Of a stretch of DNA of 64,000 nt, positions 1 through 64,000 are shown one piece after another. Below the pieces are notes generated by a model. That model was not told the origin of the DNA and did not search any database. It saw only the letters and a program-made list of their open reading frames with translations. A program made the translations under genes and the position numbers. Every line of letters starts with the position of its first letter. The stretch's first letter is position 1. Source of the stretch: Planctomycetota bacterium (GTDB taxonomy: Bacteria > Planctomycetota > B129-G9 > JAJDCN01); the NCBI GenBank assembly GCA_029260815.1, contig JAJDCN010000130.1, positions 929 through 64,928 on the forward strand. Direction: 5' to 3'.

Positions 1-115
1 TCACCTCCGCGGGTGAAGGCGCCGCAGTCGCCATTGATGCGGTCAAATACATCGCGGAGACGACAATTTTAGATCGAACGGTTTGGCCGAAAAGCAGTGA
101 ATCGGAGGGCGTGAA

Positions 116-598
116 ATGATTAAGATCAAACGCATCCTGTTCCCGACCGATTTCTCAGACTTCTCCAAGCACGCTTTGAAGTACGCGAAGGCCTTCGCCC
201 GCGAATTCGAGGCGAAATTGTACGTGCTCCACGTGATGGAATACTCCATCGACCCTTCGCTGTTTTACATGAAGTATTTTCCCATGGAACTGCCCTTGAC
301 CGATTATTACAAAAAAGCCGACGACGAGACAAAAAAAGAACTTGAAGCCCTGGTCTCCGACGAAGAGCGAAAGGCTTACAAAATCGAAACCGTCGTCGTG
401 CAGGGCAGTCCTTTCCAGGAGATCATTCAGTTCGCCGAAAGCGCGCAGATCGATCTGATCACCATCGCGACCCACGGTCGAACCGGGATCAGCCATACCT
501 TCTTTGGCTCCACCGCCGAGAAAGTGGTGCGCAAGGCCCCCTGCCCGGTGTTGAGCATCCGACATCCGGAGCATGATTTCGTCAACGGAAACTCGTAG
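116..598 (+). CDS. Universal stress protein (UspA family)
   Basis: 160 aa. N-terminal 'ILFPTDFSDFS...A' and C-terminal 'ATHGRTGISHTFFGSTAEKVVRKAPCPVL' match the UspA ATP-binding fold motifs. Confidence 0.8.
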   Translation: MIKIKRILFPTDFSDFSKHALKYAKAFAREFEAKLYVLHVMEYSIDPSLFYMKYFPMELPLTDYYKKADDETKKELEALVSDEERKAYKIETVVVQGSPFQEIIQFAESAQIDLITIATHGRTGISHTFFGSTAEKVVRKAPCPVLSIRHPEHDFVNGNS

Positions 599-636
599 AA
601 GATGTCAAACCTGCCCGCTCGGACGCAACGACACCC

Positions 637-1479
637 ATGAAACTCGGCCACCTCGACCTCTCAATCGTTCCCGATGGTACCTTTCGTTTGGACGGCGGCG
701 CCATGTTCGGTGTGATCCCTCGCTCGCTCTGGCAACGGGTCGCGCCGCCGGACGAGGCGAACCGGATCCTGCTGGCCTTAAACCCCTTGCTGGTCCGGAC
801 CGGTGATCGGAACGTTCTGATCGATACGGGAATCGGGGATAAATGGAACGACAAGGCCCGGAAGATCTACGCCATCGAAAAGCCCGAGACCCTCGTGCAA
901 AGTATCGAGAGCAAAGGACTCACCGTCGACCAAATCGACACGGTCGTACTCACCCACCTGCACTTCGATCACTGCGGCGGCTCGACCCGCTACGATGACA
1001 CCGGGCGCCTGGTGCCTACCTTCCCCAACGCCACCTACTACGTCCCGCGGGGCGATTGGGAAGTGGCCATGAACCCCCACGAGCGGATCCGCGCCAGCTA
1101 CGTAGACATCGACTATATGCCGCTTCAAGAGGCCGGGGTCCTGAAGTTCGTTGAGGATGCCGCCGAGCCGGTGCCTGGCATCCGGTACCATGTGACCGGC
1201 GGCCACGCCCGATACCACGCGGTGATTCTCCTGGAGTCGGCCGGCCGCAAGGCGATCTATTGGGGAGATATTATCCCCACTGCCAATCACCTGAAACTCC
1301 CCTATATTATGGGCTACGACCTTTTCCCGGAAGAGACCCTTGAGGTCAAGCGCCGTCTGTTGAAGACCTCTTTGGAAGAGGAGTGGATCAACATCTTCGA
1401 GCATGACCGACAGATCCCCGCCTGCACCCTGGCCAAGGACGGAGACGATTACATCGTCAAGGAACCGCTGTCATGCTAG
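637..1479 (+). CDS. MBL-fold metallo-hydrolase
   Basis: 280 aa with a 'THLHFDHCGG' metallo-beta-lactamase HxHxDH zinc motif. The stop overlaps the start of the downstream GNAT gene. Confidence 0.8.
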   Translation: MKLGHLDLSIVPDGTFRLDGGAMFGVIPRSLWQRVAPPDEANRILLALNPLLVRTGDRNVLIDTGIGDKWNDKARKIYAIEKPETLVQSIESKGLTVDQIDTVVLTHLHFDHCGGSTRYDDTGRLVPTFPNATYYVPRGDWEVAMNPHERIRASYVDIDYMPLQEAGVLKFVEDAAEPVPGIRYHVTGGHARYHAVILLESAGRKAIYWGDIIPTANHLKLPYIMGYDLFPEETLEVKRRLLKTSLEEEWINIFEHDRQIPACTLAKDGDDYIVKEPLSC

Positions 1480-1934
1480 AGATTCGCAACGCCACGCCGG
1501 ACGATCTAGACGCCATCACGCGCCTGTGGCGCGCCATGATGGATCTGCAGCTTACGCTCAACGACCACTTTACGCTGACCGCCGATGCCGAGCCCTGTTT
1601 CCGCGACGCGGCAACGCAAAAGCTCGTCAATCCCGAAGCGATCAATCTGGTGGCCGTGCAGGAAGACCGCGTGATCGGTTTCTGCTTCTCGCGGATTCAA
1701 CCCTTTGCCAACATCTATACCAAAGACCGTTACTGCCTGATCTCCGACTTGTCCGTGGATCCACAGGCCCGGCGCAACGGGGTGGCCGCGAAGCTGCTGG
1801 ACGCCGTGAAGGCCTGGTGCATTGAGCAGGGCGTGGTACACTACGAAGTCAACGTGGCCCAGGGCAATACCGCGGCGGAAAAGTTCTGGGAAAAAGCAGG
1901 CTTCCAGGTGCTGACAAGAAAGTACATTCTGTAG
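1473..1934 (+). CDS. GNAT family N-acetyltransferase
   Basis: 153 aa with an acetyl-CoA binding motif region 'QARRNGVAAKLL' and the GNAT fold pattern. Overlaps the MBL gene by 7 bp, suggesting translational coupling. Confidence 0.8.
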   Translation: MLEIRNATPDDLDAITRLWRAMMDLQLTLNDHFTLTADAEPCFRDAATQKLVNPEAINLVAVQEDRVIGFCFSRIQPFANIYTKDRYCLISDLSVDPQARRNGVAAKLLDAVKAWCIEQGVVHYEVNVAQGNTAAEKFWEKAGFQVLTRKYIL

Positions 1935-2131
1935 CGTCCCGCCCCCGCTCTGGCTCAGGTGATAGACGCTTGACCGGGCATGAGAAACGCGGGTAAAGGG
2001 GGGGAGCCTTAGACTATTTTTACGAAGCATTCATTTGTAAGCTGCCGTCAGCGATCAGTTTTTTCGCCGCTCGAGTTTATGCACTAGTGACGAGAAATAA
2101 AGATTCCAAAGAAAGTCTCTAGAGAAGTTTG

Positions 2132-3100
2132 CTACGCTGCGTGCCGGCGGCGCCAAGATAAATAGAGGGCTCCTGCAGCGATTGCGGCACAGAATGCAAT
2201 TGCTGCCAGCCAAATGGTGCTAAGGGAAAAACTATTGTCGGTACTGTCCGCTGCTCCTTCGTCGGTAGTGGGAACAGGTTTACGAGGGTGCGACAATGGA
2301 GTAGGGTCTTTTGCCATATCTCTGTTAACGGGTTCCTCGCTTTCAACCGGCTGGGCTCTCTTTTTCCTGTCTGTGAGCCATGTCTCAAGTGTTCCATGAT
2401 ATCCGTCGAAGTCCTCGCTCTCCATCATCTTTTTGCCCAACTCTGTGAACGGCTTGTACTCCGTCCACAACACCAGGCCCACCAGAAATTCGCGGTCATC
2501 CTCGTACTTGACCCCTTGACTGATGCGTTCTTCGACCATCTTGGCAAGGGCCTTAATCTCTTGCCAATTCATCGGCTTCACGTCGAGGTCAAACTCTGCC
2601 GAGGTCTCTGTCAGTGGTGGCCCACGGTCTCCTCTGTTTGGCCCTGGAACATAAAGAGTCCATTTCAGATTCAGAATTGACGAGCCGGCAGGGAACGACG
2701 AAAAGTCGTGGTGGAGATATACTAATGACGTGAGCTTTTCTCCGGGGCTGAGTGAACGTGAGCCAATTAGGCCGCTGGGATCAGAAAAATCCTCTAAATC
2801 ATGCTTGCGTTTTACCCATGTCGAAGGAGCTGTGACTTCCACGGGCCACGACAACCGCAACTCAGTATCCCAGTAATAATCGATCGGCTCGTCCCCCAAA
2901 TACTGATGGGTTACTTTAAGAATTACAGGTCCGCTCTCAATGGCGCCGACAACCTCAATGTTCAAGTCAAAGGCTTCATTGAGAACCTCTTCCTGCTCCG
3001 GGGCTTCAATGTCTGGTGCAGTATACGCTGGGATTGCGCTAATCAAAATAGCAGTGCTCAGAGCTACAAGCGCTAATAGTTTGTATACCAAACGATCCAT
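2132..3100 (-). CDS. Hypothetical secreted protein with C-terminal membrane anchor
   Basis: 322 aa. N-terminal signal peptide (MDRLVYKLLALVALSTAILISAIPAYTA), C-terminal hydrophobic helix followed by RRRHAA. Local GC is lower than the surroundings. No recognisable catalytic motif. Confidence 0.5.
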   Translation of the reverse strand: MDRLVYKLLALVALSTAILISAIPAYTAPDIEAPEQEEVLNEAFDLNIEVVGAIESGPVILKVTHQYLGDEPIDYYWDTELRLSWPVEVTAPSTWVKRKHDLEDFSDPSGLIGSRSLSPGEKLTSLVYLHHDFSSFPAGSSILNLKWTLYVPGPNRGDRGPPLTETSAEFDLDVKPMNWQEIKALAKMVEERISQGVKYEDDREFLVGLVLWTEYKPFTELGKKMMESEDFDGYHGTLETWLTDRKKRAQPVESEEPVNRDMAKDPTPLSHPRKPVPTTDEGAADSTDNSFSLSTIWLAAIAFCAAIAAGALYLSWRRRHAA

Positions 3101-3231
3101 CCAGAAAGATCCTCTCTAAATTGAAGACGATGATGCCAAGTCGGAATTGCTGCCACGCTGAACCCTTTGCTCGTTGCAATCGGGGCTCCGCCATTGGCGG
3201 GATCGGTAAACAGCGTCGTTCCGACACCGCG

Positions 3232-4083
3232 TCAAGAAGGCGTGACGGCGGCGTGGATCTCCAGGAGGGTCTTGATCAGGTCCCGCAGCTCGTCGAACGG
3301 GATCATGTTCGGCCCGTCGGACAGGGCCTCTTCCGGATTCTCGTGGGTCTCGAAGAACACCCCGTCGGCGCCCGCCGCGACGCCCGCCTTGGCCAGCACC
3401 GGAGCGTATTCCGAATTCCCGCCCGAGATACTGCCCTGCCCGCCCGGCACCTGCACCGCATGGGTGCAGTCCATGACCACTGGATAGCCGTAGCCACGCA
3501 TAAACGGAACCGATCGGAAGTCTGTCACCAGCGTATTGTAACCAAAGCTGGATCCGCGCTCGGTCAGGAGGATCTTGTCGTTGTCCGAATCCGTTACCTT
3601 TTCGATCGTGTGGATCATGTCCCAGGGTGCGAGAAACTGACCCTTCTTGATATTGACCACCTTGCCGGTCTTGGCCGCCGCCACCAAAAGATCTGTTTGC
3701 CGACACAGGAACGCGGGAATCTGCAGGATGTCTAGCACCTCCGCAGCTGGTTGCGCGTGATCGGCTTCGTGGACGTCCGACAGCACCGGCAGGCCGATCT
3801 CGTCGCGAACCTTGGCGAGCACTTTGAGCCCGTCGTCCAGCCCTGGCCCGCGGAAGGAGCGAACCGACGTTCGGTTGGCCTTGTCGTAGGAGGCCTTAAA
3901 GACGAGCGTCGCGCCGGTGGCGTCGGCCAGCTTCTTGATCTTTTCAGCCAGGTGCAGCGCCGGCCCTTCCCCTTCGATCACGCACGGCCCGGCGACAAAG
4001 AACAGGTGCCCATTGCGTAGCGCAACGCCGTTGGACAAGGGGTAATGGAATAGGGTCTCTTCGTTTTGATTCTCTTGATTCAT
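3232..4083 (-). CDS. kdsA: 3-deoxy-8-phosphooctulonate synthase (KDO-8-P synthase)
   Basis: 283 aa with strong family signature 'FVAGPCVIE', 'VFKASYDKANRTS', 'LAPWDM', 'VMDCTHAVQ' and 'DGVFFETH'. Confidence 0.9.
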   Translation of the reverse strand: MNQENQNEETLFHYPLSNGVALRNGHLFFVAGPCVIEGEGPALHLAEKIKKLADATGATLVFKASYDKANRTSVRSFRGPGLDDGLKVLAKVRDEIGLPVLSDVHEADHAQPAAEVLDILQIPAFLCRQTDLLVAAAKTGKVVNIKKGQFLAPWDMIHTIEKVTDSDNDKILLTERGSSFGYNTLVTDFRSVPFMRGYGYPVVMDCTHAVQVPGGQGSISGGNSEYAPVLAKAGVAAGADGVFFETHENPEEALSDGPNMIPFDELRDLIKTLLEIHAAVTPS

Positions 4084-4958
4084 GTTTGGCTCCTCGGAGC
4101 CACTATTCTAACCTTCCGCCCGTCCATTGCAACCGTGACGGGAAGGGTTTTAAAAAAATCTCCGTCCAGTTGCAACGGCACTGGTTCCGGGCTGGTCAAC
4201 GCCACACGCTGGCCCTGGAGCAATTGGACCTTGGATTCGGGCAGCCGCTTGAACAAAAAGGCGTGGGCCAGCAGCAGAAGGAACCGCAGCGCGCTGCGCG
4301 AGCGGATGACACAGACCTCAAACCGACCGTCGCACGGGTCGGCATCCGGCGCGATGCGCATCGGCCCGCCGTAGGTGGCCACGTTGGTGATCACCACGGC
4401 GGAGGCCGTTTCGGTGATGAGATGGTCGTCGAGCACCAGCTTGATAGGCGGGAAAGAATAGCCGCGAATCGCTTGGAGGATCGGACGGGCATAGGACAGA
4501 AACGACCATCGTCCCTTGCGGCTCAGCGCAATCCGGCGGGTGACCTCCGCATCCAACCCGGCCCCGGCCATCAATAAAAAACGCCGCTCATCGCACAGCA
4601 AGGTGTCCATTTCCCGGAACCAGCCCTTTTCGATCCAATCACACAGCGCCTCGAGGTTTGCGGACAGGCCAAGCTCCCGCGCCAGAACGTTGGCGGTTCC
4701 GGTGGGGACGATGGCCAAGGGTGGCGGATTGTCCGGGAGAGCGTTGAGGACCCGGTTGATCGTGCCGTCGCCGCCGATCACCGCCACCAGATCGCAGGCC
4801 TGATCAAACAGGGCTTCAAACCGCTCCTCTGCTTGGGTGGCGTAAATGGAGGCCGTGTAGCCGATCTTCTCCAGATGGCCCCGCAGGCGATCGGCCAGGT
4901 CCATCGACCGGCCACCGCCGGAGATCGGGTTCGCGACGATCCGTGCAATCAACGGCAA
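4080..4958 (-). CDS. Diacylglycerol-kinase-catalytic-domain lipid kinase (YegS/DagK-like)
   Basis: 292 aa. 'IVANPISGGG...' followed by 'VIGGDGTINRVLNAL' is the DAGK_cat GGDGT motif. The stop overlaps the kdsA start by 4 bp. Confidence 0.75.
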   Translation of the reverse strand: MPLIARIVANPISGGGRSMDLADRLRGHLEKIGYTASIYATQAEERFEALFDQACDLVAVIGGDGTINRVLNALPDNPPPLAIVPTGTANVLARELGLSANLEALCDWIEKGWFREMDTLLCDERRFLLMAGAGLDAEVTRRIALSRKGRWSFLSYARPILQAIRGYSFPPIKLVLDDHLITETASAVVITNVATYGGPMRIAPDADPCDGRFEVCVIRSRSALRFLLLLAHAFLFKRLPESKVQLLQGQRVALTSPEPVPLQLDGDFFKTLPVTVAMDGRKVRIVAPRSQT

Positions 4959-5133
4959 TCCTTCCTTTGTTCAAAACCGGTATGCTACGGAAACTGGCCG
5001 TGCGGATCAAGCTTCGCCCGCCCGCTGTTACAATCGGCGTGCGCCTGATCCTTGACCTGTTGGGCCTCGGCCTGATAGAATTGCGAGCACGTTCAGGCAA
5101 AGCACCGATGGCAAAGGATTGTGACAGAGTTCT

Positions 5134-5508
5134 ATGGCGAATTATCGTTTGATCTATACCACGTCGTTTTCGGCTGCCCATAACTTGCGGTTGTATCACG
5201 GCAAGCCAGAGCCGCTGCACGGGCACAACTGGAAGGTGGAGGTGCGCCTGACCGGCCAGGAACTAGACGGTGAAGACATGCTGATCGACTTTAAGGAAGT
5301 CGAGGAAATGGTCGAGTCGATCCTGTCCGCCTACGACTACCACTACATCAACGATGTTCCGCCGTTTGATGAGCTTAACTCGACGAGCGAAAATCTGGCG
5401 CGCGAAGTCTATCAGCAGTTGTCCGAGATGATCTCGGTCCGTACCGTCCGGGTAGAGGAAGTCACTGTCTGGGAGACGCCTGCTTGCGGGATCGCGTATT
5501 CGGAGTAG
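5134..5508 (+). CDS. queD: 6-carboxy-5,6,7,8-tetrahydropterin synthase (QueD/PTPS family)
   Basis: 124 aa. 'FSAAHNLRLYHGKPEPLHGHNWKVEV' is the PTPS zinc-binding His triad motif. Confidence 0.8.
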   Translation: MANYRLIYTTSFSAAHNLRLYHGKPEPLHGHNWKVEVRLTGQELDGEDMLIDFKEVEEMVESILSAYDYHYINDVPPFDELNSTSENLAREVYQQLSEMISVRTVRVEEVTVWETPACGIAYSE

Positions 5509-5595
5509 AACCAAGGCGGTTTGCCGAGACCCTGGTTTCACAGTGGGGCGCTCGAGACCGCAAAAGACGAAGCCTTCTATTTGGAGTGAGGCCTT

Positions 5596-6093
5596 ATGCT
5601 GTGCCAGGCATGCAATCAGAACCCCGCAACCGTTCACGTGACCCAGATGGTCAAAGGGCAGCAAAAGGAAGAAATGCACCTGTGCGAGGCGTGCGCCAAG
5701 CAGGAGGGGGTGGCGCTGAAACCTACCCTTTCCTTCAGCGAGCTGCTGTCAGGGTTCATCGCACCCCAATTTGCCGATCCGCAGCAGGTTCCCAAAAAGC
5801 CGTGTCCGAACTGCGGCATTACGTACTCGATCTTCAGCGACATCGGCCGACTGGGGTGTCCGAACGACTACGAAGTCTTCCAACGAACCCTATCCGCCTT
5901 GCTGGACAAGGTCCATCGCTCCTCCCAACACGTGGGCAAGATTCCCACGCGAGCCGGCCAATCGGTGGCCCAGAGCGTTCGGCTTCGGGAGCTGGAAGAA
6001 CAACTTCGCACCGCGGTGCGAACCGAGAGCTACGAATTGGCCGCCCAGATTCGAGACCAGATCGCTGAGTTGAAGGAGAACCCGGACGGATGA
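5596..6093 (+). CDS. mcsA: Protein-arginine kinase activator McsA (zinc-finger plus UVR motif)
   Basis: 165 aa with two CxxC pairs (CQAC...CEAC, CPNCG...GC) and a C-terminal UvrB/C-like motif 'YELAAQIRDQIAELK'. The ATGA overlap with the downstream mcsB indicates coupling. Confidence 0.75.
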   Translation: MLCQACNQNPATVHVTQMVKGQQKEEMHLCEACAKQEGVALKPTLSFSELLSGFIAPQFADPQQVPKKPCPNCGITYSIFSDIGRLGCPNDYEVFQRTLSALLDKVHRSSQHVGKIPTRAGQSVAQSVRLRELEEQLRTAVRTESYELAAQIRDQIAELKENPDG

Positions 6094-7142
6094 ATCCAGA
6101 GAACAATACCTCCCATGCGGGCGAATGGATGCGGGGCAGTGGGCCCGATTCGGATATCGTCATTTCCTCACGGATCCGGTTCGCGCGGAACCTGGCCAAC
6201 CACCGCTTCGTGACCCGGGCCGACCGCAGCGAGCTGGCCGAGGTTCAAAGTAAAGTTCGCGAGGCGATTGTCAAGGCCGGTGTGTGCGAGGACATGGTGT
6301 ACTACGACCTGGAGACCGCGACGGCCGTGGACAAGCTGTACCTGGTGGAGCGCCATTTGATCTCCAAGGAGCACGGCGAAGGCGACGAGCCGCGGGGCGT
6401 TGCCGTGGGCAAGGACGAAGTCGTCTCTATCATGGTCAACGAAGAGGATCACCTGCGGATCCAGGTCTTGAAATCCGGCATGCAGTTGACCGAAACCTGG
6501 GCACATATTAACGAAGTCGACGACCGGATCGAGGAGCACGTGGAATTCGCATTCAGCTCCAAGTTCGGATATCTCACCGCCTGTCCCACCAACGTGGGCA
6601 CCGGACTGCGGGTCTCGGTAATGCTTCACCTTCCGGCTCTGGAGTGGACCAAGCAGTTGGAGAAAGTCTTCCACGCGGTCGCAAAGCTCAACCTCGCCGT
6701 CCGCGGCCTGTATGGCGAAGGCACCCAAGCCCTGGGGGATTTTTACCAGATCTCCAACCAGGTAACTCTGGGGAAGACCGAAACCGAAATCGTGCAAAAC
6801 GTCTCTGCTGTGATTCCGCAGATCATCCAGTACGAGCGCAAGGTTCGCGAGACGCTGCTGGTGGAGAACAAGCAGACGCTGGAAGACCGTGTGTGGCGGG
6901 CCTTCGGGATGCTCTCCACCGCCCGCACGATTACGTCTCAGGAGACCATGGATCTGCTCTCGAATATCCGCATGGGGGTGAACCTGGGTATCATCGACAC
7001 CCTGGAGATGTCCACCGTTAATGAACTTTTCATTCTGACACAACCCGCCCACCTGCAGAAACTTAAGGGGCGGACCCTGCCCAATACCGAGCGCGACGTG
7101 GAGCGCGCCAGCTTTATCCGGCAACGTCTGGAGGAGGGCTGA
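6090..7142 (+). CDS. mcsB: Protein arginine kinase McsB (ATP:guanido phosphotransferase)
   Basis: 350 aa with a phosphagen-kinase C-terminal domain ('CPTNVGTGLRVSVMLHLP') and the McsB-type N-terminus. Coupled to mcsA. Confidence 0.85.
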   Translation: MNPENNTSHAGEWMRGSGPDSDIVISSRIRFARNLANHRFVTRADRSELAEVQSKVREAIVKAGVCEDMVYYDLETATAVDKLYLVERHLISKEHGEGDEPRGVAVGKDEVVSIMVNEEDHLRIQVLKSGMQLTETWAHINEVDDRIEEHVEFAFSSKFGYLTACPTNVGTGLRVSVMLHLPALEWTKQLEKVFHAVAKLNLAVRGLYGEGTQALGDFYQISNQVTLGKTETEIVQNVSAVIPQIIQYERKVRETLLVENKQTLEDRVWRAFGMLSTARTITSQETMDLLSNIRMGVNLGIIDTLEMSTVNELFILTQPAHLQKLKGRTLPNTERDVERASFIRQRLEEG

Positions 7143-7257
7143 GGACGTAGGCCCCCGCTCGATGGCTTGAAATGGACCCGCGAGTGTGCTATAATAGGCA
7201 CCAGTGGCCCGAAAGGTGGGGCCGCACAAAAAGTCAAAAACCAAAAGGTAAAAAAAA

Positions 7258-8066
7258 TGGGTACAAAACAAATGTTCAATTGGGCCGCCGCGTGCGCACT
7301 GCTGTGCACGACCATTCTGCTTTCCCCCTCCACTGCCCGTGCCGATGCCGCAACGCATGTGACGAACTTCCGTGTGCGCCATTTCTTCTTCCGAGATCCT
7401 TTTGTGCGCCAGGGGTTCTTTTCCACGCATACGTACCTGTACCATCGTGGCTACTCCTACGGACCTCGGATCCATGCCTACCCCTATGGGTACCCGTACT
7501 CCGGATACCCGGCGGCCAACGAACCGACCTATGCGGTGTCCTCTCCTTATGAGTCGGCGGGTGAATACGTGGAACCACACCGCGCCGGCCGCGAGTTCCC
7601 GGAGCGATCCTATCTGGAGCCGACGGCTCAGACGGCAACCGCATTGGGACGCAAGCATTTGCAGGCCGGCTATCCTTCCACTGCGGCTTATTTTTTCTCT
7701 AAGAGTGTGGAAAAATCGGATCGCGTCGAACTGCGAATCCAACTGGTTCAGTCGCTGGTCGCCCAAGGCGACTACGCCCGTGCTGCCTCGCACCTGCGAT
7801 TTGCAATCGATCGTGACCCGGTCGGTGTAGGGGCCACGCGCACCCGTCGCGGAACCGGTGTCCGACTCAGCGAGCAGAGGGCTGCGTTGGAACGCCAGAT
7901 CACCCGGCAGTCGACGGATACCAGCGCACGGTTGGTGCTTGGGTTCCTGTACCTGTCACAAGATCGCCCCGACGCGGCGCGCCAGGTGCTGTTGGGCTTA
8001 TTGGAGCGGGATGCGCAGGACCTTCAGGCGCACGACCTGTTGCTGGCCATTGGGGTTGAGGACTAA
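7258..8066 (+). CDS. Hypothetical secreted protein (Tyr/Pro-rich segment plus TPR-like C-terminus)
   Basis: The ORF in the 7167..8066 frame probably starts at MGTKQMF, which carries a signal peptide ending ARA. Has a 'YPYGYPYSGYP' low-complexity region and a helical repeat-like C-terminal half. Confidence 0.45.
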
Positions 8067-9802
8067 AAGGTTTCCGGAACGATCTTACGGGTCCGTTCCA
8101 TCAGGTAGTTGACGGTCTCCCGGGCGTTGTCGAAGGTGAGGGCCTTCTTCGCGATCGCCTGGGCCTCCTTCATGCTGATGGAGCGGATGATCTTCTTGAC
8201 GCTCGGCAGCGAGCCGGGCGTGGCGCTCAGGGTACGGAACCCCAGGCCCAGCAGCAGGATCACGTATTCCGGCGTGGCGGACATTTCTCCACACAGACAA
8301 ACGTCTTTCTCAAAGCGCGCGCAGGTTTTTGCGATGTTCTTGAGCAGCCGCAGGACCGCCGGATGGGCCGGCTGGTACAGTTCGGCGATCCGCTCGTTTT
8401 GCCGGTCGACCGCGACGGTATATTGGATCAAATCGTTGGTGCCGATGTTGAAGAAGTCGACCTCTTTGACCAGGAGGTCGATGATCAATGCGGCGCTGGG
8501 CACCTCGATCATAATCCCGGTCTGAATGTTTTTGTTGAACGGAATCCGGTCTTCCTCCAACTCTTCCATCACGTCCGAGAGGATCAGCTTGACGCGCTTG
8601 ACCTCTTCCAGGCAAGAGATCATCGGGAACAGGACGCGAACGTTGCCGAAGGCGGAGGCCCGAAGAATGGAGCGGAGTTGGCTCTTGAACATGTCCAGTT
8701 CATCGAAGCACAGCCGGATCGACCGCTGGCCCAGGAACGGATTCTTCTCCAAAGGCTTCTCGACGCCTTCAAAAAACTTGTCCGCTCCCAAGTCGAAAGT
8801 CCGCACGACGACCGGGGCGTTGCCCATTTCCTTGGCGATTCGGCTGTAGATCTCGCTCTCGGTTTCCTCCCGACTCTTCTGCTGTTTGTCCATGTATAGA
8901 AATTCCGAGCGAAACAGGCCGATGCCTTCGGCCCCGGTATTTTTCACCGCTTCCAGCTCACCCGGCAATTCGATGTTCGCCAACAGCCGGATTTTTACGC
9001 CGTCGGTGGTCTTGGCGGGCAGGTTCTTGAGCTTCTTGAGCTTGTCCTCAAAGGCGTGATAGCCCTTGGCCAAGTCCTCGTATCGCTTGAGCGTATCCAC
9101 GTCGGGGGAGACGATGACCATGCCGGTATTGCCGTCGATGATGACCTTGTCACCGCCGGAGATGTCCGCGGTAATCGTTTCCAGGCCGAATACCGCGGGG
9201 ATTCCCAGGGCACGGGCCATAATGGAGCTGTGAGAGGTGGGACCGCCGGCGTCAGTGGCCAGACCTACCACATGATCGGTATTCAGCGTTGCCACTTGAG
9301 AGGGTGTCAGGTCCCGGGCGATGAGCACCACCGCGTGTCGAAGGGTGTTCAAGGCCTCGCGCTTTTCACCCAGCAGGAAGCGCATCAAGCGTTTCTCGAT
9401 GTCCTGGATGTCCTGGAACCGCTGGGAGAAGTAGTTGTCGTCGATGCCTCGAAAGTGCTTGATGAAGCGACGCAGGACACGGGAGATGGCGTATTCCGCG
9501 GTGAATTTGTTGTGGAGGATCCGGCTCTTGACCTCGTCGTGCATGCTCTTGTCTTTGAGCATCTTGAGGTGGGCCTCGAAGATCGGAACGTATTCGCTGC
9601 CGGCTTGCTCGTTGATTTGTTCCTGGATCAGCTTGATCTCTTTGGCCGCCTCGACGACGGCCTTCTCAAACCGCTCCACTTCCGCGTCGGCGCCGTCGTC
9701 ACGGACAAACCGCTGGCGGATGCGAAACTCCTCGCTATCAAGCACGAAAGCGGTGGAGATCGCAAAGCCTGGAGAAACCTTGATGCCTTTTTTGATTTCC
9801 AT
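8063..9802 (-). CDS. ptsI: Phosphoenolpyruvate-protein phosphotransferase (PTS Enzyme I)
   Basis: 579 aa with a PEP-utilising enzyme mobile domain ('GGPTSHSSIMARALGIPAV', phospho-His region) and a C-terminal TIM barrel ('GLFRSEFLYM'). Confidence 0.9.
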   Translation of the reverse strand: MEIKKGIKVSPGFAISTAFVLDSEEFRIRQRFVRDDGADAEVERFEKAVVEAAKEIKLIQEQINEQAGSEYVPIFEAHLKMLKDKSMHDEVKSRILHNKFTAEYAISRVLRRFIKHFRGIDDNYFSQRFQDIQDIEKRLMRFLLGEKREALNTLRHAVVLIARDLTPSQVATLNTDHVVGLATDAGGPTSHSSIMARALGIPAVFGLETITADISGGDKVIIDGNTGMVIVSPDVDTLKRYEDLAKGYHAFEDKLKKLKNLPAKTTDGVKIRLLANIELPGELEAVKNTGAEGIGLFRSEFLYMDKQQKSREETESEIYSRIAKEMGNAPVVVRTFDLGADKFFEGVEKPLEKNPFLGQRSIRLCFDELDMFKSQLRSILRASAFGNVRVLFPMISCLEEVKRVKLILSDVMEELEEDRIPFNKNIQTGIMIEVPSAALIIDLLVKEVDFFNIGTNDLIQYTVAVDRQNERIAELYQPAHPAVLRLLKNIAKTCARFEKDVCLCGEMSATPEYVILLLGLGFRTLSATPGSLPSVKKIIRSISMKEAQAIAKKALTFDNARETVNYLMERTRKIVPETF

Positions 9803-9901
9803 GGTCTACCGTCGGAGAGCCTCCGCTCCCATCGAACGCGAAGTAACACTAGCGATTTCGCCAACGAGCCAAACCGCGGAAAGTTCTTCGATTCCGGCCG
9901 G

Positions 9902-10177
9902 CTACTCCTCTCCGAAGTTGCTTTCCACCAGCTCCACCAGGCTGTCCAGTGCGGCCTTGGCGTCGGTCCCTTCGGCCTTGATGGTCAGTGCGGTGCCGTG
10001 TTCAGCGGCCAGCATCATGACGCCCATGATGCTCTTGCCGTCGACTTCCTGATCGCCGTGGGCCACGCTGACGCGTGCTTCGAACTTGCTGGCCACGTCG
10101 ACAAATTGCATCGCCGGGCGCGCATGGAGCCCGTATTTATTCGTCAATTCGATTGTTATGACGCACGTGTCGCTCAT
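9902..10177 (-). CDS. ptsH: Phosphocarrier protein HPr
   Basis: True start is at MSDTCVITIEL, inside the longer six-frame ORF. 'GLHARPA' is the HPr His15 active-site motif, and a 'GKSIMGVMML' Ser46 region is present. The start overlaps the yvcK stop by 4 bp. Confidence 0.85.
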   Translation of the reverse strand: MSDTCVITIELTNKYGLHARPAMQFVDVASKFEARVSVAHGDQEVDGKSIMGVMMLAAEHGTALTIKAEGTDAKAALDSLVELVESNFGEE

Positions 10178-11187
10178 TCGCACCGACTCCGCTGGGTCAA
10201 GATCGTCCGGATCGCATCGGCCAACCGGTCCGAGTCGTGACGCACGTAGTCCTGGGAACAGCCGATGTCCCGGGATACCAACTGCACACCGCATCGATCG
10301 ATTTCTTCTTCGTCGATTGTCACTGGGACGGCTCCTTCTCTTGCGTAACGTTCGCCCAGGGCTTCGGGAATCTCGCCGGTGTTGACCAGCACGCAATCGA
10401 TGAGTCCCTGGCCCACGTGTCGCTCAATCGCTCGAATGTGATCCGCAACGCTGTAGTCCAGGGTTTCCCCGGGTTGCGTCATGACGTTGCAAACGTAAAC
10501 CTTGTACGCCCGGCTGGCGCGAATCCGAGCGGCTGTGTCCGGTCCCAATAGGGTCGGGATCACGCTGGTAAACAGAGAGCCGGGTCCCAGGAGGATGACC
10601 TCCGCCTGGTCGATCGCCTCTCGAAGTTCCGCGGAGATCGGCTCCTGCTCGGGCCGGAGTGAGATTTTGACGATTTCCGATTTGCTGCGCGAGATCTCTT
10701 TTTCGCCCGTACTCTTGGAGCCGTCGGCGTGGTGGGCGATCAACGCGACCTTTGTCGGCGCCGCCGGCAGGACCTTGCCCCGAACGCGGAGGATCCGGTT
10801 GGCCTCCTGCAGCGCGGTTTGAAAGTCTCCGGTGACCTTGGTCAGGGCCGTGAGAAACAGATTCCCGAAGCTGTGGCCCTTCAGGTCCGTCTCCTCAAAG
10901 CGATACTGAAACAACTGCTCGATCAACTCGCCTGCGTCGCACAGAGCCACCAGGCAGTTACGGATATCGCCCGGCGGCGGGATATCGTAATCCTTGCGCA
11001 GGCGGCCTGAGCTGCCGCCGTCGTCGGAGACAGCGACGATCGCGGTAATGTTGTCCGAATGTTTTTTGAGACCGCGTAGTAGGGTGGACATCCCCGTGCC
11101 ACCACCAAACGCAACAAAACGAGCCCCGACCGTTTGAGCCGCTTCCACCGAGCCGGCTGCAGTTTCGGTACTAGTTTGTTTCTTCAT
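10174..11187 (-). CDS. yvcK: Gluconeogenesis factor YvcK (UPF0052/CofD-like)
   Basis: 337 aa. 'VAFGGGTGMSTLLRGLK' and 'AIVAVSDDGGSSGRLR' are hallmark YvcK/CofD family motifs. Confidence 0.85.
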   Translation of the reverse strand: MKKQTSTETAAGSVEAAQTVGARFVAFGGGTGMSTLLRGLKKHSDNITAIVAVSDDGGSSGRLRKDYDIPPPGDIRNCLVALCDAGELIEQLFQYRFEETDLKGHSFGNLFLTALTKVTGDFQTALQEANRILRVRGKVLPAAPTKVALIAHHADGSKSTGEKEISRSKSEIVKISLRPEQEPISAELREAIDQAEVILLGPGSLFTSVIPTLLGPDTAARIRASRAYKVYVCNVMTQPGETLDYSVADHIRAIERHVGQGLIDCVLVNTGEIPEALGERYAREGAVPVTIDEEEIDRCGVQLVSRDIGCSQDYVRHDSDRLADAIRTILTQRSRCE

Positions 11188-11641
11188 CGGCCTCGGTCAA
11201 AATATCGAGAATGTCATCGGTCGTCTTTGCTTGCCGCAGGAATTTGCAATACTTCTCGTCCCGGGCCGCCTTGACGATCGAACGCATGGCGCCCAGGTGT
11301 TCCGCCTGTTGATCCTCCGAGGAGAGCTCCAGAAAAAACAGGTAGACCGGCTCCCCGTCCAGGGCGTTGAAGTTGACCCCTTTGGCGGAGCGCCCGAAGG
11401 CGACCATTACGTTTTCAACCGATTTGTGGCTGGTGTGCGGAATCGCAATTCCGTTGCCGATCCCGGTGCTGCCGATCTTCTCACGCTTGATGATCGATTT
11501 GACAATCGAATCGACGTGCTCGCTGGAAATCTTACCGGCAGCCGCCAGGGCCTCCACCAATTCCTTGATGACGCCTTGCCGGTCGGTGGCTTGGAGATTT
11601 GTAGTGATCGCATCCTCAACGACCAAGTCGATTAGTAACAT
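11171..11641 (-). CDS. ptsN: PTS EIIA-Ntr type regulatory protein (PtsN)
   Basis: 156 aa with an EIIA(Fru/Ntr) fold and an 'IGNGIAIPH' phosphorylatable-His motif. Confidence 0.8.
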   Translation of the reverse strand: MLLIDLVVEDAITTNLQATDRQGVIKELVEALAAAGKISSEHVDSIVKSIIKREKIGSTGIGNGIAIPHTSHKSVENVMVAFGRSAKGVNFNALDGEPVYLFFLELSSEDQQAEHLGAMRSIVKAARDEKYCKFLRQAKTTDDILDILTEADEETN

Positions 11642-11668
11642 AGGCTCCTCAACCAGTGGGTTTGTCTT

Positions 11669-12067
11669 TCATCCGTTTTTTGCACTTTCGTCGGCGTCGA
11701 TATTCTCGAGCCGCTCGGCGGAACCCGTCTCGAGGCCCTTGCGGTGTTCCTTGACTTTGTCCTTCAGCTTGGCCAGCCGCCGTTCCATCTGAGCGACTAC
11801 TCGGTCGATGGAGACGCGCAGATCCCTGTCGGAGAAACTGCCCACCAGTTTTTCCCCGCGCTGGGGCGTTACGATGATTTCGGCGGTCTGTTGCTCCCGA
11901 TGATTACTTAAAACGACTTCGATGGATTTAATTCTTGTCAAAAATCGTTTCAGTTTTTCAGCTTTTTTTATCGCATAGGCTTTGAGGTCGCTGGACAGTT
12001 CCAGGTGCCTCGAAATCACTTTAATTTCCAAGGGTATCTCCTTGTTCGCGCCCGGGGTTGTCATCAA
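11669..12067 (-). CDS. hpf: Ribosome hibernation promoting factor (HPF/RaiA, sigma-54 modulation protein family)
   Basis: 132 aa with the RaiA family pattern ('ITGRHLELS'-like 'ISRHLELSSDLKAYAIKKAEKL'). Confidence 0.8.
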   Translation of the reverse strand: MMTTPGANKEIPLEIKVISRHLELSSDLKAYAIKKAEKLKRFLTRIKSIEVVLSNHREQQTAEIIVTPQRGEKLVGSFSDRDLRVSIDRVVAQMERRLAKLKDKVKEHRKGLETGSAERLENIDADESAKNG

Positions 12068-12107
12068 CCCCTTGGGTCAGAAATGGTAGCAAGTCATACA
12101 GTTAGGG

Positions 12108-13406
12108 TCAATCCTTTTCTTCTTCTTCGGCCGACTCCCCGTCTTCCTCCATGCCGAACATATGCCGGACCGCATCGATGTAGCGGCCGTCGCCGCCGTT
12201 CTTTGCGTCGGACCGCAGGATTTCCAGGGGCTTGTGCAGGATCTTGTGGACCAGCCGGTCGGCCATATAGGCGATTTCCTGTTTTTGTTCCTCGCTCAGG
12301 TCGCCCAGGCGGCGAATCGCCCGCTCGCTCTCGGACCGGCCGATCTGTTCCACCCGCTCATGCAGGCGAGTGATCAGAGGCTCCACGTTGTACAGCCGCA
12401 TCTGACCGGTAAACTCCTCCACCTCCTTGTCGATCAGGGTGGTGCATTTTTCGATCTCCTTCTCCCGGGCGTCCAAGTTGCGCATGACGACGGTCTGCAG
12501 GTCGTCCAGGCCGTAGACGTACACGTTGTCCAGCCTGTTGACGTCCGGATTGATATCTCGGGGCAGGGCGATGTCGATGAAGAGGATCGGGCGGCCCTTG
12601 CGCGTGCGCATCGCTCGCCGAACCTGCGCGGGCTCGATTACGAAGTGGGGCGCGCCGCTGGAGGCGATGACGATATCGACGCGTGACAGCTCTTCTTCGA
12701 TCGCGTCAAAGCGTACCGCGCGTCCACCGATCCGCTCGGCCAGGCCCACCGCCTTTTCGTGGGTTCGATTGGCCACGACGGTGGCGCCGATGCCGTGCTC
12801 CCGCAGGTGTTCCAGTGTCAGTTCGCTCATCTCGCCGGCGCCGATGACCATGGCGGTCTTGCCGGAGAAGTCCTCGAAGATCCGTTCGGCAAAATCCACC
12901 GCCACGCTGCTGACGGAGACCTTCCGCTCGGAAATGGAGCTGGCGGTGTGGACCTTTTTGCCCACTCGGAAGGCGGTTTGAAACAGGCGGTTGAAGAACT
13001 TTCCGGTACACGCGTGTTCAAATGCCTCCATATAAGCTTGTTTCACCTGGCTTAGAATCTGCGTCTCGCCCAGGACCATCGAATCGAGGCTGCTGATGAC
13101 CCGAAACAGATGGCGCACCGCGTCGATTCCCGTGTATTCGTACAAATGGCTCTCGAACGCATCCCGTGGTGGCCCGCGGAATTCCGACAGAAATTGAGCG
13201 GCCTGTGTATTGCCAAACAAACCCTCTTCGCTCGTGACGTACAATTCGGTTCGATTGCAGGTAGATACAATCACCGCCTCGGAGACGCCCGTGCACCGGT
13301 TTAATTCGGCCAGGGCTTGGGGGAGCTGGCTGCCGGAAAAGGCGAGCTTTTCGCGCACTTCGATCGGGGCGGATTTATGATTCAAACCGATAACGACGAC
13401 TTCCAT
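12108..13406 (-). CDS. hemA: Glutamyl-tRNA reductase
   Basis: 432 aa with an N-terminal 'VVIGLNHKSAPIEVREK...STCNRTELY' (catalytic Cys) and an NADP-binding 'AMVIGAGEM' motif. Confidence 0.9.
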   Translation of the reverse strand: MEVVVIGLNHKSAPIEVREKLAFSGSQLPQALAELNRCTGVSEAVIVSTCNRTELYVTSEEGLFGNTQAAQFLSEFRGPPRDAFESHLYEYTGIDAVRHLFRVISSLDSMVLGETQILSQVKQAYMEAFEHACTGKFFNRLFQTAFRVGKKVHTASSISERKVSVSSVAVDFAERIFEDFSGKTAMVIGAGEMSELTLEHLREHGIGATVVANRTHEKAVGLAERIGGRAVRFDAIEEELSRVDIVIASSGAPHFVIEPAQVRRAMRTRKGRPILFIDIALPRDINPDVNRLDNVYVYGLDDLQTVVMRNLDAREKEIEKCTTLIDKEVEEFTGQMRLYNVEPLITRLHERVEQIGRSESERAIRRLGDLSEEQKQEIAYMADRLVHKILHKPLEILRSDAKNGGDGRYIDAVRHMFGMEEDGESAEEEEKD

Positions 13407-13421
13407 TCGACGTTTATATCC

Positions 13422-14273
13422 TTACCCCAGGGCCTTGTGGATGCGCGGCCCTGCATCCAGCAGGAACCGAATAAACGGATAGGCCAGCGTTCCCAGCACC
13501 GCACCGGTGACAGTTAGCAACGCAATCCGGCGCTGTCCGAACAACATCTTAGCTCGCGTGATCAAGAGGCTTCCATAGATGACCCAGACGATCAGTCCCC
13601 AGATGACCAGGGAGCCCGGGCCCGGCTCCAACCCCTCCTCGCCTGCCAGGACCACCGGGATCAACAACCCCAGGGTCAACAACAGGTGACCGTAGCCGAT
13701 GGATCCAAAGCTCAGCCGGTCCAGCTTCTCCAGGGCGGGCAGACGTCGTGCCCAGCCGGTGGCGCCGGTGCTGGACTTGAGCCGCCGCTCCTGCAGGATG
13801 TACATCAAGGACGTGGCAAAGGATAGGATGAAACATCCCATGCTCATGATCAGCGCGCCCACATGGAAACCAACCCACAGGCGGTGTACCAGTTCCATCT
13901 GTTCGGTTTGTTTGTCTGCTCCGTGGGTGGAGAAGTTGATTACCGACAAGGTGAACAGGATCGCGATGACCGGCACGGCAAACGGGATGATTAGACGGAC
14001 CTTGAACAGGATGCTCATGACCAGGCAACAGGCCACCAGAGCCCAGACCACCGACACGAGGAACTCGAAACCTGAAAAGATCGGCGGCTGCCCCGTCCGC
14101 AAACCGCGCGCGATCAGCGCCAGGGTCTCCAGGACAAAGCCGATCGATAAAAATGTCTGTCCCCAGCGCAACCGAAAACGTCGGTCCCAGATAAAATAGG
14201 CGACGCTCCAAAACGCGGTCAACAAGTAAAAGACTGCCGAGCCGTGGAAGGCCCAGACTTCAAATACTTTCAC
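13422..14273 (-). CDS. Cytochrome c assembly protein family membrane protein (CcsA-like / HemX-type)
   Basis: 283 aa polytopic membrane protein whose topology and Trp-rich segments resemble the CcsA family. It sits immediately upstream of hemA, as HemX does in hemAXCDBL-type clusters. Confidence 0.7.
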   Translation of the reverse strand: MKVFEVWAFHGSAVFYLLTAFWSVAYFIWDRRFRLRWGQTFLSIGFVLETLALIARGLRTGQPPIFSGFEFLVSVVWALVACCLVMSILFKVRLIIPFAVPVIAILFTLSVINFSTHGADKQTEQMELVHRLWVGFHVGALIMSMGCFILSFATSLMYILQERRLKSSTGATGWARRLPALEKLDRLSFGSIGYGHLLLTLGLLIPVVLAGEEGLEPGPGSLVIWGLIVWVIYGSLLITRAKMLFGQRRIALLTVTGAVLGTLAYPFIRFLLDAGPRIHKALG

Positions 14274-14910
14274 GGTCGCTCCCGTTTATGCCTTCGGTCA
14301 CGATCTTTTCCATCTGCTCCACCGCCGACCGGATCCCGCCGGTACGGAGGGTCTCCAGGATGTCCGGTTCAGTCAGCCGCTCGAAGATAGCCCGGCGAGT
14401 CGGCTCGTCCGGGACGGACGCCTTGACGTGATCCCGCAGGCGCATCAAGTGCTCCACGTAGTCTCCGTAGTATTCCGGGAACCTTTCTTCCAGTTCCACA
14501 CGGATCTTGCGCGACAGGCTCGGCGCCGCGCCGCAGGTAGAGATGGCCACGACGAAATCGCCGCGCCGGACCGTGGAGGCCACGATGAAGTCGCACAAAT
14601 CCGGCACGTCTACCACGTTGACCGGGATGCCCAGCGCGTGTGCGGCCCCGTAGACCGCCCGGTTGACTGCCTCGTCGTCGGTCGCGGCGATGACCAATGT
14701 CATGTTGCGCACGTCGGACTCTTCAAATCGCCGTGGATGGATCGTCACGCCAGGCAGGTCGTTCATCTGAGTGCAGAGAGTCTCGGCCACCACGACGATC
14801 TTTGCATCGCACGCGAGCAGGTCCTGCGCCTTTCGCGCAGCGATCGTACCGCCGCCCACGACCAGGCAGGGCCGATCGGTCAGATTCATCAGTATCGGGA
14901 AGTGTCCCAT
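14260..14910 (-). CDS. Precorrin-2 dehydrogenase / sirohydrochlorin ferrochelatase (SirC/Met8-like, siroheme synthase N-terminal domain)
   Basis: Real start is probably MGHFPILMNL, preceded by an RBS. 'LVVGGGTIAARKA' is a Rossmann motif and the CysG N-terminal-like domain follows. The longer upstream extension in the six-frame ORF looks spurious. Confidence 0.7.
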   Translation of the reverse strand: MGHFPILMNLTDRPCLVVGGGTIAARKAQDLLACDAKIVVVAETLCTQMNDLPGVTIHPRRFEESDVRNMTLVIAATDDEAVNRAVYGAAHALGIPVNVVDVPDLCDFIVASTVRRGDFVVAISTCGAAPSLSRKIRVELEERFPEYYGDYVEHLMRLRDHVKASVPDEPTRRAIFERLTEPDILETLRTGGIRSAVEQMEKIVTEGINGSDRESI

Positions 14911-15109
14911 CCGCCCTCCACATAGACGCCAAATCCCCGTCGCTAATACACTTATATTATACGCCCAATCTCTGTTTACATCAAACCCTTTCCGCGGAAG
15001 ACAATGGCCAGCGGCCGGGGCCGAGGATCGTGGCGATTCGTGATTGGGGGTTGCTCTGGCGGACAGGGCGACTATACTCATGGGACTTGGAACGGATACA
15101 CAGGAGGCG

Positions 15110-16084
15110 ATGATGGGAAAGACGGTAGTGACAGTTTTCATGACGGTCCTGGTGGCGGGATGCGCGTCCATGGCGCTGGTCATGCAGCCGGTTCTGGAAG
15201 CGACGTCCGCGGACATGCTGCGGGCGGTCAAGCACGGCGACATGGTCATGGTCCATAAGTTGTACGCGGCCAAGCCCGCGCTGGTCGTGGCCACGGACGA
15301 CAACCTACATACGCCGCTCCACTACGCGGGGAAGTATGGAAACATCCAGGCGGCCCGTTTCCTGCTGGACCGTGGCGGCGATCCCAACGCGCCGGACATC
15401 GCAAAAGATGCTCCTTTGCACGAAGCCGCTTATTATGGCCATCCGGCGATCGCACAATTGCTGCTCGAGCAAGGCGCCGACATCCATCAGATCGGCAACA
15501 ATGGCAAATCGGTCCTTCATCTGGCGGTCCTGGGCGGCCGATACAAGTGCGCCAAGGTGGCGCTCAAGGCGGGTGCGAAACTTGACGTGGTGGATAACGC
15601 CAAGGAGTCGCCTTTGCATTACGCGGCCAAGGGCGGCCACGCCAAAATCGCCCGCTTGTTGACGGCGCAGGGCGCCGAAGTCATGCAGCTCGATGGCATG
15701 GGCCACACGGCGCTGCACCTGGCGGCGCTCAACGGTCACACGAAGGTGGTCGAAGTCGTGCTCGACGCCGGCACACCGGTAGACGTGGGTGTCAAGGACA
15801 TCGGCGACACGGCCCTGATGGAAGCGGCCTACAAGGGCTTCCCGGAGATCGTCAAGCTCGTGCTTGCTCGCGGCGCCGACCCGGCCCATATTGGCAACAA
15901 TGGCAAGACCGCACTGCACCTGTCCGCGGCGGTAGGGCATCTGGAAATTACGCGGATGTTGGTGGCCGCCGGAGCGCCGGTGGAGGCCCGCAGCCGTTTG
16001 GATACCACGCCCTTGGGCAACGCTGTTGCCGGCGGGCATGTCGAGATTGCCGAGTTTCTGCGCGATCATGGCGCAAAACAATAG
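15110..16084 (+). CDS. Ankyrin-repeat lipoprotein
   Basis: Starts at MMGKTVV with an upstream 'caggagg' RBS and a lipobox-like 'LVAGCAS'. At least 7 ankyrin repeats follow ('TPLHYAAKGGHAKIARLLTAQGA', 'TALHLAALNGHTKVVEVVLDAG' and others). Confidence 0.8.
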   Translation: MMGKTVVTVFMTVLVAGCASMALVMQPVLEATSADMLRAVKHGDMVMVHKLYAAKPALVVATDDNLHTPLHYAGKYGNIQAARFLLDRGGDPNAPDIAKDAPLHEAAYYGHPAIAQLLLEQGADIHQIGNNGKSVLHLAVLGGRYKCAKVALKAGAKLDVVDNAKESPLHYAAKGGHAKIARLLTAQGAEVMQLDGMGHTALHLAALNGHTKVVEVVLDAGTPVDVGVKDIGDTALMEAAYKGFPEIVKLVLARGADPAHIGNNGKTALHLSAAVGHLEITRMLVAAGAPVEARSRLDTTPLGNAVAGGHVEIAEFLRDHGAKQ

Positions 16085-16580
16085 CCGGCCGGTGGCGTCC
16101 GAGTCTTCTTCCAATTCGATCGTCAATCATCCGTTTCGACTCACACGGCTCTTTGCGGTGGTCGGTTTTGGGATGGGGCTGGCGATCCCGGTCCTGGCCA
16201 AAGCCTCGCAACCGGAGATCCTGGGCTCTATCCTGTCTCCGCTGCTGACCTGGCGGTGTTATCTTTATGCCGCGGTATTTCTGGTCCCCTTTGTCATCGG
16301 CGGAAGCCTTCTATCGTTTTTTCACGGGGCCCGTGGGACCCGCATCTGGATCCGCTGGCCGGTGACGGCTGTATTTGTTGCGGCCCTGCTGGCGCAAGCC
16401 TACGGGCATTTTGACATCTGGTCCCACGTGTTGAACGATCGGGTACAATGGCGCGAAACCACCGACCTCATTGCGTTCATGACTCTGCCATTCTTTGTGA
16501 CCGTTTTGTTACTGATGTTCGGCGTCGCGGGAATGTTGGTTCAGACCGTCATGGCCCAGAACCGCGGTAAGAAGAATTGA
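16068..16580 (+). CDS. Hypothetical integral membrane protein
   Basis: Four predicted TM helices. The start is ambiguous (TTG at 16026 or ATG at 16068). No recognisable family. Confidence 0.45.
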   Translation: MAQNNSRPVASESSSNSIVNHPFRLTRLFAVVGFGMGLAIPVLAKASQPEILGSILSPLLTWRCYLYAAVFLVPFVIGGSLLSFFHGARGTRIWIRWPVTAVFVAALLAQAYGHFDIWSHVLNDRVQWRETTDLIAFMTLPFFVTVLLLMFGVAGMLVQTVMAQNRGKKN

Positions 16581-16641
16581 CAGCCTGGTCCCGCCTATGG
16601 TAGTTTGCCCATCTTCATTTAAGAACGGCGAAGGATGACCC

Positions 16642-17307
16642 ATGGAACCCAGCGTGGAAGATAAAGAGATCGAACAAACCGAGACCGACGAGGCGAACCT
16701 GCCGGACGTCGAAGAGGTAGCAGCCGAAGAACCGGTGCGTGAAGCGGAGCCCGATGCCTATGACGAGCCGACGCCGGAGGCCGAGGCGGTGCCTGAACAG
16801 ATCGAGGGGATCCTCGAAGCCTTGATCTTTACCTCCGCCCGGCCGGTTACGACGGTAAAGTTAAGCATGGCCGCCGGCGTGCGCACCGATACGGTTGAGT
16901 CGGTCATCGTCCGGTTACGGGAGCGGTACGTGGCCGACGGCCGGGGCTTTACGCTGGAGAACTTGGGCGGCGGATGGCAGATGCTGTCCAACCCGCACTA
17001 TGTGGACTGGGTGGAGCGGTTGCACTTGAAGGAGGCCGACGGAAAGCTGTCGCCCGCGGCCCTGGAGACCCTGGCGGTCGTGGCCTACCGGCAGCCGGTG
17101 ATGCGGGCCGACATCGAGGCGATCCGCGGCGTGCAGGTGGGTGCGATTCTCAAAAGTCTCATGGAAAAAGATCTGGTACGGATCGCCGGCCGGGCCGATG
17201 CCCTGGGCCGGCCGATGCTGTACGGAACCACCAAGCGCTTTCTGGACCACTTCGGCCTGGGCGGTCTTTCCGATTTGCCCAACGTGCGCGAATTGCAGGA
17301 GCCTTAA
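16642..17307 (+). CDS. scpB: Segregation and condensation protein B
   Basis: 221 aa with an acidic N-terminal tail followed by 'EGILEALIFTSARPV' and two winged-helix ScpB repeats. Confidence 0.85.
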   Translation: MEPSVEDKEIEQTETDEANLPDVEEVAAEEPVREAEPDAYDEPTPEAEAVPEQIEGILEALIFTSARPVTTVKLSMAAGVRTDTVESVIVRLRERYVADGRGFTLENLGGGWQMLSNPHYVDWVERLHLKEADGKLSPAALETLAVVAYRQPVMRADIEAIRGVQVGAILKSLMEKDLVRIAGRADALGRPMLYGTTKRFLDHFGLGGLSDLPNVRELQEP

Positions 17308-17326
17308 TCCGGGGAGTTGTGATCGC

Positions 17327-18850
17327 TTAGGCCTGTCGGCCGAAGGTCAGCAGGAACTCGGCGTTGGACTTGGTCTTCTTCAATTTCTCGGTGAGCAGTT
17401 CCATCGCCTCGGTGATGTTCATCTCATTGAGCACTTTGCGCAGAATCCAGATACGCTTGATCTCTTCGGGATCCAGCAGCAAATCTTCCTTTCGCGTACC
17501 GGACCGGTTAATGTCGATCGCCGGATAGATACGCTTCTCCACCATCCGTCGGTCCAGGTGCAGGTCCATGTTGCCGGTGGCCTTAAACTCCTCGAAGATC
17601 ACCTCGTCCATTTTCGAACCGGTATCGACCAGGGCCGTGCCCAGGATCGTCAAGGAGCCGCCCTCCTCGATGTTGCGCGCCGCCCCGAAGAACCGCTTGG
17701 GCCCTTGCAGCGCGGTGGCGTCCACGCCGCCGGACAGGATCTTGCCGGAGTGGGGGATCTCGGTGTTGTAGGCCCGGCCTAGCCGTGTGATGGAGTCGAG
17801 CAGGATCACCACGTCTTCGCCGTATTCCACCAGGCACTTCGCTTTTTCCAGAACCCGTTCGGAGACCTGGATGTGGCGGCTGGGTGGCTCGTCGAAGGTG
17901 GACGCGATGACCTCGCCCTTGACGGTGCGACGCATGTCGGTGACCTCTTCGGGCCGCTCGGCGATGAGCAGGACGATCAGGTTGATGTCCGGGCTGTTCG
18001 CCGCGATGGAGTTGGCAATCTGTTGCAACAGGATCGTCTTGCCGGTTCGTGGCGGCGCCACGATCAGGCCGCGCTGGCCCTTGCCGATGGGGCAGACCAG
18101 GTCGAGGATCCGCATGGACACGTTGTCCGGCGTGGTTTCCATGATCAGCCGTTCATCTGGAAACAGGGGCGTGAGGTCAGCGAAGACGATCTTGTCCTGT
18201 AATTTGTCCGGTTTGTCGTGGTTAATTTCATCGACGCGCAGCAGCGCGAAGTAGCGTTCGTTATCCTTGGGTGGACGGATCTGACCGCAGACGTAGGAGC
18301 CCGTACGGATGCCGAAGCGGCGAATTTGCGAGGGGGAGACGTAGATGTCATCCGGGCAGGGCAGGTAGTTGTACTCCGGCGAGCGGAGGAACCCGAACCC
18401 GTCCGGCAGGATCTCCAGGACCCCTTCGCCGAACATCAAGCCGTTGTTGCTGATTCGCTCCTTGACGATCTTGAAGATGATCTCCTGCTTTTTTAAGCCC
18501 AGGTATTCCTTGACGCCTTCCTTCTCGGCGACCGTCATCAAATCGGAGGCGCTCATGCGCTGGAGCTGGGCAATGTGGATGATTTGGCCGGCTTTTTCCG
18601 CATCTTTTTCCGCCGCCCGGATGTCGATCGTTTCGGTTGTGGCGTTCCCGCTGGCATTATTGTAATGGCCGCGGGAGCCGCCGTTGGCTGTGGAACTGTT
18701 GGAGGGTTTGGAGCCCCCGTTGCGACGACGCCCTTCGGTGGTCGGCGTTTTCGCGGCGCCCCCTTCGCTGGGCGTCGTGGCCTTTTCTTTTTCTGATTTG
18801 TTGTTGATTTTTGGACTTGGCATTCCGTTTACCTCCCGAGGCCCCTCCAA
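17327..18850 (-). CDS. rho: Transcription termination factor Rho (with a low-complexity N-terminal extension)
   Basis: 507 aa with a Walker A 'APPRTGKT', Q-loop and R-loop regions, and the N-terminal OB/CSD. Carries an extra ~90 aa N/S/G/T-rich leader. Confidence 0.9.
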
Positions 18851-19461
18851 AATTCGGTGACCTGCTGGTGTGTATGGTCTAAAGTTCCCGTGTTATTTAT
18901 AATGACAGTTGCGGCCGCCCGCTTCTGACTTTCACGCTTCTGGTGTTGTTCGCGTCGGCGCAGCTCATGGACGCTCCAGTTTCTGTCCGCCACGACCCGA
19001 TGTTTGCGTTGCTCTTCGTCCGCTTCCACAAACAGGATCGCGTCGCAGAGCCGGTCCCATCCGGATTCCAACAGCAGGGCCACCTCCAACACCACTTTCA
19101 GGCCCTTGCGGTGGCCGGACAAGTCGGCGATGCGATCCAGGATCACCTGCTTGGCCCGCGGGTGCAGGATGGCGTTAAGCTGCCCCAGTCGCCCTGCATC
19201 GTCGAAGACCTGATCGGCCAGCGTGGGTCGGTCGACCCGGCCCTGAGCGTCGATCACCGATTCGCCGAAACGCCGCCGGATTGCATCAATGACCTGCGGC
19301 GACTCCAACAGTTGATGACAGATCGCGTCCGCGTCGATCCGGACTGCGCCGAGTTTTTCCAATTGTTTGGCGACTGTCGACTTTCCCGCACCGATCGCAC
19401 CGATCACGCCGATGAGATAGAGGCGTCGTTCGACGGAATTGAGATCGCCTTTTCGTTGCAT
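18829..19461 (-). CDS. coaE: Dephospho-CoA kinase
   Basis: Has a P-loop '[12 protein letters not shown]' and the CoaE fold. The likely start is MQRKGD. Confidence 0.85.
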
Positions 19462-19490
19462 ACCTGGTACCGGGCGCCCGGGTTGGCCTG

Positions 19491-22202
19491 TTATTCCACT
19501 TCTAGCCAATTGTCCCCGACCGCGATGTTGACCGTGAGCGGCACGCGCAAGTCCATGGCTCCGGTCATCCGTTCTTCGAAGGTCTTCGATTCCATGCCCA
19601 CGTCTTCGGTGGGCACTTCAAAGACCAGTTCATCGTGAATCTGCAACAGGATCCGGGCGCGGGATCCGCTGGTGTGAATGTGCTTCAGGATGTTGTTCAT
19701 GGCCACTTTGATCAGGTCCGCCGCGGACCCTTGAATGACGGTATTCACCGCGGTCCGTTCCGCATATTCTCGAGCCTGTCGCTGCCGCGCGTCGATGTCC
19801 GGCATTCCCCGTCGTCGCCCCAGCATGGTTTTCACGTAGCCCTGGCTTCGGGCGCTCTGAATGACTTCTTCTATGAATTGTTGGACTCCAGGGTAGGTCG
19901 CGAAATATTTTTCGATGAAGTCTTTGGCTTCCGCCTGTGGGATTTTCAACTCTTGAGACAGGCCGTATGGCGACTGACCATAGATTATACCGAAGTTCAC
20001 TGCTTTTGCAAGGATTCGATCTTCTTTTTTTAGATCTTCCGGTTTGACGCCGAAGACCTGACAGCCGACCTCGGTGTGAATATCCCGCCCGTCTCGAAAT
20101 GCCTGGAGCAGTGCCGCGTCCTGGGACAGGTGGGCGAGGATCCGTAGCTCGATCTGGGAATAATCGGCGGTAATTAGCGTTTTGGAAGGGTCCGATACGG
20201 TAAAGGCGGCCCGGATTTGTCGACCCAGTTCGGTGCGTACCGGGATATTCTGCAAGTTTGGATCCGAGGAGGACAGCCGACCGGTGGCGGCCACCGCCTG
20301 GTTAAACGACGCGTGAATCTTTCCGGTCTTCGGGTTGATCAACTCCGGCAGGGTGTCCACGTAGGTGGACTTGAGCTTGGTCAGTTGTCGGTATTCGATG
20401 ATCTTGCCCGGCAGCGGATGTTCCCAGGCCAACTCCTGTAGCACCTTCGCGTCGGTGGAGTAGCCGGTCTTGGTCTTTCGGATTTGGCGCAGGCCGAGTT
20501 TTTCGAAGAGGATTTCAGCCAATTGCTTGGGCGAAGCGATGTTGAAGGGCTCCCCGACGCTCTGATAGATTTCCTTCTCGATCTCGCAAATCCGGTCGGC
20601 CAGTTGCTCCTGCATCTGGGCCAGCAGTTGGGTATCCAACCGGATGCCGGAGAACTCCATGTGGATCAGCACCTGAACCAGGGGCATTTCCAATTCATAA
20701 AACAGCTTGGCCAGTTCTTCCTGTTCGATGCGCTCTTTGTAGACCTCGTAGAGTCGGAACGCAATGTCGGCGTCTTCGCAGGCGTACCGGCTGACCTCCT
20801 CCAGGGGAACTTGATCCATGGTGATCTGCTTCTTCCCTTTGCCGATCAACTCGGAGATGGGGATCATCCGGTAGTTAAACTCGGCCAGGGCCAACTCTTC
20901 GAGCTTGTGGCCGCGTCGTTCCGGCTGTAGGAGGTAGGATGCGATCATGGTGTCAAAATAGAGAGATGAAAGATGGATTTCGTGATTCAAGAGGACCAGG
21001 GCGTCGTACTTGATATTTTGTCCGACCTTAAGTATATCGGCATTTTCCAGCACCGGCTTGAGCGCAGCCAGCGTCCGGGTCGGGTCCAGGGTCTTGCCCC
21101 CCAGCGGTCCACGGACCGCCACGTAGTACCCCTCACCTGATTTGAAGCAGAACGCCAGCCCCACGATCTGTGCCCGCATTTCCGAGACACTGGTGGTCTC
21201 CAAATCCACGCTGAGGATCTTTTGCTTGGACAAGGTCTTGATCAGCGCAGCGAGCGCCTTTTCGTCGTTGATCAGTGTGTAGTTTGCGTCCGCCGCCTCC
21301 GCGCTCGCTGTACTTGCATCCGAAGAGGAGTCGGTTTCTTGAACCTGCGCGGCGAATTTGCGAAACCCCAGCCGCACGAACAGGGGCAGCACCTTCTCCG
21401 CGTCGATCGGCGGGATAGAAAGGTCTTTTACGTCCACCGACAGCGGGGCGTCGGTGGCGATCGTGGCCAACTGTTTGCTTAACCGCGCCTGGTCGGCGAA
21501 CTCGGTCAGGTTGCTGCGCAGTTTCGGCTTGGTGATCTGATCGGCCGCGGCGAGAACGCCCTCCATGCTGCCGAACTGCTGGATCAGGTTGATCGCGGTC
21601 TTGGGTCCCACGCCGGGGATTCCGGGGATGTTGTCCACGTTGTCGCCGGCCAGACCCAGGTAGTCGATCATCTGGGCCGGGGTGATGCCCAACTCCGCCT
21701 GGAGCGATTCCACGTTGTACTCTTCGTTCTTCACGACGTCGAACAGGACCGTTCGCTCGTCCAGGAGCTGCTTGAGGTCCTTGTCTTTGGTGATGAGGTA
21801 GCTGTACACGTCCTGGCTCGACGCCCGCCGCACCAGGGCTCCCAGCAGATCGTCCGCCTCGTAGCCGGTGCACTCGACGATGGGGATTTGCAGGGCCTGG
21901 ATTACCTCGCGAATCAATGGCATCTGGGCGACCAAGTCGTCGGGCATGGGCTTGCGGCCGGCCTTGTAATCGGCGAATTGATCGTGTCGAAACGTCTTGC
22001 CCGCCGCGTCGAAGGTCACCACCAGGTAGTCGGGCTTGTCCACCGTGAGAATCCGCAATAGCAGGTTGGTGAACCCATACACCGCGTTGACCGGCATGCC
22101 GTCGGGTGCGTTAAGGTTTCGGATCGCGTAGTAGGTCTGATAGGTGTAGGAGTGTCCGTCGATCAGGAACAGTCGTTTTTTAGCCTTCGCTCCCGTAGCC
22201 AT
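19491..22202 (-). CDS. polA: DNA polymerase I
   Basis: 903 aa with an N-terminal 5'-3' exonuclease domain, a 3'-5' exonuclease domain, and polymerase motifs A/B/C ('DYSQIELRILAHLS', 'RRxxKxxNFGxxYG', 'QIHDELVFE'). Confidence 0.9.
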   Translation of the reverse strand: MATGAKAKKRLFLIDGHSYTYQTYYAIRNLNAPDGMPVNAVYGFTNLLLRILTVDKPDYLVVTFDAAGKTFRHDQFADYKAGRKPMPDDLVAQMPLIREVIQALQIPIVECTGYEADDLLGALVRRASSQDVYSYLITKDKDLKQLLDERTVLFDVVKNEEYNVESLQAELGITPAQMIDYLGLAGDNVDNIPGIPGVGPKTAINLIQQFGSMEGVLAAADQITKPKLRSNLTEFADQARLSKQLATIATDAPLSVDVKDLSIPPIDAEKVLPLFVRLGFRKFAAQVQETDSSSDASTASAEAADANYTLINDEKALAALIKTLSKQKILSVDLETTSVSEMRAQIVGLAFCFKSGEGYYVAVRGPLGGKTLDPTRTLAALKPVLENADILKVGQNIKYDALVLLNHEIHLSSLYFDTMIASYLLQPERRGHKLEELALAEFNYRMIPISELIGKGKKQITMDQVPLEEVSRYACEDADIAFRLYEVYKERIEQEELAKLFYELEMPLVQVLIHMEFSGIRLDTQLLAQMQEQLADRICEIEKEIYQSVGEPFNIASPKQLAEILFEKLGLRQIRKTKTGYSTDAKVLQELAWEHPLPGKIIEYRQLTKLKSTYVDTLPELINPKTGKIHASFNQAVAATGRLSSSDPNLQNIPVRTELGRQIRAAFTVSDPSKTLITADYSQIELRILAHLSQDAALLQAFRDGRDIHTEVGCQVFGVKPEDLKKEDRILAKAVNFGIIYGQSPYGLSQELKIPQAEAKDFIEKYFATYPGVQQFIEEVIQSARSQGYVKTMLGRRRGMPDIDARQRQAREYAERTAVNTVIQGSAADLIKVAMNNILKHIHTSGSRARILLQIHDELVFEVPTEDVGMESKTFEERMTGAMDLRVPLTVNIAVGDNWLEVE

Positions 22203-22478
22203 GGAACCGCGTCTCCCACGGCCCGGCGGGGGGCGCGTGCCATGTCAATCGGACGGCAGGATCAAACATAAACAGTTCCGGATGTGCAGAATAAATGTAG
22301 GTAGCAGATTGCCAGGTTTCGGTGAATAAATCCGCAGGTTCAAACCGGAGAGTAGCAGGGCGTCGGTCGAGGGTCAAGGCCTTTTTTGATTGACACTTCG
22401 CCCTGCAATGGTGCATACTCGCGTGCGTAGCAACCCGCCAAGAAGGGGCCGATCGGCTGGCGGCGCGCGCAGGGAGAG

Positions 22479-23723
22479 TTGACCGCCCCCACCGGGCGCG
22501 ACCCGATCCAGGAGCCCGCCATGCGACACGAACGAGCCCTTCCTCACATCCTATCGATCTGCGTTGCCCTCGTCGCGGTTCTTGCCGCCGCCGGAACCTA
22601 TCTGTTCGGTCTCGCCGCCGAGCAAGCGGCACACCAACAGACCCGTGAGGAGCTTTTTCGGACGGTTCAGGCCCGCGAGGCCATAGCCTCCCAAGCCTAT
22701 GAGCTGGCCAATTTAATCGCCAGAAACGCTTCTGCACCCCAGGCGCGCGCAATTGTCGCCGAATCCCTGGGCGATGAAGAGCTTGATGAAGCCGATCTGA
22801 TCTCGCGCATCGATCGGCTGCACCGGCACCGGGCCGTGCTCAAACAGGGCCTTGATCTGGAGCGCAAAAAATTTCAAGACACCTACGACCGGTTCGATAC
22901 AAAGACTACCGAGCTTACCGATGGGTTCCAGCGAGTACACCAACAAGATGCAACGCAGATCGGGTCTCTTCAAAGCCAAATCGAGAATCTAAACGTTGAA
23001 ATGGAAAAGGCGACGGCGACGGCCAGCTCGAATCAAAAAGTGTTGCAACATCACGGGGAACGGCTGGCCGGACAATTCGTGGCGCTAAAAAAAGAATTCG
23101 AGGCATACAAAATCAAGTATCCGCCCCCTCCCCCTGACCCAGAGGATGAGCCAGGGCGGCCGGCGCACAACCCGGAGATGCCCGTGTTGCGCCCGGCGGG
23201 AGAGGTGCTTGAGGTCGATGGTCACAACGCGGTCATCAACCTCGGCGCGGCGGATGGCGTCATGAACGGCATGGTTTTCCTGGTGGTTCAGATGGAAGGC
23301 AATCATTCGACCGGCAAGAGCCTGGCCGTCGTACGGCAGGTCGAGCCCGGCAAAGGAGTTTCTCTGGTCCACTTGTATCAACCCATGGAGGCCGACGTGC
23401 TGATCGACCCTGTTGCGCGCAACCGACCGGTTGTCCAGGGCGATCGGGTGGCCAGTCCGTTTCATGCGCTTCGTCGCGACCTGGTCTTTTTTCTCGATGG
23501 GAGTTTTGTGCAAGTGGATGAATTCGGGTTGCAAACCGATCTGCGAGACCTCCGGCGCCGGATTGAAGAGTACGGCGGGCGCATTGCCGCGTCGCTCACC
23601 GAAGAGACGGACTACGCGGTGTTCGGCAACGAATATGACCCGAAGAATCTGGACCAGGCCAACCGTCTTGGGATCAAGGTCATCCCCAAATCCGGGATCC
23701 TGGTGTTCTTGAGCACGCGATAA
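22479..23723 (+). CDS. Membrane-anchored coiled-coil protein with C-terminal BRCT-like domain (paralog 1)
   Basis: 414 aa with an N-terminal TM helix, a long heptad-rich region, a Pro/acidic linker, a small beta-rich domain ('VINLGAADGVMNGMVFLV') and a C-terminal ~75 aa BRCT-like pattern ('FFLDG...EYGGRI...TDYAVFG'). Confidence 0.6.
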   Translation: MTAPTGRDPIQEPAMRHERALPHILSICVALVAVLAAAGTYLFGLAAEQAAHQQTREELFRTVQAREAIASQAYELANLIARNASAPQARAIVAESLGDEELDEADLISRIDRLHRHRAVLKQGLDLERKKFQDTYDRFDTKTTELTDGFQRVHQQDATQIGSLQSQIENLNVEMEKATATASSNQKVLQHHGERLAGQFVALKKEFEAYKIKYPPPPPDPEDEPGRPAHNPEMPVLRPAGEVLEVDGHNAVINLGAADGVMNGMVFLVVQMEGNHSTGKSLAVVRQVEPGKGVSLVHLYQPMEADVLIDPVARNRPVVQGDRVASPFHALRRDLVFFLDGSFVQVDEFGLQTDLRDLRRRIEEYGGRIAASLTEETDYAVFGNEYDPKNLDQANRLGIKVIPKSGILVFLSTR

Positions 23724-23879
23724 TGCGGAGATTTTTTGTTGACAGATCGCCTTAAATACTGGAAAATAGCGGTTTTAGATACGATGTCTCTTTTGAAGAG
23801 GGTCACAAGAGACATGCCGTTGTGCAGGGAGAGGCCTCCCGCGAGTGGGCGGGAGAGCAAAGGAATCGAGGAGTAATCC

Positions 23880-25166
23880 ATGCGATCGGGTAATTCGTCT
23901 ACCACCCCCATTATCATCTCTATCAGTCTGGCCCTGGTCTGTGTCGTGGGCGTGATTCTTGTCTACGTCTTTGTGGTCGCCGACCACGAGGCCAAGATCA
24001 CACAGATGGAGAAGCAGGTGAAGGCCAAGAATGAAGAAATCGCCCAGGTGTACAAGGAACAGGACGAGTTGAGTGCTCTGATCCAAGCCGACGCCGACCG
24101 GGCCGCCGCAGCTTCTTGGGCCAAAGAGGAGCTGAAGAACTACGCGCCGAGTGAGCCGGACGAGGACCTGCTGGATGAGGACCTGCTGGATGAAGAAAAC
24201 ACGCCAATCGACCTGGCCGGTTTGCTCAGGGCGCTCCGCAAAGGTCATGGACGCGAAGTGGACGCATTGACCCAAGCCAAGGACCTCGCCGAGGGCAAAG
24301 CAGAAGCGCTGGGGCGCACCGCGGAGGAGAAACAGAACGCCATCGACCGACTGGGATCTCAGAACAGCGAACTACAGAAAAATCTCGACGCCAATATTGT
24401 GAAGTTTAACAAAGAAATGACGGATTCGAGGCTCACGTACGAACAGAAGCAAGCCACCCACCTGGCGGAGATCAATAAACTTCGCTTGATCCGGGTCGAT
24501 CTGAATCGACGTGCGAAAGATGCCGAAGCGACGGCGAAGGATCTGAAGGATCAAGTCCTTATCTTGACACAGACTCAAGAGCCCGGGGAGGACGAATCCG
24601 ACAAGGTCGTGACTACCGCGGACTCCTTTCAAGCGGACGGAAAGATCGTCGATGTGGAAGGAGACATTGCCATCATGAATCTCGGCGCCGACGACGGCGT
24701 CAAGAACGGCATGGTCTTCCTTATTTACAAGCTGGAAGGGACCGCCCCCATGGCAAAAAGCTTGGGCGTGGTCCGTACCACGGATCCCGGCTCGCCGGTT
24801 TCATTGCTAAAGCTGTACCGGCCCAAAGGGGACGTAGAATTGATGGGGCAAGAGGCCACCAACCTGCCGGTCATCATCGGGGACTTTGTGAGCAACCCGT
24901 TTTTCATGCCAGGCCGAAAGCCGAAATTCTTTCTCGACGGAGCCTTCGCCACCACCGACAAGTGGGGAATCACCCTGGATATCAAAGACATCGAGCGCAA
25001 GATCATAGAATACGGCGGTGAGATCGTCCACCAGATCTCCGTGGATACCGACTACGTCGTCCTGGGCGAGGAATACAAAACGGCCAACCTGGAAAAGGCC
25101 CAGGGGTTGAGTTCCAAGATTATTTCCAAGGCGGACATTCTCGCCTTTCTCGATGTAGACCAGTAA
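23880..25166 (+). CDS. Membrane-anchored coiled-coil protein with C-terminal BRCT-like domain (paralog 2)
   Basis: 428 aa with the same architecture as the upstream gene. It also has an acidic 'DEDLLDEDLLDEE' repeat. The conserved blocks are 'IMNLGADDGVKNGMVFLIY' and 'FFLDGAF...EYGGEI...TDYVVLG'. Confidence 0.6.
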   Translation: MRSGNSSTTPIIISISLALVCVVGVILVYVFVVADHEAKITQMEKQVKAKNEEIAQVYKEQDELSALIQADADRAAAASWAKEELKNYAPSEPDEDLLDEDLLDEENTPIDLAGLLRALRKGHGREVDALTQAKDLAEGKAEALGRTAEEKQNAIDRLGSQNSELQKNLDANIVKFNKEMTDSRLTYEQKQATHLAEINKLRLIRVDLNRRAKDAEATAKDLKDQVLILTQTQEPGEDESDKVVTTADSFQADGKIVDVEGDIAIMNLGADDGVKNGMVFLIYKLEGTAPMAKSLGVVRTTDPGSPVSLLKLYRPKGDVELMGQEATNLPVIIGDFVSNPFFMPGRKPKFFLDGAFATTDKWGITLDIKDIERKIIEYGGEIVHQISVDTDYVVLGEEYKTANLEKAQGLSSKIISKADILAFLDVDQ

Positions 25167-25315
25167 AAACGAAACTGAAATCCAGCCACAGGGCAAACGT
25201 GAGACAAGGCCGGTGACTCCCTCTTGGGATTTCGATGGCTTCTTCTGAAACCCAATGGCCCCTACGACGAGAGGGGCCGTTTCCTATGGAGGCGTGAGTG
25301 GAACCGGAAAGCCGT

Positions 25316-26041
25316 ATGTCCTTCGGCGACCATCTCGACGAGCTTCGGGTTCGCCTGATCCGGTGCCTCATTGTGATCGTGCTTGGCGCCATCGTCTGTT
25401 ACACGTTCCGCAACGACATCATGGACCTGATCATCGGCCCCGTGGAAAAGGTGCTGGCCGAGTCCGGCGCGAAAAACGTCAAACTGGTCTACTTCAACCC
25501 CGTCGGCGCCTTCATGCCGTTTGTCAAGATCGCGATCTACGCCGGGTTCCTGCTTGCCTCGCCTTTTTGTCTCTACCAGGCGTGGGCATTTGTTCAATCG
25601 GGCCTGCTGACGCGCGAGCGCAAGTACGTGTACCGCTTTGCCCCCTTCTCCATCGGGATGTTCCTGGGTGGCGCCGTGCTGTGCTATCTCTTCATGGTGC
25701 CGATTACGTTAAACTTCTTGCTCAACTTTCCCGGCGAGCTGCTGGACCCGGTGCTGCGCGTAGACGACGTGATCAACTTCGTGCTGCTGCTCATGCTCAT
25801 GATGGGGGTCGTCTTTGAAACCCCCCTGGTCATGCTCTTCCTTAGTTACATCGGCGTGGGCACCGTGCCGTTCTACAATCACTACCGGCGGCACTTCATC
25901 CTCATCGCGGCCATCCTTTCCGCCTTTCTGACCCCCGCAGACCTGCCCTCCATGGTCATGATGGCCGTCCCGCTAATTCTGCTATACGAAGTTGGCATCC
26001 TGCTGGTCCGCGTGGCCGGAAAGAGAGTCTCCGCCGCATGA
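25316..26041 (+). CDS. tatC: Twin-arginine translocase subunit TatC
   Basis: Six predicted TM helices, with the TatC N-terminus 'HLDELRVRLIRCLI' and conserved 'LASPF' and 'YEVGILLV' regions. Confidence 0.85.
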   Translation: MSFGDHLDELRVRLIRCLIVIVLGAIVCYTFRNDIMDLIIGPVEKVLAESGAKNVKLVYFNPVGAFMPFVKIAIYAGFLLASPFCLYQAWAFVQSGLLTRERKYVYRFAPFSIGMFLGGAVLCYLFMVPITLNFLLNFPGELLDPVLRVDDVINFVLLLMLMMGVVFETPLVMLFLSYIGVGTVPFYNHYRRHFILIAAILSAFLTPADLPSMVMMAVPLILLYEVGILLVRVAGKRVSAA

Positions 26042-27099
26042 AAATCGCCCTGATCGGACCGCCCACCGCCGGAAAGACCACCCTGTTTGAAGCGATCGCC
26101 CCCGGCGGCTCCACCGCCGCACGCAAGGGTGCCCTGGGCTCCAACGCCGTTGTCAAAGTGCCCGACCCGCACGTGGACCGCCTGACGGAAATCTACAAAC
26201 CGAAAAAAACCATCCACGCCACCGTCGAATTCATCGACCTGCCCGGCCTGCCCACCGCCGGCAGCGGCGGCGACCAGCGCACCCGGATCCTTTCCGCCGC
26301 ACGAGACGCAGAAGCGCTCATCGAGGTCGCCGGTTTGTTCGACTTCGGCGCCGGCCCGCGCGATCTTGCCGCGGCCGAGGCCGAACTCGACGGTTTGCGC
26401 ACCGAGATGGCCCTGGCAGACCTGGAGATTATCGAGAAGCGTTTGGACAAGCTGGCTACGCAGATCCAGCGCAAGTCCGGCGACCCGGAACAAGACAAGC
26501 GCGAGCACGCCCTGCTCGAGCGACTGCGGGAAGCCATCGAAAACGGCGCCCTGGGCGCCATCGACTTCAGCCCCGAACAGGAAAAAATCTTCCGCGCCTA
26601 CCAGTTCCTCGCCGCCAAACCGCGCCTGACCGTCTACAACCTGGACGAGACCCAATTCGCCGACACCGCCCTGCGCGCGCAAATCGAGAGCAGCGGCCCC
26701 AACGTGATCGCCACCTGCGCCACCCTCGAGCAGGAGATCGCCCAGCTCTCCGCCGAAGAACAAACCGAGTTCCTGGCCGAGTACGGGCTCACCGAACCCA
26801 CCAGCGGCCGCGTGGTCCGTGCCTGTTACCACTTGCTCGACCTGATCTCCTTTTACACGGTGGGGGAGGACGAGGTGCGCGCCTGGACGATCCAGCGCGG
26901 CGACACCGCGGTCACCGCCGCCGGCAAGATCCACTCCGACATCGCCCGTGGCTTCATCCGCGCCGAAGTCATTTCGTATGAAGACGTCATCGAACACGGC
27001 GACTTCAAAGGCGCCAAAGCCGCCGGCAAAATGCGCCTGGAGGGCAAAGAATACGAAATCCTCCCCGACCACATCGTCCACTTCCGCTTCAGTGTCTGA
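26038..27099 (+). CDS. ychF: Ribosome-binding ATPase YchF (Obg-like GTPase family)
   Basis: 353 aa with a G1 'GPPTAGKTT', the YchF-specific 'NxxE' region and a C-terminal TGS domain. The start overlaps the tatC stop (ATGA). Confidence 0.9.
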   Translation: MKIALIGPPTAGKTTLFEAIAPGGSTAARKGALGSNAVVKVPDPHVDRLTEIYKPKKTIHATVEFIDLPGLPTAGSGGDQRTRILSAARDAEALIEVAGLFDFGAGPRDLAAAEAELDGLRTEMALADLEIIEKRLDKLATQIQRKSGDPEQDKREHALLERLREAIENGALGAIDFSPEQEKIFRAYQFLAAKPRLTVYNLDETQFADTALRAQIESSGPNVIATCATLEQEIAQLSAEEQTEFLAEYGLTEPTSGRVVRACYHLLDLISFYTVGEDEVRAWTIQRGDTAVTAAGKIHSDIARGFIRAEVISYEDVIEHGDFKGAKAAGKMRLEGKEYEILPDHIVHFRFSV

Positions 27100-27214
27100 C
27101 CTGCCAAGTTATACCGAGTCGCACGCTGTCCGACGCGTTTTATCGTTGATCTAACGCGGCGCGCGCGATAGAGTCTGATCCAAGACCGCTCATTTTGTTC
27201 ACATCGGGGGCATT

Positions 27215-28669
27215 ATGGGAACCCGCAACACACAAAATTCGTTTTTGGCACTGGCCACCGTGGCCGCTTTGGCCGTGGGGTGGGCAATTCTGCAAACTGC
27301 CAAGATCCACTCTACAAAAGAGGATCTGGAAGCTCTGCGCGCCCAGAACCAACAAAACCAGGAAACCATCGAACGAATTGAACGCGACCTGAAGGAAGCT
27401 CGTCTGCGAGCCTCGGACGATTCCATGGGCCAGGAACCGCCAGAGACGACTTCCTCCCTATCGGTCGAGCCCGCCGGTTCCAGCGATATAGACGCAAAGG
27501 TCGCCGCGCTGAAGGCAAAGCTGATTACCGCGTTCGAAGAGGAAGACGGCAAGGCTTTTGTTCAATCATTTCCCGAACTGCTCGCGATGGGCGAACCGGC
27601 TTATGGAGCGCTTGAAGAGCTTTTTCTGGCTTTAAAGGAGGATAAGGAAGCCTTCGAAAAACTCTATAAAGGCGAGGAAATGGCTTTTTTCGGGCTGATC
27701 TCCAATCCACATATGGCTCGGTTTGCGCTCCATGAGATCTTAAAGGGCAACGCATCTCCCTTGTCCGACGGAAGTGAAACTGAGGCACGTACAATCCAGT
27801 GGATCAGCCAGTTGCTCAAAGAAGAGGCGAAAGAACCGATGCACACCTTGCTGGCGACATCGGAAGAAGCTGGTGCTGTCGAGGGGGCAATCCGTGCTTT
27901 GCACGACTATTACAAAGATCCTTCAACGCTCGCACAGGTCGAGGCACGCTTGTCCGGCGGCGACCTCACTCCCGAAATGAAATACGGAATCTTGCAGGAA
28001 ATCGCGTTCTTTCAAGAGCCTGAAGCGCGCAGAATTCTGGAGGGCTACACCGGGCCTGGCGCGGATCCAGAAGTGCTCGTCAAGACTCTCGCATTTCTGT
28101 TGCCCATGGCGATGCAGGACGATATTCCCCGTGTGAGGCAGGCCTTGAACAGCGTAGACCCGGCTCTGCGCGCAGAGGCCTTCGATTATCTCAACGCGTG
28201 GAGCTCTCTTCAGGCCAATGACGTGGGAAGCATGGGTACCTCATCACAGATGGGCGGCAACTACAAGACGATCACAGTGGAAGGGAAAGAATTTCTTGCC
28301 CAGGGGGAAGCGGAGGACACCTACCGACTTTTCGAACAGCCCCAAATCCAACAACTCGTTCTCGGCGCAGCGCGCAATGATGGAAATCAAGAAGTAAGGT
28401 TAAATGCCTTGAAGACCGCGCGTCTCTTTCCCGAGGAACTCAACACGCCGGTTCTCGTCGGGGCCTTGCAAGACACTGCTTTGCCGGTGCGCCAGCACGC
28501 CTTCGAGGAGCTTCGGCACAACCAGGCTGAATCAGTGACCGAAGCAATCCGTATTCAATCGGAGACCGAAAATGACGAAGCGCTTAAGGCCGGACTTCAA
28601 AAGAATCTCAAATGGCGCCTGGCGCGCGCGAAAAAGAAAACGCCCGCAGCACCACTTGATGAGCATTGA
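27215..28669 (+). CDS. Hypothetical HEAT/ARM-like helical repeat protein with N-terminal signal or anchor
   Basis: 484 aa with a hydrophobic N-terminus, a coiled-coil segment and repeated helical hairpins. No catalytic motifs. Confidence 0.45.
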   Translation: MGTRNTQNSFLALATVAALAVGWAILQTAKIHSTKEDLEALRAQNQQNQETIERIERDLKEARLRASDDSMGQEPPETTSSLSVEPAGSSDIDAKVAALKAKLITAFEEEDGKAFVQSFPELLAMGEPAYGALEELFLALKEDKEAFEKLYKGEEMAFFGLISNPHMARFALHEILKGNASPLSDGSETEARTIQWISQLLKEEAKEPMHTLLATSEEAGAVEGAIRALHDYYKDPSTLAQVEARLSGGDLTPEMKYGILQEIAFFQEPEARRILEGYTGPGADPEVLVKTLAFLLPMAMQDDIPRVRQALNSVDPALRAEAFDYLNAWSSLQANDVGSMGTSSQMGGNYKTITVEGKEFLAQGEAEDTYRLFEQPQIQQLVLGAARNDGNQEVRLNALKTARLFPEELNTPVLVGALQDTALPVRQHAFEELRHNQAESVTEAIRIQSETENDEALKAGLQKNLKWRLARAKKKTPAAPLDEH

Positions 28670-28691
28670 CCTTGTATAAGGGAGGAACGTT

Positions 28692-28934
28692 ATGTGCATT
28701 GAGACACTCACGACATTCTTTATGTGGTGTACGATCCTGAACGGAGGCCTGTTGGTCTTCTGGGCCATTCTGTGTATGTCGGCGCCGGATTTGGTCTACC
28801 GCATACAAAACAAATGGTTCCCCCTTCCGCGCGAAACTTTTAACGTGATCATCTACTCATTTCTCGGGGCGTTCAAAATCGTCTTTCTCGTTTTCAATGT
28901 GGTTCCCTACGTGGCCCTGCTGATCATGGGATAA
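28692..28934 (+). CDS. Small hypothetical membrane protein (2 TM)
   Basis: 80 aa with two hydrophobic helices. It sits immediately downstream of the HEAT-like gene. Could be spurious. Confidence 0.3.
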   Translation: MCIETLTTFFMWCTILNGGLLVFWAILCMSAPDLVYRIQNKWFPLPRETFNVIIYSFLGAFKIVFLVFNVVPYVALLIMG

Positions 28935-29339
28935 CAGGCGGCGTCTTAGGCTCTTTCGCATTCGCAGTGCGTTGCGCGACCTGCGCGAAGCAAGGCGATG
29001 GGAAAACAAAAAGTCCACTTTGGTTTATGAATAAAAATCGCTGGAGGCCATCCCATAAATTCCGAGTTGGGAATAACCGATCTTGTACCGATGAGATGGT
29101 TTTCGGTAAAATCGGAGAGCAACGCTCTTTTGCTGCCGATCACCCCGTTTTTTAATGTTGTTGTCATTTCGAGCCCGGGCGGTCTGCTGTTGAGGGATGT
29201 GATTTTGGGCCGCGGCGGCGAAACTTTTCTTTACAAATCGTGTTTCAAACGTGTCGAAGCGTGTCCGAATTGTGCCTAAACATGCACGGACTATGTCTTG
29301 GGCGTGCATGGCTCAAGCTCAAAAGTAAAGAGGTTTTGC

Positions 29340-29625
29340 GCCACTGGCATGGGCTGGAGCGGTGCCGGGAGCATATACGGCGGCGGGTCGGTGGCATGGG
29401 CTCTGGTGTGGGCCGTGGTGTAGGAGCCGGCGCGGTTGGCGATGTGCCGGTGGCGTAGGCGCAAGCGTTTCCGCCGGTGGGGCCGCCGGTGTGTCGGTGG
29501 CATGGGCTCCGGTGTGGGCCGTGGTGTAGGAGCCGGCGCGGGTAGCCGTGTGTCGGTGATGCAGGCGCAAGCGTTGCTGCTGGTGGGGCCACCGGTGTGG
29601 GGCGAATGGGCGTTGGGTCTTCAGA
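29340..29625. repeat. Direct tandem repeat, ~107-bp unit, about 2 full copies plus partial flanking copies
   Basis: Read directly from the sequence. Unit 'ggtggcatgggctc[t/c]ggtgtgggccgtggtgtaggagccggcgcgg...' appears at ~29390 and again at ~29497 (period 107) with a few substitutions. Degenerate partial copies lie at ~29343 and ~29602. Confidence 0.7.
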
Positions 29626-29689
29626 ATGGGTTGACAGCGCCTACGGGTATCTTTTACAATGACGGTTCATCTGGGAATTCGGAGCCATT

Positions 29690-30121
29690 GTGGACCCACT
29701 TCTTACCGCATTCGATTCTTTCCTGAAAAACAAGGGCTTGCGGTTTACCGAGCCCCGCCGTCAAATTGTTGAAAAGGTGTTGACCCTTCACACGCACTTT
29801 ACGGCTGAAGAATTATACGAGCAATTGAAGAACGAATACGGCCATATCTCCAAGGCAACGCTCTACCGGACATTGGCCCTGCTGACCGAGAGCAACGTCC
29901 TGGAGGCCCAGGATTTTGGGGCCGGTTCCAATTATTACGAGCACAAGCTGGGTCATACGCACCACGACCACATGGTCTGCTTGAAGTGCAACCGAATCAT
30001 CGAATTCAAGGATGACAAAATCGAAGCTGCACAAGATGCGATGGCCAAAAAGCTCCGTTTCAAGCCGAGATACCATACCTTGAAAATCTACGGCACCTGT
30101 AGCCGGTGCCTTGGTACCTAG
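29690..30121 (+). CDS. fur: Fur family transcriptional regulator
   Basis: 143 aa with a winged-helix N-terminus ('RFTEPRRQIVEKVL...HFTAEELY') and 'HHDH' plus CxxC...CxxC metal sites. Confidence 0.85.
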   Translation: MDPLLTAFDSFLKNKGLRFTEPRRQIVEKVLTLHTHFTAEELYEQLKNEYGHISKATLYRTLALLTESNVLEAQDFGAGSNYYEHKLGHTHHDHMVCLKCNRIIEFKDDKIEAAQDAMAKKLRFKPRYHTLKIYGTCSRCLGT

Positions 30122-30171
30122 AACTCCTCTCCCCAACATCAAAACAACATTAATAGGCGTGCATTTTTCAT

Positions 30172-30200
30172 TTGACCTTTTGTTCGCCTTGGGGTATACT
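30172..30200 (+). promoter_or_regulatory. Putative sigma-70-type promoter (TTGACC-17 bp-TATACT) upstream of the ECF sigma gene
   Basis: Read directly: ttgacc at 30172-30177, a 17-nt spacer, tatact at 30195-30200. A ~230-nt leader lies between it and the sigma-factor start. Confidence 0.4.
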
Positions 30201-30439
30201 AATTACAGGTGAAGGGCAAGTTGACTACGCTACTTGTCCTCACGGCCCGCAAGCTACGGCGGGCACAAGTTACGGGTATTAGGCTACGGGTAAACGCCAC
30301 AGGTTGAGTAACCATCTGCGCGCGACAGGCTTAATCCCAGAAAAATATTGTTTATCGGTTGAAACAAAACCAGGATGCGGCTGGACTTTGTTCGGTCTAG
30401 TGGTTTCCTGTGCAGCCGGCTCAGGGGGGGGCTTCGGCG

Positions 30440-31024
30440 ATGAAGATAGAGTTAAAAGACAAACCGTCAGAAGGAAAAATGGCCGTGAACATCGAATTAG
30501 TAGATCGAGCAAAACAACAGGATCAAGAAGCGTATGCAGAGTTGGTAGACCTATATGCAGACAAGGTCTACGCGATCGCATACGGCTATGTCTTTAATGC
30601 CGCGGACGCTCGGGACTTGGTCCAAGAGGTCTTTATCAAAGCGTTCCGCTCCCTCTCTGATTTGAAAAATCCCGCCCAATTCAGAGCTTGGCTGTTTACC
30701 ATCGCCAATCGCAAAGCTCTGGATTCCCTGGACAAAAAGCAGGCGCCCACCTGCGCCGACCCGCGCGAAATCGACCAACTCGCCGGCGTCGAGGGCCGAC
30801 CGGGCGCGACCGAACAGGCTGACGAGGCATCGACGCAATCTGAGGTCGCCCAAGTCCTGGCCGCTCTGCCGGACGAGCATCGGGTTGTCCTGACCCTTCG
30901 GTATCTGGAGCAGATGAACTACACGCAGATCGCCGAGGCGCTGGGGACCAATGTGGAAACCGTTAGCAATCGCCTCGTTCGGGCCAAACGCTACGTCAAA
31001 AAGCACCTACCCCGCACCAACTGA
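30440..31024 (+). CDS. ECF-subfamily RNA polymerase sigma-70 factor
   Basis: Has a sigma-70 region 2 ('YVFNAADARDLVQEVFIKAF') and region 4 ('LPDEHRVVLTLRYLEQMNYTQIAEALG'). The preferred start at 30440 has a G-rich RBS, but 30410 and 30479 are also possible. Confidence 0.8.
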   Translation: MKIELKDKPSEGKMAVNIELVDRAKQQDQEAYAELVDLYADKVYAIAYGYVFNAADARDLVQEVFIKAFRSLSDLKNPAQFRAWLFTIANRKALDSLDKKQAPTCADPREIDQLAGVEGRPGATEQADEASTQSEVAQVLAALPDEHRVVLTLRYLEQMNYTQIAEALGTNVETVSNRLVRAKRYVKKHLPRTN

Positions 31025-31061
31025 TCCGCATCTCGTCCGTCGGATCCTGCACGCTCCCGAG

Positions 31062-32696
31062 TCAAGCCCGGAAACGTTTGGCGATGGGAATGCGCCGGCC
31101 GGAGCCGAACGCCTTGGACGTGATCTTGAGCCCCGGCGGCGCCTGGCGGCGCTTGTATTCGTTTCGGTCCACACGCTCCGCAATGGAACGAACCACCGCT
31201 TCGTCGAACCCTTCCGTGACGATCTCTTCAATGCTTTTCGCGCCTTCGATATACAGTTCGAGAATCGCGTCCAAAGCGTCGTAAGGCGGCAGAGAATCCT
31301 GATCGGCCTGATCCGGCTTCAATTCCGCGCTGGGCTCTTTGAGGATGCTTTGATTTGGAATCACCTCGCCGCCGCGATTGATATAGCGTGCCAACTCGTA
31401 CACCTGCGTCTTGGGCAGATCCGACAACACCGCCAACCCGCCGTTCATGTCGCCGTACAACGTGCAGTATCCCACGGCCAACTCGCTTTTGTTTCCGGTC
31501 GTCAACAGCAGTGCGTCGAACTTGTTGGCGTAGGCCATCAGGATATTGCCGCGGATGCGAGCCTGCATGTTTTCCTCGGTGACGTCGGGCTGGGTCCCTG
31601 CGAATGCCTCGGCCATCGTTTCTTCGAAGGCCGTATGGATCTCTTCAATCGGGATCGTTACGTGGGGCAAGACCAGGTTCCTGGACAAGGTCCAGGCGTC
31701 GGACGTGCTGCCCTCCGAGGAATAGCGCGACGGCATGGCGATCGCCGTCACGTTGTGCGGACCCAGCGCGGTCGCCGCAATCGCCGCGGTCACCGCCGAA
31801 TCGATCCCGCCGCTGACACCCACGACCGCCTTGGTAAAGCCGCACTTATGCACGTAGTCGCGCACGCCCAATACCAGCGCGTCGTGGATCAACTCGATAG
31901 GCTCGGCCAAGTCCCAACCTTCGCGACCCTGCTCGCCGGTGTCGAACACCACCAAGCCTTCTTCGAAGAACGGCCCGTGGCCGATCATATGTCCGTCGCC
32001 GTTGAACACGATGGACCCGCCGTCGAAGACCAGTTCGTCGTTGCCGCCCACCTGGTTGACGTAGATCACCGGCACCGACAGCTCGCGCGCGCGCCGCTGG
32101 AGCATCTCGTATTTGCGCCCCGTCTTGCCCGCCTCGAAGGGCGAGCTGGAGATGTTGATGATCATCTGGGCCCCTGCTTCGGCCAGCTCCGCCACCGGAT
32201 CGCGGCGATAGCGGCGGTGATACTCGAAAGACTCATCCGCCCAGATGTCCTCGCAGATGGTGATTCCTAATTTGCAGTCGTCGATCTCGGCCACGGCCAA
32301 TTCGCCCGCCGGCTCGAAGTAACGATCCTCGTCGAAGATGTCGTAGGTCGGCAGCAGGGTCTTGTGATGTACGCTGATGAGCCTGCCCTCGCCCAGCAGC
32401 GCGGCGGAGTTGCGGAAGCGCCGTCCGTGTTCCCCGTCGTTGATGTCCACAAAGCCGACGATCGCGTGGAGATCTTTTGTTTGCTCTGCGATCTCGTCCA
32501 ACGTTCGCCGGCCCTGGTCCACAAAGGCCGAATACTCCAACAGGTCCCGCGGCGGGTAACCATTCACCGCCATCTCCGGGAACACCACCAGCGTCGCCCC
32601 CGCGCGGCGTGCGTCCGCCATCGCCGCCAGGATCGATTGTTTGTTCCGTTCGTAATCCCCGATTACCGGGTTGATCTGTGCCAAAGCGATTTTCAT
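31062..32696 (-). CDS. nadE: Glutamine-dependent NAD+ synthetase (nitrilase domain plus NadE domain)
   Basis: 544 aa with an N-terminal CN-hydrolase domain ('VVFPEMAVNGYP', 'LPTYDIFDEDRYFEP') and a C-terminal ATP pyrophosphatase 'GVSGGIDSAV' SGGxDS motif. Confidence 0.9.
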   Translation of the reverse strand: MKIALAQINPVIGDYERNKQSILAAMADARRAGATLVVFPEMAVNGYPPRDLLEYSAFVDQGRRTLDEIAEQTKDLHAIVGFVDINDGEHGRRFRNSAALLGEGRLISVHHKTLLPTYDIFDEDRYFEPAGELAVAEIDDCKLGITICEDIWADESFEYHRRYRRDPVAELAEAGAQMIINISSSPFEAGKTGRKYEMLQRRARELSVPVIYVNQVGGNDELVFDGGSIVFNGDGHMIGHGPFFEEGLVVFDTGEQGREGWDLAEPIELIHDALVLGVRDYVHKCGFTKAVVGVSGGIDSAVTAAIAATALGPHNVTAIAMPSRYSSEGSTSDAWTLSRNLVLPHVTIPIEEIHTAFEETMAEAFAGTQPDVTEENMQARIRGNILMAYANKFDALLLTTGNKSELAVGYCTLYGDMNGGLAVLSDLPKTQVYELARYINRGGEVIPNQSILKEPSAELKPDQADQDSLPPYDALDAILELYIEGAKSIEEIVTEGFDEAVVRSIAERVDRNEYKRRQAPPGLKITSKAFGSGRRIPIAKRFRA

Positions 32697-32787
32697 GTGG
32701 CCCCCAGGATAATTCGCTTATGTTTTCCAGCATCTATCTTAGCGCCCAGACGGAACCATGAAAACCAAAAAGTACAGCAGTCGCCGC

Positions 32788-34179
32788 TTATGGTTTGAGC
32801 GGGATGACCAGGTAGAAGTCCTTCGTCTCTTCCGGCGGCGCGATGCTGTATTTACCTGGCTCCACTTCGTCCTCCGGCTGGATGCCGCCATCGTCCTTGC
32901 CGTCTTCACCGACCGAATAGAGAACAATCTGTTCTTCGGATCGCTTAAATTCAAACGGCCTTCCGGAGAACGGGTCCGTGATTAGATCCTTATCGAACGC
33001 GCGGAGATCGGCCGGAAAGGCCTTGCCTTCCAGCTGATCTGCCTTGATGTAACAGGCTAGTGCGGTGAGCTTTGCTTGGGCCTCCGCATAAGCGAAACCT
33101 TCCCTGACTCCGACAATGTTGAGATCAAGCACGCGCGCAAGCTTTGCCCAGAAAGGAAAGTTTTTCTTCCTGGGTGTTGGCATGATGTTCTCATAAAAAG
33201 GCTTAACGTACATTTCCATATTCTGTCTGAAGTTCTTCAAATACAGCTGCTTGTCCAGCAGAAGAATCGGACGCTGGAGCAATAACACAAGAGATTTAGA
33301 CGCTGAGAGCGGGCGAGAATCTGCTGAGAGCTGTCTTTTTAGAACGCTGTCAATAATCTGAATACCCAAGACCCGTTCGAAATAGATAGATCGCCCAAGA
33401 GATTCCCGTGTTGGCATAGAAGAGGAGAGCAGAGTTGCTGTTTCTCTAAGGCCCTCGGGCGAAGGTGACCCATGGGACAGGATATGAACCGTCAATCTAC
33501 AGCTCGTATTCTGATGGCCTGTGCGCAACAGCGCAACAACCAATAAGGGCGTTCTCTCGATTGTATTGCTCAGACGGAGGATGTGTGTCGCTTGCTCAAG
33601 AGCCTCGTCTCCATCAGACTTCTGCAGCGCATTGAGGGCACGCATCTGCAGCAATGCTTCAAGAGAACTCAGACCAATTAGTTCAGAAAACTCCACTTGA
33701 AAGCCAAGCTCATAAGGCAGATCGAACCAAAAATCAGGCATCCCCAATCCCTCATCCATCTTGTCGAGAACGGGAGCAAAGCTCTCTAACAATTTCTGAA
33801 TGTCGCTTGGATTTTCTTGCGCCCAATCGAGTGATTCTCTGATTTCATTTTGGCAGTTGTTCCACAACGTTGCCAGGTCTGGATCCTTCTGAATTCGCTC
33901 AAACTCCTGGATGGCTTCAACCAGGAGAAGGGCCCCGTTCTCTTCATCGGGGATAAGTGGGGGGATCATCTCGGCGATCGTGACGGGCTCGCCGCGCGCG
34001 CGGATCTTGTCCAGTTCCGCCTCCACCCGGTCGGAGATGATCCAGCATGCACTGAGCCAGGTGACGATCGGAAGGGCGACCAGGATCAGGACGATAATCA
34101 GGATGACCTTGCGCCGGGTGCGCCTGAGCTTTTCAGGATCCACGAAAACTTCATCGTTGCTGGGGTCCGGCTGCGTCAT
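32788..34179 (-). CDS. Hypothetical membrane-anchored protein
   Basis: 463 aa with an N-terminal TM helix after a basic stretch (RRTRRKVILIIVLILVALPIV) and a large helical extracytoplasmic or cytoplasmic domain. GC is lower than the flanking genes. No family recognised. Confidence 0.5.
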   Translation of the reverse strand: MTQPDPSNDEVFVDPEKLRRTRRKVILIIVLILVALPIVTWLSACWIISDRVEAELDKIRARGEPVTIAEMIPPLIPDEENGALLLVEAIQEFERIQKDPDLATLWNNCQNEIRESLDWAQENPSDIQKLLESFAPVLDKMDEGLGMPDFWFDLPYELGFQVEFSELIGLSSLEALLQMRALNALQKSDGDEALEQATHILRLSNTIERTPLLVVALLRTGHQNTSCRLTVHILSHGSPSPEGLRETATLLSSSMPTRESLGRSIYFERVLGIQIIDSVLKRQLSADSRPLSASKSLVLLLQRPILLLDKQLYLKNFRQNMEMYVKPFYENIMPTPRKKNFPFWAKLARVLDLNIVGVREGFAYAEAQAKLTALACYIKADQLEGKAFPADLRAFDKDLITDPFSGRPFEFKRSEEQIVLYSVGEDGKDDGGIQPEDEVEPGKYSIAPPEETKDFYLVIPLKP

Positions 34180-34259
34180 GATGGCACGATCCTAACAATA
34201 CCGTCGAGTGGATGTCAACGCGCCCAATCCGCTTGACCCGGCGGGGGAAATATGGTGCA

Positions 34260-35171
34260 ATGAGGCACTATTTTCAAACTGAAACCGGGGCTCGCGACGT
34301 GAAAAACTTCCAATACCATGCGCCCAACTCCCTGACCGAGGCCTTGACGCTGCTCCACCGGCATGGAAAAAACGCAAACGTCCTGGCCGGCGGGACCGAC
34401 CTGCTGGTCCAGACCAAGCGCCGCGTGGCGGAGCCGCGTTTCGTCATCTCCGCAAAGAAGCTACCGAACCTGGATTACATCGAACAAATCGGCACCGACG
34501 GCCTGAAGATCGGCGCCTTCGCCACGCTGACGGCCGTGCTGGAGAATCCCTTCGCCTGTCGCGCCGCGCGGTTTCTGTCATCGGTGGCCAAGCGCATGGC
34601 CGGTCCCGCGATCCGCAACACCGCCACAGTGGGCGGCAACCTGTGTAACGCATCGCCCGCCGCGGACATGTCTGCCGGGCTGATCGCCCTGGGCGCCAGC
34701 GCGGTGATGGCCAGCGAGGCCCAGGAGCGGGCCATGCCGGTAGAGGCTTTCTTTCTCGGTCCCGGAAAGTCTGCACGCAAACCGGACGAAATGCTCGTCC
34801 GGGTCGACGTGCCCGATGCGGGCCGGCGCTTTTGCGACTACCAACGCCTGTCAGTCCGCAAGGCGATCGATATCGCAATCGTCGGCGTGGCCGTTTCGGC
34901 CCAAATCAGCGAGGCCGGATACGCCTCCGACCTTCGCATCGCCCTGGGCGCCGTGGCGCCGATCCCCCTGCGGGCCAAGCAGGCCGAAACAATCGTCGAA
35001 GGCCAGCCCTTCAGCGAAGAGATGGTCCGTGAGGCTGCAGCAATGGCTGCCTCGGAAAGTTCGCCCATCACCGACGTGCGGGCCTCGGCCGACTACCGCC
35101 GGGACATGGTGGCGGTATTGACCCGCCGGGCCCTTGCCGGTGTCTTCCACGCCGCGAAAGAGGAGGCGTAG
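34260..35171 (+). CDS. Molybdo-hydroxylase FAD-binding subunit (CoxM/XdhB-like)
   Basis: Has FAD_binding_5 motifs 'LAGGTDLLV' and 'ATVGGNLCNASP', and a CO-dehydrogenase flavoprotein C-terminal domain. The start at MRHYF is tentative. Confidence 0.8.
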   Translation: MRHYFQTETGARDVKNFQYHAPNSLTEALTLLHRHGKNANVLAGGTDLLVQTKRRVAEPRFVISAKKLPNLDYIEQIGTDGLKIGAFATLTAVLENPFACRAARFLSSVAKRMAGPAIRNTATVGGNLCNASPAADMSAGLIALGASAVMASEAQERAMPVEAFFLGPGKSARKPDEMLVRVDVPDAGRRFCDYQRLSVRKAIDIAIVGVAVSAQISEAGYASDLRIALGAVAPIPLRAKQAETIVEGQPFSEEMVREAAAMAASESSPITDVRASADYRRDMVAVLTRRALAGVFHAAKEEA

Positions 35172-35172
35172 G

Positions 35173-35670
35173 ATGGCGCAGCATGCGATCCACCTGACCA
35201 TCAATAGCGAACCGCACGAACTGACGGTGCAGCCGAACCGCACACTGCTGGACGTGTTGCGCGAGGATCTGGGACTGACCGGGACCAACAAGAGCTGTGG
35301 CACCGGCGACTGCGGAGCCTGTACGGTGCTCATGGATGGCCTGTCGGTCAACTCCTGCCTGACCCTGGCGGTGGAGGCGGACGGGACCGACGTAGTGACT
35401 GTGGAAGGTCTGGCCCGCGAACGCCAACTCCACCCGGTGCAGGAAGGGTTCGTCAAACACAACGCCATCCAGTGTGGCTTCTGTTCGCCCGGCATGATTA
35501 TGGCGGGCGCGGCCCTGCTGGAGCGCAACCCGTCGCCTACGGACGAAGAGATCCGCCGCGGTCTAGAAGGCAACCTCTGCCGCTGCACCGGCTACACCAA
35601 GATCGTGGACGCGGTGCGTTGGGCGGCGGAGCGGATGAACGACGCGACGCCCGTGGAGGACGCACCATGA
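35173..35670 (+). CDS. Molybdo-hydroxylase [2Fe-2S] small subunit (CoxS-like)
   Basis: 'CGTGDCGACTV' is a plant-type 2Fe-2S site and 'CGFCSPGM...CRCTGY' is the second cluster. Real start is MAQHAI. Confidence 0.85.
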   Translation: MAQHAIHLTINSEPHELTVQPNRTLLDVLREDLGLTGTNKSCGTGDCGACTVLMDGLSVNSCLTLAVEADGTDVVTVEGLARERQLHPVQEGFVKHNAIQCGFCSPGMIMAGAALLERNPSPTDEEIRRGLEGNLCRCTGYTKIVDAVRWAAERMNDATPVEDAP

Positions 35671-37952
35671 GCGAGTTCGCCGTCATCGGCAAGAACTTGC
35701 CCAAGCCCGACGCCTTCGGCAAGGCGACCGGCGCGGCGCTGTACATCCACGACGTGGAGGTCAAGGGCATGCTCCACGCGCGCATCAAGCGCTCCGAACG
35801 GCCCCACGCGCGCATCGTCTCCATCGATACAAGCAAGGCGCGGGAACTGCCCGGCGTCAAAGCAGTCATTACCGCGGCCGACTTTTCGACCGTGACCCCG
35901 TTCGGCTTCCACAAGGACCATCCGCCGCTCAAGGGCGACAAGGTCCGTTCCTACGCGGACGAGATCGCCGCGGTGGCCGCGATAAGCGAGGACATCGCGC
36001 AGGCGGCCTGCGACCTGATCGTTGTAGAGTACGAAGACTTGGAGCCGGTCTTCACTGTGGCCGACGCGATGAAAGAAGGCGCGCCAATTATCCACGAGTC
36101 CAAGGGCACCAATCACGTAGAAGACTACGACTTCAATCACGGCGACGTGGATGCGGCTTTCGCCGAGGCCGACATCGTGTTGGAGGACGAATTTGAGCTG
36201 ACCTTCGTCAACCACTGCTGCCTGGGTCCCACCTGCATGATCGCCGAGTACGACCTGAACGAGAATCTCACCTTGTGGTCGCCCACGCAGATCCCGTTCC
36301 TGTTGCAGCGCGACTTGGCGGAGTGCCTGGGGATTCCTGCGACGAAGACCAAGATTATCCAGCCGCTGATCGGCGGAGCTTTCGGCAAGGGATTGGACAT
36401 GTACGCCTTCGAGCCGGTCTGCTGCATGCTGTCCATGAAGGCCGGACGTCCGGTGCGATTGTTGTTCAATCGCGAGGAAGAATTTCGCTACACACCCACG
36501 CGCCAACCGGTAAAGGGCCGTCTTAAGACCGGAGCCAAATCAGACGGTACATTGTTGGCGCGGGAGATGCGCGTATTGTTGGACATCGGGGCGTATGTGA
36601 GCTGGGGCGTGCTTACACCGGTGGTGGGGATGCATACGAACAGTTCGCTCTACCGCGTACCCAACGTCCGCTACCATGGCGAGGCCTATTATTCCAACAA
36701 CCCGTCGTCCGGCGCCATGCGCGGCTACGGCAATCCGCAGGCCACGTTCATGATCGAGACGCACATGGACATGTTGGCCGAGCGGTTGGGCATCGCGCCC
36801 GACGAGGTGCGCCGACGCAACGCGAACCGACCGGGTGACGAGACGCCGTCGGGCGCGAAGTATACGACGTGTGGTTTGCCCGAATGCATCGACATCATCG
36901 CGCGGGAAAGCGGGATCAACGCCGAGCGGGAGCGCACCGACGGCGGCCCGATCGCGCGAGGGATCGGTATGGCCTCCACGCTGAACGTGGCGGGCGGGGC
37001 GCGAATCTATCGCTCCGACGGTTGCGGCGCGATCGTTAAAGTAGACGACTTCGGCAAGGTCGGCCTCGTAACGGGTGCCACGGAGATCGGCCAGGGGACC
37101 GACCTGATCCTCACGCAAATCGTGGCCGAGGAGTTGGGCGTACCATTCGAGGACGTGCGGATCGTGCCGGCGGATACGGATATCAAGCCCTGGGACGTGG
37201 GCTGTCACGCTTCCCGTACCGCTTTCATCGCCGGCAACGCGGCGCGGATGGCAGCAGGCCAGGCGCGAGACAAGATCGTACTCCACGCGGCGAAGATGCT
37301 GGAGGCCCGACCGGAAGAGATCGACATTCGCGAGGGCAACGTGTTCGTCAGCGGTCAGGCGGACCGCTCGTTGCCGATCGGCAAGGTGGTCCGCGCGATC
37401 CACTTCCGTGGCGGCGGCAGCATCGTTACGACCGAGGCGTTCTACGACCCGCCCAACGAGATGACCGACGCGGGCCACAAAGGCAACATCTCGGCCACCT
37501 ACGGCTTTGGGACCCAGGCCGCGGCGGTCGAGGTGGACACCGAGACCGGTCAGGTCACCGTGAAAAAAATCTGGGCAGCGCACGACGTGGGACGCGTGCT
37601 CTCACCCATCGGAGCCGAAGGGCAGGTCGAGGGCGGAATCTCTATGGGCATGGGCTACGCATTGACCGAACAATTGATCGTGGAAGAAGGCGAGGTCAAG
37701 AACCCGACGTTCCTGGACTACCGGATCGCGACGTCATTGGACATGCCCGAGATCGAGACGCATTTTGTTGAGACCATTGACCCGGAAGGCCCGTTCGGCG
37801 CCAAGGGTTTGGGCGAGATGGGCTCGGTGCCCACGGCGCCGGCCATCGCCAATGCCGTCTTCGACGCCATCGGCGTGCGCATTCATAGCCTTCCGATCAC
37901 ACCCGAAAAAATTCTCCACGCACTCAAGGAAAAAAATCGCAGTGAGTCGTAA
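35667..37952 (+). CDS. Molybdopterin-dependent oxidoreductase large subunit (xanthine dehydrogenase/aldehyde oxidase family)
   Basis: 762 aa from MSEFAVIGK, overlapping the small-subunit stop (ATGA). Carries Ald_Xan_dh_C/C2 family motifs ('GGAFGKG', 'GQGTDLILTQIVAEELG', 'GAKGLGE'). Confidence 0.85.
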   Translation: MSEFAVIGKNLPKPDAFGKATGAALYIHDVEVKGMLHARIKRSERPHARIVSIDTSKARELPGVKAVITAADFSTVTPFGFHKDHPPLKGDKVRSYADEIAAVAAISEDIAQAACDLIVVEYEDLEPVFTVADAMKEGAPIIHESKGTNHVEDYDFNHGDVDAAFAEADIVLEDEFELTFVNHCCLGPTCMIAEYDLNENLTLWSPTQIPFLLQRDLAECLGIPATKTKIIQPLIGGAFGKGLDMYAFEPVCCMLSMKAGRPVRLLFNREEEFRYTPTRQPVKGRLKTGAKSDGTLLAREMRVLLDIGAYVSWGVLTPVVGMHTNSSLYRVPNVRYHGEAYYSNNPSSGAMRGYGNPQATFMIETHMDMLAERLGIAPDEVRRRNANRPGDETPSGAKYTTCGLPECIDIIARESGINAERERTDGGPIARGIGMASTLNVAGGARIYRSDGCGAIVKVDDFGKVGLVTGATEIGQGTDLILTQIVAEELGVPFEDVRIVPADTDIKPWDVGCHASRTAFIAGNAARMAAGQARDKIVLHAAKMLEARPEEIDIREGNVFVSGQADRSLPIGKVVRAIHFRGGGSIVTTEAFYDPPNEMTDAGHKGNISATYGFGTQAAAVEVDTETGQVTVKKIWAAHDVGRVLSPIGAEGQVEGGISMGMGYALTEQLIVEEGEVKNPTFLDYRIATSLDMPEIETHFVETIDPEGPFGAKGLGEMGSVPTAPAIANAVFDAIGVRIHSLPITPEKILHALKEKNRSES

Positions 37953-40026
37953 TCTCAACGACCTGTTTTCTCCGGAAACGATCGCCGTCGTGGGAGCCTC
38001 CCGCAACGAAGCGAAGCTCGGCCACAAACTTCTGAACAACGTTATCGAAGCCGGCTTTTCCGGAGACTTGGTTCCGATCAACCCGGCCGGCGGGGAGATC
38101 CTCGGCCGCGAGGTGAAGAAGTCCTTGATGGAGATCGGCAAACCCATCGACCTGTGCCTGATCTCCATCCCCAACGAACACGTGGTCTCGGCCGTCTCCG
38201 AAGCCGCCGCGGCCAACGTTCGCACGGCGGTGGTTTTGTCCTCCGGCTTCGGCGAGGCGGGCGAAGCGGGGCGCGCCATGCAGGCGGAGCTGGCCGCGAT
38301 CCTGGAAGACACGCAGATGCGCCTGATCGGACCAAACTGCATGGGTCTCATTGATCGACACCACGCGCTCAACGCCAGCTATTTCTGGGACATTCAGACC
38401 GAGCCGGGCGACATTAGCTTCGTTTCCCAGTCGGGCGCCTACGGTGGTATTTTGTTTCGTGAGATCGCCGCGCGGGGACTGGGTCTGGCAAAGTTCGCCA
38501 GTATCGGGAACCAGTTAAACGTGGAGCACGCGGATCTGCTGGAGGTTCTGGCCGACGATGACGACACGCGCGTGATCGCGCTCTTCGTGGAACAGATCAA
38601 AGACGGCACGCGATTCATCGAAGCCGCCGCGCGCGCCGCCGCGCACAAGCCGGTAATCGCACTGAAGGCAGGCCGGACCGACGCGGGCCATCGGGCCGCG
38701 CTGTCTCACACCGGATCCATGGCCGGAACGTTCGATATCTATCGGGCGGCCATGAAAAAAGCGGGTGTCCTGCTGTTTACCGACACCGATGCCTTCTTCG
38801 ATGCGGCGGCGGTCCTGTCTCATTCCGGCTCGGCCCTGCCGACCAACGACGCAGTGGCGATCTTGACCATCTCCGGCGGGCCCTCCGTGGCCGCGGCGGA
38901 CCGGGCGGAGGAGATCGGACTGCACGTGCCGCCGCTCTCCGATGCGTTGCAGGAAAAACTTTGCGGCCTCATTCCCGCCTTTGGGGCTGCGGGCAACCCG
39001 GTGGACATGACGCCGCAGATCGACCCAGCGCAGTACGGCGCGTGCGTACGCGAAGTCTATGCCGCTGGCGAAGTCGGGGGTGTGATCGCCATCAACGTGG
39101 GTCTGGACAGCGTCGAATTCGGCGAGGCCTTTGCCAGGGCCCAAGTGGAAACCGGCTTGCCCACGGTCTCCTTTGTCGTGGATGCGCCGTTGATCGCCGC
39201 GTCTTTCGCTCGACAGAAGATTCCGAACTTTCCGACACCAGAGCGCGCGATCAGCGCTTACAAGGCCTTGACGGACTACCGGCGCGTGCACGAATCTTTC
39301 AGCAAGCCGTGTACATCCAGGGTGGCGCCGACCCGGTCGCGAGCCCTGACTCAGGCGATCTCCATCGCGGCTCCGCTGCCGCCGGGACGACCCTACGCGT
39401 TTGACGAACATCTCTCGAAACAGATCCTGGCGGAATATGGGATCGAGATTGTCGAAGAGAAATTGGTGGAGAACATCAAGGAAGCGGTGGATTGCGCCCG
39501 GTTCATCGGATACCCGGTGGCCTTGAAGATTTGCGTGCCGGGCATTGTTCACAAGACCGACGCCGACGGGCTTGCCCTGAACCTGCACAACGAAAAAGAG
39601 CTGCGCGAAGCCTTCCGCGTGATGGAAGACCGGTTTGGGACCGGGCGACAGTACGTGATTCAACGGATGCTGGCGCCCGGGCGCGAGATCCTGATCGGTG
39701 GCGGACACGATGAGGTCTTTGGCAAAACGATCACCGTGGGGATCGGGGGGACTCTCACGGAGATCATCCATGATACAGTAACGCGGATCTGTCCGATCAG
39801 CGACATCGAAGCGGAGGAGATGCTCCAGGAGCTGCGCGGGTCGCAGATCTTCGGCGAGTTCCGTGGCAAGCCGCCGGTGCAGCGAAAGCGGGTCATCGAC
39901 GCCCTGACGAACCTGTCGGATCTGCTGATGGGCAACGAGCGAATCCTGGAGATCGACGTCAATCCGGTCATCGTCACCGAAGAGGATCTGATCGCGGTCG
40001 ATGCCCTGGTGGTAATCGAAAACTAG
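37942..40026 (+). CDS. ADP-forming acyl-CoA synthetase (acetate--CoA ligase [ADP-forming] family, fused alpha/beta)
   Basis: Has a GTG start overlapping the large-subunit stop. Carries a CoA-binding domain ('IAVVGASRNEAKLGHKLLNN'), a succinyl-CoA-synthetase-like ligase domain with catalytic His region ('ALSHTGSMAG') and a C-terminal ATP-grasp domain. Confidence 0.8.
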   Translation: MSRNLNDLFSPETIAVVGASRNEAKLGHKLLNNVIEAGFSGDLVPINPAGGEILGREVKKSLMEIGKPIDLCLISIPNEHVVSAVSEAAAANVRTAVVLSSGFGEAGEAGRAMQAELAAILEDTQMRLIGPNCMGLIDRHHALNASYFWDIQTEPGDISFVSQSGAYGGILFREIAARGLGLAKFASIGNQLNVEHADLLEVLADDDDTRVIALFVEQIKDGTRFIEAAARAAAHKPVIALKAGRTDAGHRAALSHTGSMAGTFDIYRAAMKKAGVLLFTDTDAFFDAAAVLSHSGSALPTNDAVAILTISGGPSVAAADRAEEIGLHVPPLSDALQEKLCGLIPAFGAAGNPVDMTPQIDPAQYGACVREVYAAGEVGGVIAINVGLDSVEFGEAFARAQVETGLPTVSFVVDAPLIAASFARQKIPNFPTPERAISAYKALTDYRRVHESFSKPCTSRVAPTRSRALTQAISIAAPLPPGRPYAFDEHLSKQILAEYGIEIVEEKLVENIKEAVDCARFIGYPVALKICVPGIVHKTDADGLALNLHNEKELREAFRVMEDRFGTGRQYVIQRMLAPGREILIGGGHDEVFGKTITVGIGGTLTEIIHDTVTRICPISDIEAEEMLQELRGSQIFGEFRGKPPVQRKRVIDALTNLSDLLMGNERILEIDVNPVIVTEEDLIAVDALVVIEN

Positions 40027-40034
40027 GGGTTCCG

Positions 40035-40463
40035 ATGACACACTTCAAGCACGTGGAACGGGTGGCCATCGCGGTCGAGTCGATCGAAAAGGCACAGGCT
40101 TTTTTCGAGAAACTGGGCGCGCAATTCCAACCGGAAGAAACCATCGACGAAGTGAAGCTGCGCTACCGTCCGTTCAAGATCGGCCCCAGCACCCTGGAGC
40201 TGTTGGAGAGCACCGAGAAAGACAGCGTTATCGACCGGTTCATTCAAACCCGCGGCGAAGGCGTCCATCATGTGACCCTGGAGGTCGACGACCTGGACGC
40301 GGCGATTGCCGATTGTGAGTCGAAGGGAATTGCCATCGCGCACCGGATCGATTATCCGGCGGAAACGCAATTTGAGGGCTACCACTGGCGGGAGGCGTTT
40401 ATCCACCCCAAAGACGCTTTTGGGGTCCTGATTCATCTGGCGGAAAAGAAAAAGGTATCGTAA
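40035..40463 (+). CDS. VOC-family protein, probable methylmalonyl-CoA epimerase-like
   Basis: 142 aa with a glyoxalase/VOC fold ('HVERVAIAV', 'GVHHVTLEVDD'). Calling it an epimerase is inferred from its CoA-pathway neighbours. Confidence 0.65.
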   Translation: MTHFKHVERVAIAVESIEKAQAFFEKLGAQFQPEETIDEVKLRYRPFKIGPSTLELLESTEKDSVIDRFIQTRGEGVHHVTLEVDDLDAAIADCESKGIAIAHRIDYPAETQFEGYHWREAFIHPKDAFGVLIHLAEKKKVS

Positions 40464-40467
40464 GGTC

Positions 40468-41607
40468 GTGGACTTCCGGCTCACCGAAGAACAGGAGATC
40501 CTCAAGAAGTCGGTCGCCGATTTCGTGGACGCCGAGGTCGCGCCCATCGCCGCCGAGTTAGATGAGAAGGGCGAGTTTCCCCACGACCTGTTCCGGCGGA
40601 TGGGCGAAATGGGCTATTACGGCTTGCGCTACCCGGAGAGCTACGGCGGCTCGGGGCTGGACTCGTTGACCTATTGCGTGATGATCGAAGAGATCGCTCG
40701 CGGTTCCCTGTCGGTGGCGGCCACCTGCGCCATGCAGTCGTTGATGGGCACCTACTTTGTCTTTCGCTTTGGCACGGAAGAACAGAAACAGCGACTGCTG
40801 GTCTCAGCCCTGCGAGGCGAAAAACTGGGGACCTTCGGCATGACGGAGGCGAACGCGGGCAGCGACATCTCCGCCATGGAAACCACGGCCGTGCGGGACG
40901 GTGAGGACTACGTGCTCAACGGCTCGAAGATGTGGTTGACCTCCGGCACGGTGGCGGACTTCTTCACGATCGCCGCGGTAACGGACAAACAGAAAGGCGC
41001 CGATGGGTTCTCGCTGTTCCTGATCGAAAAGGGCACGCCCGGGTTCAACGTGGGCAAGAAGATCGACAAGCTCGGTGTCCGGGCCTCGGAAACCACGGAA
41101 TTGTCCCTGGACGACTGCCACGTCCCGGCGGGCAACCTCTTGGGCGAAGAGAACGCGGGCTACGACTGCCTGAAAGAGATCCTGTGCGAGATTCGGACCA
41201 TGACCGGCGCGCTATCGTTGGGCCTGGCCCGCGCGGCGCTGGCCGAAGCGTTGCGCTATTCGCAGGAACGCAAGCAGTTCGGCAAGCCGATCGGTCGTTT
41301 CCAGGCGATCCAGTTCAAGCTGGCCGAGATGGCCACGCGGATCGAATCGGCGCGCCATTTGGTGAACCACGCGGCGTGGCTCGCCGACAACGGCCTGCCG
41401 AACACCAAACAGGCCGCCATGGCCAAGCTGGTTGCCTCGGAGGCGGCGGTCTTTGTGGCCGATGAGGCCTCGCGGATCTTCGCGTCCTACGGGTTCGCCA
41501 TGGAATATCCGGTCCAGCGCTACCTGCGGGACGCGCGGTTTTTGTTGATCGGCGGCGGAACCTCTGAAATATTGAACGTGATTATTGCCAAGGAAATTGG
41601 AGCGTAG
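40468..41607 (+). CDS. Acyl-CoA dehydrogenase
   Basis: 379 aa (GTG start). 'FGMTEANAGSD' and the C-terminal 'YxxxxxEGTSEIxxxxIA' region ('IGGGTSEILNVIIAKEI') are ACAD signatures. Confidence 0.85.
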   Translation: MDFRLTEEQEILKKSVADFVDAEVAPIAAELDEKGEFPHDLFRRMGEMGYYGLRYPESYGGSGLDSLTYCVMIEEIARGSLSVAATCAMQSLMGTYFVFRFGTEEQKQRLLVSALRGEKLGTFGMTEANAGSDISAMETTAVRDGEDYVLNGSKMWLTSGTVADFFTIAAVTDKQKGADGFSLFLIEKGTPGFNVGKKIDKLGVRASETTELSLDDCHVPAGNLLGEENAGYDCLKEILCEIRTMTGALSLGLARAALAEALRYSQERKQFGKPIGRFQAIQFKLAEMATRIESARHLVNHAAWLADNGLPNTKQAAMAKLVASEAAVFVADEASRIFASYGFAMEYPVQRYLRDARFLLIGGGTSEILNVIIAKEIGA

Positions 41608-41622
41608 AAAGGAGCAAAGCAG

Positions 41623-42072
41623 ATGGCCTATCAGTGGAAAGGGCTGAAGTTTTCGCAGTTCGAGATGGGGCAGGCCTATACCACCGCCTCGCGGACGATC
41701 ACCGAAGCGGACATCGTCAACTTCGCCGGGATCTCGGGAGATTATTACCCGTTGCACACCAACGAGGAATTCGCCAAGGAGACGCCGTTTAAGACGCGCA
41801 TCGGACACGGCGCGCTCAGCTTCGCCGTGGCAACCGGACTGGGCAACCAGTTGGGTATCTTCGAAGGGACGACCCTGGCGTTGATGTCCACGCTGACCAA
41901 GTACACCGGCGCCGTGCTCCCGGGCGATACGGTCACCATGACGATGACGGTAAAGGAAACCAAACCCTCCTCCAAAGGCGGTCGGGGCGTCGTGACGTTC
42001 ACCACCGTGCTGAACAAGCAGACCGGCGATCAGGTCTTCGAAGGGGAATGGGTACTGATGATGAGAGACTAG
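41623..42072 (+). CDS. MaoC-like (R)-specific enoyl-CoA hydratase / hot-dog fold dehydratase
   Basis: 149 aa. 'DYYPLHTNEEFAKETPFKTRIGHGAL' is the MaoC dehydratase motif. Confidence 0.8.
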   Translation: MAYQWKGLKFSQFEMGQAYTTASRTITEADIVNFAGISGDYYPLHTNEEFAKETPFKTRIGHGALSFAVATGLGNQLGIFEGTTLALMSTLTKYTGAVLPGDTVTMTMTVKETKPSSKGGRGVVTFTTVLNKQTGDQVFEGEWVLMMRD

Positions 42073-42082
42073 GAGAAGAACC

Positions 42083-42823
42083 ATGCAAGAACATCTGAAA
42101 GACAAAGTCGCGATCATCACCGGCGCCGCCGGCGGGATCGGGTCGGCAACCGCCCAGCGGTTTGTCGAAGAAGGAGCGAAAGTTGTACTGGCTGATTTTG
42201 ACCTGGAGGGGGCGCAAAAAGTCGCCACCGAATTGGGCGACAACGCCGTGGCCGTCCAGGTGGACGTATCGGACAAGGACTCCGTGGTGGCGATGGTCCA
42301 GACCGCTGCGGAAAAATTCGGCACGGTCCACATCCTGATCAACAACGCCGGCATCGCTCGGGACGCGTTCTGTAAAAAAATGAGCGTGGAGCAGTGGGAC
42401 CAAGTGGTCAACGTGAACATGAAGGGCACGTTCCTATGCTGCCAGGCGGTCATCCCGATCTTCGCGGAGAATAAAGGCGGCAAGATCGTCAACACCGCGT
42501 CCATTGGCGCCCTGGGCAACATGGGGCAGACCAACTACTCCGCGAGCAAGGCGGGGATCATCGGCATGACCAAGACCCTGGCGCTGGAATTGGCGCGAGA
42601 CGGCGTGAACGTCAACTGCGTTTCGCCCGGCGCCACGGACACGCAACTGTTCGACGGCGTGCCTGAGGAGATCAAAGATGGAATCAAATCGAAAATCCCG
42701 TTTCGTCGCTTTGCCCAACCGATCGACATCGCGAACCTGCACGCGTTCCTGGTGTCGGACGGGGCGGCGTATATTACCGGTCAGACGATCTTTTGCGACG
42801 GTGGCATTTCCGTCGGGATCTGA
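42083..42823 (+). CDS. SDR-family oxidoreductase (3-oxoacyl-reductase / 3-hydroxyacyl-CoA dehydrogenase-like)
   Basis: 246 aa with 'TGAAGGIGSA' (TGxxxGxG), 'NNAG' and a catalytic 'YSASKAG' YxxxK motif. Confidence 0.85.
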   Translation: MQEHLKDKVAIITGAAGGIGSATAQRFVEEGAKVVLADFDLEGAQKVATELGDNAVAVQVDVSDKDSVVAMVQTAAEKFGTVHILINNAGIARDAFCKKMSVEQWDQVVNVNMKGTFLCCQAVIPIFAENKGGKIVNTASIGALGNMGQTNYSASKAGIIGMTKTLALELARDGVNVNCVSPGATDTQLFDGVPEEIKDGIKSKIPFRRFAQPIDIANLHAFLVSDGAAYITGQTIFCDGGISVGI

Positions 42824-42873
42824 TCGCCGGGACACAAAGAAAAGCAAGTGTCAGCAACAGGAGCAATGCGCGT

Positions 42874-43440
42874 ATGTCAATTGAAACGGTCCACGCGAAG
42901 CGTGGGATGGTGCTGGAACTAAGCGGTGTACTGTACCGGGTGGTGGATACCGAATTCCGCAAGCCGGGCAAGGGCCGCGCCCACATGACGTTGAAGCTGA
43001 AGAACCTCGGCAGCGGGGCGATCGCCGATCAGCGATTCAGCCCGGACGACAAAGTGGAACTGGCCCACATCGACAAGCGGCAGATGGAGTATCTGTATAA
43101 GGAGTCCAACGGTTACGTCTTTATGGATACCGAGACCTACGACCAGCGGACCATCGAGTCGGACTTTATCGGCGACGATATCCTGTACCTGTTGCCCAAT
43201 GCGCAAGTGCAGGTGCAGATGTATCAGGAAAGGATCCTCGGGATCGAACTGCCGAGTTCGGTGGAGCTGGAGGTCAAAGAAACCGACCCCGCGCTCAAGG
43301 GCGCCACGGTTCAGGCGCAGACTAAACCAGCGACGATGGAGACGGGGCTGGTCATCCAGGTGCCGTCCTTCATCGAACCGGGCGAGGTCATCCAGGTGGA
43401 CACCTCCGAGGGTCGCTACGTCAGTCGGGTGAATAAGTAG
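42874..43440 (+). CDS. efp: Elongation factor P
   Basis: 188 aa from MSIETV. 'KPGKGRAHM' carries the modifiable Lys/Arg loop. Three OB-like domains. Confidence 0.9.
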   Translation: MSIETVHAKRGMVLELSGVLYRVVDTEFRKPGKGRAHMTLKLKNLGSGAIADQRFSPDDKVELAHIDKRQMEYLYKESNGYVFMDTETYDQRTIESDFIGDDILYLLPNAQVQVQMYQERILGIELPSSVELEVKETDPALKGATVQAQTKPATMETGLVIQVPSFIEPGEVIQVDTSEGRYVSRVNK

Positions 43441-44368
43441 GCGCGTCCCCGACCGGTTCCGGCTGCAGGTTGCAGTGGGTGATGTGATGTTCGCTGTCGA
43501 GCCGGCCGGCGATCCGGTCCAGGATCGCGTACGCCTCCGAAAGCGGCACGTTTTCCAGCGCCACGTGCGCCGTCAGGGAATACATCTTCGATGTGATCTG
43601 CCAGATGTGCAGGTCGTGGACGTGACGAACGCCCTCGACCGACAGGATCGTCGCTTCCACGCGGTCGATCGCCACGTCCTTCGGCACTGCCTCCAGCAGG
43701 ATGTTCACGGACTCCCGGATCAGAGAGACTGACCAAGCAAGGATGACCAGCCCGATCAACACCGAGGCGATGGGATCCAGCACTGTCCAGCCGGTCAGTT
43801 GAATCCCCACCGCCGCGATTACCACACCGACCGAAGAGAACGTATCGCCGAGCATGTGGATGAAGGCCCCGCGGATGTTCAAATCGCCCTTGACCGAACC
43901 GTATAAGATCCCGGCGGAGACCAGGTTGACGACCAGGCCCATCACCGCGACGATCAACATCCAGGTATAATCGACCGCCGGCTTCTCCACGAGCCGCTGG
44001 TAAGCCTCGTAGAGGATGTAGCCGATGATCGGCAGCAGCGTGACCCCGTTGAACAATGCGGAGAGGATTTCGATTCGCCAATAGCCGAAGGTCTTCTCCG
44101 GATGTTTGCGTCGCGTGGCAATTACGATGGCAAGATAGCTGACGGCCAGAGAGCCCGCGTGAGTCAGCATGTGAAATCCATCGGACAACAGGGCCAGGGA
44201 GCCGGTAAGAACCCCCGCGACGATCTCTGCCACCATCATTGTGGCCGTCAGGAGGATCACTGCGCGCAGCCGCTTGCGCTCCGCGTGCCGATGGACGTGG
44301 GTATGGCGATGGGGCCCGATGTGTTCGTGGGCGTGTCCCGCCTCTTTGGGATGGTGATCGTGCTCCAT
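43421..44368 (-). CDS. Cation diffusion facilitator family transporter (CzcD/ZitB-like)
   Basis: 315 aa with a His-rich N-terminus, six TM helices, a 'HMLTHAG' and 'HMLGD' metal site A, and a C-terminal cytoplasmic domain ('HVHDLHIWQITS'). Confidence 0.85.
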   Translation of the reverse strand: MEHDHHPKEAGHAHEHIGPHRHTHVHRHAERKRLRAVILLTATMMVAEIVAGVLTGSLALLSDGFHMLTHAGSLAVSYLAIVIATRRKHPEKTFGYWRIEILSALFNGVTLLPIIGYILYEAYQRLVEKPAVDYTWMLIVAVMGLVVNLVSAGILYGSVKGDLNIRGAFIHMLGDTFSSVGVVIAAVGIQLTGWTVLDPIASVLIGLVILAWSVSLIRESVNILLEAVPKDVAIDRVEATILSVEGVRHVHDLHIWQITSKMYSLTAHVALENVPLSEAYAILDRIAGRLDSEHHITHCNLQPEPVGDAPTYSPD

Positions 44369-44505
44369 GCACGTATTCTACCGGAGCGCCGCTGGCTGTA
44401 AAGAGAAACCCGTGATCGCTTGCCATCCGGTCTTTCTTGCGGTATCATGCATTGACCGAACAGTTGTGCATATCCACCGTCCACATGGAAGGAGGCCACG
44501 CCGGC

Positions 44506-44814
44506 ATGGAAAAAACAAGCCCGCACATGGCCAAACATATATTCGTCTGCGGCAACCAGCGAGCGCCGGAGATGCCGAAGCGCTGCTGCGGTGAAGACGG
44601 GCAGAAGATCCGCGCCGTGCTCAAACAGCGCGTCGAAGAGATGGGCCTCAAGGAAAAGATCCGCGTCTCACTGACCGGGTGCCTCAGCCCTTGCGAAGCG
44701 GGGCCCAACGTCATGATCTATCCGGACAATGTCTGGTACAAGCACGTTTCTCTGGCCGACGTGGACGAAATCATTCGTCAGCAGGTCGAGCCCTATCTTC
44801 AGGACGACACCTAG
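44506..44814 (+). CDS. Thioredoxin-like [2Fe-2S] ferredoxin
   Basis: 'HIFVCGNQR...CCGEDG...LTGCLSPCEAGPNVMIYPD' is the NuoE/thioredoxin-like ferredoxin family pattern. The start is ambiguous (44506 or 44527). Confidence 0.65.
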   Translation: MEKTSPHMAKHIFVCGNQRAPEMPKRCCGEDGQKIRAVLKQRVEEMGLKEKIRVSLTGCLSPCEAGPNVMIYPDNVWYKHVSLADVDEIIRQQVEPYLQDDT

Positions 44815-44849
44815 TCTTTTTGCGTGCTCCGCACGCAGGATATAAACCT

Positions 44850-47699
44850 ATGGCCGCCGTGGCCTTCTCCGATCTCCGCGACGCAATCGAAGGGGAACTC
44901 CTTTTCGATGAAATTACCCGTGCGCTATATGCCACGGACGCCTCCATCTACCGGATCCTCCCCGCGGCCGTGGCTTTGCCCAAAACTACCGCCGACGTCC
45001 AGCAGATCGTCCGCTTCGCCCTCGACGGCGGCCTTTCGGTCGTGCCCCGGGGCGGGGGTAGCGGACTGGCTGGCGAGGCGGTGGGGCCGGGAATCGTCAT
45101 TGATTTCTCCCGCTTCATGCATCGCAAGATCGAAATCCATCCGCACGATCGGACCGTGACCGTCCAGGCCGGAGTCGTCCTGTCCCGGATGAACAAGGCC
45201 CTGGCAGAGCACGGGTTGACCTTCGGTCCGGACCCCGCCAGCGCCGACCGCTGCACGATCGGCGGCATGATCGCCAACAACTCCACCGGCGCACACTCTA
45301 TCAAGTACGGCTGTACCCGCGAGCAGATCGTGCGCCTCAAGTTGGTCCTGGCCAATGGTACTTGCGTGGAAGTGGGAGAGGGTCTGCCCGTTCCCGAATC
45401 CATGCGCGCTCTGGACGAAGCGCTTCGGAAGCGCCTCATCCGCGACGCGGCGTTGATCGAAACCCATACGCCAAAGGTTGGGCGCAACCGCAGCGGCTAT
45501 CTGCTGGACGGTATTCTGGACGGCGATCGGGTCGACTATCCGCGCCTCTTGGCCGCCAGCGAAGGAACCCTGGCGATTGTGACCGAGGCAACGCTGCGAG
45601 TCGTGGCGCTGCCCAAGGCCAAGGGCATCGTCGTCCTGGGCTTCGGGTCTTTGGACGCCGCGGCGCGGGCGGTGGTGGACGTGTTGGAAGATCAACCCAG
45701 TACGGTGGAGATGATCGACGACAAGGTTATCGATATCGGTACCGAACTGACCGAGCGGTTTGGACAACTCATCCCGGCCGAGGCCCGCTTCGTACTCGTC
45801 GTCGAGCGCGACGGCGAAACGGCCGCCGAAGTGCAAAAAAAGCTGGCGCAGACGTCTCGCCGCGTGGCCGGTACCGGTAGCGTGATCGTGGAAGACGCTT
45901 CGGACCAGGATCTAATCTGGGCCACGCGCAACGCGGCGGAGCCGCTGCTGTATCGCAAGCGTTGGCCGCTACAGCCGACTTGCTTCGTGGAAGACGTAGC
46001 GGTCGCACCGGAGAAACTAGCCATTTATTTGGAACGCCAGGGCGACATCCTGGCTAAATACAGCGTGGACTCCGCCTATTACGCGCACGCCGGACACGGC
46101 GAATTGCACGTAAAACCCTATCTAAACTTGCACACTCCCGAAGACCGCAACAAGATGAAAGCGATCGCCGAAGAGGTCCACACGCTGGCGACCGAACTGG
46201 GCGGCACGATCAGCGGAGAACATGGCGAAGGGCTGCTGCGGGCCCAATTCATTCCGCAACAATACGGTGCGCTGTACGACAGCTTTGTGCAGATCAAGAA
46301 CCTGTTCGATCCCCACGGGACCCTCAACCCCGGAAAAAAGATCAACGACACGCCGGACCTGCTGTTGCAAAACCTGCGCGCCGAGTCCGAGCCGAGATTC
46401 CCGCTCCATCAATATCGCTATGAAGCCGAAGGGATCGACGAGATTGTCGATCGATGCAACGGCTGCGCGGCCTGCCGGACGCAGGAGAGTAAGTTCGACA
46501 TGTGTCCCATCTTCAAGGTCGTCGGTGACGAGACGGCCGCGCCGCGGGCCAAGGCGAACCTGATGCGCGAACTGCTCAGCGGCAATCTGGACCCTACGAC
46601 TGTTCGCACCCACCGCTTCAAGGAGGTCGCGCATCTGTGCGTCAACTGCAAGATGTGCCACCTGGAATGCCCCAGCGGCGTGGACATCCCAAAGCTCATG
46701 CTCGACGCCAAGGCCATGCACGTGGAGCAGATGGGATTGACCGTTGCCGAGCGACTGCTCATTCACACCGAAGGTTTTGCCCGGACCGCGCGCTGGATTG
46801 CGCCGCTGGTGAATTGGGGCGCGCGGGTGCCTCTGTTCCGAGCCGCCGCGCAAAAGGTCACCGGCATTGACCGCCGCCGTCGATTGCCGGCGTTTTCTTC
46901 CAAGCCCTTTCTCGCGCGCAAGCGGAAGACGTCTTCGAGCACGTCGGAGCGAAAGGTTGCGTACTTTGTGGACCTCTACGCCAATTACAACGACCCGGCC
47001 CTTGCGGAAGATTTAGTTTCGGTATTGGAACACAATGGTGTGCAGGTTGTCGTCCCGGAGGCCCAGGTCGGCTGCGGGATGCCGGCGATCGACAACGGCG
47101 ACCTGAAGAGCGCCCGCCACGCGATCGATGCCAATCTGAATGCCCTTGCCCGCTACGTGGAAGAAGGCTATACTGTCGTGAGCGCCGAGCCCACCGCGAC
47201 GCTCACCCTCAAAGAGGAGTACGGGTCGATTGCGGACGATCCTCGGGCCGGGGCTTTGGCCAATGCGGCCGTGGACGTGTGCGATTACCTGTGGGAGATG
47301 CACAAGTCCGGGACGTTGAAGGAAGACTTCCGCGAAATCCGGATGACCTTGGGCTACCATGCCCCGTGCCACCTGAAGGCGCTCCAGATCGGCCGCCCGG
47401 GAATGGAGTTGGTTCGATTGATTCCCGGTGTGCAAGTGGAGACGATCGACGAGGGGTGTTGCGGGATCGCGGGCACCTATGGTTTCAAACAATCGGGTTA
47501 CGACAATTCGATGAAGATCGGGGCCGGCCTGTTCGGTGCGCTTGCCAAGAGCGACATTCGGTCGGGCCTGACCGAATGCAGTACGTGTAAGATGCAGATG
47601 GAGCAGGGTGCGGGCAAACGCACGCTCCATCCGATTACCGTCCTGGCCGCGGGTTACGGTCTTCGGACGCTTGAGATCGACGGGTGGGCCGTCGGGTGA
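44850..47699 (+). CDS. Fused FAD-binding oxidase / (Fe-S) CCG-domain oxidoreductase (GlcD-GlcF-like, D-2-hydroxyacid dehydrogenase family)
   Basis: 949 aa from MAAVAF. Has FAD_binding_4 ('VVPRGGGSGLAGEAVG') and an FAD-oxidase C-terminal domain, followed by two 4Fe-4S CxxCxxCxxxCP motifs ('CNGCAACRTQ', 'CVNCKMCHLECP') and CCG cysteine-rich domains. Confidence 0.85.
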   Translation: MAAVAFSDLRDAIEGELLFDEITRALYATDASIYRILPAAVALPKTTADVQQIVRFALDGGLSVVPRGGGSGLAGEAVGPGIVIDFSRFMHRKIEIHPHDRTVTVQAGVVLSRMNKALAEHGLTFGPDPASADRCTIGGMIANNSTGAHSIKYGCTREQIVRLKLVLANGTCVEVGEGLPVPESMRALDEALRKRLIRDAALIETHTPKVGRNRSGYLLDGILDGDRVDYPRLLAASEGTLAIVTEATLRVVALPKAKGIVVLGFGSLDAAARAVVDVLEDQPSTVEMIDDKVIDIGTELTERFGQLIPAEARFVLVVERDGETAAEVQKKLAQTSRRVAGTGSVIVEDASDQDLIWATRNAAEPLLYRKRWPLQPTCFVEDVAVAPEKLAIYLERQGDILAKYSVDSAYYAHAGHGELHVKPYLNLHTPEDRNKMKAIAEEVHTLATELGGTISGEHGEGLLRAQFIPQQYGALYDSFVQIKNLFDPHGTLNPGKKINDTPDLLLQNLRAESEPRFPLHQYRYEAEGIDEIVDRCNGCAACRTQESKFDMCPIFKVVGDETAAPRAKANLMRELLSGNLDPTTVRTHRFKEVAHLCVNCKMCHLECPSGVDIPKLMLDAKAMHVEQMGLTVAERLLIHTEGFARTARWIAPLVNWGARVPLFRAAAQKVTGIDRRRRLPAFSSKPFLARKRKTSSSTSERKVAYFVDLYANYNDPALAEDLVSVLEHNGVQVVVPEAQVGCGMPAIDNGDLKSARHAIDANLNALARYVEEGYTVVSAEPTATLTLKEEYGSIADDPRAGALANAAVDVCDYLWEMHKSGTLKEDFREIRMTLGYHAPCHLKALQIGRPGMELVRLIPGVQVETIDEGCCGIAGTYGFKQSGYDNSMKIGAGLFGALAKSDIRSGLTECSTCKMQMEQGAGKRTLHPITVLAAGYGLRTLEIDGWAVG

Positions 47700-47718
47700 C
47701 AAAGGGAGACGGAGAAAT

Positions 47719-48192
47719 ATGGCAGCGAAAAACTATTGGATGCTCGTGTCGTCCGCGGAGAATTTCGAAATCTCCCGGTCACGCGGGTTCGACGTGGCGG
47801 GCATGAAATCCCGGCACGAAAAGAAAGCGATCAATGTGCAGCCCGGGGACAAGGTCCTATTTTATCTGACCAAGATCATGGCCTTCGGCGGGGCCGCTGA
47901 GGTGACCAGTCCCTATCGCGTGGAAAAAAGTGTGATCTGGCCCTGCTCCAGCCGCAAGGGCGAGATCTATCCGTTCCGCTTCGATATTGAGATGGAAACG
48001 GCCTGCGAGCCCGGGGCCTACGCATCGGTCAAGGAGTTCTACGAGCAGGTCGAGTACCTCAAGAAGTGGCCGGCCCCGCATTGGCGGCTCGGGTTTCAGG
48101 GCAACGTGCATCTGCTGCCGCGGGAGGACTACGTGCTGATCAAGAAAAAAGTCAACGCGGCAAAGCGGCAGGCCGCCAAGGTGGCCGGCTGA
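47719..48192 (+). CDS. EVE (PUA-like) domain protein
   Basis: 157 aa from MAAKNYWMLVSS. 'YWMLVSSAENFEISRSRGF...GDKVLFY' matches the EVE/DUF55 fold pattern. Confidence 0.7.
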   Translation: MAAKNYWMLVSSAENFEISRSRGFDVAGMKSRHEKKAINVQPGDKVLFYLTKIMAFGGAAEVTSPYRVEKSVIWPCSSRKGEIYPFRFDIEMETACEPGAYASVKEFYEQVEYLKKWPAPHWRLGFQGNVHLLPREDYVLIKKKVNAAKRQAAKVAG

Positions 48193-48194
48193 AG

Positions 48195-48518
48195 ATGGGG
48201 CCGAGCGAACCGATTGCGAGCGTCTCGGAGATTCCGCCGGGCACGGCGAAGGTCGTCGAGATCGGCGATATGGAAGTGGCCGTCTTCAACGTGGACGGGC
48301 ACTTCTACGCACTGAACAACGAGTGCCCGCATGAATTGGGTCCGCTGGGCGAAGGAAAAATCCGTGGCGATATTGTGATGTGTCCCTGGCATATGTGGGC
48401 GTTCAACATCAAGACCGGCGTTGCCGTATCCTATCCCGACCAGGTGGCCAAGTGTTACAACATCCGGATCGAAGGCGACCAAATTTACGTGGAGTTGGAC
48501 GATGACGAAACAAATTAG
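48195..48518 (+). CDS. Rieske [2Fe-2S] domain protein (NirD-like small subunit)
   Basis: 107 aa with 'CPHELGPL' and 'CPWHMWAF' Rieske CxH...CxxH boxes. The start is 3 nt after the EVE gene stop. Confidence 0.75.
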   Translation: MGPSEPIASVSEIPPGTAKVVEIGDMEVAVFNVDGHFYALNNECPHELGPLGEGKIRGDIVMCPWHMWAFNIKTGVAVSYPDQVAKCYNIRIEGDQIYVELDDDETN

Positions 48519-49335
48519 GGTCGGGCACAGTCCCGACTCAGACGATGCCTTCATGTTCTACGGGATCTCCACGGAGGCGGTCAGCCTCAAGGGCTACGAG
48601 ATCACCGAGGTTATCGAGGACATTGAGAGCCTCAACAAACGAGCCATGAAGGGCGAACTGGAGGTCTCCGCGATCTCCATCAACGCCTACGCGTTTGTCG
48701 CCGAGCGCTATCTACTCCTGTCCAGCGGGGCCAGCATGGGCGAAGGCTACGGACCGGAACTCATATCGATTCGAAAAACGGAGCCGGAGGAGATCAAGGG
48801 GCGACGGATCGCGATCCCCGGTAAGATGACCTCCGCCTATTTGGCCATGAAGATGTTTGAGCCGGACTTCGAGGCGGTGGAGGTTCCATTCGATGCAGTG
48901 ATGGCCGCGGTCAAGGACGGCACCGTCGACGCGGGCCTGATTATCCACGAAGGACAACTGACCTTCAAGGACCACGGCTTCAACAGCATCATCAACCTGG
49001 GCACCTGGTGGCAGAACCTTACCGGGCTGCCCTTGCCCTTGGGCGGCAATGCGATCCGCAAAGACCTGGGCAAGAAGACTATCGCTGACGTCGCCAGCGT
49101 GCTCAAGGAAAGCATCGCCTACAGTCTGAAGCATCGGGAGAAGGCGCTGGGGTTCGCCATGAAATACGCGCGGGACTTGGATCAAGGGCGGGCCGACCGG
49201 TTCGTGGGCATGTACGTCAACGAGCGGACCCTGGATTATGGCGCCGACGGCCGCAAGGCCGTGCAATTGTTCCTGGACATGGCCCACGAGCAGGAATTGA
49301 TCCCCAATAAGATCGAGGCGGAGTTCACCGACTAA
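48502..49335 (+). CDS. Menaquinone biosynthesis protein of the futalosine pathway (MqnA/MqnD family)
   Basis: 277 aa. '[17 protein letters not shown]' is the family's N-terminal signature, on a periplasmic-binding-protein-like fold. MqnA cannot be separated from MqnD by eye. Confidence 0.75.
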
Positions 49336-49676
49336 TCACGCTCGCCGTGCGTCGCGGTGACGGTGGTGGTGATGCCGCCGCGAACGTTGAACTCGCCGAT
49401 TACTTCCATCCAGCGCGGCTGACAAGCCGCAACAAGGTCGTCAAGGATCTTGTTCGTCACGTGCTCGTAGAAAATCCCTTCATTTCGATAAGCGGCCAGG
49501 TAGAGCTTGAGGGACTTCAGCTCGATACACCGCTTGTCCGGGATGTATTCCACGTAGATCGTTCCGAAATCCGGCTGTCCCGTCTTCGGGCACACGGAGG
49601 TGAATTCCGGGCAGCGGTTCAGAATCTCATAGGACCGGCCGGGGTATTGATTTTCAAACGTTTCCAGTTGGCTCAT
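49332..49676 (-). CDS. queF: NADPH-dependent 7-cyano-7-deazaguanine reductase
   Basis: 114 aa type-I QueF with '[14 protein letters not shown]' (catalytic Cys plus QueF motif) and 'E(S/L)K(S)LKLYL'. Confidence 0.9.
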
Positions 49677-49677
49677 C

Positions 49678-50808
49678 TCAGGGAATCTCGAATACCTTGG
49701 GAAATTTTGTCAAGTTCCGCACGCCCGTGCGTGTTACAACCACCAAGTCCTCCAGGCGGATGCCGCCCAACCCCGGGTAATAGAGTCCCGGCTCCACAGT
49801 CACGACCATTCCGGCGCGAAGCACATCGTCGCTTCGGGACACCCGCGGCGCCTCGTGGACGTCCAGGCCCAGGCCGTGGCCGGTGCCGTGGAAGAATCCG
49901 TGCATCCGGCCGTCGCGCAGGCCGGTGAAATAACCTTCGGCCTCGAAGAAGTCGCGGATGGCTTTGTCGGCGATGCTCCCCTTGCGGTTGTGACGAATTT
50001 CAGCCATGGCGAGGTCCTGGCCATGGCGGATGTCCTTGTACATCTTCTTCAAGTGCGCCGGCGCGACGCCTTTGAAAAAGGACCGCGTGATGTCCGCGTA
50101 ATACATCGTCTTGTGCGAACGAGGGAAGACGTCGAAGATGATCGTAGCGTTGGCGCGAATCGGCCCGTGGCCTTCGTCGTGGGGCTCGCAGCACTGCTCA
50201 CCGGAGGAGATAATCGTGTGGGCTCCGATCAAACCGTTCTGCATCAAGTCCGTGTTGATGATGTTCTTGATCTGCTCGGAGGTGACGCGCCGGCCTTGGT
50301 GATAGATATAGCCCTTCCGAATCTTGCCTTCGCGGATCGGGACCAAGCCCTTTTTTATGGCGGCTTCGGTGTGGCGCAGCGACTGGATGATCTTTTTGAT
50401 TTCATCTTCGGTCTTGAGGATCCGGCTGTCGTGAAAAGGGTCGGGCTTGACGCGAATGCGGAACCCTTTTTTGCGCAACCGATCGGCCGTCGCCACGCCG
50501 AAATGGGCCGGGACCAGCAGCTTCTTCACCTTTCGCTCTTTGAGCAGGGCCTCCAAGGCATCCAGGGTGCCCGGGTTCCGGGTGCCGTTGCTCTTGGCCT
50601 TTTCCATGTACTGGCTAAGGGATTGAACCGTATGGACCTTGGCCTGCGCCTTGGCCCGGTCGATTTCCAGGTCCGAGAGCATGAGAATCTTTCGTCCGCG
50701 GATCTTGACGTAGATAAACGGGTCCGGCGCCAGGAAGCCTGTGTCGTACAACATGTCCGAGTCGGTCTCGCTGCCGGCAATCATCAAGGTTGCTTCGTCG
50801 GAAGCCAT
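49678..50808 (-). CDS. M24-family Xaa-Pro aminopeptidase
   Basis: 376 aa with a creatinase N-terminal domain plus a pita-bread domain. Metal ligands lie in 'DVFPRSH', '[13 protein letters not shown]' and 'EPGLY...IRLED'. Confidence 0.85.
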
Positions 50809-51747
50809 TCAATCGTTCTCCTTTTTATTTTCCAGCACGGCCCGCGCGTTGCGCGCGAGGCCGGCGTGTTTGGCCCGCTTGATTGCGCTCCCGGAAAAGA
50901 TTTTTGAAAAATCCCTTTCGTCCATTTGAGCGATCGATTCGAGCGACAGTTTAGCATACTGAGGCCGTGCACGGAACCGCTTTTCCCGTGCCGGCGGGGC
51001 GTCGTTGTTCCATGGGCAGACCTCCTGACAGATGTCGCAGCCGAACAGGTGGTCGCCCAGCATTGCAGATTGTTCCGGCGTAAAGTCTCCGCGTTTCTCA
51101 ACATTGAGATACGCAATGCAGCGGTTGGCGTCCAGCGTGTAAGGTTCTAGGAGCGCGTCGGTCGGACAGGCAGTGATACATTCGGTGCAGGTGCCGCAAT
51201 GGTCAGTGGCCGGCGGATCGGTGGGCATGTCGATGGGCGTGAGGATCTGCGCCAGGAAGAGGTAGGAGCCCAATTCCTTGGAGATCACGTTGGTGTTCTT
51301 GCCGATCCAGCCGACCCCCGCGAGCTGAGCATACTCTCGTTCCAGGATCGGCCCGGTATCCACGTAATAACGGATTTCCTTGATCGGCTCCTTGTACGCC
51401 CGCGCGACGAAGTTAAGCAGGGATTGAAGTCGCTTCTCCAAGAGCTTATGGTAATCGTCTCCCGCAGCGTAGCGGGCGATCCGAAAGCCCTGACTCCGGG
51501 GCGGCTCCACGTTGTAACTGGTCGCCACCGAAACGATGGTCTTGGCCCAGGGATAGCGGCTCAACAGATCAGTCCGTGGTTCGCTGCCGACCTGAAGGTA
51601 GCCCATCTGTGCGTGCCGTCCGTTTGCCAGCCATTGACGGAAAAAATCTCCGTGGGGTGCCGGCACTGCCGGCGCGATGCCCACCGCGTCAAAGCCCAGC
51701 TTGATCGCCGCTCGTTTTATTTTGTCCGGAAGTTTCTCGTTGGCCAT
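50809..51747 (-). CDS. queG: Epoxyqueuosine reductase
   Basis: 312 aa with the QueG N-terminus and two 4Fe-4S motifs ('CGTCTECITACP', 'CDICQEVCP'). The stop abuts the peptidase start. Confidence 0.9.
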   Translation of the reverse strand: MANEKLPDKIKRAAIKLGFDAVGIAPAVPAPHGDFFRQWLANGRHAQMGYLQVGSEPRTDLLSRYPWAKTIVSVATSYNVEPPRSQGFRIARYAAGDDYHKLLEKRLQSLLNFVARAYKEPIKEIRYYVDTGPILEREYAQLAGVGWIGKNTNVISKELGSYLFLAQILTPIDMPTDPPATDHCGTCTECITACPTDALLEPYTLDANRCIAYLNVEKRGDFTPEQSAMLGDHLFGCDICQEVCPWNNDAPPAREKRFRARPQYAKLSLESIAQMDERDFSKIFSGSAIKRAKHAGLARNARAVLENKKEND

Positions 51748-51870
51748 ATTGTCCGTGTTGGGGTTATCGTCTTATTTGGTCTCAGTTCACTTAACAGACG
51801 CTGCGGAGAAGCTACCGTAGTTGAGAGAACGTCAGAGGAAAGGCCGCGAAAGAAGATAGCAAGCCATTCG

Positions 51871-52278
51871 CTAATCTTCTGGGCCCACCCCAAAGAATGG
51901 GTTGTAAGCAACCTCCCACAAATGACCATCGAGATCTTTAAAGTAACCTGAATATCCTCCCCATGAAGCTTTCTGCGCTTTTTTGGTAAGGGTTGCACCT
52001 GCCGAAGCAGCTTGCGCAATAACTTCGTTCACCTCGGCTTCCGAAGTGACGTTATGAGCTAAAGCGAAGCTATTGAAACCATGTCCCTCCGGCGAGACCA
52101 TCGCATCCTCCGCGAGCGAATTCCGAGAAAACAAGCCCAACCAACTACCCCGTAAGGTAAAAAACGCAACCTCAGGAGGAGAATCCATTTTCGGAAACCC
52201 CAGCCCGTCCCTGTAGAACCGTGTTGCCTTTTCTAGATCATCTACACCAAGTGTGATCATGCTTATTCTGGGTTTCAT
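51871..52278 (-). CDS. VOC family protein (glyoxalase/bleomycin-resistance fold)
   Basis: 135 aa. 'ISMITLGVDDLEKATRFY' and 'GHLWEV' match the VOC pattern. The local sequence has lower GC. Confidence 0.7.
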   Translation of the reverse strand: MKPRISMITLGVDDLEKATRFYRDGLGFPKMDSPPEVAFFTLRGSWLGLFSRNSLAEDAMVSPEGHGFNSFALAHNVTSEAEVNEVIAQAASAGATLTKKAQKASWGGYSGYFKDLDGHLWEVAYNPFFGVGPED

Positions 52279-52838
52279 ATAGAGCGTCTATCTTTTCTAT
52301 CGTCTGTGTTTCGTCTACGAAAGGCCAGTTGTGTGACCCCACGATTCAGCTTCAGGCAATCAGAGAGCTCCCAATTCGTATCAATTTCGTGCTCTCCTAG
52401 CCATTGAATTCCCGAGCCAATGGCAACTGGAACGATTGTCAAAATAACTTCATCTAGTTGCCCCAATGCATTCAACTGCGCTGCGACATTGGCACCGCCC
52501 ACGAGCCAAATCCGACCGTTGGTTTGCTTCTTCAAATCAATAACAATCGATTCGCTAATTTCACGTAATGGACGAATGTAGGTCAAACCGGTTGCATTGG
52601 ACGTGTTTCGTGTAAAGACATAGCAGGGTTTGTCTGGATAGGGCTTACTTTCAAAGGAACGTGCAACGTCCAAGGTCTTGCGTCCCACCAGAACCGCGGA
52701 AACGGTTTTGTAATATTCTTCGTAGTCGTACGGAGAATCAAGCTTGCCTTGAAACGGATCAAGCCAATCCACCGAGCCGTCTTTTCGTGCTAAGTAACCG
52801 TCTAAACTAATCGCGAGGTAATAACTAATCGTTCCCAT
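52275..52838 (-). CDS. Dihydrofolate-reductase-like protein (RibD C-terminal domain family)
   Basis: 187 aa. 'YYLAISLDGYLARKDGSVDWL' and 'IWLVGGANV' match the RibD_C/DHFR-like fold. Low GC. Overlaps the VOC gene start by 4 bp. Confidence 0.75.
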   Translation of the reverse strand: MGTISYYLAISLDGYLARKDGSVDWLDPFQGKLDSPYDYEEYYKTVSAVLVGRKTLDVARSFESKPYPDKPCYVFTRNTSNATGLTYIRPLREISESIVIDLKKQTNGRIWLVGGANVAAQLNALGQLDEVILTIVPVAIGSGIQWLGEHEIDTNWELSDCLKLNRGVTQLAFRRRNTDDRKDRRSI

Positions 52839-52955
52839 GGGTATCTAGTATAACCTTGAGCAAGCACAAGGCATACCCTTAGTTGCTTTCTAGTGTGTCT
52901 CTCCGGGGGTTCGGTTTTTGTAAATCAAAGCCAGTGCAAGTCCACCAGCACCGAA

Positions 52956-53165
52956 TTAAATACCGAAATAAAGCGTCTCCAGGATGAACCATGTCGTTAA
53001 TGGTTCTATCGCGTGCTTGGCTGCTGCGGCCAGCACGTGCATTGTCCAATAATAGCCGCCCATGACCAGGGCTAGCGTCCCGGCATTGGCGAGATAGGAA
53101 TATGTCATGTTGAAATTTAAAGGCCGGTGCTTTCTACTTAAAATCTGATTCTTTGGCCGGCGCAA
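52956..53165 (-). CDS. Small hypothetical membrane protein (doubtful)
   Basis: 69 aa with one or two hydrophobic helices, in the AT-richer islet. No support beyond the ORF itself. Confidence 0.2.
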   Translation of the reverse strand: MRRPKNQILSRKHRPLNFNMTYSYLANAGTLALVMGGYYWTMHVLAAAAKHAIEPLTTWFILETLYFGI

Positions 53166-53276
53166 AGCAGAAGGATAAAGAGGTTATGAAACCAAACCGA
53201 ATTGTACCCTATGATGTTGAGGAGCAGGCATTGTGGCCCGGTTCTCGAAACGCCCGGCTTTGATATCGTCGGTTGT

Positions 53277-53361
53277 GGTGCGAGAGGGGGGACTTGAACC
53301 CCCACGAGTTGCCTCACAGGATCCTAAATCCTGCGCGTCTGCCGATTCCGCCACTCTCGCC
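53277..53361 (-). tRNA. tRNA-Leu (anticodon UAG), type II with long variable arm, CCA encoded
   Basis: Folded by hand from the reverse complement. The 7-bp acceptor GCGAGAG pairs with CUCUCGC, the anticodon stem CAGGA pairs with UCCUG, the loop UUUAGGA gives anticodon UAG, the T-arm is GGGGG-UUCAAGU-CCCCC, there is a 13-nt variable arm, and the 3' end is ACCA. Confidence 0.85.
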
Positions 53362-53514
53362 GATTTGGAGCGGCTGAGTATATCGCCTATCGGGCGCGAA
53401 GTCAATTGAACCGAGCCTTGTGGGTTAACGCGTTTTCATTTGACGCTTCGGATGGGCCGGATATACTCACCTAAGGTGAGATCCAGTCAAAATCAGGTTC
53501 AGGGCGCGTCAGCG

Positions 53515-54210
53515 ATGAAATATATTGGCATCGAAACCTCTGGAGCGCTCGGCAGCGTTGCCGTCGGAGAGACGGCGGACGAAATTTCCGAGCAGGTCGT
53601 CGGCAAGGGCGGGGCGCAGGGTCGGATGCTGATTCCAACGATCGATGCGCTGCTTTCGACGGTCGGCTGGCAGCGCCAGCAGATCCAGGCGGTCGCGTTG
53701 AGCGTTGGCCCCGGATCCTTTACGGGTCTGCGGGTGGGCGTGGCGGCGGCCAAGGCGCTGGCCTATCCAGGCAAGCTGCCGATCTACGAAATCTCTTCCC
53801 TGGAGGTGCTTGCCCGCAACGCCGAGGTTTCCGCGGGTCTCGTCTGTCCGTTGGTCAACGCGTTTTCCGACCTGCTCTATTGCGGCATCTGGCGCGTGAC
53901 ATCCGATCGGATCGAGAGGTGCGTTGAGGACTTTACCGGTGCGCTGCCGGACGTGCTCAAGCAGATCAAAAAGACACGCAAATCGTCGGAAGCCGTTCTG
54001 ACCTTTGGCAGCGGCGCGCGCCAACAGGAACAAGCGCTCCAACAAGCCGGGATCGACGTGGGCTCAGCGGAACTGGATCTCGCTGGAGCGGGTCACTTGG
54101 TGCGCATTGCCATGGCCACGGGCGATCCGGCGTCGGCGAGCGACTGGTCGCAAGCGGCCCCGCGGTATTTACACCAACCGGAATATAAAACCGCGAAGAA
54201 ACCGAAATGA
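53515..54210 (+). CDS. tsaB: tRNA threonylcarbamoyladenosine biosynthesis protein TsaB
   Basis: 231 aa from MKYIGIETS. 'IGIETSGALGSVAV' and 'VGPGSFTGLRVGVAAAKALA' are the YeaZ/TsaB signature. Confidence 0.85.
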   Translation: MKYIGIETSGALGSVAVGETADEISEQVVGKGGAQGRMLIPTIDALLSTVGWQRQQIQAVALSVGPGSFTGLRVGVAAAKALAYPGKLPIYEISSLEVLARNAEVSAGLVCPLVNAFSDLLYCGIWRVTSDRIERCVEDFTGALPDVLKQIKKTRKSSEAVLTFGSGARQQEQALQQAGIDVGSAELDLAGAGHLVRIAMATGDPASASDWSQAAPRYLHQPEYKTAKKPK

Positions 54211-55409
54211 AAAAGCCTCGCATCTGGGCCGAAATCAATCTGGAAGACCTGCGGCACAATCTGCAGGCGATCAAGAGACACCTGGCGGGCCGGGCCAAGG
54301 TCATGGCTGTGGTCAAGGCCGACGCCTACGGTCACGGGTCGGTCCCCGTCTCGATCGCGCTGTGGGAGTTCGGCGTCGACATGTTTGGCGTGGGCGATTC
54401 CAGTGAAGCGTTGGAGCTGCGCGGTGTGGGAATCAACACGCCGATTGTCATCCTCGGCGGAATCGTCGATGAGGAGATTGAACGCGTGGTCAAGGCGGAC
54501 ATTACGCCGACGCTGCACTCGGTTCAGGTCGGTCAGTTGGTCAATGCCGAGGCCCGGCGGCAAGGCAAAGTGCTCAACGTCCACGTCATGATCGATACGG
54601 GGATGGGGCGGTTGGGCACCTCGCCTCGTCATGCGCTGGAGTTGATTGAGGCGCTGTCGAAGCTTGAAAATCTTCGGTTGGAAGGTATCTGTAGCCACTT
54701 CTCCTCGTCCCCGTTCGACCGGGACTTTACACGAAACCAGTTTGCCGAGTTCCAGCAGGTGGTGGCAGCAGCCGAGACGGCCGGGTATCGCATTCCGATT
54801 CGTCACATGGCGAACTCTGCGGGTTGTCTTCTGTATGAAGAGACGGCGTTGGACATGGTCCGGATCGGCGGCGCCCTGCTGGGCATGGATCCGGCGGGCG
54901 TTTATGCGGAGCAATTTGGATTGCGCCCAATCTTGAGCTTCCGGAGTCAGATCGTTTTTTTGAAGTGGATTCCCAAGGGGTCTCCCGTCGGATACGACCG
55001 CACGTTTATTGCGCCGCGGGATACGCGGGTTGCCACGACACCGGTGGGGTACCACGACGGATATTCCTATTTGTTATCGAATCGGGGATCTGTTATCATA
55101 CGGGGCAGGCGGGTTCCGGTGATCGGCGGCGTGACGATGGACTATACCATGCTGGACGTGACCGATCTTCCGGAGGTGGCGGTGGGGGATGAGATCGTGT
55201 TGATCGGCTCCCAGGGCAACGAGACCATATCTGCGGTGGACGTGGCACAGGTGATCGGCACCAACCCCTACGAGGTAACCTGCCTGTTGGGCAAGCGGGT
55301 CCGGCGGATCCATATCCGCAACGCGTTGCACAGTTCCGCGCCACCTGCCCAAGATGCCGAATCCGTTCCACAGGCCGCTCCGATCCAATACAGGTCTGCC
55401 GACGCATGA
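54207..55409 (+). CDS. alr: Alanine racemase
   Basis: 400 aa. 'AVVKADAYGHG' carries the PLP-Lys motif, and the C-terminal beta domain is present. ATGA overlaps on both sides. Confidence 0.9.
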   Translation: MKKPRIWAEINLEDLRHNLQAIKRHLAGRAKVMAVVKADAYGHGSVPVSIALWEFGVDMFGVGDSSEALELRGVGINTPIVILGGIVDEEIERVVKADITPTLHSVQVGQLVNAEARRQGKVLNVHVMIDTGMGRLGTSPRHALELIEALSKLENLRLEGICSHFSSSPFDRDFTRNQFAEFQQVVAAAETAGYRIPIRHMANSAGCLLYEETALDMVRIGGALLGMDPAGVYAEQFGLRPILSFRSQIVFLKWIPKGSPVGYDRTFIAPRDTRVATTPVGYHDGYSYLLSNRGSVIIRGRRVPVIGGVTMDYTMLDVTDLPEVAVGDEIVLIGSQGNETISAVDVAQVIGTNPYEVTCLLGKRVRRIHIRNALHSSAPPAQDAESVPQAAPIQYRSADA

Positions 55410-58400
55410 AAAAGCGTATTTTGGTTCTTGCCGCAACGCTGTTCTTCGCCGTTGCGGGTTCCGTGATTCTGGATGTTGCGCTTCTCGCCAGCGACGAGCG
55501 GGTTCACGCTCTCGCCGTGGAGGGAATCGAATCGCAGTTGAACGTTCGCGTCGAACTCGAAGCGGCCACCTATCATATCTTTGGCAACGTCGAGCTTTCC
55601 GGTTTGACGCTCCACTCCCTGGACGACCCGGAAGATGCATCTTCCTTCGCGTATCCGAAACACCATGTTCTGCGCGTAGAATCCGCATCGATCCGACCCA
55701 ACCTGCTTTCTCTGCTGGGTGTGGGCAGCCTGGTGCGCGCGGTGATCCTGGACAACGTGGAGCTGCACGTTTCCAAGAACCGCGATGGGGCGGTAAACCT
55801 GGCCCGGCTAATCAAGCCAAGTATTGAGCCGAGCGAGGCGATTGAGCTGCCCCGGATCGTGATAAAGGGGTTTCGTGTTTGGTACGCGGACCTTTCGGAG
55901 AATCCGGAAAACGTGGTTCCCACCGCGTACCCGCCCATCAACCTTTCCCTCCGGCCGCACAAATTGCAGTGGGTCGATGATGCAATCAACGAGCTGTCCG
56001 TGGGCCTGGAGGATCCCTATCTGGGCAAAGTCCTGGTCAAAACTCGATTCAACGGGAATTTTTCACACGTTGAAATGGAATCCGCCAGCGACCAAAACAT
56101 ATTGCTGTTGGATTCAACGCTCCACAAGCTCCTACCGATAGGACCGCGTCGTTTGTGGAGTGAGTTCCAGGTCAAAGGAAGTTTGCACATCGATGAGTTG
56201 TTGCTCACATTGGACAGCCAAGGGCCACGGCCGGTCAAACTGAACGCGAAGTTTCGTGCAGAAAAATGCAGCATCAACAGCGCGCGATTTCCGCTTCCGG
56301 TGCACCACCTCGAAGGTTCTCTTCAGGTCTCACATGGCCGTCTTATTTTCGACGTTGCGGGGCGCTCCGGACCTGCAACGATTCTTGGCCGAGGGGAGCT
56401 TTCCGGTCTCTTGGCGGGGGATCTGCTGGTTGATGCGACCGCTTCGATTGATGGCGCCACCCCTGCCATGATCCGCAAGGCCCTGACCCGCCCGCGGCTG
56501 GAGGCGATCGGCGACGCCAAGACGGCTGCGGCGCGCGCCGCACTGGCGGAGTCCATGACGGAAATCCTTGACCGTTACGATCCGAAGGGTGGGTCTATTA
56601 CTGCGAAAGTGGCGATCAACAACCGGGAAGCCGAGCCGGACGTCATTCACTCAAATTTGACGATGCACCTGAAGGACGTTTCCGGTTCCTACGAAAACTT
56701 CCCCTACCGCGTGTATCACATGGACGGGGAAATCGCCGTTCAGGACGACGCCATCACCATCACGCGGTTGGCGGGAGCGACCCAAGAGGATCTCGCTGCG
56801 GCCGGGCGCGTCTCCATCCACGGTCGGGTGACCGGTTCGGGCGCGGATGAAAACGTGAACGTGGATATCATCTTGAGCGAGATTCCTTTGGACGAGAAGG
56901 TCGGTGGCGGCTTTCTCATGGAGCAGTCCAGAAAGATGTGGGACAACTTCACTCCCCGAGGAATCGCGCAGAACGTAACGGTCAAGGTGCTGCGGGACCC
57001 GAAGGAGCACCCGGAGATCCACACCTCCGTGGTGGCCACCCTGGACGGTCGCGCCTCGATTCGGGCGGGTGAAATCTCCGTTCACATCGAAGACCTGGTG
57101 GGAACGGTGAACGTCGAAAACGACGCACTGGAGTACAAGATAAAACAGGGCCGCTATCGTCAGGCTTCGGTCACTGGCTGGGGGAAGGTGCCGGGTGCCG
57201 AGCAGGAGACACCGGAAAAGCACGAAATCGAGATCGAAAGGGCGCCGCTCGACGAAGCATTGCGCAAGGCACTGCCGCCGGACGCGAAGTCGATCTGGGC
57301 GTTGATCAACCCCGAGGGAAAGATCAATGCCACGTTGCGGATCGACCGGGCGGCCAAAGCGACCGCCTACAAGACCAACTTGATCCTCCGTGCCGAAGGC
57401 GAAGCCTCCTTTGCCTACACGGGGTTTCCCCTCCGGGTTGCAGGCGTACGCGGCGAGATTCGTGTAAGGGATCACTTCATCTCTTTCGAAAGATTGGAGG
57501 GCGTCTGTTACGGATCGCGGGTCTCGCTTTCTGATGGTCGATTTTCCAGCGACCGGGACTTGTCGGACACCGCACAGGTCCATGTTTCGATCCAAGGGTT
57601 GAAGTTGACGGACCCGGTTTATCTGGCGATGCCCAAGGACGTGCGCGAGGCCCTGCGCGATGTGGGTTTTCAGGGAACCGTGTCCGCCGACTTGAAGATC
57701 GACAGCCTCACGGTGGGCATGTCTTCAGGTACGTCCTTGCACGGGACGCTTCAGATCGAGAAGGCCTCCCTCGGACGCCATGGCGAGATTACGGAACTGG
57801 ACGGGACCTTGCACATCGCCGAGAAGAGCTCCTTCGACAACGGTGGCCGGTTTGCCTTCCGCGGCCGATTTGACGGCAAGCGCTTGATGGCGTTAGACCA
57901 ATGGCACATGAACGCACTGCAGTGCACGTTTGACGTAAGCAATGACGAGCTGACATTCGATAATGTTACGGCCGGGTTCTGTGGCGGGACGATCAGCGAT
58001 AGCTACGCGCGCTTTAAGTTTAACGCGACCAACGATTTTGAAGGCGCGTTAAAGCTCAAGGCCGCGGAGCTGAATCAACTAAAAAGAGGGAACAAACTGG
58101 CGGAAAACCTGAAGCCGATTCATGGGAAGATCGATGGTTGGGTCAATTTTGCAGGCCAGGGCTCCGATACCAAGAAGCTGACCGGCGACGGCGGGGTTCG
58201 GGTGACTGAAGCGGAGATTTGGGAAATCCCGATCGTCTTTAACGTTTTGAACTTCCTGGCACTCAAGATTCCGGAAAAGGAATTCATCGAAGAGGCCAAG
58301 GTGAAATTTAAGATCGCCAGCGAAAAATTTTCCTTTAAGGAGTTGACGTTAAATAGCGATAGCGTCTCTTTTTCAGGCAAGGGGCACGTCGATTTCGAAG

Positions 58401-58585
58401 GGAACTTGAACGTTCGACTGGAGCTCGACATCCTTCCGGGCATGCCGTTTTTTATCGAACCGTTGGGCGACCTGATGGGCGGTGTGGGCCAATGGATCCA
58501 AGGCGCGCTTATCCCGGTTTCCGTCACAGGCACGCTGGATGATCCCCAGGCCCACATCGAGCCGCTGGGGATCGGCGGTGGTTAG
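55406..58585 (+). CDS. AsmA/TamB-like large membrane-anchored protein
   Basis: 1059 aa with an N-terminal TM anchor (ILVLAATLFFAVAGSVIL), a long beta-rich repetitive body, and a C-terminal region that resembles the AsmA-like C-terminal domain. The start overlaps the alr stop. Confidence 0.65.
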   Translation: MKKRILVLAATLFFAVAGSVILDVALLASDERVHALAVEGIESQLNVRVELEAATYHIFGNVELSGLTLHSLDDPEDASSFAYPKHHVLRVESASIRPNLLSLLGVGSLVRAVILDNVELHVSKNRDGAVNLARLIKPSIEPSEAIELPRIVIKGFRVWYADLSENPENVVPTAYPPINLSLRPHKLQWVDDAINELSVGLEDPYLGKVLVKTRFNGNFSHVEMESASDQNILLLDSTLHKLLPIGPRRLWSEFQVKGSLHIDELLLTLDSQGPRPVKLNAKFRAEKCSINSARFPLPVHHLEGSLQVSHGRLIFDVAGRSGPATILGRGELSGLLAGDLLVDATASIDGATPAMIRKALTRPRLEAIGDAKTAAARAALAESMTEILDRYDPKGGSITAKVAINNREAEPDVIHSNLTMHLKDVSGSYENFPYRVYHMDGEIAVQDDAITITRLAGATQEDLAAAGRVSIHGRVTGSGADENVNVDIILSEIPLDEKVGGGFLMEQSRKMWDNFTPRGIAQNVTVKVLRDPKEHPEIHTSVVATLDGRASIRAGEISVHIEDLVGTVNVENDALEYKIKQGRYRQASVTGWGKVPGAEQETPEKHEIEIERAPLDEALRKALPPDAKSIWALINPEGKINATLRIDRAAKATAYKTNLILRAEGEASFAYTGFPLRVAGVRGEIRVRDHFISFERLEGVCYGSRVSLSDGRFSSDRDLSDTAQVHVSIQGLKLTDPVYLAMPKDVREALRDVGFQGTVSADLKIDSLTVGMSSGTSLHGTLQIEKASLGRHGEITELDGTLHIAEKSSFDNGGRFAFRGRFDGKRLMALDQWHMNALQCTFDVSNDELTFDNVTAGFCGGTISDSYARFKFNATNDFEGALKLKAAELNQLKRGNKLAENLKPIHGKIDGWVNFAGQGSDTKKLTGDGGVRVTEAEIWEIPIVFNVLNFLALKIPEKEFIEEAKVKFKIASEKFSFKELTLNSDSVSFSGKGHVDFEGNLNVRLELDILPGMPFFIEPLGDLMGGVGQWIQGALIPVSVTGTLDDPQAHIEPLGIGGG

Positions 58586-58701
58586 GGTTTGCCGGTTTCG
58601 TTTGTTCCGGGCGCGTCTGGTTTGTTGTTGTCGGGTTCTTTGGTGGCCTGAGGGTCGCCGTTCTTTGTTTTTTCGGTTTTCACATCTTTCTTCGAGTCTT
58701 T

Positions 58702-59271
58702 TTACTCGGACGTGCGCGTTATCTTTTTGGGTGGCGGCGGTGGCGAAAACTTCAAAATCTCAGCCGCTTGAGGATCATTGGGCGCCGGGATGACGCGCAC
58801 GCGCAAGGAGAGGCTTTGATTCCCCTTGTCGGTTTTTGTCTCTAGGGGACTCTGCCCCAACACGTGAACCTGGCCGGGAACGGGACTAAGGGTTTGATCC
58901 AATGCAAAGCTTTGACGGGTTTCCGTGTTGAAAACATGGAAGCGAAGCGTGAGCCGGACCTGGTCCGGCTGGATGTCCAGGATCCGACCGTTCAGGGTGA
59001 GTTTCCATCCGGTTTCGACAAGGCCGTTGGCGTCGGGCCGTTGCTCCAAATCTTGGGAAAATGGACCCGGTGACGCGGTCAATGAGAATTCTTGAGAGAA
59101 TACTTCTGGCTTGGCATCGGTGTCCACCGGTCTCTGTTCACGGCTCAGCGTAAACTCGAGTTCGACCATTCTGCCGGAAACACTGGCGCGGGGATCATGC
59201 ACAGGGCCGGTTTCAAAAACTTCGCACCCGACCGTCAGCGTCACGGCAACCAGCAGCAAAAAACGTTTCAC
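58702..59271 (-). CDS. Hypothetical lipoprotein
   Basis: 189 aa with a signal peptide plus lipobox 'LTVGC' and a Pro-rich C-terminal tail (PPPPPKK). Confidence 0.5.
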   Translation of the reverse strand: MKRFLLLVAVTLTVGCEVFETGPVHDPRASVSGRMVELEFTLSREQRPVDTDAKPEVFSQEFSLTASPGPFSQDLEQRPDANGLVETGWKLTLNGRILDIQPDQVRLTLRFHVFNTETRQSFALDQTLSPVPGQVHVLGQSPLETKTDKGNQSLSLRVRVIPAPNDPQAAEILKFSPPPPPKKITRTSE

Positions 59272-59311
59272 GTCATCCTCCGGTCCGATTGCGGGACTAT
59301 TGAGGCGGCGC

Positions 59312-60325
59312 TTAGCAACGACGCCCGATCACTTTGGCGATCCCGTCGACCTCGGTCATGAGACGGATCAACTGCTCCGGCCGGATCGACTGGGCCCCGT
59401 CGGACAGCGCCTGATCCGGCTGTGCGTGCACCTCGATAAGCAACCCGTCGGCCCCTGCGGCGACTGCCGCGCGACTCATGGGAAGGACCTTGTCGCGCAG
59501 ACCGGTTCCGTGACTCGGGTCGGCAAGGATGGGCAGGTGAGAAAGGGCTTTGACCACGGGAATTGCGCTGATGTCCAGGGTGTTGCGTGTGAGTCCTTCA
59601 AACGTCCGGATGCCCCGTTCGCACAAGATCACGTTGTTGTTGCCCTCGACCATGATGTACTCCGCGGCCTGGAGCCACTCTTCGATCGTGGCCGAGCGCC
59701 CGCGTTTGAGCATGGCCGGCTTGCCGCTGCGACCGACCTCGCGCAACAAGGGATAGTTCTCCATGCTGCGGGAGCCGACCTGGAGGATGTCGGCGTACTG
59801 CGTCATCATCTCCACGTGGCGCGTGTCGAGGACTTCGGTGATGACCAGAAGCCCGTTTTCGTCCGCCGCGCCCCGCAAGGTCTTCAGGGCGCTCTGGCCG
59901 AGTCCCTGGAAGCTGTAGGGCGAGGTCCGCGGCTTAAACGCTCCGCCTCGCAGGCCCACGGCCCCGGCGGCCTTGACCTGTCGTGCCAAAGCGTAGACCA
60001 TCTCTTCATTTTCCACCGAGCAGGGCCCGGCAAAGATCGCCAGGCGTTCCCCGCCAATGGTCACCGGGCCGATCCGGATCTGCGTATCGGCGGCCTGGTG
60101 TCGCCGGGCGGGCAGCCGGTAAGGCGGCCACAGGTTGCCGGCTTGAAGAACGCCGGGCATCGCGCGAATGGAGCCGAGAATCTCACGCGGGCTGTCTCCA
60201 TCGGTGTTGAGAACCACCCCGTCTTCGGAGTCTTCGCGCCGGGGGGCAAGCCCGAAATGGTGTAGCGCTCCCAGCACGGTATCGACCTGCTTATCGGTTA
60301 CGTTGGTATCCATGACCACGTACAT
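59312..60325 (-). CDS. 3-deoxy-7-phosphoheptulonate (DAHP) synthase, type I-beta with N-terminal regulatory domain
   Basis: 337 aa from the KDO8PS/DAHPS I-beta family ('IFAGPCSVE', 'GAFKPRTSPYSFQG', 'DPSHGTG'). It has a ~65 aa ferredoxin-like N-terminal extension similar to Thermotoga-type DAHPS. Confidence 0.85.
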   Translation of the reverse strand: MYVVMDTNVTDKQVDTVLGALHHFGLAPRREDSEDGVVLNTDGDSPREILGSIRAMPGVLQAGNLWPPYRLPARRHQAADTQIRIGPVTIGGERLAIFAGPCSVENEEMVYALARQVKAAGAVGLRGGAFKPRTSPYSFQGLGQSALKTLRGAADENGLLVITEVLDTRHVEMMTQYADILQVGSRSMENYPLLREVGRSGKPAMLKRGRSATIEEWLQAAEYIMVEGNNNVILCERGIRTFEGLTRNTLDISAIPVVKALSHLPILADPSHGTGLRDKVLPMSRAAVAAGADGLLIEVHAQPDQALSDGAQSIRPEQLIRLMTEVDGIAKVIGRRC

Positions 60326-60452
60326 TGTTGGGTGAGCCTCCGCTCAAACGAAGGAAACTGCTGGTAAATCATGCCTTGAATGAACCGTAATTGTATCAAT
60401 CGCCTGCTGAAATTCAACTGAAAAGGGGTTCCGGGAGTTTGGACGCGGGGTA

Positions 60453-61085
60453 CTATTGCAGTTTGATCTGGTAGCCGGTCCTTGCCCAAAGCAGGAGATT
60501 CTCCGCGGAGGAGCGCTTGTCGTTGGCCTTCAGCCAGGCGGTGTATAGATCCAGTATCTGGCCCAGGGGGCTGTCGGCGTGGGTGGGAAAGTGTCCGTAG
60601 CGCTTGGAGAGCTGCTCTCGGGCCGCATTGAGATCTTTTCCGCTGGCGATCAAGGCCAACGCCGCGGGCATGCCCACCCGATCGCTTCCGACAACGCAAT
60701 GAAGGAGCGAGGGCCGCTTGGAAGGGTCCGCCAACACCTCGCACAATGCAATCAGCGTTTTACGATCCGGAAGGGCAAAGTAATCCAGCTTAATGTCAAT
60801 CAGCTCCACGCCGGCGCGCGCGCAGGCCTTTTGTTCGTCCCGATACCACTCGGCATCCTCCTTGCCCCGCAGATTCAGGACGCTCTGAAGCCCATAGGTT
60901 TCCGCCGTCTGCTCCAGCGTGGCCCCATCCAGTTGCGCCGATCGATAGAGTTCGCCAGGCAGGACTGTATGGAAGTTATCGTTGAAAAGAGCATGCCAAT
61001 AGTAAAACGCGAACACAGCCCCCACGGCCGCGACGGAAGTCAGCAGAAGGATCGCGATGGTGATCACGCGCCGGGGACGTACCAT
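60453..61085 (-). CDS. Membrane-anchored protein-tyrosine/dual-specificity phosphatase-like protein (CX5R)
   Basis: 210 aa with an N-terminal TM helix. 'LYRSAQL...VLNLRG' is a Tyr-phosphatase-family-2/3-like motif and 'HCVVGSDRVG' is the catalytic CX5R P-loop. Confidence 0.7.
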   Translation of the reverse strand: MVRPRRVITIAILLLTSVAAVGAVFAFYYWHALFNDNFHTVLPGELYRSAQLDGATLEQTAETYGLQSVLNLRGKEDAEWYRDEQKACARAGVELIDIKLDYFALPDRKTLIALCEVLADPSKRPSLLHCVVGSDRVGMPAALALIASGKDLNAAREQLSKRYGHFPTHADSPLGQILDLYTAWLKANDKRSSAENLLLWARTGYQIKLQ

Positions 61086-61098
61086 AAAATCACCTCGG

Positions 61099-62106
61099 TC
61101 AAGGAGAGATGGTCAGCGGCTGCTGGGTCGGCTGGCCTGAAACGGTAGAAAACAAAGCCCGTTGCACGTGCCACATATCCGCATGGAGAATGTATTCGCC
61201 CGGCGATACCGTGACGGGCAGCCGGCACGAAACGGTGAGCGTTTGACCCGGGCCGATTGTTTGATCCGGGTACTCGATTGGGCCCAGCGCGATCCGGTCG
61301 CCCCCGTCGCGGCTTGCCGGATAAAGCCAAAGGCGAAGCTTCACTTTGTTCCGTTCATCGCCCGTCGAGCAGTGCCACGGCTGGGTGCTGACGTTTTTGA
61401 CGAGAACGGTCAAGCCAAGGACTCCGCCGGAGCGAATCGATTCGGGCATCTCCTCAAACTCGATCAGGGCTCCGTACAAATCGTAGACGTAAACGTTCTT
61501 GGCCCAATACGTCAGAGCCTCGGTCGTGGGCTCTTTTTGATTCGTCTCAAGCCATGCGATCCATTCTTCCAAAAGCCGGTCCATGGCGCCGGCGCCTGTA
61601 AAGGCCAGGTGTCCGTACCGGACGGACAGTTGGTCGCGCGCGACTTCGGCGTCCTTCTGCTCAAGGAGGGCGACCAAGGCCGATGCCAGCCCCGCGCGAT
61701 CCATCCCCGCCTTGCAATGAAACAGGATCGGCCGGCGAATGCGGTCACCGACGATCTGTGCCAGCTTGCGCAACTCCTCGGGCTTTGGACGAGATTCCGC
61801 ATGTAAGCTGATGTCCAGATGGGTGACGCCCAGTCGTTTGCAGACCTTCTTTTCGGCGGTATGCCAAGATCGGGTTGAGGGGCCGCGTAGATTCACAACT
61901 GTTTTGATGGATCGCTCCTGGATCACGTTTTCCAGATCCTCCGCGTCCATTTGCGCGGAGCGGTACACCTGATCGGGAATCACAACGTAAAAGTTGTCAT
62001 GGAAAAGAGCTTGCCAGTAGACCGCCACAAGGACACCCACAACGAGGATGAGTATCAGGAAGCAATACGCCCACCAGCTCTTGTTTTTATTCTTCTTTTC
62101 TATCAT
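61099..62106 (-). CDS. Membrane-anchored protein-tyrosine/dual-specificity phosphatase-like protein (CX5R), paralog with C-terminal extension
   Basis: 335 aa with an N-terminal TM helix. 'VYRSAQM...VVNLRG' and 'HCKAGMDRAG' are present, plus a ~130 aa beta-rich C-terminal domain that the neighbouring paralog lacks. Confidence 0.7.
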   Translation of the reverse strand: MIEKKNKNKSWWAYCFLILILVVGVLVAVYWQALFHDNFYVVIPDQVYRSAQMDAEDLENVIQERSIKTVVNLRGPSTRSWHTAEKKVCKRLGVTHLDISLHAESRPKPEELRKLAQIVGDRIRRPILFHCKAGMDRAGLASALVALLEQKDAEVARDQLSVRYGHLAFTGAGAMDRLLEEWIAWLETNQKEPTTEALTYWAKNVYVYDLYGALIEFEEMPESIRSGGVLGLTVLVKNVSTQPWHCSTGDERNKVKLRLWLYPASRDGGDRIALGPIEYPDQTIGPGQTLTVSCRLPVTVSPGEYILHADMWHVQRALFSTVSGQPTQQPLTISP

Positions 62107-62150
62107 GTGTTGAACAGATCAATCCGTACCCCGTCGAGCGATTGAACGTC

Positions 62151-63131
62151 TTAAAGCCAGCCCGCATCAAGATACCATTGATAGGTATCCTTGAGTCCGC
62201 TTGCCAAGTCGAAGGTGGGCTGGTAGCCAAGCACTTCTTGCGCCTTGGCGATATCGCAACACCAGCCGGTCGCCAACCACAGACGCGCGCTGTCGCGCCC
62301 GAAGACTGGCTTGGAGTTTGAGAACACATTCACGGCATCGCCCATCCAACCACCGATCGAAAAGGCCAGCGGCGGAATGGGAAGAGGAATTGCCCGGGTT
62401 CCGATTGCCGCGAGCATCGTGTCGGTTAGCTTGATCCAGCTATAGTTTTCGGCGGCCCCCAGATAAAACAACTCGCCGTAGGCCTTGGGGTTTCCCAGCA
62501 TTTTCAGAACGCCCTGGACGAGATCTTTGACGTGAAAAAAATTGTAATGCCGTCGTCCCGTCCCGGGGATCGGACGAATGTGTCGGCGTAGCGTCTTGAA
62601 AAAATGATAGATGCTCAGGTCCCGTGGTCCAAAGGTGATGGAGGGGCGGACAATCGTAACCGGAAACCGGTCCTGCTGCGCCAGGACGTGCAACTCTGCC
62701 TTCCGCTTGGAGTGCCCATAGACGCCGCAGGGGGTCGGCTCCATGGCCTCATTCGCCGGGGACTTGTCCGATGTGGCCCCGGCTGCGGCGAGAGAGGAGA
62801 TCTGGATGAATTGCTTTAGGTCCGGGCAGCGGTCCACAACGGCAGCGACCAGGTTTTCGGTTCCCGCATCATTGGCCGCAACCATGTCCTGCGATCGGCT
62901 GGCTCCGAATTGGGCCGCCGAGTGAACGACGGCCTGGCATCCGTCGACGACCGCGGCCAATGACCGCCGATCGCTCAAATCGCCCACCCGTCGCTCGACC
63001 GGAAGTGTCTTGAGAAACGCCACGTTTGAGGTCTTGCGTACCAGGCAGACGACCTCGTGGCCTTGCCCCGCCAACTCTTCAGCAATGTGGGAACCGATAA
63101 AACCGGACGCCCCTGACACTAGAACGCGCAT
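62151..63131 (-). CDS. NAD-dependent epimerase/dehydratase family protein
   Basis: Real start is MRVLVSGASGFIGSH (a GxxGxxG Rossmann motif). Has 'YGHSK' (YxxxK) and an extended-SDR fold. Confidence 0.85.
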   Translation of the reverse strand: MRVLVSGASGFIGSHIAEELAGQGHEVVCLVRKTSNVAFLKTLPVERRVGDLSDRRSLAAVVDGCQAVVHSAAQFGASRSQDMVAANDAGTENLVAAVVDRCPDLKQFIQISSLAAAGATSDKSPANEAMEPTPCGVYGHSKRKAELHVLAQQDRFPVTIVRPSITFGPRDLSIYHFFKTLRRHIRPIPGTGRRHYNFFHVKDLVQGVLKMLGNPKAYGELFYLGAAENYSWIKLTDTMLAAIGTRAIPLPIPPLAFSIGGWMGDAVNVFSNSKPVFGRDSARLWLATGWCCDIAKAQEVLGYQPTFDLASGLKDTYQWYLDAGWL

Positions 63132-63335
63132 TGCGCCTCCAAAACGCGATTTCACAAATCGTGAACGGAAACCTATCAAGCGTGTAAGTCATTGTCAAGC
63201 CTCATCTTCTCTGTGATTCTGGAATTGAAATTCCCTTGCGGGTATGTCCAGGCGTGCTACAATATCAACCGATTGGGCGTCGCGCGGCCATTGCGACGCC
63301 TTTTGGTTAGGCGGTTATCGAGATCTCCGGTCCCA

Positions 63336-64000
63336 TGGCGAAAAACGTTTACATTGCCGAGACGAGACGACACGCAGGCATGACTTCGATCTGCCTGGGG
63401 CTGATCAGCGCGTTTCAAGAAACGCTGGGAAACATCGGCTTTATCAAGCCGGTGGGATTGCGCGGGCAACAGGTCGGCTCCTACAGCGTCGACCCGGATA
63501 TCGTACTGATCGAAAAAGCGTGCCGGATTCATTGCGGCTTGAAGGACATGAGCCCGATCACCGTGCGCCGAGGCTATCCCCAGGAAGAAATGCTGCGGAT
63601 GAACTCCAAACAATTGGAGGAACAGGTCCGCGCCGCCTACGACCGCGTGGCCATGGGCAAGGACCTGGTGGTCATCGAAGGCAGCGGTCATGCGGCGATC
63701 GGCTCCCTGCTGAAGCTGTCCAACGCCCGGGTGGCGGCCCTATTCGACGCCCCCGTCATTCTGGTCAGCGGAGCAAGCTCCACCAATCCCTTGGCGGATG
63801 TTTTTCTCAATAAGGCGTTTTACGAAAAACACGGGGCAAAGGTAATCGGCGTGATCCTTAACCGGGTTCCCTCCGATACGCCGCAACTGCTCCGCCTCTA
63901 TGCCATCGATGCCCTGGCGCGGGAAGGGATCCCGCTGCTGGGCATCCTCCCGTACCAAAAGGATTTGGAAAGACCGGAGATGACCCAAGTCCTGGAGGCC
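63336..64000 (+). CDS. BioD-like P-loop domain protein resembling the phosphotransacetylase N-terminal (DRTGG-associated) domain; partial, runs off the window end
   Basis: An open frame from ATG 63336 to the window edge that is not in the supplied ORF table. It translates to MAKNVYIAETRRHAGMTSICLGLISAF...VVIEGSGHAAIGSL...VILNRVP. That matches the CobQ/CobB/MinD/ParA-type nucleotide-binding domain found at the Pta N-terminus. Confidence 0.5.

What the first reader, a model, noticed from the sequence alone, without database searches (positions are those of the whole stretch)
22479..25166. Tandem paralogs with TM anchor, long coiled-coil, small beta domain and C-terminal BRCT-like domain, just downstream of polA
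Two adjacent co-oriented genes (414 and 428 aa) share the same four-part architecture and near-identical blocks (VINLGAADGVMNGMVFLV versus IMNLGADDGVKNGMVFLIY, and FFLDGSF...EYGGRI...TDYAVFG versus FFLDGAF...EYGGEI...TDYVVLG). The C-terminal ~75 residues fit the BRCT pattern known from the NAD-ligase C-terminus: a hydrophobic strand plus G, then a '[IL]xxxGGxI' helix, then TDY[VL]VxG. Outside LigA, BRCT domains in bacteria are uncommon. I do not recognise one fused to a membrane-anchored coiled-coil scaffold as a described family. Because BRCT modules bind phosphopeptides and nick-adjacent DNA, these could be a membrane-tethered scaffold pair with a role in division, DNA processing or signalling, but that is speculation.
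Basis: partly seen in the sequence, partly recalled or inferred. Interest (0 to 1): 0.75.

Follow-up and report, generated by a model that had tools for sequence, protein, structure and literature searches.

The report
Membrane-anchored planctomycete pair with exported BRCT
Two neighbouring genes encode an uncharacterised, Planctomycetota-wide family of membrane-anchored rod proteins whose tip joins a flagellar FlgT-type barrel to a real BRCT domain, and that tip most likely sits outside the cytoplasm, where BRCT domains are not known to work.

Summary

The functional reading needs revision. Three results place the rod, barrel and BRCT outside the cytoplasm:
- The charge rule predicts N-in/C-out in 88% of 112 members.
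- Three relatives carry lipoprotein or Sec signal peptides in front of the same module.
- One relative fuses the module to an HtrA-like protease.

The BRCT also lacks the phosphate-binding residues (Ser/Thr in 0 of 35 members) and is acidic, so DNA-nick or phosphopeptide binding is unlikely. The best reading is an inner-membrane-anchored periplasmic stalk that presents a protein-binding head, acting as an envelope tether or scaffold. That function is inferred, not shown. No paper describing the family was found in the library searched.

The parts
22521..23723 (+). Gene A, paralog 1: 400 aa from the ATG. The mechanical ORF starts at TTG 22479, giving 414 aa.
   Evidence: ORF list. AGGAG at 22510-22514 lies 6 nt before the ATG. 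Identical to database protein P0002, 400 aa.
22536..22619 (+). A: single N-terminal transmembrane segment (ALPHILSICVALVAVLAAAGTYLFGLAA), preceded by the basic tail MRHER and followed by an acidic flank.
   Evidence: Hydropathy and charge analysis: delta(C-N) = -3, predicting N-in/C-out.
22620..23120 (+). A: alpha-helical stalk
   Evidence: Aligns with the helical region of B. Local heptad score 0.6-0.8; periodicity peak at 3.6.
23121..23198 (+). A: Pro-rich linker (PPPPPDPEDEPGRPAHNPEMPVLRP)
   Evidence: Read from the sequence. Corresponds to the disordered linker of B.
23199..23453 (+). A: FlgT_C-like beta-barrel
   Evidence: Alignments A1 and A2. Domain limits mapped from the B model through the pairwise alignment.
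23484..23711 (+). A: BRCT domain
   Evidence: Pfam PF00533 25.2 bits against a cut-off of 21.3. Weak hits to the LigA C-terminus.
23880..25166 (+). Gene B, paralog 2: 428 aa
   Evidence: ORF list. GAGGAG at 23868-23873 lies 6 nt before the ATG. Identical to database protein P0001.
23907..23981 (+). B: N-terminal transmembrane segment (aa 10-34)
   Evidence: Hydropathy 3.08. delta(C-N) = -2, predicting N-in/C-out. Helix 9-68 in the model.
23982..24083 (+). B: juxtamembrane helix (aa 35-68) with heptad periodicity
   Evidence: Power at period 3.5 is 1.37 against a null of 0.20 +/- 0.19, p about 0.0005. Model.
24084..24212 (+). B: acidic, low-confidence segment (aa 69-111). It includes a 15-bp x 2.4 tandem repeat at 24158-24193 that encodes DEDLLDEDLLDE.
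   Evidence: pLDDT 61-70. Tandem Repeats Finder.
24213..24569 (+). B: one continuous 119-residue helix (aa 112-230), about 17-18 nm if straight
   Evidence: AlphaFold pLDDT 96-98. The length in nm is my own arithmetic at 0.15 nm per residue.
24570..24638 (+). B: disordered linker (aa 231-253)
   Evidence: pLDDT about 40.
24639..24893 (+). B: FlgT_C-like beta-barrel (aa 254-338)
24924..25151 (+). B: BRCT domain (aa 349-424)
22390..22419 (+). Promoter-like site upstream of A (TTGACA-18-CATACT)
   Evidence: Consensus scan only: 3 sites found against 1.4 expected. Weak evidence.
23739..23767 (+). Promoter-like site upstream of B (TTGACA-17-GAAAAT)
   Evidence: Consensus scan only. Weak evidence.
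19491..22202 (-). polA, the conserved divergent neighbour
   Evidence: ORF. Divergent polA | family-gene pairing seen in L001, most of L007-L035, and L039.
25298..26041 (+). tatC, the conserved downstream neighbour; ychF follows at 26038-27099
   Evidence: Pfam TatC 1.2e-63 and YchF-GTPase_C 7.2e-33. Synteny.

Best explanation
A and B are two paralogs of a Planctomycetota-wide family of bitopic (type II) inner-membrane proteins. A short basic N-terminal tail stays in the cytoplasm and one transmembrane helix anchors the protein. The rest projects into the periplasm: an alpha-helical stalk of about 190 residues, a flexible linker, and a rigid two-domain head made of a FlgT_C-type beta-barrel packed against a BRCT domain.

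The BRCT descends from the LigA/RFC1 type but has lost the phosphate pocket and become acidic. It most likely serves as a protein-protein docking or oligomerisation surface rather than a DNA or phosphopeptide reader.

The most likely job is structural. The stalks pair through their helices as homo- or heterodimers, and the head docks onto a periplasmic, peptidoglycan-associated or outer-membrane partner. This would tether or space the envelope layers, or scaffold an envelope machine, in the way TolA, MreC, FtsB/FtsL or the FlgT/TsaP ring proteins do.

Shown: the domain identities, the family, the synteny and the loss of the phosphate triad. Inferred: the topology (strongly), dimerisation, the partner and the envelope role.
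For: Domains:
- BRCT passes the Pfam gathering score in A and B and matches in 35/35 family members.
- The family profile hits LigA and RFC1 BRCTs at E 6e-10 to 6e-9 over the whole domain.
- The model of the head has pLDDT 89.4 and pTM 0.79.
- FlgT_C matches 17/35 members.

Topology:
- delta charge (C-N) averages -2.6, is negative in 88% and positive in 3.6% of 112 members.
- The same script gives the right sign for 5 of 6 proteins of known orientation and N-in/C-out for A and B.
- Relatives carry the module behind a lipobox signal (P0080), a cleavable Sec signal (P0043), or a Sec signal plus a Trypsin_2/HtrA-like protease at E 5e-26 (P0147).
- FlgT-type barrels are known from periplasmic ring proteins FlgT and TsaP (bioRxiv 10.1101/2020.05.29.123786; weak profile hit to 6ve2_O).

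Not a phosphate or DNA binder:
- T415/R423/K458 equivalents are S/T in 0/35, R/K in 12/35 and K in 3/35, while the fold-core G416, G434, T445 and A462 are kept.
- BRCT net charge averages -4.0 and is positive in 1/35.

Stalk: helices 9-68 and 112-230 in the full-length model.

Housekeeping, conserved status:
- 748 library hits at E<=1e-3, and 63 of the top 150 carry the complete module.
- The rho-coaE-polA(-) | gene | tatC(-ychF) order is conserved at only about 25% identity to the window proteins.

Pairing: tandem pairs occur in the window and independently in L005. Within-genome paralogs are closer to each other than to cross-genome copies.
Against: - No experiment and no dedicated topology or signal-peptide predictor was available. 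The charge rule is a heuristic. K+R counts alone are less decisive (N-tail 1.6 against C-flank 3.0 per 15 residues).
- All BRCT domains characterised so far are intracellular (own knowledge).
- The closest sequence relatives of this BRCT are the DNA-binding LigA/RFC1 type.
- The most conserved neighbour is polA in a divergent arrangement, with rho, scpB and, in L001, dnaA and recG nearby. This could hint at a DNA-related role.
- The export-signal relatives are distant and none could be shown to sit in the syntenic slot.
- No partner, no peptidoglycan-binding motif and no envelope genes are linked to the gene. The envelope-tether function is therefore by analogy only.
- A canonical coiled-coil heptad pattern is not demonstrable along the long helix.
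Confidence: 0.5

Rival explanations
1. One reading: the N-terminal helix anchors the protein with its bulk in the cytoplasm, like EzrA, ZipA or RNase Y. The BRCT then recruits phosphoproteins or binds DNA ends or nicks, tethering replication, repair or segregation factors or the chromosome to the membrane.
For: The BRCT is most similar to the DNA-binding LigA/RFC1 class. The divergent pairing with polA is conserved across subfamilies. Neighbours include rho and scpB, and dnaA and recG in L001. In L004 the next gene is an FHA-domain protein. BRCT domains are otherwise intracellular (own knowledge).
Against: The charge rule predicts N-in/C-out in 88% of members, while true N-out/C-in controls show strongly basic C-flanks that this family lacks. 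Relatives carry lipoprotein or Sec signals and a periplasmic-type protease in front of the module. The phosphate-binding triad is lost and the domain is acidic. No shared motif was found in the polA intergenic region that would indicate co-regulation.
Confidence: 0.15
2. A division or cell-wall-growth factor specific to FtsZ-less Planctomycetota: a functional analogue of FtsB/FtsL/DivIC or MreC. Those are bitopic proteins with a periplasmic coiled coil plus a beta domain, and they organise peptidoglycan synthases. This is a specific version of the best explanation.
Against: The DivIC and FtsL scores are far below the family cut-offs (16.3 against 28.9; 9.5 against 42.45). Such hits are expected for any TM plus coiled coil. 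FlgT matches the barrel better than MreC does. No dcw, mre or peptidoglycan genes are adjacent in any locus examined.
Confidence: 0.15
3. A Tat-pathway accessory protein: either a substrate of the Tat translocase, or a TatB-like or quality-control partner of TatC.
For: tatC lies directly downstream on the same strand in the window and in most loci.
Against: Only 16/112 N-tails contain RR and 1/112 fits a Tat-like motif. There is no similarity to TatA or TatB in Pfam or NCBIfam. Intergenic gaps of 77-250 bp separate the gene from tatC, and tatC is instead coupled to ychF. tatC is absent next to family genes in L004, L039, L040 and L041. The conserved block also holds unrelated housekeeping genes (rho, coaE, polA).
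Confidence: 0.07

Closest known systems
BRCT domain of NAD-dependent DNA ligase LigA and of RFC1 (p140)
   Different: There is no ligase or clamp-loader part. The phosphate-binding T/R/K triad is lost and the net charge is acidic. The domain is fused to a membrane anchor, a stalk and a FlgT_C barrel, and it is probably extracytoplasmic.
FlgT (Vibrio flagellar H-ring protein) and TsaP (type IV pilus secretin-associated protein)
   Different: There are no FlgT_N or FlgT_M domains and no LysM. No flagellar or pilus genes are adjacent to A or B. These proteins add a TM anchor, a long helical stalk and a BRCT.
TolA, MreC and FtsB/FtsL/DivIC (bitopic inner-membrane proteins with a periplasmic helical stalk and a small C-terminal domain)
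   Same: Overall layout and predicted topology: short basic cytoplasmic tail, one TM helix, long helix, globular C-terminal head. This is what A and B would work like.
   Different: No significant sequence match (DivIC and FtsL are below their cut-offs). The head is a different domain pair. No TolQR/Pal, mreBD or fts genes are nearby.
EzrA, ZipA and RNase Y (N-terminal anchor with cytoplasmic bulk)
   Same: An N-terminal single TM helix followed by long helices. This is the analogue if the rival cytoplasmic topology were true.
   Different: Those proteins have a basic flank right after the TM helix (delta(C-N) +2 to +4). This family has an acidic or neutral flank (mean -2.6).
HtrA/DegP proteases with C-terminal PDZ domains
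   Same: In relative P0147 the barrel+BRCT module follows a signal peptide and a Trypsin_2 protease domain, at the place where HtrA proteases carry PDZ domains. This suggests a peptide- or protein-binding or oligomerisation role.
   Different: A and B have no protease domain. The comparison is positional only.

Membership tests
BRCT domain superfamily (Pfam PF00533) | Profile match at or above the curated gathering score | tested here: met
   A 25.2 bits and B 23.6 bits against 21.3; the isolated C-terminal 90 aa score 29.2 and 27.1 bits. 35/35 family members match, best 1.6e-9.
BRCT domain superfamily (Pfam PF00533) | Beta-alpha-beta-beta-alpha-beta-alpha fold with a parallel four-stranded sheet | tested here: met
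Phosphate-binding BRCT subclass (phosphopeptide or 5'-phosphate DNA binders such as RFC1 and LigA) | Ser/Thr before the conserved Gly at the end of beta1, plus a basic residue in alpha1 and a Lys in alpha2 (RFC1 T415, R423, K458; roles recalled from the RFC1 p140 BRCT literature, could not be re-read here) | tested here: not met
   Equivalents in 35 family members: S/T in 0/35 (A 14, L 7, I 6, V 5, D 2, C 1), R/K in 12/35, K in 3/35. A and B have Asp at the T415 position. Net charge averages -4.0.
NAD-dependent DNA ligase LigA (TIGR00575 / NF005932) | Full-length match including the adenylation, OB, Zn and HhH domains, above the curated cut-off | tested here: not met
   Only the C-terminal approximately 50 residues match: 21.5 and 18.7 bits against cut-offs of 444 and 369.
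FlgT (flagellar H-ring protein) | FlgT_C-type beta-barrel | tested here: met
FlgT (flagellar H-ring protein) | FlgT N and M domains and a flagellar gene context | tested here: not met
   No such Pfam matches. The neighbours are polA, coaE, rho, tatC and ychF. No flagellar genes appear in any related locus.
FtsB/FtsL/DivIC septum-formation initiators | Profile match above the cut-off (PF04977, TIGR02209) | tested here: not met
   B scores DivIC 16.3 bits against 28.9 (E 0.0085) and FtsL 9.5 bits against 42.45. A has no hit.
TatA/TatB | Profile match; short TM helix plus hinge plus amphipathic helix | tested here: not met
   No TatA or TatB hit in Pfam or NCBIfam at E<=10. The uncharged TM stretches are 21-35 residues long.
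MreC | MreC profile match and an mreB/mreD context | tested here: not met
Type II (N-in/C-out) bitopic membrane proteins | Cytoplasmic N-tail more positive than the flank after a single N-terminal TM helix; bulk exported | tested here: inconclusive
   The charge rule is met: delta(C-N) is -3 for A and -2 for B, and negative in 88% of 112 members. Export-signal relatives support it. No experimental data or dedicated predictor was available.
Known anti-phage defence systems (PADLOC) | Match to any defence-protein model | tested here: not met
   0 families for A and B at E<=0.01.

The most novel reading that the evidence does not exclude
This would be the first exported BRCT domain. A LigA-type BRCT was recruited to the planctomycetal periplasm, stripped of its phosphate pocket and welded to a FlgT-type barrel at the tip of a roughly 20-25 nm inner-membrane-anchored stalk. 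The result is a phylum-specific, near-universal envelope protein, duplicated into probable heterodimer pairs in some lineages. It would tether or space the unusual planctomycetal cell envelope, or scaffold its FtsZ-independent division or growth machinery.
Probability: 0.3. Interest if true: 0.8.

Novelty: new variant of a known kind. Interest (0 to 1): 0.6.

Why it matters
BRCT domains are textbook intracellular modules of DNA repair and phospho-signalling. A conserved BRCT working outside the cytoplasm, without its phosphate pocket, would widen what the fold is known to do, and would show a DNA-ligase domain reused in the envelope.

Planctomycetota lack FtsZ (own knowledge) and have an unusual, poorly understood envelope. 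A phylum-wide, syntenically fixed, membrane-anchored rod protein with a rigid two-domain head is a concrete, testable candidate for an envelope tether or scaffold.

The family also gives a clean target for experiments: topology reporters, pull-downs, cryo-ET, and deletion or depletion in Planctopirus or Gemmata, provided a homolog is first confirmed there. If the topology prediction is wrong, the alternative is a membrane-tethered BRCT paired with polA, which would be interesting for different reasons.

Tried and rejected
- Word-indexed homolog searches with B, with A1 and with A2 found only the protein itself, nothing, or a few fragments. The exhaustive representative search was what revealed the family.
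- The genome-contig scan with A1 found nothing, A2 was too divergent to seed a scan, and the A3 subgroup returned only one marine clade plus a few relatives.
- The metagenome scan for close relatives of the window's own pair found nothing, so the source lineage stays unresolved beyond 'Planctomycetota-like'.
- An exact look-up of the contigs encoding B failed.
- The afdb50 fold library was not available, so distribution in cultured species could not be read from AlphaFold DB.
- Tat-substrate idea rejected: 1/112 N-termini has a Tat-like motif.
- Defence-system idea rejected: no PADLOC hits.
- Co-regulation with polA through a shared operator: no 9-mer is shared by more than 3 of 12 upstream regions, and those include near-duplicate loci.
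- Global heptad periodicity of the long helix is not significant (p 0.26 for B, 0.09 for A), so 'canonical coiled coil' is not claimed.
- No solved structure matches barrel plus BRCT as a unit. The two-domain 'hits' (ferredoxin reductases, F1-ATPase) have rmsd 11-12 A and TM about 0.3.
- Literature searches for BRCT with Planctomycetes or Planctomycetota, with coiled-coil, or with periplasmic found nothing relevant.
- A search to re-verify the RFC1 T415/R423/K458 roles found no paper in the library, so that point rests on my own knowledge.
- The context of the signal-peptide relative P0043 was a 3.9-kb contig and was uninformative.
- The HEAT-repeat neighbour is not conserved at sequence level in other loci.
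Full report
**1. What is in the sequence**

Two co-oriented ORFs occupy 22479-23723 and 23880-25166 on the plus strand.
- They are clear paralogs: BLASTP gives 31% identity over the full length at E 2e-52, and the C-terminal 180 residues are 44% identical (alignment A1).
- Gene A most likely starts at the ATG at 22521. AGGAG lies 6 nt upstream, and this gives the 400-aa protein found in the public collection as P0002. The TTG at 22479 has its Shine-Dalgarno-like purines directly abutting it.
- Gene B has GAGGAG 6 nt before its ATG.
- polA (19491-22202) lies on the minus strand, so the pair is divergent from polA, not downstream of it.
- The wider order is scpB(+), rho(-), coaE(-), polA(-) | A(+), B(+), tatC(+), ychF(+), a TM-anchored HEAT-repeat protein, DUF6868, fur.
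- No other family copy exists in the 64-kb window. The rest of the window is housekeeping and metabolic genes.

**2. Domain identities**

The BRCT call is right.
- Pfam PF00533 passes its gathering score in both proteins (25.2 and 23.6 bits against 21.3).
- A profile of 35 family C-termini (A2) hits the complete BRCT of T. thermophilus LigA (1l7b, 6e-10), human RFC1 (2k6g, 5e-9) and E. coli LigA (2owo, 6e-9). All 35 members hit Pfam BRCT.
- An AlphaFold model of B's last 183 residues is confident (pLDDT 89.4, pTM 0.79).

| Search | Beta domain | C-terminal domain |
|---|---|---|
| Foldseek | FlgT, 8z5n and 3w1e | RFC1 BRCT at 1.1e-5; LigA |

- The 'small beta domain' is therefore a FlgT_C-type barrel. 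Pfam FlgT_C matches 17/35 relatives, though not A or B themselves.
- No solved structure matches the two domains as a unit (TM at most 0.36).

The full-length model of B (pLDDT 83.4):

| Residues (aa) | Feature |
|---|---|
| 9-68 | TM helix continuing into a helix |
| 69-111 | acidic, low-confidence segment holding a DEDLLDEDLLDE repeat (15-bp tandem repeat) |
| 112-230 | one continuous 119-residue helix, pLDDT 96-98 |
| 231-253 | disordered linker |
| after 253 | barrel (254-338) and BRCT (349-424) |

Heptad periodicity is significant only for the juxtamembrane helix. The long helix peaks near 3.6 residues. I therefore call it a helical rod and a probable, not proven, coiled coil.

**3. The family and its genomic setting**

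Word-indexed searches failed. An exhaustive profile search of 1.84 billion representatives found 748 proteins at E<=1e-3, with only the two window proteins below 1e-30.
- Of the top 150, 63 carry the complete barrel+BRCT module, and most are 395-490 aa with one TM helix near residue 10.
- The named members are all MAG proteins from Planctomycetota, including one Phycisphaerae MAG. They are called 'hypothetical protein' or 'BRCT domain-containing protein'.
- No paper describing the family was found in the library searched.

The position is strikingly conserved at about 25% identity to the window proteins. The order rho-coaE-polA(-) | family gene(+) | tatC(+), often followed by ychF, appears in these loci:

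| Locus | Arrangement |
|---|---|
| L001 | rho, coaE, polA, gene, tatC |
| L005 | rho, coaE, a tandem pair, tatC, ychF |
| L006 | gene, tatC, ychF |
| L007-L035 | the same order in almost all 29 loci found by the A3 scan |

- A member of a subfamily with an insertion in the BRCT again sits divergent from polA (L039).
- L004 keeps rho-coaE but has no tatC. L040 and L041 lie elsewhere in the genome.
- The tandem pair in L005 is a separate duplication, or the pairs evolve in concert: within-genome paralogs (E 2e-52 and 3e-29) are far closer than cross-genome pairs (1e-7 to 1e-14).

**4. Where the head sits**

This is the point that changes the interpretation.
- Across 112 members the N-tail is basic and the flank after the TM helix is acidic or neutral. 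The mean charge difference C-minus-N is -2.6. It is negative in 88% and positive in 3.6% of members. The residue just before the hydrophobic stretch is R or K in 77%.
- The same script gives the correct sign for FtsB, TolA, ZipA, EzrA and RNase Y and is undecided for FtsL. It calls A and B N-in/C-out.
- Independently, relatives carry the same module behind bona fide export signals:
  - P0080 has a lipoprotein signal (MKRLILLVSVIGLGIIGG|C).
  - P0043 has a cleavable Sec signal (…SGACFVNA|QA) followed by a helical segment and the full module.
  - P0147 has a Sec signal (…FDARA|D), an HtrA-like Trypsin_2 domain (5e-26), then FlgT_C and BRCT.
- FlgT-type barrels are otherwise known from the periplasmic ring proteins FlgT and TsaP.
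- Together these results make an extracytoplasmic location of the rod, barrel and BRCT the best-supported reading. My estimate is about 0.75-0.8. It remains an inference.

**5. What the BRCT can and cannot do**

In RFC1, T415, R423 and K458 bind the DNA 5'-phosphate, and LigA has the same T, R and K at these positions. The residue roles are from my own knowledge of the RFC1 p140 BRCT work and could not be re-read here.
- In the family these columns are S/T in 0/35, R/K in 12/35 and K in 3/35. A and B have Asp at the first position. The fold-core residues are conserved.
- The family BRCT is acidic (mean net charge -4.0, positive in 1/35) against +1 and +2 for RFC1 and LigA.
- Phosphopeptide or nick binding is therefore unlikely whatever the compartment. 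The domain more plausibly acts as a protein-protein interface.
- In P0147 the module stands where HtrA proteases carry PDZ domains. That fits a binding or oligomerisation role.

**6. Most likely mechanism and rivals**

Best explanation (confidence about 0.5 for the whole statement): bitopic type II inner-membrane proteins whose periplasmic helical stalk presents a rigid FlgT-barrel/BRCT head. The long helix alone would be about 17-18 nm if straight. The head docks on an envelope partner. The stalks probably pair, with A-B heterodimers possible where the gene is duplicated. This would tether or space envelope layers or scaffold an envelope machine, by analogy with TolA, MreC, FtsB/FtsL and FlgT/TsaP. 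The domain identities, the family, the synteny and the loss of the phosphate site are shown. Topology, pairing, partner and role are inferred.

Rivals:
- **Cytoplasmic membrane-tethered BRCT scaffold for DNA or phosphoproteins (0.15).** It is favoured by the LigA/RFC1 affinity and the conserved polA pairing. It is disfavoured by the results in sections 4 and 5 and by the absence of any shared motif in the polA intergenic region.
- **Tat accessory or substrate (0.07).** The tatC adjacency supports it. Against it, 1/112 N-termini has a Tat-like motif, there is no TatA/B similarity, the intergenic gaps are sizeable, and tatC is missing in several loci.
- **Defence system.** Excluded, with no PADLOC hits.

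**7. Comparison with the known, novelty and score**

- The proteins contain a true BRCT. They are not members of the phosphate-binding BRCT subclass, nor of LigA, FlgT, FtsB/FtsL, TatA/B or MreC: each was tested and a defining feature was not met (see the membership table).
- They work most like bitopic periplasmic stalk proteins.
- Both domains are known. The architecture (TM, rod, FlgT_C, BRCT), its phylum-wide conservation and the probable export of a BRCT were not found described in the sources searched. I rate it a new variant of a known kind.
- Interest is 0.6. An exported, pocket-less BRCT would surprise specialists, and the family is a concrete candidate for planctomycetal envelope biology. 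Against that, the function is inferred only and the localisation is computational.

Noticed in passing
window 29387-29599: A 106-bp unit repeated 2.0 times (87% matches, score 335) lies in the GC-rich region just upstream of the fur-family gene (29690-30121). Several overlapping mechanical ORFs with Gly-rich translations cross it.
   Followed up: no
window 24158-24193: A 15-bp x 2.4 tandem repeat inside gene B encodes the acidic DEDLLDEDLLDE stretch, in the low-confidence segment between the two helices. A has a comparable acidic patch (GDEELDEADL). This may be a short linear motif or a hinge.
   Followed up: partly
window 17327-18850 (-): Rho carries an N-terminal extension of about 90 residues, rich in Gly, Ser, Asn, Thr and basic residues, ahead of the Rho_N domain (Pfam domains start at aa 94).
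   Followed up: no
window 27215-28669 (+); L039 8899-10815 (-): Downstream of tatC-ychF is another protein with an N-terminal TM helix and a helical segment, ending in HEAT repeats. A HEAT-repeat protein also lies two genes from the family gene in L039. tblastn found no sequence-level counterpart in the other loci.
   Followed up: partly
L037 6001-7713 (P0147); L036 597-1337 (P0080); L004 8001-9437 (P0003); L041 7001-8752 (P0016): Architectural variants of the barrel+BRCT module: signal peptide plus HtrA-like protease plus module plus an extra FlgT_C-like barrel (P0147); a lipoprotein-anchored module with an insertion of about 40 aa in the BRCT (P0080); TM-rod proteins with two BRCTs (P0003, P0016). 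P0016 sits next to a DsbH-like thioredoxin gene.
   Followed up: partly
L004 9876-12005: In this locus the gene after the family member is an FHA-domain glycosyltransferase instead of tatC.
   Followed up: no
L016 (QNYK01000057.1) and L034 (JAFMMO010000011.1): MAGs labelled 'Bacillota bacterium' and 'Proteobacteria bacterium' carry the same rho-coaE-polA | family gene block, with 62-83% identity to Planctomycetota MAG proteins. This is probably mis-binning or mislabelling.
   Followed up: no
L001 1-2607; L005 1-4819: Type IV pilus or T2SS genes lie just beyond rho on the far side of the conserved block in two distant loci: N_methyl pilin-like genes in L001, and PilB-like T2SSE, T2SSF and a PilS-type kinase in L005. 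They are not present at that position in the window.
   Followed up: no
window 25257-25278: A GC-rich hairpin (GGCCCCT-8 nt loop-AGGGGCC) lies in the 131-bp gap between B and tatC. It is a possible attenuator or terminator, but it has no clear T-tract on the plus strand.
   Followed up: no
window 22479-25166 against public collections: The window's own lineage is very sparsely sampled. A and B have no relative closer than E 1e-14 among 1.84 billion representatives, and neither the genome nor the metagenome contig scans recovered a close relative.
   Followed up: partly

Follow-up and report, generated by a model that had tools for sequence, protein, structure and literature searches.

The window, a 64-kb stretch of DNA (64,000 nucleotides), contains eight genes that are all located on the + strand between positions 34299 and 42823, with intergenic spacing of -11 to +15 nt:

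34299 (GTG) or 34260 (ATG) to 35171, + strand, FAD-binding medium subunit of the CoxM/CutM type, 290 aa from the GTG (PF00941, PF03450)
35173-35670, + strand, 2Fe-2S small subunit with two [2Fe-2S] clusters, 165 aa (PF00111, PF01799)
35667-37952, + strand, molybdopterin-binding large (Mo) subunit, 761 aa (PF01315, PF02738, PF20256)
37942-40026, + strand, fused alpha-beta NDP(ADP)-forming acyl-CoA synthetase, 694 aa (PF13380, PF13607, PF19045, PF13549)
40035-40463, + strand, VOC-fold, methylmalonyl-CoA epimerase-like protein, 142 aa (PF13669, PF00903)
40468-41607, + strand, acyl-CoA dehydrogenase (ACAD), most likely of the IaaF subclass, 379 aa (all ACAD domains)
41623-42072, + strand, MaoC-type (R)-specific enoyl-CoA hydratase, 149 aa (PF01575, E = 5e-24)
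42083-42823, + strand, classical SDR, 246 aa (PF13561 with 234 bits, PF00106)

All eight domain assignments were upheld by Pfam and NCBIfam, with E-values from 1e-14 to 1e-197, and independent public gene calls gave identical proteins for the Mo subunit, the synthetase (GTG 37942), VOC, MaoC and SDR. The eight genes form one translationally coupled operon, as the first-pass annotation had proposed from the ATGA at 35667 and the GTG at 37942. Read from the sequence, the TAG of the FAD gene (35169-71) is separated by a 1-nt gap from the ATG of the 2Fe-2S gene (35173), with GAGGAGG upstream. The 2Fe-2S and Mo genes overlap by 4 nt in the ATGA at 35667-70, and the synthetase GTG at 37942 falls 11 nt before the Mo TAA at 37950-52. 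From the synthetase through VOC, ACAD and MaoC to the SDR the gaps are, in order, 8, 4, 15 and 10 nt. No terminator-like sites were found on the + strand between the eight genes, and no riboswitch was found. The SDR gene is followed by a 50-nt gap and then efp (ATG 42874), and the operon is flanked within the window by housekeeping genes.

The first three genes encode a three-subunit (CoxMSL-type) enzyme of the xanthine oxidase family, with FAD_binding_5 and CO_deh_flav_C, Fer2 and Fer2_2, and hammerhead and MoCoBD_1/2 domains (Pfam E-values of 1e-9 to 1e-76 across all subunit domains), and the subunit order FAD, 2Fe-2S, Mo noted earlier is borne out by these domains. The translated small subunit carries the Cys motifs CGTGDCGAC...C, CGFCSPG and CRCTGY. 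CutM (287 aa) aligns colinearly and end to end with the FAD subunit; because of this alignment, and because 290 aa fits the 285-294 aa of its relatives, GTG 34299 is the more likely start than ATG 34260. An alignment with HcrB breaks off at residue 118, and the FAD subunit contains three Cys residues. The Hcr-type Cys-rich [4Fe-4S] insert is absent from this subunit and from all FAD subunits of the clade, and in the other loci it is present only in a second paralogue (Mo#2). Since the insert is lacking, the enzyme is not a canonical Hcr, in agreement with the earlier claim. Reverse electron flow as in Hcr depends on the insert, and the electron flow of a normal hydroxylase is to be expected here.

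In the large subunit the cofactor motifs PTQIPF, IGGAFGK, AMRGYG and EIGQG are intact in alignment and the catalytic Glu717 is kept (GAKGLGE). Its closest characterised and solved relative is HcrABC of Thauera aromatica (1RM6, 1SB3), which is built of three subunits in the same way and has an aryl-CoA thioester as its substrate. HcrA provides both the best curated family (TIGR03194) and the top PDB match (1RM6_A), and many homologues carry an automatic JGI label as Hcr. Nonetheless, identity as a 4-hydroxybenzoyl-CoA reductase, or as a xanthine or CO dehydrogenase, is effectively refuted and is left with almost no probability. The TIGR03194 score reaches only 658.3 bits of a cutoff of 994.55, identity to HcrA is only 36% over the full length, the [4Fe-4S] loop is missing from the FAD subunit, and no benzoyl-CoA pathway genes lie nearby. 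Where Hcr has GAKEASE the window subunit has GAKGLGE, and clade-specific residues differ as well (W313, N356, D460-D461-F462, H514-A515). Scores against the XdhA, PucD and CoxL models are all below cutoff, including the xanthine dehydrogenase models NF043082 (607.6 versus 780) and TIGR03196 (486 versus 784) and the form I CoxL model TIGR02416 (322 bits versus 991). The CO dehydrogenase loop VAYRCSFR, proposed earlier as a check, has no counterpart, as neither AYRC nor CSFR occurs in the Mo subunit.

In the tree, the Mo subunit falls in a large uncharacterised clade that is sister to HcrA, and the enzymes it groups with, those of D. indianensis and D. sandiegensis among them, are associated with IOR (indolepyruvate:ferredoxin oxidoreductase), Hyd and mutase genes. 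The iaa cluster for anaerobic indoleacetate degradation reportedly includes a molybdenum dehydrogenase of the xanthine oxidase family, and the window enzyme belongs to the clade found in iaa-like clusters. We propose that it is a putative indoleacetyl-CoA (or indoleacetate) C2 hydroxylase.

Gene neighbourhoods were compared across loci of at least 12 kb, counting genes within 10 kb of the Mo gene and dividing the loci at 47% Mo-subunit identity. At or above this value 25 of 34 loci carry IOR, hydantoinase-like lactamase, B12-mutase or CoA-transferase-III genes, compared with 4/22 below it, and metagenome loci show the same pattern. IorA of the related loci passes the IOR_alpha equivalog cutoff (669.5 versus 650.9), their TrpB-like enzyme scores 699 against a cutoff of 366, and their HydB is most similar to caprolactamase beta. 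The gene set around the relatives is that of the Aromatoleum anaerobic indoleacetate (iaa) pathway. Among cultured Desulfarculales, Desulfocarbo indianensis (L022) and Dethiosulfatarculus sandiegensis (L029) carry HydA-HydB, a PaaK-like ligase, a transporter/binding protein and FAD-FeS-Mo, with a mutase additionally present in L029; D. indianensis is among the carriers of IaaF paralogues (PMC8360864).

One metagenome contig (L171) has the order IorA-IorB-FAD-FeS-Mo-aminotransferase-VOC-ACAD-MaoC-SDR-SDR-thiolase-...-B12-...-mutase. Seven of the eight window genes are found there in the same order, at 42-65% identity, with the aminotransferase in the place of the synthetase. Because this contig is unrelated, the shared order points to functional linkage beyond chance. 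L170 and L004 resemble L171 and also contain a family-III CoA-transferase. Had the downstream genes been unrelated elsewhere, this would have spoken against the first-pass annotation; instead, other genomes also show them linked with the Mo enzyme. This fits its proposal of a single catabolic route that hydroxylates a heterocycle and then handles it as a CoA thioester.

The ACAD carries the C-terminal active-site motif LLIGGGTSEI, in which GGG replaces the catalytic YEG; the C-terminal end of the protein reads ...RDARFLLIGGGTSEI. GGG is common to 113 of the 120 closest ACAD homologues, and one homologue (63% identity) bears the JGI name benzylmalonyl-CoA dehydrogenase. The replacement of YEG by GGG is a signature of all IaaF orthologues, which are encoded in iaa operons, and IaaF is a decarboxylating benzylmalonyl-CoA dehydrogenase that also takes alkylmalonyl-CoAs whose chains have four carbons or more (PMC8360864). 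IaaF (CAI07262 in A. aromaticum) and the window ACAD share an ACAD fold of ~380 aa and GGG for YEG, and the window gene probably also lies beside other genes of its pathway. While the window ACAD adjoins the Mo enzyme, with no mutase or lactamase, its orthologues of 58-66% identity adjoin mutase, lactamase, CoA-transferase and IOR. To judge from the motif, the ACAD is most likely of the IaaF-like decarboxylating alkyl/benzylmalonyl-CoA type and not an ordinary beta-oxidation dehydrogenase. The beta-oxidation-like set described earlier is thus retained in its domains, but not in the ordinary role given to its dehydrogenase. No ETF gene was found among the window ORFs scanned.

The same motif bears on the reading that the Mo enzyme is an aldehyde oxidoreductase, the resulting acid being activated by the synthetase and passed to ordinary beta-oxidation. 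The small and FAD subunits do score 218 and 213 bits against glyceraldehyde dehydrogenase subunit models, and the order acid, CoA ester, dehydrogenase, hydratase, dehydrogenase would fit. However, all three subunits are under the glyceraldehyde dehydrogenase cutoffs and HcrA is the best model for the large subunit. The ACAD lacks the catalytic Glu required for normal alpha,beta-dehydrogenation, and the relatives adjoin IOR, which makes CoA esters and not aldehydes. We regard this reading as highly improbable.

If the ACAD decarboxylates alkyl- or benzylmalonyl-CoA, a role as substituted-malonyl-CoA epimerase would suit the VOC protein. Against the methylmalonyl-CoA epimerase model TIGR03081 it scores 92.3 bits over its full length, with a cutoff of 114.95, and by its score it is a relative through the VOC fold and not a member of that family. 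VOC orthologues (53-60% identity) hold the same position in L004 and L171. Its proposed role is to epimerise (2-aminobenzyl)malonyl-CoA or another 2-substituted acyl-CoA related to it. The translated MaoC protein contains the hydratase-2 motif SGDYYPLH with the catalytic Asp and His, and in eight loci (L004, L006, L007, L008, L010, L013, L170, L171) an orthologue of 53-60% identity is encoded downstream of the Mo genes; we propose the window protein as a 2-aminocinnamoyl-CoA hydratase. The translated SDR has the motifs of a classical SDR (TGAAGGIG, NNAG, YSASK) and an Asp after beta-2 (VVLAD), and orthologues of 52-62% identity come after MaoC in L004, L006, L007, L010, L013, L170 and L171. 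It is a candidate NAD-dependent 3-hydroxyacyl-CoA dehydrogenase that would take the hydratase product as its substrate.

The synthetase contains the CoA-binding, CoA-ligase and ATP-grasp domains and the phosphohistidine loop (ALSHTGSMAG) of the ACD superfamily, and its Pfam domains agree with the fused alpha/beta NDP-forming type assigned earlier. It scores far under every cutoff of the curated equivalogs. The ADP-forming 4-hydroxybutyrate-CoA ligase of Nitrosopumilus (8WZU) aligns with it over the full length, has the same alpha-beta fusion order, and has a loop to which SHTGSMAG aligns. 8WZU and P. furiosus ACS2 share with it the five domains and the phosphohistidine loop; the window gene differs from theirs in being translationally coupled to a Mo hydroxylase gene. 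Relatives of the synthetase adjoin either IOR and aminotransferase genes or the Mo enzyme. Because it is no closer to Mo-adjacent homologues (42-49% identity) than to generic ones (47-49%), it looks independently recruited.

Two directions can be considered for this enzyme. The first is activation of free indoleacetate, toward which we lean, with some reserve. In the other direction, the synthetase would cleave a thioester and save ATP from an end product, be it acetyl-CoA, 2-aminobenzoyl-CoA or indoleacetyl-CoA, and the substrate would come in as a CoA ester formed by other means. Such a direction touches the synthetase step only and is compatible with an iaa-type assignment, and we consider it a real possibility, if not an even one. 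In Planctomycetota loci the synthetase comes after IorAB-FAD-FeS-Mo-RidA, and in Methylomirabilota-type loci after Mo and a PaaK-like ligase. Both kinds of locus thus already contain an activating enzyme, and as IOR or the PaaK-like ligase co-occurs, activation by the synthetase would be unneeded there. The closest homologue with long context (L086) lies beside an aminotransferase and IorAB, which is the classical fermentative arrangement. ACS2 works in the thioester-cleaving direction; it accepts indoleacetyl-CoA and several aryl-acyl-CoAs and is co-operonic with IOR (PMC3942289), a precedent that also favours the iaa-type assignment as such. On the other hand, the window lacks IOR, aminotransferase and AMP-forming ligase genes, and the synthetase sits exactly where L171 and L004 have the aminotransferase, suggesting that it replaces the module by which indoleacetyl-CoA is made. 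Moreover, the closest relative of solved structure, 8WZU, is a physiological ADP-forming ligase working in the CoA-ester-forming direction; conservation of ATP by the window synthetase is nevertheless possible.

The iaa cluster of Aromatoleum aromaticum EbN1 and A. evansii encodes anaerobic indoleacetate degradation (Ebenau-Jehle 2012, Schuhle 2016, PMC8360864). It shares with the window a CoA-activating enzyme, a GGG-type decarboxylating ACAD, beta-oxidation-like steps and, reportedly, a Mo dehydrogenase, and its remaining functions, lactamase, B12 mutase and CoA-transferase, cluster with relatives of the window genes. In contrast, the window has no lactamase, mutase, CoA-transferase, binding protein or regulators. 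Where the iaa cluster has IaaB, an AMP-forming ligase of the PaaK type, the window has an ADP-forming synthetase, and it also has a VOC epimerase-like gene. The gene neighbourhoods of the relatives and the ACAD's GGG point to an iaa-type indoleacetate pathway, and the operon is probably a partial, trimmed version of this catabolic gene set. The substrate, previously held to be not deducible, is narrowed by the same evidence, most likely to indoleacetate.

From these comparisons we infer the following substrates and order of steps. Indoleacetate would first be joined to CoA, for which the ADP-forming synthetase is the sole candidate within the operon; in relatives this step would be served by an aminotransferase and indolepyruvate:ferredoxin oxidoreductase starting from tryptophan, or by a PaaK-like AMP-forming ligase. 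The Mo enzyme would then hydroxylate the pyrrole ring at C2, taking the oxygen from water, to give 2-oxoindole-acetyl-CoA, electrons passing in the ordinary direction from Mo through two [2Fe-2S] clusters and FAD to an acceptor. An ATP-dependent lactamase, which the window does not encode, would open the lactam to (2-aminophenyl)succinyl-CoA, which a family-III CoA-transferase and a B12 mutase, likewise absent from the window, would convert to (2-aminobenzyl)malonyl-CoA. The VOC protein would epimerise this substituted malonyl-CoA and the GGG-type ACAD would carry out oxidative decarboxylation to 2-aminocinnamoyl-CoA. Hydration by MaoC and oxidation by the SDR would yield the 3-oxoacyl-CoA, and a thiolase, again absent from the window, would release 2-aminobenzoyl-CoA and acetyl-CoA.

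The operon alone is an incomplete pathway, as the window has no genes for the central steps, the opening of the ring and the rearrangement. No lactamase, B12 mutase, CoA-transferase, thiolase, IOR or aminotransferase gene is found in the 64 kb, and tblastn searches of the window with representatives of the hydantoinase-like lactamase, the mutase (IaaGH) and the CoA-transferase III (IaaL) gave nothing. The earlier view of one pathway consequently stands for the linkage of the genes, but not for completeness. By analogy with the split arrangement of L035 and L068, the missing lactamase, mutase and CoA-transferase may lie elsewhere in the genome.

The same enzyme logic could also serve another substrate, such as a heteroaryl- or aryl-acyl-CoA derived from histidine, tyrosine or a xenobiotic N-heterocycle, with the downstream enzymes handling a different 2-substituted malonyl-CoA. 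The Mo clade is biochemically uncharacterised, IOR and NDP-forming synthetases take a broad range of aryl substrates, IOR all arylpyruvates and ACS2 several aryl-acyl-CoAs, and IaaF itself accepts alkylmalonyl-CoAs with chains of four or more carbons. What connects the relatives with indole, namely genes for a TrpB-like enzyme, IOR and a lactamase, is also missing from the window. Yet the lactamase, CoA-transferase III, B12 mutase and GGG-type ACAD of the relatives match the indole route step by step, their TrpB-like enzyme lies beside an IOR that passes the equivalog cutoff, and only a benzo-fused pyrrole gives an arylsuccinyl-CoA when its lactam is opened. Another substrate is thus unlikely.

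Indoleacetate is an auxin, a plant hormone derived from tryptophan. An oxygen-independent indoleacetate pathway is already known, and what is unusual here is most likely the trimmed form and the ADP-forming CoA synthetase. More tentatively, and with considerable doubt, the Mo clade might be a widespread, HcrA-related group without the [4Fe-4S] cluster that hydroxylates indoleacetyl-CoA with water, and the ADP-forming synthetase might make this an energy-thrifty, even ATP-yielding, O2-independent route for auxin and tryptophan. A 2018 review describes anaerobic 2-hydroxylation of indolic compounds as still a 'black box' (PMC6221969), and if this broader view is true the clade would supply enzymes for that reaction. 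The route would then be present in uncultivated Chloroflexota, Planctomycetota and Methylomirabilota and in the window's own lineage, and it might also take indole, by way of the TrpB-like enzyme of the relatives.

The eight-gene feature is real. Eight open reading frames were read on the plus strand from 34299 (alternatively 34260) to 42823, and the junctions bear out the coupled cluster described in the first-pass annotation. The FAD gene stops at TAG 35169-71 and ATG 35173 opens the 2Fe-2S gene; the stop of the latter overlaps the Mo gene start in ATGA 35667-70; and the synthetase starts at GTG 37942, 11 nt ahead of the Mo gene TAA. Gaps at the other operon junctions are 8, 4, 15 and 10 nt, followed by 50 nt to efp, and purine runs resembling Shine-Dalgarno sequences lie ahead of gene starts. 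Public gene calls give the same proteins for five operon genes, the GTG start of the synthetase included. For the FAD subunit, GTG 34299 is the more likely start, giving a predicted 290 aa product that suits its relatives and a colinear CutM alignment. A promoter and terminator scan gave nothing telling for the plus strand, with no terminator-like sites in the operon intergenic gaps. No Moco or other riboswitch was found by Rfam in the whole 64-kb window, where the sole match is one tRNA gene (53279-53360, minus strand).

The operon is flanked by housekeeping genes, NadE upstream and EF-P and a CDF transporter downstream, with PolA, Rho, HemA, QueG and Alr farther away. Four other features of the window are:

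32788-34179, minus strand: divergent gene, 463 aa, lying just ahead of the operon; no Pfam hit; hydrophobic N-terminal segment
44679-47699, plus strand: fusion of FAD_binding_4, FAD-oxidase_C, 4Fe-4S dicluster and CCG domains, 1006 aa, 1.9 kb 3' of the operon
55406-58582, plus strand: large ORF, 1059 aa, coding-type composition; no Pfam family at E <= 1e-5
22431-23720, plus strand: large ORF, 430 aa, coding-type composition; no Pfam family at E <= 1e-5

Promoter-like hexamers for the divergent gene are located in the intergenic region that it shares with the operon. The 1006-aa fusion is similar to a glycolate or D-lactate dehydrogenase and probably has nothing to do with the operon.

Pfam and NCBIfam upheld all eight domain assignments, including the previously proposed gene order FAD, 2x[2Fe-2S], Mo of a three-subunit xanthine-oxidase-family enzyme and the alpha-beta fused, NDP-forming (ADP-forming) acyl-CoA synthetase. 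The remaining proteins are a VOC protein resembling methylmalonyl-CoA epimerase (92 bits against a cutoff of 115), an acyl-CoA dehydrogenase (ACAD), a MaoC hydratase and a classical SDR. Because no operon protein reaches the cutoff of any curated NCBIfam equivalog model, the proteins cannot be named by homology alone; the SDR passes the cutoffs of two broad SDR subfamily models, neither of which supplies a specific name. Those window proteins that were looked up are singletons in clustering at 90% identity, and an exact-match look-up placed the Mo protein on no recorded contig.

For the Mo subunit, the top curated model is the alpha subunit of 4-hydroxybenzoyl-CoA reductase (Hcr; 658 bits against a cutoff of 994.55) and the best solved relative is 1RM6_A, also Hcr, at 36% identity. 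Identity as Hcr was rejected on this sub-cutoff score and on the FAD subunit, which, as noted in the first pass, lacks the Cys-rich insert of Hcr: it has three Cys and is colinear with CutM over its entire length, while its interrupted match to HcrB ends at residue 118. Of approximately 75 related FAD subunits, only those of Mo#2, a second paralogous Mo enzyme in some comparison loci, have the Cys-rich [4Fe-4S] loop; no member of the window's clade has it. Xanthine dehydrogenase and glyceraldehyde/aldehyde oxidoreductase were rejected because their models fall below cutoff, and CO dehydrogenase because its model is likewise sub-cutoff and the CODH loop, singled out earlier for checking, is absent from the Mo subunit. 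Since these identities fail, and since the Mo subunit retains unbroken cofactor motifs together with the canonical catalytic Glu717 (GAKGLGE), the Mo enzyme is expected from its sequence to be a normal water-dependent hydroxylase.

In an NJ tree, Thauera HcrA joins Mo#2 by a short branch (0.017); the deep branching of HcrA, Mo#2 and the window's clade, which share 35-39% identity pairwise, is weakly resolved. Thousands of Mo subunit homologues have 54-59% identity, chiefly in Chloroflexota MAGs, and many are auto-labelled Hcr. The metagenome scan gave no relative above 60% identity, and tblastn of plasmids returned just unannotated homologues at about 42%, mostly from Sinorhizobium. Routine naming of this uncharacterised clade as 4-hydroxybenzoyl-CoA reductase distorts metagenome inferences on anaerobic aromatic degradation. 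Anaerolineae clusters of the tryptophan/indoleacetate type (L084:17050-20807; also comparison loci L001-L003, L017, L085, L090, L091, L093 and L095) encode a second Hcr-like enzyme with about 39% identity to the Mo subunit of the window. The Cys-rich [4Fe-4S] insert is present in its FAD subunit (328-330 aa), its genes are followed by VOC and B12-binding genes, and the enzyme may be reductive, with an aryl-CoA product such as 2-aminobenzoyl-CoA as its substrate.

Eighty loci were taken from species-representative genomes and another 80 from metagenomes for comparison (roughly 170 related loci in all), mapped by tblastn against a reference set, with families set by Pfam, NCBIfam or precomputed annotation. 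The conserved set around the window's Mo clade comprises IorA and IorB of indolepyruvate:ferredoxin oxidoreductase (IOR), a HisC-like aminotransferase, a TrpB-like PLP enzyme, a hydantoinase A/B pair (nearest caprolactamase), a family-III CoA-transferase, a B12 acyl-CoA mutase, VOC, one or more ACADs, MaoC, SDR and thiolase; IorA of related loci exceeds the IOR_alpha equivalog cutoff. The gene-neighbourhood comparison suggested in the first-pass annotation links the clade with IOR, hydantoinase, mutase and CoA-transferase III: counting loci of at least 12 kb, at least one of these markers lies within 10 kb in 25 of 34 loci whose Mo protein shares at least 47% identity with that of the window, and in 4 of 22 below 47%. 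The best syntenic match, locus L171, reads IorA-IorB-FAD-FeS-Mo-aminotransferase-VOC-ACAD-MaoC-SDR-SDR-thiolase-...-B12-...-mutase and matches seven of the window's genes, in unchanged order, at 42-65% identity; L170 and L004 show close variants of this arrangement. This synteny and the conserved neighbourhoods refute the notion that elsewhere the downstream genes have no relation to the Mo enzyme. In two cultured Desulfarculales the arrangement resembles the iaa (anaerobic indoleacetate) cluster of Aromatoleum: D. indianensis has HydA-HydB (the hydantoinase-like lactamase pair), a PaaK-like ligase, a TRAP transporter, FAD-FeS-Mo and XdhC, and D. sandiegensis has mutase, HydA-HydB, ligase, a binding protein and FAD-FeS-Mo.

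In several clusters a TrpB-like PLP enzyme (NF009057, 699 bits against a cutoff of 366) lies just 5' of IorA, which hints that free indole could enter the pathway via tryptophan:

L084:3771-5138: TrpB-like PLP enzyme, upstream of IorA
L004, about 2512: TrpB-like PLP enzyme, upstream of IorA
L017, about 3776: TrpB-like PLP enzyme, upstream of IorA

In Methylomirabilota/Rokubacteria-type loci (L012, L015, L038, L098, L102, L117, L121 and L167) the genes run B12, mutase, CoA-transferase, Mo, with no FAD or FeS subunit genes beside the Mo gene. In L117 and L121 a PaaK-like ligase follows Mo, and then an ADP-forming synthetase; the synthetase was rejected as sole activator there because tblastn with the Desulfarculales ligases placed the PaaK-like gene between Mo and synthetase.

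All orthologues of IaaF, the decarboxylating benzylmalonyl-CoA dehydrogenase, have GGG for the catalytic YEG motif, and their genes lie inside iaa operons (PMC8360864). The window ACAD ends in ...RDARFLLIGGGTSEILNVII, a motif without the catalytic Glu; ordinary alpha,beta-dehydrogenation is therefore not possible, and an ordinary butyryl-CoA dehydrogenase-type ACAD was rejected. The same motif is common to 113 of the 120 closest homologues (one labelled benzylmalonyl-CoA dehydrogenase by JGI) and is carried by ACADs beside Mo, hydantoinase and mutase genes in Anaerolineae, Planctomycetota and Methylomirabilota-type loci, whereas those from unrelated contexts (L006, L086) retain FEG or YEG. The epimerase-like VOC protein directly 5' of the ACAD fits a 2-substituted malonyl-CoA substrate.

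The first step of the Aromatoleum iaa pathway is reportedly catalysed by a xanthine-oxidase-family Mo enzyme, according to a 2012 paper in J. Bacteriol. The published route converts indoleacetyl-CoA to 2-oxoindoleacetyl-CoA and, by lactam hydrolysis, to (2-aminophenyl)succinyl-CoA; CoA transfer and a B12 rearrangement yield (2-aminobenzyl)malonyl-CoA, from which oxidative decarboxylation by IaaF and beta-oxidation lead to 2-aminobenzoyl-CoA (PMC8360864, PMC5214803). The gene set of the window and its relatives matches this route. We infer the substrate of every enzyme: the synthetase would serve for activation, the Mo enzyme for hydroxylation, VOC for epimerisation, the ACAD for decarboxylating dehydrogenation, MaoC for hydration and the SDR for alcohol oxidation. 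Ring-opening and rearrangement genes are absent from the 64-kb window. The general interpretation as one catabolic CoA-thioester pathway holds and can be narrowed, most likely to a partial operon of the iaa type that includes an ADP-forming synthetase.

Both indoleacetate and tryptophan occur in abundance, as signals and as nutrients. To our knowledge, their oxygen-free fate is known genetically only in a few cultured denitrifiers and sulfate reducers and one archaeon. The window and its related loci show that the Mo hydroxylase and the IaaF-type dehydrogenase assigned to the pathway are common among uncultured anaerobes belonging to several phyla. The indoleacetate pathway and IaaF are already published; of interest here are the uncharacterised clade of Mo hydroxylases, which is widely mis-annotated, how broadly the pathway extends across uncultured anaerobes, and the indoleacetyl-CoA-making module, which appears interchangeable between aminotransferase plus IOR, a PaaK-type ligase and, in the window, the ADP-forming synthetase.

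The window synthetase sits where L171 and L004 have the aminotransferase, and the 64-kb window contains no IOR, aminotransferase or AMP-forming ligase, which suggests that it stands in for the indoleacetyl-CoA-generating module. Precedent for the activating direction is 8WZU, the structure of an ADP-forming 4-hydroxybutyrate-CoA ligase. If the enzyme instead ran toward thioester cleavage, it would make ATP as P. furiosus ACS2 does from indoleacetyl-CoA (PMC3942289), and its relatives are placed accordingly: after IorAB-FAD-FeS-Mo-RidA in Planctomycetota loci, after a PaaK-like ligase in Methylomirabilota-type loci and, for the nearest homologue with long context, in a classical fermentative set of aminotransferase, IOR and synthetase. 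Because the neighbourhood evidence points both ways, we lean only somewhat toward activation in the window operon and regard cleavage as a serious, if rather less probable, alternative. As an activator, the ADP-forming synthetase would cut the ATP cost of activation by half.

L086, the closest synthetase context and one with an adjoining efp, was rejected as a close relative of the window, its EF-P being 41% identical and its ACAD having a normal YEG. The top synthetase homologues by identity (48-49%) belong to a different cluster (L087:1-12088 and L088:6849-12097) with a PaaK-like ligase, VOC, MmgE/PrpD, synthetase and an NMT1-type transporter; upstream of these genes L087 additionally encodes a 1275-aa fused protein of the XDH family, together with a hydantoinase A/B pair. 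This cluster may represent another aryl-acid pathway.

Follow-up and report, generated by a model that had tools for sequence, protein, structure and literature searches.

Little is understood of the lipid chemistry of planctomycete envelopes. Lipid (pyro)phosphate on the outer side of the cytoplasmic membrane is hydrolyzed by the PAP2-family periplasmic lipid phosphatases (PgpB, LpxE, LpxF, and BcrC). These are histidine-based integral membrane proteins, and some of them have genetic ties to pathways with ArnC-like GT2 enzymes. To our knowledge, no lipid phosphatases other than the PAP2 and BacA types have been described at this site. Specific modified lipids have only recently been linked to standalone MprF-type (PplT/UPF0104) flippase-like proteins, via gpgSDF and hexSDF. 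YRS and P-loop motifs are characteristic of the PFA-DSPs, and the PFA-DSP P-loop is strongly basic (HCxxGKHR).

The gpgSDF operon of Pseudomonas aeruginosa (PMC12713373) and the hexSDF operon of C. difficile (PMC10128005) each combine a glycosyltransferase, a head-group-modifying enzyme, and an MprF-like flippase and make modified membrane lipids. The modifying enzyme is a deacetylase, and the glycosyltransferases are of the GT4 or MGDG-synthase type. TpbA (PA3885; PDB 4r0s and 2m3v) is a periplasmic dual-specificity phosphatase (DSP) of P. aeruginosa that is exported through a 28-residue signal peptide (PMC4409338). The protein is soluble, and the signal peptide is cleaved. Its target is periplasmic Tyr residues of the diguanylate cyclase TpbB/YfiN. 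The MptpB-like atypical lipid phosphatases (ALPs; Pfam Y_phosphatase3) have the signature HCXXGKDR[TA]G, in which the aspartate is essential (PMC3091653). The C-X4-D-R aspartate is the general acid in the myotubularins (MTMRs; PMC4809516). ALPs are secreted or soluble and contain no transmembrane anchor. The PFA-DSP/Siw14 inositol-pyrophosphate phosphatases (PDB 6byf, 6e3b, and 7mom) are eukaryotic and cytosolic. PTEN, Ci-VSP, and auxilin contain a phosphatase domain and, after it, a C2 beta-sandwich, and Ci-VSP adds an N-terminal membrane domain.

The stretch of DNA analyzed here (the window, 64 kb) contains two adjacent genes, A and B, that belong beside these systems (Table 1). Each encodes one N-terminal transmembrane helix and a phosphatase domain, as an earlier note on this DNA had proposed and as the AF2 models and Pfam matches confirm. 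The genes are separated by 13 nt, and this spacer contains the putative ribosome-binding site of B. The proteins share 38% identity across 195 residues (BLASTP, E=3e-49) and, by sequence, are paralogs. In a search of 5.8 billion protein clusters, no other sequence was found to exceed 40% identity to either protein. The coordinates given in the note agree exactly with the two complete ORFs. Because the pair lies on the minus strand, A, the long copy, is upstream and is transcribed first.

Table 1. Features of the A/B locus, in window coordinates
Feature	Position	Strand	Description
Extended-SDR gene	62151-63179	minus	44 nt upstream of A; PF01370, 123.8 bits
Gene A	61099-62106	minus	Complete ORF, 335 aa; PTP/DSP-fold phosphatase with membrane anchor and C-terminal Ig-like domain
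A transmembrane helix (predicted signal anchor)	62002-62085	minus	Residues 8-35; AF2, Kyte-Doolittle; lysine-rich stretch KKNKNK before it
A catalytic DSP domain	61489-62001	minus	Residues 36-206; alignments, HMMER to TpbA
A P-loop	61690-61719	minus	H130-CKAGMDR-AG139, C-X4-D-R; sequence reading
A beta-sandwich domain	61102-61488	minus	Residues 207-335, ~129 aa; kin to N_BRCA1_IG (PF16158) and CARDB Ig-like domains
Shine-Dalgarno-like GAGGTG	61091-61096	minus	Before the ATG of B; sequence reading
Gene B	60453-61085	minus	Complete ORF, 210 aa; membrane-anchored PTP/DSP-fold phosphatase without C-terminal domain
B transmembrane helix	60984-61076	minus	Residues 4-34; AF2, Kyte-Doolittle; RPRR before it
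B P-loop	60672-60701	minus	H129-CVVGSDR-VG138, C-X4-D-R; sequence reading
Sigma-70-like promoter match	60390-60417	minus	TTGAAT-16-TACAAT, extended -10 TG; weak, consensus scan only

The gene upstream of A encodes a short-chain dehydrogenase/reductase (SDR) of the generic extended type and is probably cotranscribed with A. Its top NCBIfam match was HpnA-like at 150 bits, far under the 368-bit cut-off. Its homologues were at most 40% identical and had generic names. The weak promoter match falls between B and a DAHP synthase gene and suggests that the SDR-A-B unit may end at B. No BY-kinase, Wza/Wzc, or polysaccharide cluster was found in the flanks of the pair by profile matches. No diguanylate cyclase (GGDEF) or kinase gene flanks the pair within the window.

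Both proteins exceeded the gathering cut-offs of two phosphatase families, in agreement with the earlier assignment. For PF13350 (Y_phosphatase3; cut-off, 22.2 bits), A scored 40.8 bits and B scored 40.3 bits, with matches that span only part of the 240-position model. For PF22741 (PTP-NADK; cut-off, 27 bits), the scores were 47.4 and 30.6 bits, and this was the top Pfam match for A. The earlier note had named three families for searching, and PF13350 was the only one of them matched by both proteins. PF22785 (Tc-R-P; cut-off, 27 bits) was passed marginally by A (28.4 bits) and not by B (17.1 bits). PF03162 (Y_phosphatase2) was passed by neither (22.6 and 12.9 bits, both under 27 bits). We found no paper describing PF22741 in a literature search. 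A Pfam search of A, B, and the adjacent genes found no kinase domain of the NAD-kinase/DAGK-fold type, the namesake of PF22741. A DAGK_cat/YegS_C gene is located at 4080-4958, 56 kb from the pair.

All of the sequence blocks quoted earlier are present in the pair (FH/FN-DNF..V.P..YRSAQ, V.NLRG, and HCKAGMDRAG or HCVVGSDRVG). In alignments, every family-invariant residue, including HCX5R, is kept in both proteins, and the HCX5R columns are invariant across 22 to 63 homologues. In A, the invariant residues are R49, N72-L73-R74-G75, D98 (at a strand end), P126, H130, C131, G134, R137, and W201. B keeps R48, N71-L72-R73-G74, D97, P125, H129, C130, G133, and R136. At least 90% of the family retain the P-loop aspartate (A, D136; B, D135). 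The family P-loop consensus is HC[HK]xGADR[TA]G, and position 5 is Ala in the consensus, M135 in A, and S134 in B. The AF2 models were confident for A (pLDDT 92.3, pTM 0.82) and B (pLDDT 93.6, pTM 0.85). In Foldseek, the target-normalized TM-scores (TMt) of A and B against TpbA, Siw14, DUSP23, SsoPTP, and Tk-PTP were 0.64 to 0.77. On the evidence of the intact CX5R loop and the confidently modeled DSP fold, A and B are members of the PTP/DSP superfamily. The superfamily is already known, and A and B are divergent, intact members of it.

It is very improbable that A alone is enzymatic and that B is a diverged noncatalytic or regulatory pseudophosphatase pairing with A in the membrane. The P-loop of B deviates from the family consensus at three positions, a word-indexed search retrieved only five homologues of B (as for a fast-evolving copy), and the 13-nt spacing suggests expression coupled to that of A. 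B nevertheless keeps every invariant residue and has a confident fold. The absence of Ser/Thr behind the catalytic Arg is seen in A as well and thus does not set B apart.

Among proteins of solved structure, TpbA was matched best by sequence (E=1.4e-5). Its P-loop aligns residue for residue with that of A by HMMER, such that C131 of A corresponds to C132 and R137 to R138. TpbA shares the YRSA and HCK.G..R.GL motifs and was matched by A (4r0s) at TMt 0.71 and by B at 0.66. DUSP23, PTPMT1, and Siw14 were also matched by A. Across both proteins, the TMt values for TpbA, Siw14, DUSP23, and PTPMT1 were 0.66 to 0.74. The identity of TpbA to A and B is only ~20 to 25%, and TpbA contains no Ig-like domain. 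Its general acid, D105, is not conserved; the position is variable in the family and is occupied by E104 in A and F103 in B. Its P-loop, HCKHGNNR, likewise differs from the HCxxGxDR of A and B.

The ALPs resemble A and B in other respects. Both proteins pass the PF13350 cut-off, have the HCxxGxDR[TA/V]G loop shape, contain the catalytic aspartate of MptpB, and have no conserved aspartate at the WPD-type position that aligns to D105 of TpbA. The signature Lys of the ALPs, which functions in phosphoinositide binding, is replaced by M in A, S in B, and A in the family consensus. The MptpB lid insertions are absent.

The top fold matches of B were Siw14 (TMt 0.70 to 0.74) and AtPFA-DSP1, and DUF442 was also matched. 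A and B share the compact atypical DSP core and the YRS and P-loop motifs of the PFA-DSPs. Together with the PF22741 match of A, this could indicate small-molecule (pyro)phosphatases similar to PFA-DSP/Siw14 or PTP-NADK. Their substrates would be polyphosphate, inositol pyrophosphate-like compounds, or nucleotides, and the helix would serve only for localization. We regard this explanation as improbable. The basic PFA-DSP P-loop is replaced in A and B by HCxxGxDR, with an acidic D-R, and PF03162 is below the cut-off in both. There is no fused or adjacent kinase domain, the periplasm has no known pool of such substrates, and the gene linkage of relatives is to lipid-handling proteins.

The beta-rich C-terminal domain of ~130 aa noted earlier does exist (Table 1). 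It was described as part of the downstream copy, which holds only in plus-strand coordinates; it belongs to the upstream gene. Residues 213 to 334 of A are all-beta in the AF2 model. The domain matched the CARDB domain 2kl6 in Foldseek (TMt 0.67) and residues 423 to 529 of protein P0247 in phmmer (E=3.8e-19), a match that overlaps an N_BRCA1_IG repeat at 437 to 524. Domains of this N_BRCA1_IG/CARDB Ig-like group are repeated in giant proteins. The domain may attach to the membrane surface or to a glycan of the envelope. Its placement gives A the order transmembrane helix, phosphatase, and beta-sandwich, as in Ci-VSP and PTEN. PTEN, Ci-VSP, and auxilin were the top-ranked Foldseek matches of A, with both domains spanned (E=9e-9 to 1e-6), and the start of the PTEN P-loop, HCKAG, is identical to that of A. 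The query-normalized TM-scores of these matches were 0.33 to 0.38 with an rmsd of 9 to 12 Å, so the relative domain orientation differs. The beta-sandwich of A is N_BRCA1_IG/CARDB-like by sequence rather than C2, no sequence homology was detectable beyond the P-loop, and the predicted membrane side is opposite.

The predicted helices of A and B are hydrophobic, with Kyte-Doolittle means of 2.66 and 2.58 in the best 19-residue windows. The helix of A is preceded by four K/R and followed by none in 15 residues. The helix of B is preceded by three K/R and followed by none. This transmembrane pattern is common to all long-form homologues. Acetobacter, Rhizobium, and others have homologues with no transmembrane helix, which are presumably located in the cytoplasm. 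Lipobox and Tat variants were sought as independent proof of export, and nothing convincing was found among 126 family members. The charge bias, the homology to TpbA, and the Ig-like domain of A point to an N-in/C-out topology. From the positive-inside rule and this analogy, the catalytic domains probably face the periplasm. A and B would then share the extracytoplasmic location of TpbA, reached through an N-terminal export signal that looks like an uncleaved transmembrane anchor.

This predicted topology argues against targets in the cytoplasm, for example inner-leaflet phosphoinositide-like lipids and the cytoplasmic domains of BY-kinases. In a cytoplasmic version of the earlier proposal, A and B are cytoplasm-facing tethered phosphatases that act on such lipids or on Tyr-phosphorylated polysaccharide-export proteins, with the SDR cofunctioning in polysaccharide synthesis. 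The P-loop aspartate in common with phosphoinositide phosphatases of the myotubularin and MptpB types, the probably cotranscribed SDR gene, and the presumably cytoplasmic homologues would fit it. The K/R bias, the Ig/CARDB-type domain, and the homology to TpbA point outward instead. The HCXXGKDR-family Lys needed for phosphoinositide binding is absent, the flanks contain none of the polysaccharide-export genes sought, and the SDR is not a conserved neighbor. We give this proposal a low probability.

Gene neighborhoods were compared at 84 related loci. The locus search was aligned on long forms only and was carried out among species representatives, without the genome of the window; the top outside relative there was 34% identical. 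Neighbor genes at the GC-rich loci of relatives were identified by all-ORF clustering. SDR-like genes were near 2 of the 84 loci and never adjacent, and the best outside relative of the SDR was 40% identical. The SDR was rejected as a conserved partner of the phosphatases. An envelope or lipid-related role remains the best-supported direction for A and B, and the basis on which it was first suggested, the neighboring SDR or "epimerase" gene, fails.

Conservation was found instead with other genes. Of about 35 long-form loci, from Planctomycetota and Myxococcota, 24 have a flippase-like gene and/or a GT2 gene next to the phosphatase gene. The LPG_synthase_TM/TIGR00374 flippase-like gene (MprF-type, PplT/UPF0104) is directly downstream of the phosphatase gene in 15 loci, and an overlap of the two genes by 4 nt was seen in L001, L003, and L004. 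It is directly upstream in two Myxococcota/Deltaproteobacteria MAGs. The GT2 gene is at most ~1.1 kb downstream of the phosphatase gene in 21 loci, and its product matches the full-length ArnC model at 187 to 193 bits. The phosphatase, flippase-like, and GT2 arrangement is also present at L086. The closest relative of B adjoins an MGDG-synthase-like glycosyltransferase. The Phycisphaerae-type long-form loci have only housekeeping neighbors, with divergent DksA, LspA, M48, and RlmN in common. These four were considered as functional partners and judged to be housekeeping synteny.

The phosphatase, flippase-like, and glycosyltransferase units of the relatives follow the operon logic of gpgSDF and hexSDF. 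They differ in that the putative modifying enzyme is a phosphatase and the glycosyltransferase is an ArnC-like GT2 of the polyprenyl-phosphate type. The A/B locus itself, unlike gpgSDF and hexSDF, contains neither a glycosyltransferase nor a flippase gene. No LPG_synthase_TM flippase-like or ArnC-like GT2 gene was found in the window by tblastn or by profile HMMs on six-frame ORFs (E<1e-3). The operon argument is thus borrowed from relatives that are only 30 to 35% identical, and we infer its relevance to A and B by analogy.

The pair also differs from its relatives in arrangement. No adjacent tandem phosphatase duplication was found in the 84 related loci. Three loci (L006, L015, and L018) have a second, more distant paralogue ~1.2 kb upstream, and in L015 a TPR gene separates the two. 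A neighbor-joining tree of the catalytic domains was star-like, and neither A nor B fell within the operon-linked clade. The two are nearly mutual closest in catalytic-domain distance (0.616), and the distance from A to L025 is marginally smaller (0.592). The pair may have originated by an old duplication or by two separate acquisitions, and the tree favors neither.

Related short forms adjoin pairs of an OmpR-type response regulator and a histidine kinase in 14 loci. These include L025, the nearest neighbor of A by catalytic domain. With the TpbA sequence and fold matches, this adjacency favors the main rival to a lipid substrate, that A and B are TpbA-like periplasmic protein phosphatases. 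They would remove phosphate from pTyr, pSer, or pThr on periplasmic segments of membrane signaling proteins (for example, diguanylate cyclases or sensor kinases) and tune envelope or biofilm programs. Two-component adjacency is weak evidence because such systems are very abundant. In the long-form relatives, the linkage is to flippase-like and GT2 genes and not to signaling genes, the pair has neither a diguanylate cyclase nor a kinase gene at its flanks, and the general acid and P-loop of TpbA are not retained. We consider this rival unlikely, although it is the strongest of the alternatives.

The best reading, which we hold tentatively, is that A and B work as phosphatases on a lipid-linked phosphate at the outer face of the cytoplasmic membrane. 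The linkage of relatives to flippase-like and lipid-carrier glycosyltransferase genes points to an envelope-lipid phosphate. The conserved P-loop aspartate, the lack of conservation at the TpbA-type general-acid position, the MGDG-synthase-like neighbor of the closest relative of B, and the two-domain PTEN, Ci-VSP, and auxilin matches of A are further points in favor. The closest characterized relatives act instead on proteins (TpbA) or soluble inositol pyrophosphates (Siw14 and PFA-DSP), and the replacement of the HCXXGKDR signature Lys also counts against a lipid, as do the poor superposition of the PTEN-like matches, the star-like tree, and the housekeeping neighbors of the Phycisphaerae-type loci. 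What we infer here is that the substrate is a lipid and that the P-loop aspartate acts as acid/base.

In the proposed mechanism, A and B would be catalytically competent cysteine-based (CX5R) phosphatases. Each would be inserted in the cytoplasmic membrane via an uncleaved N-terminal signal-anchor helix with the N terminus inside. The catalytic domain begins a few residues past the helix and so would sit on the periplasmic face, against the membrane. Cys131 in A or Cys130 in B would attack a phosphate gripped by the P-loop amides and by Arg137 or Arg136. Asp136 or Asp135 is probably the general acid/base, as in the myotubularins and MptpB-like ALPs. The substrate would most likely be a phosphate or terminal pyrophosphate of an outer-leaflet membrane lipid or lipid-linked glycan. 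Candidates are a polyprenyl (pyro)phosphate and a phosphorylated glycolipid or phospholipid head-group. In the relatives, it may be supplied by the adjacent ArnC-like polyprenyl-phosphate glycosyltransferase and MprF-type (PplT) flippase-like protein. The PAP2 family, with the reaction and site proposed here, is only a functional analogue, and its fold and chemistry are unrelated to those of a cysteine-based, PTP-fold enzyme with a single anchor.

A broader claim is possible but doubtful. A, B, and their long-form relatives may be the first PTP-fold lipid-phosphate phosphatases to work at the periplasmic side of the cytoplasmic membrane in bacteria. They would serve as the modifying enzyme in an unrecognized phosphatase/PplT-flippase/ArnC-like-GT2 pathway in Planctomycetota and Myxococcota that remodels a polyprenyl-linked or phospho-glycolipid head-group after flipping. 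If this is true, the phosphatase, the flippase-like protein, and the ArnC-like GT2 that recur together would form a new three-component lipid-modification module. Periplasmic PTP-fold lipid phosphatases would have converged on the PAP2 enzymes and, in domain architecture, on PTEN and Ci-VSP. Should the lipid hypothesis prove wrong, A and B are simply two further bacterial DSPs. For the window, the value is more modest: it contains two divergent, intact members of the clade in a different gene context. If the hypothesis holds, cysteine-based phosphatases would gain a function on the outer side of this membrane, the cytoplasmic one.

Both A and B belong to the PTP/DSP superfamily, and their scores place them in PF13350 (Y_phosphatase3) and PF22741 (PTP-NADK). 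A scored 40.8 bits and B 40.3 bits against PF13350 (gathering cut-off, 22.2 bits), one of three families that the earlier note had named for profile searches, and 47.4 and 30.6 bits against PF22741 (27 bits). Of the other two families it had named, each with a cut-off of 27 bits, PF22785 matched A marginally (28.4 bits) and missed B (17.1 bits), and PF03162 matched neither (22.6 and 12.9 bits). A specific model for A or B was not found in NCBIfam. The top sequence match among solved structures was TpbA, a periplasmic dual-specificity phosphatase of P. aeruginosa (E = 1.4e-5). In that alignment, HCKAGMDRAGL (A) lies on HCKHGNNRTGL (TpbA). The AlphaFold2 model of A (pLDDT 92.3, pTM 0.82) contained a helix (residues 8-35), an alpha/beta domain (38-205), and an all-beta domain (213-334). 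The model of B (pLDDT 93.6, pTM 0.85) contained a helix and catalytic domain as in A. Foldseek against the PDB gave target-normalised TM-scores of 0.64-0.77 to TpbA, Siw14, AtPFA-DSP1, DUF442, SsoPTP, DUSP23, and PTPMT1. The earlier note had proposed phosphatases with a catalytic loop and had named a missing family match or missing catalytic Cys/Arg geometry as contrary evidence. Pfam matches, the fold, and the loop in the sequence were all present, and every motif block that it quoted was found in the pair.

The span 60453-62106, assigned before to two adjacent genes, fits exactly two complete minus-strand ORFs. Because both are on this strand, A is transcribed first; the long copy is "downstream", as it had been called, only in plus-strand coordinates. 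The spacer between A and B is 13 nt and contains GAGGTG six bases ahead of the ATG of B. An extended-SDR gene ends 44 nt upstream of A. The gene for the AroF-type DAHP synthase begins 127 nt beyond B and has a promoter-like site ahead of it. From this arrangement, SDR, A, and B are likely to form one transcription unit.

Features of the window, with positions, strands, and details
Feature	Position	Strand	Details
KdsA-type DAHP_synth_1 gene	3232-4083	-	4-nt overlap with the DAGK_cat/YegS_C gene
DAGK_cat/YegS_C lipid-kinase-like gene	4080-4958	-	
1059-aa protein	55406-58585	+	only sub-threshold DUF748, YhdP, and T2SSN matches
189-aa ORF	58702-59271	-	begins with lipobox LTVGC; no Pfam match; convergent with the 1059-aa gene
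DAHP synthase, AroF-type	59312-60325	-	N-terminal ferredoxin-like regulatory domain; NF006421, 435 bits; second DAHP_synth_1-family gene of the window, beside the KdsA-like one
Sigma-70-like promoter match	60417-60390	-	between B and the DAHP synthase gene
Gene B	60453-61085	-	complete ORF, 210 aa
Gene A	61099-62106	-	complete ORF, 335 aa
Extended-SDR gene	62151-63179	-	

A and B are 38% identical across 195 residues (BLASTP, E = 3e-49). A neighbour-joining tree of the catalytic domains is star-like and places A and B almost closest to each other, so the pair is probably old; it may stem from a duplication or from two separate acquisitions. An adjacent tandem pair was found in no other locus of relatives examined. 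Three Gemmataceae loci (L006, L015, and L018) encode a more distant second TM-anchored paralogue of 196 aa, with the P-loop HCFAGIHRTG, about 1.2 kb upstream of the long-form gene. The order in L015 is short phosphatase (8036-8626, +), TPR, long phosphatase, and GT2, with the TPR gene between the paralogues.

Residues R49 (of YRS), N72-L73-R74-G75, D98, P126, H130, C131, G134, R137, and W201 (A numbering) are invariant across 22-63 homologues, and D136 is kept in at least 90% of these sequences. B retains all of these conserved residues and so bears no sign of a dead copy; that it is a pseudo-enzyme is very improbable. Where TpbA has its general acid, D105, A has E104 and B has F103, and the position is variable in the family. 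The near-invariant Asp lies inside the P-loop in a C-X4-D-R arrangement. In myotubularin-related lipid phosphatases, the Asp of this arrangement is the general acid/base and replaces the WPD-loop Asp (PMC4809516). Among MptpB-like atypical lipid phosphatases, whose signature is HCXXGKDR[TA]G, catalysis requires the P-loop Asp (PMC3091653). A and B resemble this group without the full signature, because the companion Lys is replaced by Met in A, Ser in B, and Ala in the family consensus.

A single, strongly hydrophobic segment lies at the N-terminus of each protein (Kyte-Doolittle mean, 2.66 in A and 2.58 in B). Four Lys or Arg residues in A and three in B precede the helix, and the next 15 residues after it contain none. 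The same charge and TM pattern occurs in all long-form homologues (TM, DSP, and beta domains; about 335 aa). TpbA, the closest relative that has been characterised, is exported via a 28-residue signal peptide (PMC4409338). Residues 207-335 of A, searched against 1.84 billion representative proteins, matched repeated domains of giant proteins (best, P0247 residues 423-529; E = 3.8e-19). Repeats of this type are N_BRCA1_IG (PF16158)/CARDB Ig-like, and the beta domain of A aligned to the CARDB domain 2kl6 with a target-normalised TM-score of 0.67 (Foldseek). The charge bias, the export of TpbA, and the Ig/CARDB-like domain agree, and from them we infer an N-in/C-out topology with the catalytic domains predicted to face the periplasm. 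The first beta-strand starts about 5 residues past the helix, so these domains would lie right against the membrane. Homologues with a lipobox or Tat signal were sought as an independent sign of export, and none was found. A reading built on the suggestions of the earlier note, with enzymes that face the cytoplasm and act on phosphoinositides or BY-kinase targets, is improbable.

We examined 80 loci, one genome per species, and seven from assemblies; the species-representative set did not include the genome of the window. At 34-35% identity, the best external homologues of A were encoded by Planctomycetota MAGs, for the most part Gemmataceae. B had only five homologues in a word-indexed search, with a best full-length match of 34% identity. 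Self-matches aside, no relative of A, B, or SDR (60453-63179) exceeded 40% identity among 5.8 billion protein clusters. By such comparisons, the source organism is from a deep, poorly sampled lineage.

In long-form relatives, the phosphatase gene is followed by a flippase-like gene (LPG_synthase_TM/TIGR00374) and then a GT2 gene. In L001, L003, and L004, the flippase-like and phosphatase genes share a 4-nt overlap. The GT2 matches the model of ArnC, the undecaprenyl-phosphate Ara4FN transferase, over its full length (187-193 bits). Neighbours were counted from tblastn and profile searches. The flippase-like gene is directly downstream of the phosphatase in 15 loci and directly upstream in two MAGs (L008, labelled Deltaproteobacteria, and L014, labelled Myxococcota, where it scored 119 bits against PF03706). 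In 21 loci, GT2 is downstream of the phosphatase at a distance of up to about 1.1 kb. One or both genes adjoin the phosphatase in 24 of about 35 long-form loci and in L086; of the 11 loci with neither, 4 are truncated less than 1 kb past the phosphatase gene on its downstream side. Retention of the linkage despite a changed gene order across phyla is good evidence of a functional connection. Phycisphaerae-type long forms have housekeeping neighbours only (DksA-like, LspA, M48, and RlmN).

In L003 (11063-12079, -; 12313-13821, +), L004, and about five other Gemmataceae loci, two further genes lie downstream of the three. One encodes a conserved protein of 338 aa that matched neither Pfam nor NCBIfam, and the other an ivWA-helical_N/ivWA protein. 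Two family members of 324-325 aa (P0025 and P0044) carry the JGI name "undecaprenyl-diphosphatase", yet contain DSP-type Pfam domains only; their C-terminal domain differs. The label happens to agree with the polyprenyl-pyrophosphate hypothesis.

The gene for P0122 (224 aa; locus L085), the closest relative of B, is divergent to and adjoins a gene (2763-4778, -) for a 671-aa protein, an MGDG-synthase-like/GT28-type glycosyltransferase fused to a PHP phosphoesterase domain. L085 also contains nearby genes for an LMF1-like membrane protein and a PEBP-family protein. Short-form homologues adjoin pairs of OmpR-type response regulator and histidine kinase genes in 14 loci. These include L025 (8982-10534), L042, L047, L053, L066, L067, L075, L079, and L083. 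Those of Alphaproteobacteria have no TM helix, and one of 192 aa in a Synergistota MAG is TM-anchored. Such short forms may represent a distinct branch of the family with a link to signalling. HexSDF of C. difficile is likewise controlled by an adjacent two-component system (PMC10128005). The two-component neighbours of the short forms and the similarity of A and B to TpbA support the main rival reading, that the pair are TpbA-like periplasmic protein phosphatases; it is unlikely, and A and B lack the TpbA-type general acid.

A flippase-like gene and an ArnC-like GT2 were both sought across the 64 kb, with tblastn and with profile HMMs against every six-frame ORF, and neither was found. The flanks encode housekeeping or general envelope proteins (Pta-N/AAA_26, SDR, DAHP synthase, the lipoprotein ORF, the AsmA/YhdP-like 1059-aa protein, alanine racemase, and TsaB). 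The sub-threshold matches of the 1059-aa protein suggest that it is AsmA-like, possibly an inter-membrane lipid transporter. An envelope or polysaccharide role had been argued from the neighbouring "sugar epimerase". This argument fails because the SDR is generic and SDR-like genes are near only 2 of 84 related loci, never adjoining. The best outside relative of SDR is 40% identical, its relatives carry generic names, and its best NCBIfam match is HpnA-like at 150 bits, far under the 368-bit cut-off. PF22741, the best Pfam match of A, is named after fusions to DAGK_cat/YegS_C-fold kinases. It is conceivable that a phosphatase and the lipid-kinase-like gene product of the window act on one lipid.

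In published operons, a glycosyltransferase is combined with a head-group-modifying enzyme and an MprF-like flippase, and the products are modified membrane lipids (PMC12713373, PMC10128005). GpgSDF of P. aeruginosa makes glucosaminyl-PG (PMC12713373), and HexSDF makes an aminohexosyl glycolipid (PMC10128005). The flippase-like domain has been proposed as a general prokaryotic lipid translocator (bioRxiv 10.1101/2022.03.11.483950). By analogy with these systems, the phosphatase would be the modifying enzyme of the phosphatase/flippase-like/GT2 units. Once translocation has taken place, it would work at the outer leaflet, and its substrate would be a lipid-linked phosphate or pyrophosphate. We tentatively favor this reading for A and B, at somewhat under even chances, because the catalytic domain is predicted to hug the membrane, the C-X4-D-R loop is shared with lipid phosphatases, and the domain order is TM, PTP, and beta-sandwich. 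The top Foldseek matches of A, to PTEN, Ci-VSP, and auxilin, span two domains and also fit this reading, though weakly (lowest E, 9e-9; query-normalised TM-score only about 0.36, rmsd about 10 A). A small-molecule pyrophosphatase is a poor prospect.

A and B miss the defining features of better-characterised PTP/DSP subgroups. Unlike PTP-NADK proteins (PF22741), they have no kinase fusion, and unlike MptpB-like enzymes, they have no signature Lys. The P-loop of PFA-DSP enzymes is basic, whereas theirs is not. A lacks the C2 domain of PTEN; its second domain is Ig/CARDB-like by sequence. The long form, a signal anchor, DSP domain, and NBR1-Ig/CARDB domain, recurs beside PplT (the flippase-like gene) and ArnC-like GT2 genes, an arrangement for which no description was found in the literature searched. 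The enzymology is familiar, and the informative operon is found in the relatives and not in the window. The pair is a concrete, testable lead into envelope-lipid modification in planctomycetes.
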